The notes under the pieces: generated by a model
Databases searched by the model: none
What the model was told of the DNA's origin: nothing
Seen by the model: the letters and a program-made list of their open reading frames with translations, nothing else
Origin: Haliotis cracherodii
Lineage: Eukaryota
Direction: 5' to 3'
DNA: 64,000 bases
NCBI RefSeq assembly: GCF_022045235.1
Contig: NW_027266267.1
Coordinates: forward strand, 32,860,001 to 32,924,000
Position numbers and translations under genes: made by a program
In this document: in pieces, positions 1 to 64,000 of the stretch
How positions within the stretch are numbered: position 1 is the first letter of the stretch
How the letters are laid out: the number at the start of each line of letters is the position of its first letter

Positions 1-13319: not shown

Positions 13320-13380
13320 TGTAGTAAATGCAGGCTATCCAAGCCAGGGTTATTGTGCACAGGCGGCCTTGCTTCCACAT
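13320..13380 (-). CDS. Copy D signal-peptide exon (MWKQGRLCTITLAWIACIYY)
   Basis: 61 nt with intact ATG, acceptor ttgcag and donor gtgagt. Confidence 0.8.
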
Positions 13381-13532
13381 GTTCAGGCAGATTTAACTGC
13401 AATAAAAATTATGTTTACAAAGGAAAGCATAAAATTATTTGCAAATGAGAAGGAAATTATGTTCAAAGTCTCCCACGTTAACTGAAGATTCAGAAGATTA
13501 TATAACAGTTGTAATCTCACTTTTCATTAAAA

Positions 13533-13710
13533 TACAGAAAACTACGTTTATAACGAACACGCTTATAACGAACTGACAGATATAACGAACTAATTTTTGG
13601 TCCCGGCAATTTGCTGTATATATGCTGTATATATGCATATAACGAACTGCGTTTATAACGAGCTACAATTACTGGTCCCTTTAAGTTCGCTATAACAGTA
13701 GTTTACTGTA
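13533..13710. mobile_element. Tc1/pogo-type MITE
   Basis: TA-CAG(a/t)AAACTAC...TATAACGAAC terminal inverted repeats. Same family as 49688-49865. Confidence 0.75.
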
Positions 13711-14189
13711 CTAGCTTCGGTTGGTTATGGGGCGGGCATATATTTTCCATGTAGCCCGCTCATGATCATGAAGCCTGCTGAGAATCAATCGGAACTCATC
13801 GAAGGTAACTTGTATATCACGAATAAGTATCGTTGAGTTGAAATGAACCGATGTTTATTCAAATGCTTTGTGTAAAAGGAAGTAACACGGTTCGTTTGCG
13901 TTGTCTGCTACGAGTGAAACTGCGGACGTACAGTCCGGACAGTGTACATCACACCATATACCCTCGAGATCGGTTGACGTATGTCATCTTTATCTGAAGT
14001 TCAGTTCGATGGGATCTCTTCCAGCACCGTCGTGTGACAAATGATTTCAAGTAATACTGCAGCTCCGCTCAGTTGAACTGCTAAGTTCTACCCAGAGCAC
14101 GATAAACATACTTTCTGTTGAAGACCGATTCTAAGATCGAATGTAAGATTTGTGTACGCAACAACATTAGTATTATGATGAAACCTTAC

Positions 14190-14540
14190 CTGAGGTTGAA
14201 ATCATTACTTGTGTGACTATGGTGGCAACAGCTCAAGTGTGTAGTGTTTGCTTATATAGATTGTAGATGTGTTGAGGCACTTTGATCAAAACCAGCTCAC
14301 GAGCACAAGATGTAACACACTGATCTCATGCTCCTACTAGTTATGTGAATGTAGTTTCTCACCTCCTTGTCTGTGTTATAGTGCTGGTCACTTTAATGTC
14401 AGTGTTAGCATACGGAAGATTTTCATAAGGAACACGAAACTCATTGTTATCAATTTCCTTTCCACGTGGTGACAAGACATATTTATCCTGATTGATTATG
14501 AATAAGATAGCTTACATGTTTAAACATATCATATGCAGCA
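14190..14540 (-). promoter_or_regulatory. Copy D putative exon 1 and proximal promoter
   Basis: Donor ctcag|gtaagg at 14190, TATATAAG near 14255, and block homology with 5870-6175. Confidence 0.5.
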
Positions 14541-14904
14541 TGGAGCGCGATCTTCCATGTACCAACATCTGTCACCCAACAAGTGCAGTGGAGTGTGTGA
14601 GGCGTTCATGGTTCATTTGAGTGACTTTGCTGAAGTTGAGAAAGGGGATTATAATTTTCCTTACAGTTAACACAACATTTGGCGGAACGTTTGTCTTACA
14701 AGAGTTACGTCCCCGCAAATTATCTCCCTTTTATCGTAAGTGTCACGCACGTACACAAACTACTGGGTACCTATTTACAACAGTTCCACATTGACAAGGC
14801 AAAATAATGACAGATGGTTTTTAAGTCGCAATAACAAGGGTTGGTGAAACGTCCCTGCGTGGTAGGTAGAGAGAATTTGCGTTTCAAGGATTTACATTTG
14901 TAGT

Positions 14905-15250
14905 GTCCGGGTTCTTCCCTCGGGAGGTCTTGGTACTTCGTTCTCCAGGAGGTCCTGGTACTGCTTTCCCCAGGAGGTCCTGGTACTACTTCCCTCTGGA
15001 GGTCATGGAACTTCTTCTCTCTAGAGGTCCTGGACCTTCTTCCTTCTGGAGGTCCTAGTACTTCTTCCCTCTGGAGGTCCTGGAACTTCTTCTCTCGGGA
15101 GGTCTTGGTACTTCGTTCTCCAGGAGGTCCTTGTACTTCTTCTCTCTGGAGGTCTTGGTACTTCTTCCCTCTCGAGGTCTCGGTACTTCTTCCCTCTCGA
15201 GGCCCCCGGTACTTCTTCTCTCTCGAGGCCTTGGTACTTCTTCCCTCTGG
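14905..15250. repeat. 25-bp minisatellite, about 13 copies
   Basis: Unit ggaggtcctggtacttcttccctct. Confidence 0.9.
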
Positions 15251-15409
15251 TTGTTTGTTTGTTTGTTTATTTCTTGTTTAACGCCACCCTTAGCAAGATT
15301 CCAGCCTTATGACGGCGGTCTGTAGGTACTGGTACTTTTTCCCTCTGGAGGTCTTGGTGCGTCTTGGATCTGAAAATCCTAGTTCTTCTTCTTCTTCTTC
15401 TTTGGCCGG

Positions 15410-15595
15410 ACCCCTGCCTCACAGGACCATATGACACAGTTGAACCAACCAACTCAACTCGAAAGGGAGCACGGGAATCACGCACGCACGAATACGGTGT
15501 TAGCGTTGGGCCTCTCAACGTGCGTGATTCCCGTGCACCCTTTCGAGTTGAGTTGATTGGTTCAACTGTGTCATATGGCCCGGTGACGCAGGGGT
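15410..15595. repeat. Fold-back inverted repeat (about 78-bp arms, about 30-bp spacer), probable MITE
   Basis: ccatatgacacagttgaaccaa.caactcaactcgaaaggg.gcacgggaatcacgcacg and its reverse complement. Confidence 0.85.
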
Positions 15596-17806
15596 AGCAT
15601 TACGCAGATGGCTGTTTCAATGAATGGTCGTTCCACCCGTGACGAACAGGTCTGGTTGTTGATGAAATATAGTGATAGCTAAATAGACAGATTTTTGATT
15701 CATGCACCGATTGTCTTTAAATGTAATATCCAGTTATGTATGACTGTTTAATAATCTCATACCAACTTTGACTGGAGTAGGTCCGATAGTTTTTCAGATA
15801 TTGTAGTAAACGTCGGTACCTTAAATTACCTTCCAGACTATAACTGTCGTTCGGACTACCCCGTGTTAAATATTTCGAGGTTGCACGATAAGAAAACACA
15901 TTCCATGTGTCACTTTCATGATCTGGTAAGCGACGCCCTGATTGTTTGGATGAAAGGTCGTTCCCGTAATGGGATATCCTCAGATCTTTGTTCAGCGATA
16001 GGGAGAACTAAGATCTTATTTTAATGTAAAAGAAACTGTCTGTCTGCCTTGAACTCATTCGTCTGCAGTACAGCCCCTTTGTTTTCGCAGCCCCTCAGAA
16101 GCTCTACTTTGTGGGAAATAACGCCAATGACAACTCCAAAGATTCCAATTCTGACATGATAGTACCATATTCATAACGACCCAGTAATGCATCGCACAAG
16201 GCACGATGGTAATATATATATAATAATCTATAATGTCAATAGCTGACTGATACCATGCAAACGATACCATATCATTTAATGTATAAATAGCGTTAAGAGT
16301 TGATCATGTATCAAAAGTATACACATAAATCATTAATATCCCATATACAGCATGTTTGTAGAGACGCATACATAACCATACCAGACTATCAGAGTGACCT
16401 CCATTAGCGCCATATCAAATTTTCAAGCCAACTGCTGCAGGAAGGTAAAGGATCTCAAGCGAGTAAGCTGTCGCTTCAAGTTGAGTAAGTCAGTATTGTT
16501 TTACGCCGTGTTTGCAATATTTAACAAACGTCATTGCAGGGGACATCAGAAATGAGCTTCGCAAGGTGTGCATGTTGGGACCAGAGCCTGGCGCCTCGGA
16601 GCAGCAAACATTTGGTCAGCCAGAATCTGAAAGCATAAACAGAAACTCCATGGTGTGGGACGGCAAACTGGAGGGTTGCATCTTGGTGGGGTGCATCATC
16701 ACATTGCTGGCTACATTCCACTTGTCTTTACTGGTGCTCTTTGCCAAGGATTACACGGGGCAAAACTGGTGGCAAGGAGGAGGGTAAACACAAGGGCCAG
16801 TAGTTGTATTGCTATAGCACACAACTAACTATGAGAGGTCAACAAGTGTTACATTGCTTTCTGTCAATGTAATGCATGTAAAACGACAGAAAAGTTCAAA
16901 ATAACCCGCAGAACATCAGACAGAGGTGCATCATCATCAAGGTTGCATTATTCAATAAGTATTTATATCAACAATCGAGAGCTAAATTTTAATGACGCAA
17001 CTCGGAATACATAAAACTAGCAATACCTATACACAAATATACTATTAATTACATTAATTAAAATGATATTATAATTGAATTGCTTAGATCGATGCTCATG
17101 ATATCAATCACTCACTTGTTTGGTCTAAACAGAACGCCGCATATTGCTTGAATATTGCCGAGTGCGGCGTTAAACAACAAACACAAAAACAAACAAAACA
17201 TGAAAGTGGAGTGCAGCATTAAACAACAAACAAACAAATTAACGAATACCGGTATCATGTTTTGACTACATACTCACTTGTCCTGATACTTCCTGAAAAT
17301 ATTTAATGTATGTATGTAATTAAATGTATGTAAGATGGTACATTTGGAACTAGAACGAGGCACATGTTTAATTAATCAGATTCCTGGAAAAAAAGGTTCA
17401 GGATTAACAATTTGATGTAAACTGTATGAATATGTTTGAAGGATGATTGTTTCAATGAATGCAGGATTGAAGAAACAAAATATATATTAGATACCAACAG
17501 TTTGTATATCATCATATAAACAACAGCTTGGACATTGATGACAATGGCATCAAACATAGATTTACAAATCTTCAGTAATAATTATTTATAGTCAGTGAAT
17601 ATACGTGTTTTACGGCACTTTGAACAGTGTTTCAGTTATGTCACGGCGTGTCAGCTTAATGTTGGAGGATATCCTGCTTTGGTCGGATATGGTGATGACA
17701 AACCATTGATCATATTCAGGGATTCGAACCCGTGATCATGGCACTCTGGGAAACAAAGACCTGGTCAGACATCAATGCACTGAAACCAAGAACAAGACAT
17801 ACTCAC

Positions 17807-18100
17807 TCTCCACCGTCAGCTGACACACGGGGACGGGGACGGCTCCAACTACAGCCGCATCCAGGACCTTCCATGTGCCAGCATCTACCACCCCCACGCT
17901 GTGTATGGTCAGTGTAATGTGAGTAGCATTTATGTCCGCACTGTATCCACGCAGAGGGCTGCAGCTGGGGTTGCATGTGACGACATACCGGCCATCATTA
18001 GGTCGTTCCCACACAAAGCCAGTGTAGCTGCTTCTGTCGGTCTGAATTGTGTATGGCGTATTAAGCAGTGCCACTCCTCCAACACACGGGGAATCAGCCG
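17807..18100 (-). CDS. Copy C orphan Ig domain 1 exon (5' end in N gap)
   Basis: Open frame ADSPCVGG...VCQLTVE|gtgagt, very similar to copy D. No leader exon upstream and no Ig2 downstream, so function is uncertain. Confidence 0.55.
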
Positions 18101-19022
18101 NNNNNNNNNNNNNNNNNNNNNNNNNNNNNNNNNNNNNNNNNNNNNNNNNNNNNNNNNNNNNNNNNNNNNNNNNNNNNNNNNNNNNNNNNNNNNNNNNNNN
18201 NNNNNNNNNNNNNNNNNNNNNNNNNNNNNNNNNNNNNNNNNNNNNNNNNNNNNNNNNNNNNNNNNNNNNNNNNNNNNNNNNNNNNNNNNNNNNNNNNNNN
18301 NNNNNNNNNNNNNNNNNNNNNNNNNNNNNNNNNNNNNNNNNNNNNNNNNNNNNNNNNNNNNNNNNNNNNNNNNNNNNNNNNNNNNNNNNTGGTGTTGTAA
18401 AACTCAAACCAAGGAATAACACATTAATGCAACAAGCGTACATTTTCTTCACACCCTGTACCCATGTGTGAAATAATAAAATGTCATATTATTGATATAT
18501 TCTATTGGGAATCCGTCGTTGGCTTGAGTATGTGTTAAGTACAACGTTAATCTCGGTAAACACTCATTACGCCGGAAACCTAATCGCCATGTTTGCTTGA
18601 TGCTGCAGATATAGCCAAACGCGACTGAATATAAATACAACCCATAAACGTAGAAAATTGAACGTCAACATTTGCAACCTAATCAAAATTAGACGTTCGA
18701 TAAAGGCGAGCCAAAACCTCATCAGCGACATCAATCAGAGTCATATATCAACAAACACGTAATATTTTGTATTAACTTTGATAATTTAACATTGCATTTA
18801 CTTTTGAAAACATTTTGTTCAACCCTGTGTTATTTTAGCGAGACGACAAAATGGCGCCTAAAGCAACCGAGGAAGGAGTTCGTGTACACAACTTACCAAC
18901 ACGGCAGGGGGCGTCATGTGTCCTGCATATTTACCTACTTCCCCATTGTACCCACCATGTATTAAGTAGCATTGAGTAAGTTACATCACATTCCAGTGAA
19001 CCCTCCATTCAGCATTATCTAC

Positions 19023-19072
19023 CTACTGAATGTTTCGCGAATCACGTTGTAGTGACAGCCTCGTTTTGACCC
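19023..19072 (-). pseudogene. Copy B remnant of FN3 exon 3' end (GQNEAVTTT*FAKHSV|gtagat)
   Basis: Matches 42693-42742. The Cys codon has become TGA and the rest of the exon is absent. Confidence 0.7.
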
Positions 19073-19284
19073 GTCCCCAACAACCCTTCAAGCCCCTTCC
19101 TAATCACATAAAACTACCAGGCTGTCTACTCATTTGTCGCATGTTTAATTGTGACATTTGATCTACCCAAATCGTATTTCACCTTCTCAAAGCAAGAAAC
19201 TGTAAGTCTAGGGCATTGAATATTTTGCAGTCTTTACCAGTTTCAATCTTCATAAAAATCGACTAACACATTCGTCCAACTCAC

Positions 19285-19578
19285 CAAGCCTCCTCAAACC
19301 GTCACAGTTTACATCCCAGCTGCTGACGTCACACGTATAGCTGACTGTGACGTCACCGAGTCGGGCTGGTGTCACACTGAAGGTGCTGGAAGTGATAACA
19401 TCGCTGACGTCAGTGACGTTGTGCTTCATCAACATCTCCGTGACGTTGCCAGTAGTGAGATAAAAGCCAGCTTCCTGTGAACAGTAGTACCCTCTGATGT
19501 CTACTATCAGTGTCAGGTTTGTATTGGGCTGGAGGGCTGTTGGGTCTGCATCACTGCTGACGTTGCACCGGGGGAGTT
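19285..19578 (-). CDS. Copy B Ig-like domain 2 exon
   Basis: 294 nt, phase 1-1, intact splice sites, open frame. Confidence 0.8.
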
Positions 19579-20282
19579 CTGTGAATACAAGATGAGATAA
19601 CTGCTGATGTAGACTAATGTAGAATGTAGGAAAATAGTTATTTACTTGTTCGGGTATGGGCAAGAGCCCAGATTTAACCCTGTGTTTATACACGGAGCAA
19701 GTGGACCTGTAATGAGAAACCAGTGAAGTGACATCAAAATCATAGTGTTGAATGTCTGGTGTGTTATTAGGCAGGATGATAACCCCTTCACATCATGATA
19801 ACTGATTCAGATGTCAGGTAGTGCCATAGTGACCAATTCGTGATAACTCCCCAAACTATTTGTTGTTAGAAATAATGTGACTATAACACAAACCCTCCTC
19901 CAATTCTTCTCTCGACGTGATGTGCAAACTGTGTCTAGTACAGTGTTTAAACAATTTATGATTTGGAGAGATAAAAACAAAGAATATTGTCTAAAGAAAT
20001 ACCGACTTGGCAACCCATAAGCCTATTGCATTATCGTGGGTTCGAATGCAAGGTCCGCCCTGATTATATGTCCTGGTTTGTCAGCATTATACCCGTGTTT
20101 GTGGGTTTCATCAAGTTGTACAGTGTCAGTGCTAAACGCCATGAAAGTAACTCCTCAAATACTGTTCAAAGCAGCGTCAAACAAAGCTCCCTCACTCACT
20201 TCGAACATGTGTTTGTCTGCTGCCAAGGACGACATTATTCCTCCGTCGTTTTATTTTGTAAGCAAGGACCTGAACTACTCAC

Positions 20283-20585
20283 TTGCCACTCTCAGCTGAC
20301 ACACGTCGACAGGGATGGCTCCAACTACATTTCCATCCACGATCTTCCATGTACCAGCATCTGCCACCCCAACACTGTGTATAGTGAGTGTAGAGTGTGT
20401 GTCGTTCACCGTTGCTCTGTATCCAGCCACAGGGCTACAACTGGGGTTGCAGGTGACGACATACCGGCCATCAGTGGGTCGTACCCATGAAAAGCCAGTG
20501 TAGTTGCTTCTGTCCCCCTGAATAGTGTATTCTGTACCGAGCGCCGCCACCCCTGCCACACACGGGGGATCCGCCGAATCAACAC
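20283..20585 (-). CDS. Copy B Ig domain 1 exon
   Basis: 303 nt, intact splice sites, 9 aa differences from copy A by my count. Confidence 0.82.
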
Positions 20586-20823
20586 CTGCAATGAGTGAAG
20601 TTTTATGCGCTACCAGCAATGTTCCAACTTTATCACAAGCGGGTAACACAAGGGATTGACTTCACAAACTGTACATAAGGTAATTCGAGACTGTGTGACT
20701 GGCGAGCGCTTTAAACACAACGCCACTCTTCCCTCACATTTACGATACTGAAAATGGTGTTGTAAAAGTAAAACCAATGGATAACATATGAATCTGATAA
20801 TGCAAGAATCATTAAAACCTCAC

Positions 20824-20884
20824 TGTAGTGAATGCAGGCTATCCAACCAAGGGTGATAGTATAGAGGTGGCCGTGCTTCCACAT
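20824..20884 (-). CDS. Copy B signal-peptide exon (MWKHGHLYTITLGWIACIHY)
   Basis: 61 nt with intact ATG and donor. Paralog of 47962-48022. Confidence 0.8.
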
Positions 20885-21307
20885 GTCCAGGCAGAGAACT
20901 GGAACCAAGAATAATTACATTATTTTCTTAAAACTCAGAAAATTCAGCGATTAATCATAAATATAAGTTTCTTGTTGGCACCACCATCTTCACTGGTCAT
21001 AGTTGTCGATGTTCCATAAATAAAATATCTTCACCTTTATTATCGAATTGTATGATACTTTACTGAACGTCTGGACAATGAAATCCAATGACATTAACAT
21101 CAAGAGTCCTCTCACAACGGACACCATAACGAAGGCCAATTACATCCACAGTCCACTTACTACATTGATAAGGATTTCACTACATGTATACTCAATCCAC
21201 TTGATTGTACCTGGTCAGAGATAGTGCCTTGGATCTATGTTTATATAATTATGAATGTTGATTTATACATTTGGAGATTTAAGGTATTCTCACTGAAGAT
21301 TCGATAC

Positions 21308-21531
21308 CAGTGTTCGAAATAAGCACCTGTCCGTAGGCCCGTGGCAGGTAGATTTCGTGTCGGGCCCGTAGTTTCACATTTGTATTTGTCCTTATTCCCT
21401 GCAGTAGATTTACGCGTCGGTGTATTTGTTATAATCAGCTGCAGTTTTCTTAATGAGGGTGTGAAAAGTTTAGTCAGGGCCTGCAGCTCCTAAAGTCTGT
21501 GGGTCCTGATGGCAGCATATTTCAAACACCG
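21308..21531. mobile_element. hAT-like MITE
   Basis: TIR cagtgttcgaaata / tatttcaaacaccg and 8-bp TSD ttc(g/a)atac. Confidence 0.7.
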
Positions 21532-21560
21532 TTCAATACCCCTTGATTTAATTTGGAACC

Positions 21561-22470
21561 GAGCTCTTTACCATTACGGCAAGAACGCTTGAAGAGTCTG
21601 AAGCTTTTCACCATGACAGCAAGAACGCTTGAAGAGTCTGAAGCTTTTTACCATGACGGCAAGAACGCTTGAAGAGTCTGAAGCTTTTCACCATGACGGC
21701 AAGAACGCTTGAAGAGTCTGAAGCTTTTTATCACGACGGCAAGAACGCTTGAAGGGTCTGAAGCTCTTTACCATGACAGCAAGAACGCTTGAAGGGTCTG
21801 AAGCTTTTTACCATGACAGGAAGAACTCTTGAAGGGTCTGAAGCTCTTTACCATGACGGCAAGAACGCTTGAAGAGTCTGAAGCTTTTTACCATGACGGC
21901 GAGAACGTTTGAAGGGTCTGAAGCTCTTTACCATGACGGCAAGAACGCTTGAAGAGTCTGAAGCTTTTCACCATGACGGCAAGAACGCTTGAAGAGTCTG
22001 AAGCTTTTTACCATGACGGCAAGAACGCTTGAAGGGTCTGAAGCTCTTTACCATGACAGCAAGAACGCTTGAAGGGTCTGAAGCTTTTTACCATGACAGC
22101 AAGAACGCTTGAAGGGTCTGAAGCTCTTTACCATGACGGCAAGAACGCTTGAAGAGTCTGAAGCTTTTTACCATGACGGCGAGAACGTTTGAAGGGTCTG
22201 AAGCTCTTTACCATGACAGCAAGAATGCTTGAAGGGTCTGAAGCTCTTTACCATGACAGCAAGAACGCTTGAAGGGTCTGAAGCTTTTTACCATGACAGC
22301 GAGAACGCTTGAAGTGTCTGAAGCTCTTTACCATGACGGCAAGAACGCTTGAAGGGTCTGAAGTTCTTTACCATGACGGCAAGAACGCTTGAAGAGTCTG
22401 AAACTTTTTACCATGACGGCAAGAACGCTTGAAGAGTCTGAAGCTCTATACCATGACGGCAAGAACGCTT
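21561..22470. repeat. 40-bp minisatellite, about 23 copies
   Basis: Unit ccatgacggcaagaacgcttgaagagtctgaagcttttta. Confidence 0.97.
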
Positions 22471-22702
22471 TAAATAAGGAGTCTTTTGGAAGGCGTAATT
22501 ACGAATAACTAAGCACCCAATTCTCTCCTGTTATGCCTGACCGGGAATCCTGGATCATCAGCCAAAGCCGAGCACCAGGAATTGACTGTGCTTTGGCGAC
22601 TCCCACTCATTGATTCCAAGAATAAGAACTAGCTACTTGCTCTTGCTCAAAAGTTGTTTCATTGGGGTAACAACATTGAAGGCATTGTGTGTTATCTCAG
22701 TT

Positions 22703-22940
22703 GTGTGTTTGTAGTTTAATCCCGCACTGCACAATATTCCAGCTATATGACGGTGGTGCGTAAATAATTGAGGCTGGACCAGACAATCCAGTGATTGACG
22801 ACCATGAGCATCGATCTACGCAACTGTGATAAGACGACATGCATCAACTAAGTCAGCAAATCTGACCACCCGATACCGTTAGTCGCCTCTTACAAGCATT
22901 AGTTGGTGAAGATCAATTCTAACCTGGAATCTTCATGGGA
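22703..22940 (-). mobile_element. Repeat family 2 copy
   Basis: Similarity to 63455-63716. Confidence 0.75.
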
Positions 22941-23385
22941 CTTGCAACTGAAGGCATTGGTAAAGCTTTCAAAACGTTTTATGGTAGACGTGGAGGACAT
23001 TTCCAAACTTGACGCATCAGTGACAAATATGATGTCCGATGCAATTTCCTATTTTAATTTGTACCATATGTTCCCGTGTTTGCTTCAGGTGAATAGTTGA
23101 CGTGCAAAAATATTCCTGTATCCGAAATAAAAGTTACAATTCGAATCAATTTAACATGATCCCAACTAGCAAATGTGTGTCAAATACTTTATATATCTTC
23201 TACTTCCATTCTATACGTAAAAGAACCATTCCCCGTACCATACCAAAGTCGGTGGTTGAGCAGGAGACACACATTATGTCACAGAAGGAAAAATGTAACA
23301 TTTGGAAACAACAGGAACATCAGCCTAAACCGCAGCAAACTTAGAAACCATACTCTGTGTATCAATTCTAGCAACGTCATGTGAC

Positions 23386-23983
23386 AAATGCTCTCAAGTC
23401 GCCATTACTAATGCTTTAGCTCCGCTCAGTTCAACCATGAAATGCTCTCAAGCCGCCATTACTAATGCTTTACCTCCGCTCAGTTCAACCATGAAATACT
23501 CTCAAGCCGCCATTACTAATGCTTTACCTCCGCTCAGTTCAACCATGAAATGCTCTCAAGCCGCCATTACTAATGCTTTACCTCCGCTCAGTTCAACCAT
23601 GAAATACTCTCAAGCCGCCATTACTAATGCTTTAGCACCGCTCAGTTCAACCATGAAATACTCTCAAGCCGCCATTACTAATGCTTTAGCACTGCTCAGT
23701 TCAACCATGAAATGCTCTCAAGCCGCCATTACTAATGCTTTACCTCCGCTCAGTTCAACCATGAAATACTCTCATGCTGCCATTACTAATGCTTTAGCAC
23801 CGCTCATTTCAACCATGAAATGCTCTCAAGCCGCCATTACTAATGCTTTACCTCCGCTCAGTTCAACCATGAAATACTCTCAAGCCGCCATTACTAATGC
23901 TTTACCTCCGCTCAGTTCAACCATGAAATACTCTCAAGCCGCCATTACTAATGCTTTACCTCCGCTCAGTTCAACCATGAAAT
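23386..23983. repeat. 54-bp minisatellite, about 11 copies
   Basis: Unit aaatgctctcaagccgccattactaatgctttacctccgctcagttcaaccatg. Confidence 0.97.
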
Positions 23984-24154
23984 TACATACGGCAGTACAG
24001 ACACAGAACACTTAAATCGAAGATAATAATATAACAGTTTACACTTTAATGTCGACATTTAGTCTACGAATAGCGCGACATAATCTAATGACTCCGATGT
24101 TAACTAGGTAGTTCGTGTATTTGTAGCGCTCAGTTCCATTCTACTGATACATGT

Positions 24155-24404
24155 GACCCGTGAAGATCCGGGGTACAATAGGTCTTGAGCAACCCATGCT
24201 TGTCGTAAGAGGAGACTATACTTGTCGTAAGAGGCGACTAGCGGGATCGGGTGGTCAGGCTCGCTGACTTGGTTGATGCATGTCATCGTATCCTAAATGC
24301 GTAGATCGATGCTCATGATGTCAATCACTTGATTGTCTGGTCCAGACTCGATTATTTACAGACCGCCGTCATATAGTGCGGCGTTAAACAAAAAACAAAC
24401 AAAC
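24155..24404 (+). mobile_element. Repeat family 2 copy
   Basis: Starts acccgtgaagatccggg and ends with an (aaac)n tail. Confidence 0.78.
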
Positions 24405-24587
24405 TGAAACATGATATAGTTCTTTGTAACATGTAAAGGGACGCCAGACTATTCAACTCTTTGTCAAACCAAATTCAGTGGTTGAGCCATTGAACATATA
24501 TTCTGTTGAAGACGCAGGAAATGTATTAGTATTATATAAAACAAAATTAACATGAGGGTAAAACCTTGCCTGAGTTTAACTCCTTAC

Positions 24588-24722
24588 CTGTGTGTCAATG
24601 GTGGTAGCAACAGCACAGTCGTGCTTACATGTGTCAGGAGACACTGTGTCCTCTCTACATATACCTTCTCCTTGATCGAAACCAGCTCACGAGGACAACA
24701 TGTACTGAACTGATCTCATAAT
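24588..24722 (-). promoter_or_regulatory. Copy B putative non-coding exon 1 / core promoter
   Basis: Homologous to 50585-50724, donor cacag|gtaagg. Confidence 0.5.
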
Positions 24723-25199
24723 CGGCTTACTGAGTGGCTGAAATGTTTTATTATCGTGGAGACCCGGGTTAGAAACTTCCTCAGCAGGCTGGTGCCTGTC
24801 AACCAACAAGACCAGTGTTGGCAGGCTCCATGAAAGGGTTAATTGCGTGCTATCATACTCGGAGAGGTGAACAACGTACGTGGTAGAAGTCAGTGTTATG
24901 TCTGGACAATACTTAAATATATTAAAGGTCAACGTGATGTAGCTCGAATAGTACTGGCTGCGGCGTCACTCACTCACTCAAACACTCACGCATTCGCTTT
25001 CTTGCAATTCAGAAAAATGACATTAAACAATAAATGTTTACACATTTTACTGAGGGTATAAATTCAGTGTAGCAGGATATATTATGAGGGCTATAACCTT
25101 AGTCTATGATGTTGAACTTTTGAATTGTAATATCGGAATTCAAAACTCTCATTTAAATATGACACTGTATGACCTTGAAGTGTCGAACACCTGTCTTAT

Positions 25200-25400
25200 A
25201 ATCGAGAGCGAATGGTCCGGGGTTTGATCCCCTGGTCGTGTCATATCAGAATACGTTAAACGATGGTACTTGTTGTTACACTTCCTGGCGCTCGGCATTA
25301 AGAGGGTAAAACAATGTCTGGTCGGCTTATCTGAGTGGGGTATGCATGTTAAACTGCGGCATGGTATCTCGCACTATTAAAAAAGGTCTAGACTTCTAAG
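25200..25400 (+). mobile_element. Degenerate SINE family 3 copy
   Basis: Similar to 51804-52020. Confidence 0.5.
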
Positions 25401-26331
25401 GCGACATCTCACTGTTTATTCCTGATTATATTATATCAATAATTAATTTTATTATATCAAAATTTTGTGAAAATAATTATTGATATCATAAAACATATTG
25501 ATTTCACAATTTCGGAGTTTAGATATCATAAATGACTTTCTAATATCTAAAACTTATTTTGTGATATTTAAATTTTGTGATTGCAACAAGAAACAACTCA
25601 AACCAAAACAAAGCTATTCAGATTTCATCAAAGTTTCTGCACCAGGTGGTCTAACGAAAGTTTTAATACCAGGGCTAATATTTATCGCACAGTTACTTTT
25701 TAATGAAAGGAGTTTCAAAATTGAAATTTAGCAGAGTATCAAACTAGATCTGAAGTTACTGAAAGGGAGTACTGAATGTTAACTTAAACAATTTGATGCA
25801 AAGTTTGGTCCCACCTTTCTTGGAAATCTTGGAAATCTTGTCTTGCAATAGATCTAACGGAAATCTGATTTCACAGTACTACGGATGGTTGGCCAAGCCT
25901 TGCAACAGAACTCCCCAGCAAAATTCGCTAGGTACATTCTGCTTGCAGCTGAATATGTGGTTATATGAATTCAAGCACCACCTTTAAATAGAAGAACAAT
26001 AAATCAAATGCTACTATGATTCATTGACACGACACATTTAACTCTTGTAAGCAATATCTGATTTATCACTCGTATTTATTTAAACTGATACGACGGGCGC
26101 ATGAAAAAATGTCTGTCTTAAGTAGTAATGCAGTACTGTTGCTCAGCACTCGTGAACACTCGTGTTATTCCGAGGGACAAGCGCATTTACAGGAACACAT
26201 TTCCGAGAGGTTTTGCTTGTGGCACTGAGGTCGCGAGGTACAGGAAACTTCTTGCTGCACTACGAATGGGTTTGCTCCTGGTTTGGCATTAGGAGTAGGA
26301 AAAGTACTCAGTACTAACTGTAGTTTATATA

Positions 26332-27837
26332 TACTGAACCGCAAAAGAAACGTCACCCCAAGTAACATTTCATGAAAAGTTGTCATTTACATATCTGGGT
26401 AATTTTTGTCAAAGTTTCTAAAATTTAACATTTCCTTGTCCAGAAAAATGAAATTTGATGATAAAAAGACAAAGCAAATGACAATAAAACCGATCGCCAA
26501 AACGCATCACGGCAACGGCCATGTTAACCCGATGCACGTGAGTTCCGTGCAAATTGAAATGCGCATACATTCCGCCATTTCTTGCCCTTTAATAATCCAC
26601 CCAGATCGGTTAACATTCATTCGTTATTGAATTGCTACCACATACCAAGATTGACAAGAAATCAGCAACACCAAGCCCTTGGACGATTGCAAGCTGGACA
26701 AACCACCCGGCAAGTAGCCAATACATTTCAAGTCCACGTAAGGACCATATAAAGGCTCCAGCAACGGTACCAGACCACCAACACTACAGATGACCGACCA
26801 CGTAGTTGAAGACCAAGGGTCACCACCCGACGTCAGGAACGTCAGTTTGTGCGACAGCATCTTCAAGATCGCTTTGTCACTGCTGCGGAAACTGCTCGAC
26901 AGACCATGGGGCATTGCAGCGACACTTTAGTGCGAACACCGTGCGTCGACGATTGGCGAGCAGACACCTCCACTGTCAAAGTCCACACCGAGGACTCATT
27001 CTGACTCCACGTCATCGCCAGGACCGTCTTCAATGGGCAACACAGCACCAGCATTGGCGCCACCAGCAGTGGAGAAAAGTCCTCTTCTTAGACGAGAGCC
27101 GTCACTGTATCTCAGCAGCAGATGACAGATAGAGAGGCTGGCGACGACGCGGGGAACGTTATTCGGATGCTTGTGTTGTTGAGAGAGACTCGTGGGGTGG
27201 TCTGAGCATCATTGTGTGGGGTGTAATTGGTCTTGCACAGAGGGTCGGCCCTGTGGTCTTCCAGAACATCGGTCCAGGGAGAGGCAATGGTGTCACAGCA
27301 GCTCGGTACATTGATCAAGTCTTGAGACCACACGCCATACCTCATTTGGCACGTCCCCGCAACCACGAGTTTCAGCATGATAACGCCCGTGCCCACAGTG
27401 CGAGAGCAACAAGAGACTTCCTCCAGCAGAATGGCATCAGAATCATACAGTGGCCTGCCCTCAATCCCGATTTAAATCCCATTGCGCACCTGTGGGACGA
27501 GATTCAACTGCAGCTGAACTGCGTCAGGCGTTCCTCAGAGTGTGGGCACAAGAGCCTGTGGCCTTCATCAACCGCCTCATCCATTCCATGTGTCGACGTC
27601 GCACGGCAGTCATCAATGCACATGGCGGACACACGAGATACTTATTTGTGATGCCATTTTCTCAGAGACTAGTGATGTGTTTCACTTTAAGAACATTTGA
27701 CACTTTAATTTCAACCTTGAGGATCACTTTTGCCAAGTTTCATCTTTTTAATATGTCTCAAAGTATGTTTACAGTGTTTGGACAAAAAACATGTCTCCTA
27801 TATTTATTCATAGGGACGTTCCCTTTGCGGTTCAGTA
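26332..27837 (+). mobile_element. Tc1-family DNA transposon, TIR-bounded, defective transposase
   Basis: TIR tactgaaccgcaaa.g.aacgtc at both ends with flanking TA. Motifs VLFLDESR, FQHDNARAH and WPALNPDLNPIAHLW (catalytic E replaced by A), with stops and frameshifts. Confidence 0.9.
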
Positions 27838-29334
27838 TAGTTTATAAGTATTAGTTTTGATTTTTGCCAACAAATGACCAAAGGGACTCAAATTTGGCTT
27901 GATTACTGTTGGAAGAAACAAAGTGTTTTGTTACCTTAAATGTTCACCTATTTATGGAAAATGGGGTTCAATTTGTTTTCTATTTTGTTCATTAATATAC
28001 TGTTTTACAACTGACATTACGTTGTATTAGGATTAATATGTATCCTATATATCCATACATGATGTTTTATGTGGTGGTACTGATATATTTCCAAGCCAAT
28101 GAATCTGGTACAAATTCCCTTGTGTATAATTGTTATTTATGGTACGATTTTGCAAAAAGAACATCGGCTGGAATCTACATCTTCGATTTTGTAAAGTCGT
28201 TTGTTTCAAGGATATTATGAATGATTTTAAACTGAAGCCACTTCTTTCTTAAACTTTTTTGTAGATCTATTTGCCATTAAAATTAATATAATCCAATTCT
28301 TTATTTTCATAATGCTTGTGAAAAACATCTGCACATTTGTCATGACTATGTTAACTTGTAAAATGTAATAAAGTCCCTTAAAATACTTTGCTATCTTCAT
28401 GTGTTTTTTCAGCATAGAGACATTAAAAGATTGAAAGGGCATATGATATGTATAGGATAAAATACGTCCGTCCGAGGGTTGTTATTATATTTAACCCGAG
28501 GGGGGCCCGAGGGGAAGTGTTTTATCTTACTTATAAACCGATTTTGAACCTAAAAATTATCCCCAAACTAAATTTCAACCCATTATAAGTGTACAATAAA
28601 TCACGTTCAAGGGCTCATCACATTTAAAACACGCATCCCAAGGATAACGGTTTTAGATATCATAAAAACCCGAGGGAAAGTGTTTTATTTAACTTATGAA
28701 CCGAAAAAAGAAACTTAAAACATTTATCATCCTTTTTATGTTTCGAACATACTTTCCATGAACATTAGGAAACGGGCGTAAAATATCTGTTGCTGGCGTA
28801 CAGATCTTGAAAAGGACATTCTAAAAAGCAGTGAAGCTTATCAACACTCACTGGGCTACAGATATGAAGGTTGCGAGTTCCTTCCTCGAGAAATTTAAAA
28901 GAAAACATTTTCATTTGATTTTACATTTAATTACATGTTACAATCTGAACGGAAGTTATATTATTAAAATCCCTGGGACATTATAACGTCCCTGTTTGAG
29001 ATCTAACCCGACTGGAGAACAATAGGATGACGTCACCGGAGGTTTATAAGTTATTTTAAAACTGTGTTACTTTCTTCCTTTACAATATTTAAGTGTGGCA
29101 TTTCTAACATCCTGAAATGCGACGAAATCTGCTTTAATACGATAATTTTCCCTAAATTCAAGAAAATTACATTTTGTTCATGTCGCTATACGGGTGAATC
29201 AATCTTGAATGCGAGGTTGATCCCAATTCCACCTGTCGTCAGACGAGTGTAATAGCCCTGTCTGAGGAAACGGCCTATTGTTGTCAGAAGTGTTGACTGA
29301 CCTTTTCGGAGGGAGCGACCCACTGGGTAATCAG

Positions 29335-29646
29335 AGTCGGAGTAGGTCCCCCAAACCCAATGCGTGTCTCTCTGTGGGGAGTTGGGGTCGGAGTATGTCC
29401 CCAAAACTCAATGCTCGTCTCTCTGTGGGGAGTTGGGGTCGGAGTAGGTCCCCCAAACCCAATGCGTGTCTCTCTGTGGGAAGATGGGGTCGGAGTAGGT
29501 CCCCAAAACCCAATGCTTGTCTCTCTGTGGGGAGCTCGGATCGGAGGAGGTCCCCCAAACCCAAAGCTTGTCTCTCTGTGGGAAGTTCGGGTCGGAGTAG
29601 GTCCCCCAAACCCAATGCGTGTCTCTCTGTGGGAAGTTCGGGTCGG
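29335..29646. repeat. 51-bp minisatellite, about 6 copies
   Basis: Unit ggagtaggtcccccaaacccaatgcgtgtctctctgtggggagttggggtc. Confidence 0.92.
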
Positions 29647-30037
29647 TCAGTAGGAACGCTGTATGGTCGCCGTAGCAGCGCACCAAGCACGCACATGATA
29701 GCAGTTCGGACGCAGTGGTAGTCGGCGGCGCTTGCACGGAGACCTCAGGGAGTCCTTAGTGATGTCACTGCGTCTCTACTGCGTCCTTATGGCGCGTCTA
29801 CGGCGCTTACACGGAGTGTTATTTATTTTACTGAGCTCTCACAGCAACTACATGGAGCTCCCACGGCGCTTTTGCCGAATCAGTCAGCATTGGCATGGTG
29901 TTTGTAGGGCGTTGCCAGTGCGTTATGAGCCAACCCAATAAAAATGGTATAAATGCATTCTCATCTTTGTCACCCTCATTTAGCCATGACTGTGTGACGA
30001 AGACAACTTGGATAGACTGCTTGCCAGAGAGGTCGGA

Positions 30038-31130
30038 TGTGACTCCCCCCCTACTTGATGAGGTGACTCCTCCCCTGCTTGATGAGGTGACTTCCCCCTG
30101 CTTGATGAGGTGACTCCTCCCCTGCTTGATGGGGTGGCTCCTCCCTGCTTGATAAGGTGACTCCTCCCCTGCTTGATGAGGTGACTCCTCCCCTCCTTGA
30201 TGAGATGACACCTCCCTGCTTGATGAGGCGACTCCTGCCCTGCTTGATGAGGTGACACCTCCCTGCTTGATGAGGTGACTCCTCCCCTGCTTGATGAGAT
30301 GACTCCTGCCCTGCTTGATGAGGCGACACCTCCCTGCTTGATGAGGTGACACCTCCCTGCTTGATGAGGTGACACCTCCCTGATTGATGAGGTGACTCCT
30401 CCCCTGCTTGATGAGGTGACTCCTGCCCTGCTTGATGAGATGACTCCTGCCCTGCTTGATGAGGCGACACCTCCCTGCTTGATGAGGTGACACCTCCCTG
30501 CTTGATGAGGCGACTCCTGCCCTGCTTGATGAGATGACTCCTCCCCTGCTTGGTGAGGTGACTCCTCCCCTGCTTGATGGGGTGGCTCCTCCCTGCTTGA
30601 TGAGGTGACTCCTCCCCTGCTTGATGAGGTGACTCCTCCCCTCCTTGATGAGATGACACCTCCCTGCTTGATGAGGCGACTCCTGCCCTGCTTGATGAGG
30701 TGACACCTCCCTGCTTGATGAGGTGACTCCTCCCCTGCTTGATGAGATGACTCCTGCCCTGCTTGATGAGGCGACACCTCCCTGCTTGATGAGGTGACAC
30801 CTCCCTGCTTGATGAGGTGACACCTCCCTGCTTGATGAGGTGACTCCTCCCTGCTTGATGAGGCGACTCCTGCCCTGCTTGATGAGATGACTCATCCCCT
30901 GCTTGGTGAGGTGACTCCTCCCCTGCTTGGTGAGGTGACTCCTCCCCTGCTTGGTGAGGTGACTCCTCCCCTGCTTGATGAAATGACTCCTCCCCTGCTT
31001 GATGAGGTGACTCCTGCCCTGCTTGATGAGGTGACTCCTGCCCTGCTTGATGAGGTGACTCCTGCCCTGCTTGATTGGGTGGCTCCTGCCCTGCTTGACG
31101 AGGTTACTCCTCACCTGCTTGATGAGGCGA
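30038..31130. repeat. 22/24-bp minisatellite, about 46 copies
   Basis: Unit cctgcttgatgaggtgactcctcc with 22-bp variants. Confidence 0.95.
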
Positions 31131-31379
31131 TGGCGGTGGACTTGGATCGTTAGTTGTCTTCTTTCTTCATGCTCTAATACCCCTCTTGCGGGCCAGGATG
31201 TTTTTTTAATGCGAAAACATATACATAAAACCAGCCATGACGTCATATACAATAATGTCGTTTTTAGTAATTCATTAATTTTGATAGGAGGGCTAGTGTT
31301 CCATAAATATTAGTGCAGCATTAGTCAAATTACACTTGGAGAATCAGGGGAATGTTGGAATTTAAGGACTAATTTATAT

Positions 31380-33145
31380 GTTAGATAGGGCCATCTATTT
31401 CGCCTAGTACCAAGCAGCTAAGATTATTCTTTCATAAGGTTCTGTCGGCATAAAGAGGCATAATATATGAACATGGACACATTTTGTAAGATACTTCTTT
31501 TTGTGTTTGACAGCAATGTAACAAATTTAATAATATTAGGGTACCTGTAATAATAAGCTTGCAGGTATTTTTCTCTAAGGTGTAAATACACTGGACATAC
31601 AAGTAAGAAATGAAATTCATCTTCTACTGAGTTTAAACTACATAGATTACAGATTCTTTCTTCACGAGGAATGTTTACATAGCGCCCTGTTTCTATTAAA
31701 AGGTCGTGAGAAGAACATCTAAAACGTGAAAGAGCCGTTCGAAATTTTTTAACATTAACTTTTGATAAATAATCTTCCATAATTATTTCTGATTTAAACA
31801 TTTTGTAATAAAAGCATTTGTTTGTTAGAGTCAATGATGCAGTCCAAGATTGTAAATAAATATCCTTTAATCTCTGGGTTAATGAAAGTATAAACATTGG
31901 TTTGGAATACACATTTTGGTTTTGCCAAATATCACCAAAGCCACAACTGAAAAGTAATTCTCTAACACCTGTAACCCAGTTTCTTTTCCCATTATTATCA
32001 TAAACTATCATCATATTATAACACTTTTTTGGCAGTCTATATGACGGCATGTCAATAAGTCTCAGCCAGTATTTAATAACTTTTATATTTGAATATACAT
32101 AGAGAGGGAATCTTCCACATTCTCCATACACCACCAAGCTTGAAGTGTTTATTTTAACACCTAAATACTTTTTGCAAACATATAAATGAATCCTTTCTAT
32201 GGCACCAAAGTGCTGTAAACCCCAGACTTCTGCCCCATACAACAAAATGGGGAGTATCTTTATATTAAATATTTTAAAAAAAGATTGATGAGAAATGGTT
32301 TCTAAAACTTTCAAACTCTTAAGGATACTTACAAAGACCTTTCTTGCTTGTAAAGCAGCTTGATACAAATGTTTATGCCATGACAAGTTTCTACTGAAGT
32401 AAACACCAAGATATTTATAAAATCCTGTAGTTTCTATTTTTTGTCCTTTGAAGGACCAATATTCTTTACTTGCTAAATGACCTCCATTCTTAAATCATGT
32501 TAACTGTTAGCTTCCATTTATTGCAGTAACTTTCAAGTTCATTAATTTGACACTGTAGTCCTTTGATTGTTGATGAAAAGAGAGCAATATCATCGGCAAA
32601 TAAAAGTAAAAATATCTGTGTAATATCTGGATGGAGCTGAACACCATAATTACAGTTGGTATTTATTTGCACAGCCAGTTCATTTATGAAAAAAGTAAAG
32701 AGAAATGGGCTTAAGATGCATCCTTGTCTTACTCCTAACTGACTAATAAATGTTTCTGAAATCTCATTATTGTTTCGCACACACACCTTAATATTCTCGT
32801 AAATGCTACCCAATAGTTTGTTCATCTTAAAGCTGAGGCCATGTGATCTTAAAAGGTTCCATAGTTTATGTCTCTGCACTGAGTCAAATGCCTTGGCAAA
32901 GTCAACGAAGAGCACATAAAGTTTCCCACCCTTGACACTGAGGTATTTGTTAACTAAAACTTGGAGGATAAAAATGTTGTCAATAGTTTAATAGCCCTCT
33001 CTAAATCCAGCTTGTTCTTCATTGATTTTGTTGAGGGCATCTGCCCAAAATACTAACCTTTTATTTATTATGTTTGTGAATAGTTTACCAAAAATACTTA
33101 GCAGTGAAATACCTCTGTAATTGTTTATATTATTTAGATCACCTT
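31380..33145 (-). mobile_element. 5'-truncated CR1/L2-group LINE (RT plus C-terminal domain), frameshifted near 32490
   Basis: NYRGISLL, QAGFR, FVDFAKAFD, GVRQGCILSP, LLFADD and RFRCSSHDLLIETGR...CNLC...EFHFLLVC motifs. Confidence 0.92.
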
Positions 33146-33243
33146 GTTAATGCATAATGCGTAATGATAATTACTCTGCTTAACACTCGCTTGCGTGAAA
33201 GCTGAGCTTTCGGAACATACGAGTAATATTTATATTCCGAAAA

Positions 33244-33405
33244 GGGGCGGTCGGGTAGCCTCGTGGTTAAACCGTTCGCTCGTCACGCCGAAGACCCGGG
33301 TTCGATTCCCGACATGGGTACAATGTGTGAAGCCCATTTCTGGTGTCCCCCGCCGAGATATTGCTGGAATATTGTTAAAAGCGGCGTCACCCATACTCAC
33401 TAACA
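33244..33405 (+). mobile_element. SINE family 1 copy
   Basis: tRNA-Asp-like head (gtagcctcgtggttaa...cGTCacg...gggttcgattccc) and TSD atattccgaaa. Confidence 0.88.
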
Positions 33406-33981
33406 ATATTCCGAAAGCTGTGCGTGGTAATGCGTACTTCGTGATTTCATGTACACTTCCAAATGAGTGAGTGTTGAACATCTACACAGTCATCGTGTAT
33501 ATTCCCGATACATCCACCGACTCCTGTCAACTCATGGACATAACGGAAATCATCTGAGTCCCCAATGACTCCGTAACATATTCATCAGATAACTATACCA
33601 AACCTGAAACAGTCCTGTAGGAACTACAAGCATATGAATCTGGTAGTACACTTCAGCGAGAAACTCTATCACTTCTCAAGCGCTCTCCCAGGTGTAGCAG
33701 AACATCAGTTTAACACTGCCGAGCACTATTTCAGTTATATCAGGGTGTGACAGCTTGAAGTTGGAGCAAAGCCTGAAGTGAGGCAGGTGTCAGACGCCGG
33801 CATATTTATAGATTTAGGGGTGTAAATGAATTGTAAGCTAAACATTATAATCGTAACTGTGAACAAAGCCCTAAAGTTCTCGGTAGTGTAGTTTCGGGAC
33901 TTGTTGTCAAATCATTTCTAAAAGAAAAAGATATCCATATAGGCAAACTGCGCAAGCCCGAATAGCGTGCTGCACGAGAAT

Positions 33982-34106
33982 TTAGTGTGACACGTTCTGA
34001 TACTGCTTCAGCTGTTCGTATGTGTTGGAAGTCTCAATCTCAGCGAAGGATCGAGGCTGTAGGTTATCATACTGGTTCTGTGGTGATGGAACTTCGTACG
34101 CACCTT
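33982..34106 (-). CDS. Copy A terminal exon with four Tyr motifs (EGAYEVPSPQNQYDNLQPRSFAEIETSNTYEQLKQYQNVSH*)
   Basis: Polypyrimidine acceptor cttcttcctttcag|, phase 1 matches the upstream exons, TAA stop. The composition is typical of a receptor tail. Confidence 0.75.
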
Positions 34107-34419
34107 CTGAAAGGAAGAAGGATATGCATACGTTCCGATAAGAAACACCAACTATCACGCATATAAACATATACATGTATGTACTTGTATGCATAGACTG
34201 TCTCGCCTTTACGTAGACAGTCTGATCGAGTGATATACAATAGCTATATAGCCCTAGAAATGAAAGTCGGTATACTACTTCCCCCTTAAAATGATAAACT
34301 ATGATTATATAAAATCCCCATGCAGTAAACATCAAGGAGTTACTCGATTATGCACCACTTTTCTTGGCCGGAATCATTACCTGACAAGTTGGTGAACTGG
34401 TGACTTAATGTACACACTG

Positions 34420-37400
34420 TCATGGTTTTCCCTTCAGTTTTTGTCTTTGTATGTTTGCACAGAACGTTCTGCGAGTCTATTTGATCTGAGTCGGCAAGTT
34501 GAACTCAATCTCAACTCACTTAGTGAAAATGCTTACGCTCCTGACTTGTAAATGAACCTCCGTTGTTCAAGACAATAGACACTGGTAATCTCTGTGTAGG
34601 GAACCTCCGTTGTTCAAGACAATAGACACTGGTAATCTCTGTGTAGGGAACCTCCGTTGTTCAAGACAATAGACACTGGTAATCTCTGTGTAGGGAACCT
34701 CCGTTGTTCAAGACAATAGACACTGGTAATCTCTGTGTAGGGAACCTCCGTTGTTCAAGACAATAGACACTGGTAATCTCTGTGTAGGGAACCTCCGTTG
34801 TTCAAGACAATAGACACTGGTAATCTCTGTGTAGGGAACCTCCGTTGTTCAAGACAATAGACACTGGTAATCTCTGTGTAGGGAACCTCCGTTGTTCAAG
34901 ACAATAGACACTGGTAATCTCTGTGTAGGGAACCTCCGTTGTTCAAGACAATAGACACTGGTAATCTCTGTGTAGGAAACCTCCGTTGTTCAAGACAATA
35001 GACACTGGTAATCTCTGTGTAGGGAACCTCCGTTGTTCAAGACAATAGACACTGGTAATCTCTGTGTAGGGAACCTCCGTTGTTCAAGACAATAGACATT
35101 GGTAATCTCTGCGTAGGGAACCTCCGTTGTTCAAGACAATAGACACTGGTAATCTCTGTGTAGGGAACCTCCGTTGTTCAAGACAATAGACATTGGTAAT
35201 CTCTGTGTAGGGAACCTCCGTTGTTCAAGACAATAGACACTTGTAATCTCTGTGTAGGGAACCTCCGTTGTTCAAGACAATAGACACTGGTAATCTCTGT
35301 GTAGGGAACCTCCGTTGTTCAAGACAATAGACACTGGTAATCTCTGTGTAGGGAACCTCCGTTGTTCAAGACAATAGACACTGGTAATCTCTGTGTAGGG
35401 AACCTCCGTTGTTCAAGACAATAGACACTGGTAATCTCTGTGTAGGGAACCTCCGTTGTTCAAGACAATAGACACTGGTAATCTCTGTGTAGGGAACCTC
35501 CGTTGTTCAAGACAATAGACATTGGTAATCTCTGTGTAGGGAACGTCCGTTGTTCAAGACAATAGACACTGGTAATCTCTGCGTAGGGAACCTCCGTTGT
35601 TCAAGACAATAGACACTTGTAATCTCTGTGTAGGGAACCTCCGTTGTTCAAGACAATAGACACTGGTAATCTCTGTGTAGGGAACCTCCGTTGTTCAAGA
35701 CAATAGACACTGGTAATCTCTGTGTAGGGAACCTCCGTTGTTCAAGACAATAGACACTTGTAATCTCTGTGTAGGGAACCTCCGTTGTTCAAGACAATAG
35801 ACACTGGTAATCTCTGCGTAGGGAACCTCCGTTGTTCAAGACAATAGACACTTGTAATCTCTGTGTAGGGAACCTCCGTTGTTCAAGACAATAGACACTG
35901 GTAATCTCTGTGTAGGGAACCTCCGTTGTTCAAGACAATAGACATTGGTAATCTCTGTGAAGGGAACCTCCGTTGTTCAAGACAATAGACACTGGTAATC
36001 TCTGTGTAGGAAACCTCCGTTGTTCAAGACAATAGACACTGGTAATCTCTGTGTAGGGAACCTCCGTTGTTCAAGACAATAGACACTGGTAATCTCTGTG
36101 TAGGGAACCTCCGTTGTTCAAGACAATAGACACTGGTAATCTCTGTGTAGGGAACGTCCGTTGTTCCAGACAATAGACACTGGTAATCTCTGTGTAGGGA
36201 ACCTCCGTTGTTCAAGACAATAGACACTGGTAATTTCTGTGTAGGGAACCTCCGTTGTTCAAGACAATAGACACTGGTAATCTCTGTGTAGCGAACGTCC
36301 GTTGTTCAAGACAATAGACACTGGTAATCTCTGTGTAGGGAACCTCCGTTGTTCAAGACAATAGACACTGGTAATCTCTGTGTAGGGAACCTCCGTTGTT
36401 CAAGACAATAGACACTGGTAATCTCTGTGTAGGGAACCTCCGTTGTTCAAGACAATAGACATTGGTAATCTCTGTGTAGGGAACCTCCGTTGTTCAAGAC
36501 AATAGACACTGGTAATCTCTGTGTAGGGAACCTCCGTTGTTCAAGACAATAGACACTGGTAATCTCTGTGTAGGGAACCTCCGTTGTTCAAGACAATAGA
36601 CACTGGTAATCTCTGTGTAGGGAACCTCCGTTGTTCAAGACAATAGACACTGGTAATCTCTGTGTAGGGAACCTCCGTTGTTCAAGACAATAGACACTGG
36701 TAATCTCTGTGTAGGGAACCTCCGTTGTTCAAGACAATAGACACTGGTAATCTCTGTGTAGGGAACCTCCGTTGTTCAAGACAATAGACACTGGTAATCT
36801 CTGTGTAGGGAACCTCCGTTGTTCAAGACAATAGACACTGGTAATCTCTGTGTAGGGAACCTCCGTTGTTCAAGACAATAGACATTGGTAATCTCTGTGT
36901 AGGGAACCTCCGTTGTTCAAGACAATAGACACTTGTAATCTCTGTGTAGGGAACCTCCGTTGTTCAAGACAATAGACACTGGTAATCTCTGTGTAGGGAA
37001 CCTCCGTTGTTCAAGACAATAGACACTGGTAATCTCTGTGTAGGGAACCTCCGTTGTTCAAGACAATAGACACTGGTAATCTCTGTGTAGGAAACCTCCG
37101 TTGTTCAAGACAATAGACACTGGTAATCTCTGTGTAGGGAACCTCCGTTGTTCAAGACAATAGACACTGGTAATCTCTGTGTAGGGAACCTCCGTTGTTC
37201 AAGACAATAGACATTGGTAATCTCTGCGTAGGGAACCTCCGTTGTTCAAGACAATAGACACTGGTAATCTCTGTGTAGGGAACCTCCGTTGTTCAAGACA
37301 ATAGACATTGGTAATCTCTGTGTAGGGAACCTCCGTTGTTCAAGACAATAGACACTTGTAATCTCTGTGTAGGGAACCTCCGTTGTTCAAGACAATAGAC

Positions 37401-39800
37401 ACTGGTAATCTCTGTGTAGGGAACCTCCGTTGTTCAAGACAATAGACACTGGTAATCTCTGTGTAGGGAACCTCCGTTGTTCAAGACAATAGACACTGGT
37501 AATCTCTGTGTAGGGAACCTCCGTTGTTCAAGACAATAGACACTGGTAATCTCTGTGTAGGGAACCTCCGTTGTTCAAGACAATAGACACTGGTAATCTC
37601 TGTGTAGGGAACCTCCGTTGTTCAAGACAATAGACATTGGTAATCTCTGTGTAGGGAACGTCCGTTGTTCAAGACAATAGACACTGGTAATCTCTGCGTA
37701 GGGAACCTCCGTTGTTCAAGACAATAGACACTTGTAATCTCTGTGTAGGGAACCTCCGTTGTTCAAGACAATAGACACTGGTAATCTCTGCGTAGGGAAC
37801 CTCCGTTGTTCAAGACAATAGACACTTGTAATCTCTGTGTAGGGAACCTCCGTTGTTCAAGACAATAGACACTGGTAATCTCTGTGTAGGGAACCTCCGT
37901 TGTTCAAGACAATAGACATTGGTAATCTCTGTGAAGGGAACCTCCGTTGTTCAAGACAATAGACACTGGTAATCTCTGTGTAGGAAACCTCCGTTGTTCA
38001 AGACAATAGACACTGGTAATCTCTGTGTAGGGAACCTCCGTTGTTCAAGACAATAGACACTGGTAATCTCTGTGTAGGGAACCTCCGTTGTTCAAGACAA
38101 TAGACACTGGTAATCTCTGTGTAGGGAACGTCCGTTGTTCCAGACAATAGACACTGGTAATCTCTGTGTAGGGAACCTCCGTTGTTCAAGACAATAGACA
38201 CTGGTAATTTCTGTGTAGGGAACCTCCGTTGTTCAAGACAATAGACACTGGTAATCTCTGTGTAGCGAACGTCCGTTGTTCAAGACAATAGACACTGGTA
38301 ATCTCTGTGTAGGGAACCTCCGTTGTTCAAGACAATAGACACTGGTAATCTCTGTGTAGGGAACCTCCGTTGTTCAAGACAATAGACACTGGTAATCTCT
38401 GTGTAGGGAACCTCCGTTGTTCAAGACAATAGACATTGGTAATCTCTGTGTAGGGAACCTCCGTTGTTCAAGACAATAGACACTGGTAATCTCTGTGTAG
38501 GGAACCTCCGTTGTTCAAGACAATAGACACTGCTAATCTCTGTGTAGGGAACCTCCGTTGTTCAAGACAATAGACACTGGTAATCTCTGTGTAGGGAACC
38601 TCCGTTGTTCAAGACAATAGACACTGGTAATCTCTGTGTAGGGAACCTCCGTTGTTCAAGACAATAGACACTGGTAATCTCTGTGTAGGGAACCTCCGTT
38701 GTTCAAGACAATAGACACTGGTAATCTCTGTGTAGGGAACCTCCGTTGTTCAAGACAATAGACACTGGTAATCTCTGTGTAGGGAACCTCCGTTGTTCAA
38801 GACAATAGACATTGGTAATCTCTGTGTAGGGAACCTCCGTTGTTCAAGACAATAGACACTGGTAATCTCTGTGTAGGGAACCTCCGTTGTTCAAGACAAT
38901 AGACACTGGTAATCTCTGCGTAGGGAACCTCCGTTGTTCAAGACAATAGACACTGGTAATCTCTGTGTAGGGAACCTCCGTTGTTCAAGACAATAGACAT
39001 TGGTAATCTCTGTGTAGGGAACCTCCGTTGTTCAAGACAATAGACACTGGTAATCTCTGTGTAGGGAACCTCCGTTGTTCAAGACAATAGACACTGGTAA
39101 TCTCTGTGTAGGGAACCTCCGTTGTTCAAGACAATAGACACTGGTAATCTCTGTGTAGGGAATGTCCGTGGCGACTTGTGACTGGTGGCGATGTAGATGA
39201 TGTCATGTGGACGTCCATCAACAACGGGAATGTGTCAACAAAAATCAGGAACATGTTTTCAGGAATGGTCCCGGAGGGTCTTTATGTATGTGCTTCCAGG
39301 GACCCCTTGGGTATTCAAATGGATGCATCGGCACAGCTGGTGTTGCTTAGGCATTGTAAATTACATGTTACACTGTTGAACTGACACTTCAACAACTTCC
39401 GCCGAGCATCTTCAGTTTGATCATGCCTGGCTGTATGACATGAAGTATTTCAAGTTCACAAGATCCTCCCTTCGGGGGAATCATTGGTCAGGATCCCAAC
39501 AGTACGATGCCTACATGAGTGATCAGCTCATCAGCTCTTTCTGATGAATGGCTGTAATGCTGGCTCAGTTGACGTTGTCCGAACATTTATGAATAAATTT
39601 ATTTTTGAAGTTCAATGGATTTCCAATGATTTGCTTGGTTTATTTACTGATCAGATGACCCGTTCATTTTTCAACCAACTTCAAAAAGTGACGTTTATAA
39701 AGTGCTACTTTTCATGGGGAATCTCCGAATGGAACCATTCTCTATTCCCTGCAATGCTTACCATGGTCGTGAGGATCGGCAATGTCGGACAATAAATTAA
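34420..39800 (-). mobile_element. Degenerate Gypsy/Ty3 pol (integrase) relic split by the 47-bp array
   Basis: DELITHVGIVLLG, LHVIQPGMIKLKML, PMHPFEYPRGPWKHIH.D..GPF and FLIFVD upstream of the array. FTSQERKHF and SNRLAERSVQTYK downstream. Confidence 0.8.
34555..39162. repeat. 47-bp minisatellite, about 98 copies, highly homogeneous
   Basis: Unit gaacctccgttgttcaagacaatagacactggtaatctctgtgtagg. Confidence 0.98.
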
Positions 39801-40255
39801 CATTTCTTTTTCACTCAAGATTTAATTAAACACTTGTTTGCATATTCACGTTACCCTCTCGATGCCAATACATACATCCCTGAATTTCTCATACATTATA
39901 GAATCAAATGATAAATGGTCTTTGTCACAAATACAAACTTGTCTAGATGAACTCAAGCAACTATATTAGATGTGAAAACTGAACTTGCACTTGTTTGAAA
40001 TGTAAACAAAGCAGAATTCAAATATTTCACTGTGTATCATTTTCTCCTATTTTGAGAGATACAGTGGCTCTATACTTTTAGAATATGCCTGGGAAGAATA
40101 TTGTACGCAAGAATTAGAAAATGGATACATTACAAAGATTTGGTACATTCAACAGTTTCCGTCCTGTGCGACAGCATGGCTGGCGCAAAATCTCACACAA
40201 CGTTTTTTTATCGGCATTTTGTACTATTTCTCTTGGTTACAATGGTTTTGTGTAC

Positions 40256-40300
40256 CTGACTTGTTGGGTGTGAATGTTCCAGATCCCCCCATTTCCTCTA
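40256..40300 (-). CDS. Copy A cytoplasmic exon (VEEMGGSGTFTPNKS)
   Basis: 45 nt, tctctttcag| and |gtacac. Symmetric phase 1-1 and open, so it could be skipped without a frameshift. Confidence 0.55.
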
Positions 40301-41486
40301 CTGAAAGAGACTGGTGTCACGGTCCTGTTTCTTTATAATAATTGAGTGCTTTCCTGACTGTTATAATTTTGGCAGTGCTCAGTTCTATGCCTTGTGCAGT
40401 GTCAAGAGCTTTCTTATAATTCAGTCAACAGTCAACAGTCAACATTGAATGTGTTCGTCCACTCCTCCACAAACGAGCCTATATCTCAATCTTCCAAACT
40501 ACGGCCATATCTGGCCATGTAAGCAACACATTCAGATACTCGCCGACCTGACTGGCGGAAGCACGCGTAACATTTGAAACGCTTTATTATGAATGATGTC
40601 TTTCGATTGTGGTGAGTTTTCTTTAGGTACACTAGTTCAATGAATGACTTGGTTGGGAGTAGGAGAAATGAGATTACGAAGTCCGTAAGCCTGGGTTCAA
40701 CGACTATAAGCAGACAATCGCTCCGCATATGCAGTCCAAGATTGAAGGTTTCGGGTCAAACTTGCTTACGTTTCCAAATATCACCATATTCCTGCTCTGA
40801 AGTTATTATCTTCGTCGCCAATTGGTGCTTTTAAACTGAAATACTTGACTTATAATAGTCATTGCATCAACCTGTGGGCATCATGCTTCAGTTTCATTTC
40901 CTGCCGCCAAGTGACCATCCTTAGTCTCCATGCATACTAAACTCATAGCATGCATACTAAACCCATAGCATATTCTTGTGGCTTTGCAATTTTGTCCACT
41001 ATCCTAAGATGGGGCAGTGTAGTTTATTGTTACTTTGGTGTGCTCCAGTTACTACGTTTCTTTTTTAATCCCAATCCGCCAAAAAAGAAGACTTCACTCT
41101 CAGCTCTTTGTATCTTTGGGACCTACATCCCTACTTAGGCACTATTCGCCTCTCATTTGTTGGTCTATTTTCCCACTTGGATTTCCTGGAGTTATGTCCC
41201 TTTAGTCTCTACCAGTCGCAAGGGACACTTTAAATTGGAGGTAAACAAACTGCCATGCCATACAGATACCAACATGCTTTGGTCAGGAAGCGGTCGTTGA
41301 CTTCCCGAAAGCGACCATTCATGTTCTGTGTGATCCTCGATAGCTATAGCTCTAGACATGCAAGATGGTACATCATTCTTCACATAAGCAGATTAAATCA
41401 AGGGTCCTGGGCATGTCAGTGAACATGTCCACCGTTAGACAAACTCATTGCCCTAGTCTTTCAGGAACTAGTTACAGAAGCTCTAC

Positions 41487-41554
41487 CTTCGGTTTGGTTG
41501 TTGGCGGAACTGGTCCTTTCTTGTGATGTCTGGGAGATCTGTGGATTGCTTTTT
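41487..41554 (-). CDS. Copy A cytoplasmic exon (KSNPQISQTSQERTSSANNQTE)
   Basis: 68 nt, tcttttttcag| and |gtagag. Phase 2 to 1, open frame. Confidence 0.65.
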
Positions 41555-41872
41555 CTGAAAAAAGACGTGATGTGTAATGCAACTAGTTTCTATAACACTC
41601 AACATTTGATATGGATAACCAGATGTTTCACTGCAATTCCATATAAATTACTATATTCACATGAATTAAGATTTTAAGAATGAGAAGAAATCAACTCATT
41701 TTGTTTGAGGATGGTACACAGTAAAATGGGGTGGAATATTAGCAACGCTCGATGACATGCTATCAACAAAGTCATATATAGCCTGTCCACTCAATCCTCA
41801 TAAGTCAGTTCCTTTAACAAGTATGAGATGACCTATTAGTCCCCTAAATCCCTGTTGGGCGCATCAACACAC

Positions 41873-41897
41873 CTATCTTTTTCAGCACTGTCTGTTC
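41873..41897 (-). CDS. Copy A cytoplasmic micro-exon (GTDSAEKDR)
   Basis: 25 nt, ttttctgtttcag| and |gtgtgt. Phase 1 to 2, which matches the phase of the next exon. Confidence 0.65.
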
Positions 41898-41970
41898 CTG
41901 AAACAGAAAATTTAAAAAAGTCAAACTGCATGTCTTTTAATTTTGACATAAAAAAACATATTTTAAAATA

Positions 41971-42030
41971 CATTAGCCTGATGAAGGAGTAAGCATATAC
42001 TCTGAAACGTTGTGTTCCTCATAATAAAGA
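41971..42030 (+). ncRNA. Degenerate type I hammerhead ribozyme motif (Penelope-like element end)
   Basis: CTGATGA, stem II ggagta/tactct, GAAAC..GTT, then AATAAA. Stem I is only partly paired. Confidence 0.45.
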
Positions 42031-42200
42031 AGTAGATATCCATATATTCTCTTCCTTAAGAAATTAAAAGTCGTGCAATTTATGCGATGTGAAAGAAAAT
42101 GTATGTGTGTTGGTCTAATCAATCAATTTTTGAAGTCTTAAATCTTTCTCAATTACGAACTTTGGTGATAATCTTTTTCTAACACATATTAACATCTCAC

Positions 42201-42329
42201 CGGAATAAATAGCTGTTAATTTCCTTCTGAAGACGAACGCAACACCCAGACACAGAGCCAGAGCAATAAGCGTGACTCCAATCCCTATGACAACGCCAAC
42301 ACCCATTGAAGACTCTGAAGATTCTGATC
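42201..42329 (-). CDS. Copy A transmembrane exon (GSESSESSMGVGVVIGIGVTLIALALCLGVAFVFRRKLTAIYS)
   Basis: 129 nt, phase 1-1, ttccag| and |gtgaga. About 25 hydrophobic residues followed by an RRK stop-transfer signal. Confidence 0.88.
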
Positions 42330-42692
42330 CTGGAACGACAGTACCACATTCATTATGCTGGTCCTAGCTTGAGATATAAAAATGAATGTAACTTCACTCA
42401 TTACCCATAACAAGTTACAATTTTAACAGTTCACCCCTATACTGCACCAGAGTATCAATACAGTCAATGGCCATTGCTGTAGGTTGACATTGCCCGGCAA
42501 TTTGAGCCTGACAACTCCATCATGTTAGTTTGTTCTTTTTGCCAGCAATTGAGTGTTGGTGACCAATTTTAAATGGGATCACCACAGGATCAAGAAAAGA
42601 TATTTACACTATCATTATAATATTGCAATAGAAATACACTACTATTCTACAATTACATAAATGGACATCCATTGTACAAGTTTATTATCTAC

Positions 42693-42998
42693 CTTCTGAA
42701 CGTCTCGTGAAGCACGTGGTATTGACAGCCTCGCTTTGGCCTAAATACCCGCCATCAACAACCAGCCGGAAGTGGTATAGGTTGTCTTCCTGAAGCTCTG
42801 TTAATGTAGTGGTGTATATTGTTTCATACTTCTCAGTTGGTATCGTGATGTTTCTGTCATCTTTGTCAGCCTTGTCATTGAGGCGATAGTTGAGAACAAA
42901 CGCGAGATTGTAAAGATCATTTCGTGGGTATACCCACTGTATGTCGAGACTTGATTGTGTGTGTCTTGTGCAGTAGAACTCAGTAGGACCCACAAGGT
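42693..42998 (-). CDS. Copy A fibronectin type III exon
   Basis: 306 nt, phase 1-1, tacag| and |gtagat. FN3 signature: P..., SLDIQW, FVLNY, LTELQEDNLYHFRL. Confidence 0.85.
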
Positions 42999-43299
42999 CT
43001 GTAACAGAAACTCTTTAATGTGTACCTGTATTGTATAGCACAAATACATGCAGCAAAGATGTGCAGATTAATTACCAAATTCCTATACTTGGATTGAAAG
43101 ATCCCAGCAATGATGCGTTTTCAGTGAATTTCCAAGTATCTTTCTGATATTTCGAATGCTCCCGAAAACTTTCTAGCTTCAAATCATCTTCGAGTATCCT
43201 GTGTATTAATATATCCACTAAATATCTATGTAATAAATACCATGAACCATTCGCTACAATGGCTTCGTTGCGAACCCATAGAATGGTACGACGCACAAA

Positions 43300-43990
43300 A
43301 TAGACGTCCTAATGTATATGAGGAAGGGGAAGGGGGCTAAAACTCCATTGAAGGAATTGGTTGTTAATTATTACAATGCTGGAGTGCCTGGAGAGAGACT
43401 TGTACAAAGGCGCATTGTCCCGGTGTCACCTTTAGGTAGTTTTCCACGACGAATGGCCTTCATAGTCTCATTCCTTTGTGGTTAATGGTCTGGGCTTTCG
43501 CTAAGCAGTCCACCAGCTGGATCCCAGAAAACCTTAACCATCACACAGTCAGCTGATGGAACCTACTTTATGCCTTTTTTGGAGAATGCTACGTTGCATG
43601 TTTCCTCTTGTTATGAGTGTTCTTTAATCTCTGGCTGATAGTGGTGAATCCAAGAGTCGTCCATAGTTACAATTCGCTCAACAAACTGAGCTGGGTGTGC
43701 TTGAAAGACATAAATTATTATGAACCTGGAGTGTTCTTTATCAGGAGTCTTAACCCCGAGCTTGCCACGTTCATTCGTCAGAATGTTCTCAACTCTCTCA
43801 TGAGGGATGCCTATTCTCTTCTCAATGTGGTGTGTGGTGAGTTGTTGATTATACATAATTATATTTTGTATTTTATCCTATTTTTCCTCAGTGGTGGCAG
43901 TTGAAGGTCTTCCTGATCTCAGGTAATCATCGATGCTTTCTCTTCCTCTCTTTGACTCCGCTGCCCACCAGAGTAGTAATGGCAGGAACA
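43300..43990 (-). mobile_element. Mariner transposase relic
   Basis: KRGRESIDD..RSGRPST, FVERIVTMDDSWIHHYQPE and VMVKVFWD motifs. Confidence 0.8.
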
Positions 43991-44498
43991 TTATGCCCCG
44001 CAGTTGAAGCGATGTCAATGGTTGGGGGTACTTGATGGCATCGCCGTTGTCAATTTTGTACATTTTCAACAACAGAGAATACCTAGTCACTTTTATGCCT
44101 GCAGAATTATGCTGTCTGGTTGTGTACTTAGTGCAAATACGTGGAAACCCTTGTACTGCACCCCTTCATACTTAGGCTTAGAGTTTTTCGACGTGTGTGC
44201 ATGCGTGCGGGTGTGTGGCAGCCTGTACTTGTCCATGTAGATTCGGTTTTAAAGTGATAGTAGTTTAACATTGATACCTCACCCAGATACCCTGACCACG
44301 AAACGACCAGTCCTTGTTTCATCCAATCAATACAGAGCGTGGGGCAGGTGTGTTTGTTTGTTGTAACGCTGAAAGGCAGTTATCGACACATAACAAATGA
44401 AGCTATAATACACTCGATAACCGAGAATGGTTCATAAAAAGAGGTCTTCAAGCACTGAATATTGTGTCAATACCACGACACATACCTTCCAAACTCAC

Positions 44499-44798
44499 CC
44501 ATTACTAGGCTCCTCACGCCATCACAGTTCAGAACCCATCTGTTGACGTCACACGTATAACTGACTGTGACGTCACCGAGTCGGGCTGGTGTCACACTGA
44601 AGGTGCTGGAAGTGATAACATCGCTGACGTCAGTGACGTTGTTCTTCATCAACATCTCCGTGACGTTGCCAGTAGTAAGATAAAAGCCAGCTTCCTGTGA
44701 ACAGTAGTACTCTCTGATGTCTACTGTCAGTGTCAGGTTTGTATTTGGTTGGAGGGCTGTTGGGTCTGCATCACTGCTGACGTTGCACTGGGGGAGTT
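44499..44798 (-). CDS. Copy A Ig-like domain 2 exon (KLPQCNVSS...YYCS...YTCD...NCDG)
   Basis: 300 nt, phase 1-1, cacag| and |gtgagt. Beta-strand pattern with 4 Cys and several N-glycosylation sequons, conserved in B and D. Confidence 0.8.
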
Positions 44799-45474
44799 CT
44801 GTGAATACAACATGAGATAACTGCTGATGTAGACTGATGTAGAATGTAGGAAAATAGTTATTCACTTGTTCGGGTATGGGCAAGAGCCCAGATTTAACCC
44901 TGTGTTTAAACTCATAGCAAGTGGACCTGTAATGAGAAACCAGTGAAGTGACATCAAAATCATAGTGTTCAATGTATAATGTGTTTACATTATGATAAAT
45001 GATTCAGATGTCAGGTAGTGCCATAGTGACCAATTCGTGAAAACTTCCCAACTATTTATCGTTAGAAATAATGTGACTATAACACAAACCCTCATCCAAT
45101 TCATCTCTCGAAGTGATGTGCAAACTGTATCTTGTACAGAGCCAAAACAATTTATGATTTCACATGGAAAAAATAACAACAAAGAATATTGTCTAAAGGA
45201 ATACCTTATGATAATAGTTGACGCGGCTCACGAGACGACTTGGCAACCCAAAAGCCTATCATCGTGGGTTCGAATGCAAGGTTCGCCCTAATTATATGTC
45301 TTGTTATGTGTGTATCATACCAGTGTTTGTGGGTTTCATTAAGTTCTACAGTGTAAGTGCTAAACGCCATGAAAGTAAATGTACAATTGCTGTTCAAAGC
45401 AGCGTCATACAAAGCTCACTCATTCACTCCGAACATGTGTCCGTTTTTTGTAAGCAAGGACCTGAACTACTCAC

Positions 45475-45509
45475 TCGCCACCGTCAGCTGACACACGTCG
45501 ACAGGGATG
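45475..45509 (-). pseudogene. 3' stub of Ig1 exon (IPVDVCQLTVA|gtgag)
   Basis: Matches the 3' end of Ig1 and is joined directly to a copy of the pre-FN3 intron. Confidence 0.75.
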
Positions 45510-45809
45510 TGCTCTTTAATGTGCACCTGTATTGTATAGCACAAATACATGCAGCAAATTAAAGATGTGCAGATTAATTACCCAATTTCTTAACTTGGAT
45601 TAAAAGATCCCAGCAATGTTGCGTTTTCAGTGAATTTCCAAGTATCTTTCTGACATTTCGAATGCCCCCGAAAACTTTCTAGCTTCAAATCATCTTCGAG
45701 TATCCTGTGTATTACATCTCCACTAACTATCTGTGTAATAAATACCATGGAACCATTCGCTCCCATACCTTCGTTGTGAACCCATAGAATGGTACGACGC
45801 ACAAAATAG

Positions 45810-46460
45810 ACGCCCTAATTCATATGAGGAAGGGGAAGGGGGCTGACAACCTATGTTAGACTCCATTGAAGGAATTGGTTGTTAATTATACAATGCTGGA
45901 GTGTCTGGAGAGAAACTTGTACAAAGGTACATTGTCCCGGTGTCACCTTTAGGTAGTTTTCCATGACGAATGGCCTTCATAGACTCATTAGTTTGTGGTT
46001 AATGGTCTGGGCTTTCGCGGTCTGCTGATGGAACCTACTTTATGCCTTTTTTGGAGAATGCTACGTTGCATGTTTCCTCTTGTTATGAGTGTTCTTTAAT
46101 CTCTGGCTGATAGTGGTGAATCCAAGAGTCGTCCATAGTTACAATTCGCTCAACAAACTGAGCTGGGTGTGCTTGAAAGACATAAATTATGATGAACCTG
46201 GAGTGTTCTTTATCAGGAGTCTTAAGCCCCAGCATGCCACGTTCATTCGTCAGAATGTTCTCAACTGTCTCATGAGAGATGCCTACTCTTTTCTCAATGT
46301 GGCGTGTGGTGAGTTGTGGTCATACATACTTATATTATGTATTTTATCGACATTTTCCTTAGTGGTGGCAGTTGAAGGTCTTCCTGACCTTGGATAATCA
46401 TCGATGCTTTCTCTTCCTCTCTTTGACTCCGCTGCCCACCAGAGTAGTAATGGCAGGATC
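45810..46460 (-). mobile_element. Duplicate of the mariner relic (within segmental duplication)
   Basis: Near-identical to 43300-43990 with the same flanks. Confidence 0.8.
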
Positions 46461-46894
46461 ATCATGCCCCACAGTTGAAGCGATGTCAATGGTTGGGGGT
46501 ACTTGATGGCATCGCTGTAGTCAATTTTGTACATTTTCAACAACAGAGAATACCTAGTCACTTTAATGCCTACAGAATTATGCTGCCTGGTTGTGTATTT
46601 GGTTCAAATGCATGGAAACCACTGTACTGCAATCCATGCAAACTAATAACTGTACCCCCTTCATACTGACCACGAGACGACCAGTCCTTGTTTCATCCCC
46701 TTAATACAGAGCTCGAGGCAGGTTTGTTTGTTTGTTGTATGTCTGAAAGGTAGGTATCGACACATAACAAATGAAGCTATAATACACTCGATAACAGAGG
46801 ATGGTTCAAAACAAACAAAAAGGTCTTCAAGCACTGAATATTGTGTCATATGAGACGACACACACACACACACACACATACATTCAAAACTCAC

Positions 46895-46947
46895 CCATTA
46901 CTAGGCTCCTCACGCCATCACAGTTCAGATCCCATCTGTTGACGTCA
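46895..46947 (-). pseudogene. 3' stub of Ig2 exon (from internal duplication in copy A)
   Basis: Near-identical to 44499-44551 including the donor. The 5' part is deleted. Confidence 0.75.
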
Positions 46948-47421
46948 AACCAAAACCCCTAACTATTCATTGTTAGAAATAATGTGACTTTAACACAAAC
47001 CCTCATCCAATTCATCTCTCGCAGTGATGAGCAAACTATATCTGGTACAGAGCCAAAACAATTTATGATTTTACATGGAAAAAAATAACAACAATGAATA
47101 TTGTCTAAAGGAATACCTAATGATAATAGTTGACGCGGCTCACGAGACGACTTGGCAACCCAAAAGCCTATCATCGTGGGTTCGAATGCAAGGTTCGCCC
47201 TAATTATATGTCTAGTTATGTGTGTATCATACCAGTGTTTGTGGGTTTCATTAAGTTCTACAGTGTCAGTGCTAAACGCCATGAAAGTAAGTCCTCAAAT
47301 ACTGTTCAAAGCAGCGTCAAACAAAGCTCCCTCACTCACTTCGAACATGTGCTTGTCTGCTGCCAAGAACGACATTATTCCTCCGTCGTTTTTTTTGTCA
47401 GCAAGGACCTGAAATACTCAC

Positions 47422-47724
47422 TTGCCACCCTCAGCTGACACACGTCGACAGGGATGGTTCCGATTACATTTGCATCCACGATCTTCCATGTACCAGCATC
47501 CAGCATCCCCACACTGTGAATAGTGAGTGTAGAGTGTGTGTCGTTCACCGTTGCTCTGTATCCAGCCACAGGGCTACAACTGGGGATACATGTGACGACA
47601 TACCGGCCATCAGTGGGTCGTACCCATATAAAGCCAGTGTAGCTGCTTCTGTCCCCATGAATAGTGTATTCTGTACCGAGCGCCGCCACCCCTGCCACAC
47701 ACGGGGGATCTGCCGAATCAACAC
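47422..47724 (-). CDS. Copy A Ig domain 1 exon (SVDSADPPC...GFIW...STLTIHSV...DAGTW...VCQLRVA)
   Basis: 303 nt, phase 1-1, ttgcag| acceptor and |gtgagt donor. It has the Ig C-strand Trp, E-strand LTI and a D-x-G-x-aromatic motif. Confidence 0.85.
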
Positions 47725-47961
47725 CTGCAATGAGTGAAGTTTTATGCGCTACCAGCAATATTCCAACTTTATCACAAGCGGGTAACACAAGTAATTGACA
47801 TCACAAACTGTACATATGGTAAATCGAAACTGCATGACTGGCGAGCGCTTTAAACACAACGCCACTCTTCCCACACATTATGATACCGAAAATGGTGTTG
47901 TAAAAGTAAAACCAATGGATAACATATGAAGCTGATAACGCAAGAAGCAGTAAAACCTCAC

Positions 47962-48022
47962 TGTAGTGAATGCATGCTATCCAACCAAGGGTGATAGTAT
48001 ATAGTCGGCCAGGCTTCCACAT
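47962..48022 (-). CDS. Copy A signal-peptide exon (MWKPGRLYTITLGWIACIHY)
   Basis: ATG at 48022, 61 nt, donor A|gtgagg, acceptor ccag just upstream. The same 61-nt exon is in copies B, D and F. Confidence 0.85.
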
Positions 48023-48441
48023 GTTCAGGCAGAGAACTGGAACCAAGAATAATTACATTATTTTCTTAAAATTCAGCGATTAATCATGACCATTGGCTTC
48101 TTGATGACCGCCACCATCTTCACTGGCCATTTTTGTCGATGTTCCATAAATAAAATATCTACACCTTTATTATTGAATTTCATGACACTTTACTGAATGT
48201 CTGGACAATGAAATCCTATGACATTAACATCGCAGAGTCCTCTCACAACGGACAACATTACAAAGCCCAAATACAACCACAGTCCACTTACTACATTGAT
48301 TACTACGATTTCACTACATGTATACTCAATCCACTTGCTTGTACCTGGTCAGAGATAGTGCCTTGGATCTATGTTTATAAAATTATGAATGTTGGTTTAT
48401 ACATATGGACATTTAAGGTATTCTCACTGAAGATTCGATAT

Positions 48442-48650
48442 CAGTGTTCGAATTAAGCGCCTGTCCGTAGGTCCGTGGCAGGTAGATTTCGTGTCGGGCC
48501 CGTAGTTTCACGTTTGTATTTGTCCTTATTGCCTGCAGTAGATTTACGTGTCGATGTATTTGTTATAATCAGCTGCAGTTTTCTTAATGAGGGTGTGAAG
48601 AGTTTAGTCAGGGCCTGCAGCTCCTAAAGTCTGTGGGTCCTGATGGCAGC
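48442..48650. mobile_element. hAT-like MITE, right end deleted; same insertion site as 21308-21531
   Basis: Same left flank and body. Confidence 0.7.
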
Positions 48651-48842
48651 CTGGCATTTTGTTCTATTTATCATTGCACCCAATTTTCTCCTGTTATGCC
48701 TGACCGGGAATCCTGGATCATCAGCCAAAGTCGAGCACCAGGAATTGACTGTGCTTTGGCGACTCCCACTCATTGATTCCAAGAAGAACTAGGTACTTGC
48801 TCTTGCTCAAAAGTTGTTTCATCGGGGTAACAACATTGAAGG

Positions 48843-62100: not shown

Positions 62101-62950
62101 TCGGGGGGAATGCGGAAGGTACCCTATGTACATATGTGCTTATAAGCGTGTAGTTACTTATTGGTACAGAATTTTACATTTGCCTGAAAATAGATTAGTT
62201 AAGAAATGTTATAGATTATTATTACTTGATGTTAATAATGGTAAGATCAACTGGGTCTCTAAAATCAAACACATTCTCTGTTCGTTTGGTTTTGGCTACA
62301 TATGGGAGATGCAATTTAGTAATAATAGTAGAAGCTTTATCTTGGAATTTGTAAACCGTTTAAAAGCCTCATCTGAGCAAGATTGGCATGCAGCTGTTTC
62401 ATCTAGCACTAAATCCAAGAGTTACTCTCTTTACAAAATTTCATTTGGCTTAGAAAGCTATATCAAGGTAGTAAATGTTTCAAAATTCAGAGCTGCTCTT
62501 GCTCAGTTGAGATGCTCCTCCCATCGGCTGCGAATTGAGACCGGTCGATATATTAAGGAAATTAGAGAACAGAGACTGTGTTTGATGTGTAACCAGAATT
62601 TTATTGAGGACGAATATCATTTTGTGCTTGTATGCAATGCTTATAATAATTTAAGAGCTGAATACATTCCTCCTAAATATTTTACAACCCCTTCTAAAAA
62701 TAAATTTAATGCTCTTATGTCATCCACTAACTCTAAAATCATACGAAATCTAGCAGTCTACGTTTACAAAGCTTTTCGACTTCGTTCATTACATACAGTC
62801 TAAATATTTATTTGTGTATATGCATGTGTATGAATGTGTATGGATATGGATGTATATGTAAACTAGTGGTAATTCTTTTTTCTCCCTCTCTGTAAATACT
62901 TCTGTGTAATAGGCCTACGGCCTAACACTTTTTGTGAATAAACAATAATA
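59200..62950 (+). mobile_element. CR1/L2-group LINE: ORF1 tail plus near-complete ORF2 (APE-RT), one frameshifting deletion near 61195
   Basis: WNVNGL, LCETWL, GGDFNART, VIDY, KSPGND, NYRGISLL, QAGFR, VDFKKAFD, LLFADD and a C-terminal Cys/His motif. The 3' UTR has AATAAA. Confidence 0.93.
59400..62803 (+). pseudogene. LINE ORF2 endonuclease-reverse transcriptase, split in two frames
   Basis: The 583-aa and 586-aa ORFs overlap at the junction LNSRL / SQAGFR. Confidence 0.88.
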
Positions 62951-63451
62951 TATTTTCATGTAAGAACGTTGTATGATTTTGAGATAAAATGAAGTTATGT
63001 TTTTCCCTAGGCTGTAAAACTAGCTTTTGTATCTTGTACATTTGCCTTTTAACTTCTAAATGCTTGAAATTATTTAAAATATTCTTTCCAAAATTTTGAA
63101 GTTGAAGTTGAAATGAGTTTAAAGCTTTTGTTCTGCTTCAGAAGTCCCCGGTGAATCGGAAATGGGGAGAAAAGAAAGAAAAGGTAACTTTACTTTTCAG
63201 TTGCAAAATCTGCTTGAAAACCCGAAAAGTCAAGGTCGCTGGTTTGAATGTGTTAGTGAATATTGTTCTGTTTGGAATTATGATGTTTCACTATATAGTT
63301 ACTGTTACAATTTATTACGTGTGTTTCGTAGTGTTCAGAACTCCTAGTACTGAACAGTGTTTTATGTGATACTTTTCATTGCATGTCTCCAACAATCACT
63401 AAAACGTACAGCACATTCTGGAACCGAGATTAAGATGATTCGTTTTTAGAG

Positions 63452-63716
63452 TTTGTTTTGTTTGTTGTTTAACGCCGCACTCAGCAATATTCCAGCTATA
63501 TGACGGCGGTGAGTAAATAATCGAGTCTAGACCAGACAATCCAGTGATTGACATCATGAGCATCTATCTACGCAATTGGGATATAATGACATGCATCAAC
63601 GAAGTCAATGAGCCTGACCACCCGATCCCGTTAGTCGCCTCTCACGACAAGCATAGTCGTCTTTTACGGCAAGCATGGGTTGCTGAAGAAGTACTCTAAC
63701 CCGGATCTACATGGTC
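63452..63716 (-). mobile_element. Repeat family 2 copy (near full length)
   Basis: tttgttgtttaacgccgcactcagcaatattccagc...ctaacccggatc. Confidence 0.8.
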
Positions 63717-64000
63717 CTGTGCTTGAAGGGTCTCGTTTTTTAGAAAAATGCTCCATATGTCTCCAGATGTTTTCATTTTGATAATGCTAGACATGTAAGA
63801 ATAGACTATATATACTCTTCCAAAAAAATAGAAACGCAAAGCCAGATTTGTGTGAGGTAGGAAAATACATTTAAACGAGGAACCGTACATGGTATTGAAA
63901 AATTCTTGTGGAGATCACTCTATGACCGTTTTGTTGATGCACTGCATGGGTGCGTTTTTCCGAATCGTAGGCCTACGTACGTGTTTCCCGATTAATGCTT

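What the first reader, a model, noticed from the sequence alone, without database searches (positions are those of the whole stretch)
33982..48022. Complete 453-aa receptor recoverable only by splicing nine exons, including a 25-nt micro-exon
Every junction is GT/AG, and the phases close exactly (61+303+300+306+129+25+68+45+125 = 1362 nt) with no stop. The 1-to-2 and 2-to-1 pair of small cytoplasmic exons is unlikely to fit by chance. The last intron (6.1 kb) is mostly a satellite inside a Gypsy relic, so automated annotation could truncate the gene.
Basis: seen in the sequence. Interest (0 to 1): 0.7.

Follow-up and report, generated by a model that had tools for sequence, protein, structure and literature searches.

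The report
Abalone eight-exon immunoglobulin receptor gene
Spliced transcripts show an abalone gene of eight coding exons (not nine) for a 438-residue membrane protein with two predicted immunoglobulin domains, a fibronectin-like domain and a four-tyrosine tail, likely an immune signalling receptor of a large unnamed abalone family, which the public gene model merges with its neighbour.

Summary
The gene is real, but the nine-exon, 453-aa model is wrong by one exon. The arithmetic reproduces, and transcript contigs show introns 1-6 at the stated sites, with the 25-nt micro-exon in 4 of 4 runs. The 45-nt exon (40300-40256) is absent: exon 7 joins the last exon directly in 4 of 4 runs. It lies in a decayed retroelement interval. 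The correct model has eight coding exons, 1317 nt, 438 aa and a 7380-nt last intron. The product has a leader, a predicted V-set Ig lacking the core disulfide, a second Ig-fold domain with no Pfam match, FN3, one membrane helix and a tail with four tyrosine motifs. None is a strict ITIM or ITAM. The public model (P0001) drops exons 4-8 and fuses exons 1-3 to the downstream paralog. The gene belongs to a Haliotis family with at least 49 + 126 domain exons on two contigs, one of them the Ig-rich contig. The architecture is known in molluscs; this family was not found in eight literature searches. Function is inferred, not shown.

The parts
47962..48022 (-). Coding exon 1 (61 nt), leader peptide, phase 1
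   Evidence: intron 1 joint in X3. Hydrophobicity is weak, and SignalP was not available, so the signal role is inferred
47422..47724 (-). Exon 2 (303 nt), 'IgA' domain: predicted V-set fold without the B-F cysteines
   Evidence: pLDDT 89.6; Z 11.8, rmsd 2.1, 92 aligned to a TCR V domain; DIP/Dpr and nectin-like domains tied
44499..44798 (-). Exon 3 (300 nt), 'IgB' domain: predicted seven-strand Ig fold, no Pfam match
   Evidence: pLDDT 95.4; Z 8.8, rmsd 3.2, 94 aligned to ICAM-2; PirB/LILR, VCAM-1, KIR and unrelated sandwiches tied
42693..42998 (-). Exon 4 (306 nt), fibronectin type III-like domain
   Evidence: Pfam fn3 E 3.7e-05, 24.3 bits, just under the cut-off of 25; joints
42201..42329 (-). 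Exon 5 (129 nt), membrane helix followed by basic residues
   Evidence: hydropathy peak 2.7 at residues 336-354; joints
41873..41897 (-). Exon 6, 25-nt micro-exon, phase 1 to 2
   Evidence: present in 4 of 4 runs; same size in the neighbouring paralog
41487..41554 (-). Exon 7 (68 nt), phase 2 to 1; spliced directly to the last exon
40256..40300 (-).
   Evidence: no room for it in the contigs of 4 of 4 runs; lies between repeat-matching pieces 40816-40523 and 40244-39600, itself unmatched
39177..40816 (-). Decayed LTR-retroelement pieces (gag-like start, integrase at 39508-39177) with a second dispersed repeat inside
34554..39169 (.). 47-bp satellite, 98 copies, inside the integrase relic
   Evidence: no other locus found
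33982..34106 (-). Last coding exon (true exon 8, 125 nt): tyrosine motifs YEVP, YDNL, YEQL, YQNV and stop
   Evidence: covered in 4 of 4 runs, depth falls at 34108
33420..33981 (-). 3' UTR, at least 560 nt
   Evidence: continuous contigs in X2, X3, X6 up to the edge of the stretch laid; first AATAAA at 33069
149..20884 (-). Downstream paralog cluster: leaders at 20884, 13380, 211; IgA at 20585, 18100, 12912; IgB at 19581, 11993; broken IgB and FN3 at 10270-9025; continues left of the window

Best explanation
This is a spliced eight-coding-exon abalone gene for a 438-residue single-pass protein with two predicted Ig domains, an FN3-like domain and four tail tyrosines, which likely works as an immune-surveillance receptor. 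The inferred mechanism: the outer V-type domain binds a cell-surface or microbial ligand, receptors cluster, a Src-family kinase phosphorylates the tail tyrosines, and SH2 adaptors or phosphatases dock and tune the cell's response. Shown: exon structure, splicing, membership of a large clustered family, conservation of the tyrosine cassette. Predicted: both Ig folds. Inferred: signal peptide, topology, ligand binding, phosphorylation, immune role. The gene model itself I put at about 0.95; the confidence below is for the mechanism.
For: Splice joints in contigs, with X1 contigs showing 0 differences from the window over 446, 296 and 204 nt. Folds. All four tyrosines recur in order in three distant paralogs at C4:27.08-27.13 Mb that have a different ectodomain. 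One of them reads through with a 43 + 50 nt exon pair of the same phases and the same 93-nt total (picked by eye, no transcript). The listed last-exon variants in X2, X3, X6 change no tyrosine (23 rows not shown). Paralogous exons show dN below dS in 12 of 12 pairs. At least 49 IgA and 126 IgB exon matches lie on C4 and C18 only. 115 of the 150 scored PF13895 hits (958 candidates) are on C4 (hand count), as on the Ig-rich, copy-variable abalone chromosome of PMC12627906. An oyster Ig-FN3-TM receptor recruits SHIP2 in haemocytes (PMC11841013, abstract).
Against: No tail motif meets the strict ITIM, ITSM or ITAM pattern. No tissue, ligand or partner data. The nearest folds include neural adhesion proteins (DIP/Dpr, nectin-like, NCAM2) tied with immune ones. 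Only 2 of 15 membrane-bearing relatives carry a multi-tyrosine tail, and 1 of 15 has a charged membrane residue, so a classic activating/inhibitory pairing is not evident. The few listed ectodomain differences give no measure of positive selection. The runs are only guessed to be RNA, and no DNA control for the joints was given.
Confidence: 0.55

Rival explanations
1. A cell-adhesion or cell-identity molecule of neurons or epithelia (DIP/Dpr, nectin or Dscam-like), whose YxxP motif recruits cytoskeletal adaptors rather than immune phosphatases.
For: DIP, Dpr, nectin-like and NCAM2 domains are tied among the top folds for exon 2. CEACAM1, contactin and Dscam are the best, weak sequence hits among solved structures (E 0.0008-0.03). 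YxxP is the only motif kept in every tail seen. The link of YxxP to Nck/Crk is recalled.
Against: Family size, broken copies, module shuffling and restriction of named homologs to Haliotis fit fast-turning immune receptor clusters better than conserved wiring genes (inference).
Confidence: 0.25
2. A self/non-self or gamete identity marker that binds its own or a paralog's V domain, like Hydractinia Alr proteins.
For: Same layout (V, Ig, FN3-like, TM, tyrosine tail), loss of the core cysteines, small frame-shifting tail exon and exon shuffling as described for Alr (10.1101/2022.03.04.482883, passages). One run holds a version whose tail ends before all four motifs.
Against: No allorecognition response is known to me in abalone (recalled). 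Exon 2 keeps the core tryptophan, and FN3 has two cysteines, not three. Allelic hypervariability was not measured.
Confidence: 0.12
3. Exons 1-3 are mainly the first part of one long read-through gene (the 1022-aa public model), and exons 4-8 are an alternative early ending.
For: P0001 and the H. rufescens model P0002 both start with this kind of head followed by more Ig pairs. Contigs in X2, X3, X6 show IgB-to-IgA and IgA-to-IgA joins.
Against: Exon 3 joins exon 4 in 3 of 4 runs, with no differences in X1. The paralog has its own leader and an upstream region 89% identical over 1.7 kb. In X3 and X6 the back-joined contigs, matched by depth, carry differences near 47680 and so probably come from other IgA copies (inference).
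Confidence: 0.08

Closest known systems
Oyster CgNCAM1 (PMC11841013; abstract and section 21 read)
   Same: Leader, Ig domains, one FN3, one membrane helix, tyrosine-motif tail, in a mollusc
   Different: Three Ig domains placed with NCAM and two ITIMs there; here two divergent domains, no strict ITIM, and a large lineage-restricted family
Hydractinia Alr family (bioRxiv 10.1101/2022.03.04.482883; passages read)
   Same: V-set without the core disulfide, further Ig, FN3-like, TM, tyrosine tails, clustered genes, exon shuffling, 22-bp tail exon
   Different: Core tryptophan kept here, other cysteine pattern, no sequence link found, no known allorecognition role
Ig-FN3-TM genes in non-syntenic regions of pearl oyster (PMC9646362, passages) and the Ig-rich abalone chromosome (PMC12627906; abstract, passages, results 3.4-3.7, supplement rows)
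   Same: Clustered, copy-variable Ig genes with varying domain number on a rearranged chromosome
   Different: Those were counted by Pfam Ig models. IgB has no Pfam match and IgA only E 0.076, so this family would largely escape such counts (inference). Orthology of C4 to that chromosome is inferred from enrichment, not aligned
Vertebrate LILR/KIR/CEACAM clusters (family traits recalled)
   Same: Tandem Ig receptors with variable domain number, similar heads and divergent tails
   Different: No strict ITIM in this gene, almost no charged membrane residues, FN3 present, no homology shown
Biomphalaria PTC1/PTC2 clusters (PMC10875847, passages)
   Same: Gastropod clusters of single-pass proteins with Ig and FN3 domains
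   Different: No sequence link tested; polymorphism and resistance phenotype not measured here

Membership tests
Immunoglobulin superfamily, V-set (exon 2) | V-type beta-sandwich fold | tested here: met
   AlphaFold pLDDT 89.6; Z 11.8, rmsd 2.1, 92 aligned to a TCR V domain; 328 chains at Z >= 8
Immunoglobulin superfamily, V-set (exon 2) | Canonical B-F disulfide | tested here: not met
   Absent here and in 26 of 29 aligned rows; kept in L120, L121 and P0096
Immunoglobulin superfamily, V-set (exon 2) | C-strand tryptophan and D-x-G-x-aromatic motif | tested here: met
   W33 and D75 nearly invariant, G77 and W79 invariant
Immunoglobulin superfamily, C2/I type (exon 3) | Seven-strand Ig fold of cell-surface receptor type | tested here: inconclusive
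   Ig-like sandwich predicted (pLDDT 95.4), but ICAM-2 (Z 8.8, rmsd 3.2, 94 aligned) is tied with transglutaminase and SoxY domains
Fibronectin type III (exon 4) | Pfam fn3 match over the curated cut-off | tested here: inconclusive
   E 3.7e-05, 24.3 bits against 25; H. rubra relative P0005 carries PF00041
ITIM inhibitory receptors | [ILVS]xYxx[ILV] in the tail | tested here: not met
   0 matches; one match in the H. rufescens neighbour P0002
ITIM inhibitory receptors | Recruitment of SHP or SHIP | not testable with these tools
   needs phosphopeptide pull-down
ITAM activating receptors | Yxx[LI]-x6-12-Yxx[LI] | tested here: not met
   YDNL and YEQL are 13 residues apart
Hydractinia Alr family | V-set, Ig, FN3-like, TM, tail layout | tested here: met
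Hydractinia Alr family | Six invariant cysteines, three in the last Ig and three in FN3 | tested here: not met
   four in IgB, two in FN3
Hydractinia Alr family | Sequence homology to Alr proteins | tested here: inconclusive
   15 of 16 proteins looked up (14, plus P0002 and P0001's listing) are named Haliotis and one is unnamed; the other hits were not named; no Alr sequence was compared directly
Hydractinia Alr family | Allele-specific homophilic binding | not testable with these tools
   needs a cell aggregation assay
Paired-receptor clusters (LILR/KIR type) | Tandem genes with like ectodomains, variable domain number and unlike tails | tested here: met
Paired-receptor clusters (LILR/KIR type) | Activating partners with a charged membrane residue | tested here: inconclusive
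   1 of 15 membrane-bearing models has one; most of the family was not modelled

The most novel reading that the evidence does not exclude
The gene is a signalling member of an undescribed abalone receptor system: well over a hundred Pfam-invisible Ig modules on a copy-variable chromosome, shuffled onto tyrosine-bearing, tyrosine-free or truncated tails. It would form a KIR/LILR- or Alr-like self and pathogen surveillance repertoire that evolved independently in gastropods.
Probability: 0.25. Interest if true: 0.7.

Novelty: new member of a known kind. Interest (0 to 1): 0.36.

Why it matters
Directly, it corrects a gene model: the FN3-TM-tail half of this receptor was not found in the protein collection (weak evidence by the tool's own note), and the public model merges two genes. 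A 25-nt exon and a satellite-filled intron are ordinary. The wider value is that it exposes a large abalone Ig receptor family that standard domain scans miss, on a contig rich in Ig genes. If immune, these are candidates for disease-resistance variation in wild and farmed abalone and a test case for convergent paired-receptor systems in invertebrates.

Tried and rejected
Nine-exon model: rejected; a rare isoform with the 45-nt piece is not excluded, because contigs drop rare variants. No listed holder run was on record as RNA. Homodimer prediction of exon 2: no answer, score 0.00, alignment not used; not evidence either way. Pfam found nothing for IgB (8 scattered weak families over 38 members), nothing in the retroelement frames themselves (0 of 9) and nothing for four ectodomain exons of the distant paralogs. 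Foldseek gave antibody V domains at rmsd 7-8, uninformative. The Atlas returned unnamed mollusc clusters and generic Ig or FN3 clusters. A protein search with the last exon found nothing at E <= 1. The repeat finder output was swamped by the satellite. Three look-ups of earlier findings returned nothing. Gene conversion between the neighbours: dS is 0.12-0.21 for IgB and the closest IgA against 0.23-0.34 for TM and small tail exons, but on few sites, so only suggestive. Circular RNA as the source of the back-joints was considered; multi-domain paralogs explain them more simply, but it is not excluded. Eight literature searches listed no paper on this family; subscription journals are not covered, and bioRxiv supplements were not seen.

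Full report
Observation. All introns are GT-AG, the sum is 1362 nt and the frame is open for 453 aa. But phase closure does not single this model out. Dropping the 45-nt exon, or exons 6+7, or 6-8 keeps the frame. The long intron offers 56 other stop-free symmetric candidates outside the satellite, 5 with a good pyrimidine tract.

Transcript test. Four of the 23 listed runs (all guessed to be RNA, contigs only) were laid on 39300-48300 and 33420-34400. Joints fall on the predicted introns: 237 (1 of 4 runs), 2623 (3 of 4), 1500 (3 of 4), 363 (3 of 4), 303 (3 of 4), 318 (4 of 4). The micro-exon is present in all four. The same contigs, recognised by length or depth in both calls, reach the last exon with no room for 45 more bases: its first base is at record position 91 in X1, 525 in X2, 225 in X3 and 574 in X6, each exactly one after exon 7. 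The X3 loose end at 34108 matches the end of exon 7 (24 of 30) and not the 45-nt piece (9 of 30). The only listed piece over 40300-40256 is an unspliced, low-depth X3 contig (39915-40951). The gene therefore has eight coding exons, 1317 nt, 438 aa and a last intron of 7380 nt. X1 contigs show no differences from the window in exons. A rare longer isoform cannot be excluded.

Independent support for the exon plan. The downstream paralog has exons of 129, 25 and 68 nt followed by its last exon, and both public models of it, P0001 and P0002, have no equivalent of the 45-nt piece. A distant paralog at C4:27.12 Mb reads through with 43 + 50 nt exons of the same phases and the same total (chosen by eye among many chance candidates, no transcript).

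The last intron. 39508-39177 matches copies elsewhere that carry Pfam Integrase_H2C2 and rve. 40816-40523 matches the 5' part of related copies, and 40244-39600 is another dispersed repeat. The rejected exon lies between these and is itself unmatched. The 47-bp satellite starts right after the integrase match. Its unit reads, by eye, like the next stretch of the integrase in L137; tblastn did not score that piece.

The protein. Leader (weakly hydrophobic), exon 2 domain, exon 3 domain, FN3-like domain, membrane helix at about 336-354, tail of about 80 residues. Exon 2 folds as a V-set domain (pLDDT 89.6; Z 11.8, rmsd 2.1, 92 aligned) but lacks both core cysteines, which distant relatives keep. 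Exon 3 has no Pfam match, yet folds as a seven-strand Ig-like sandwich (pLDDT 95.4; best Z 8.8, tied among ICAM-2, LILR/PirB, VCAM-1, KIR and unrelated sandwiches). The last exon has YEVP, YDNL, YEQL and YQNV. None meets the strict ITIM, ITSM or ITAM pattern. The second reads YDDL in X2, X3 and X6. All four recur in three distant paralogs whose ectodomain exons are different, which points to a portable membrane-plus-tail module (inference).

Organism, family and annotation. A named Haliotis cracherodii protein, P0001 (XP_071094808.1), matches exons 1-3 letter for letter, then jumps to the paralog at 20585 and ends in that paralog's tail left of the window. No protein holding exon 4 or the last exon of this gene was found (weak evidence). 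In the genome, exon 2 has 49 matches among 89 candidates and exon 3 has 126 among 144, all on contigs C4 and C18 (lower bounds). Named full-domain relatives are all Haliotis (four species). Of 21 relatives examined, architectures run from one to nine modules, 15 have a membrane helix, 2 have a multi-tyrosine tail and 1 has a charged membrane residue (automated models, some probably incomplete). C4 is 3.8% of the genome but holds 115 of the 150 scored PF13895 hits (hand count). PMC12627906 reports 145 of 158 such domains on one rearranged, copy-variable H. gigantea chromosome (Table S24 row); C4 is probably its counterpart (inferred).

How it likely works. The outer V domain engages a ligand, the second Ig and FN3 act as a glycosylated stalk (seven extracellular sequons), clustering leads to tyrosine phosphorylation, and SH2 proteins dock. 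This follows from receptors of the same layout: oyster CgNCAM1 recruits SHIP2 (PMC11841013), and Hydractinia Alr proteins carry ITAM or ITIM tails (10.1101/2022.03.04.482883). None of these steps was shown here. An immune role is preferred (0.55) over adhesion (0.25), identity marking (0.12) or a read-through head (0.08), because of family size, turnover and location.

Novelty. Clustered (Ig)n-FN3-TM genes in non-syntenic regions are already reported in pearl oyster (PMC9646362, passages) and Ig enrichment in abalone (PMC12627906). The micro-exon is ordinary. What is new is the corrected model and the outline of a family that Pfam barely sees; eight searches of the held library listed no description of it. 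Papers seen: PMC12627906 (abstract, passages, results 3.4-3.7, supplement rows), PMC11841013 (abstract, section 21), PMC11999971, PMC10875847, PMC9646362 and the Alr preprint (passages only). Verdict: observation partly confirmed, new member of a known kind, interest 0.36.

Noticed in passing
window 34554-39169: The 47-bp satellite appears to be an amplified piece of the integrase core in which it sits (by eye, against L137); no second locus was found, though the search skips common words.
   Followed up: partly
window 42216 (run X2): A contig of depth 24 lacks 5 nt just after the membrane helix; the frame would end at residue 369, before all four tyrosine motifs. Possible non-signalling allele or paralog.
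   Followed up: partly
L024, about 9230 bases left of the window start: The neighbouring paralog has a stop before its last tyrosine motif, which is intact and a strict ITIM in H. rufescens P0002; it also lacks an intact FN3 exon.
   Followed up: partly
window 20884, 13380, 211: Three further leader exons sit in front of IgA copies inside the paralog cluster; they could be alternative starts spliced to one shared tail, or leftovers of duplication.
   Followed up: no
window 47721 to 44496 and 47721 to 47419: Back-joints in X2, X3, X6 (IgB to IgA, IgA to IgA); likely from multi-domain paralogs, circular RNA not excluded.
   Followed up: partly
window 48037-48050: A pyrimidine tract and AG lie 15 nt before the ATG, so an untranslated first exon may exist upstream.
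   Followed up: no
window 46631-45512 and 44160-43011; 47456-46958 and 45509-45047: Intronic duplications at about 88% identity, next to stray copies of the ends of exons 2 and 3 with donors (45509-45477, 46950-46895).
   Followed up: no
G000:C4:27.08-27.14 Mb (L019-L023): Tandem genes with the same membrane helix and four-tyrosine tail but other Ig-like exons with cysteines and no Pfam match.
   Followed up: partly
G000:C18:2.33-2.37 Mb: A dense array of about 20 IgA-type exon matches in 35 kb.
   Followed up: no
window 59389-62803 (+) and 31424-32987 (-): Long open frames that look like LINE-type endonuclease and reverse transcriptase (identified by eye, not scanned).
   Followed up: no
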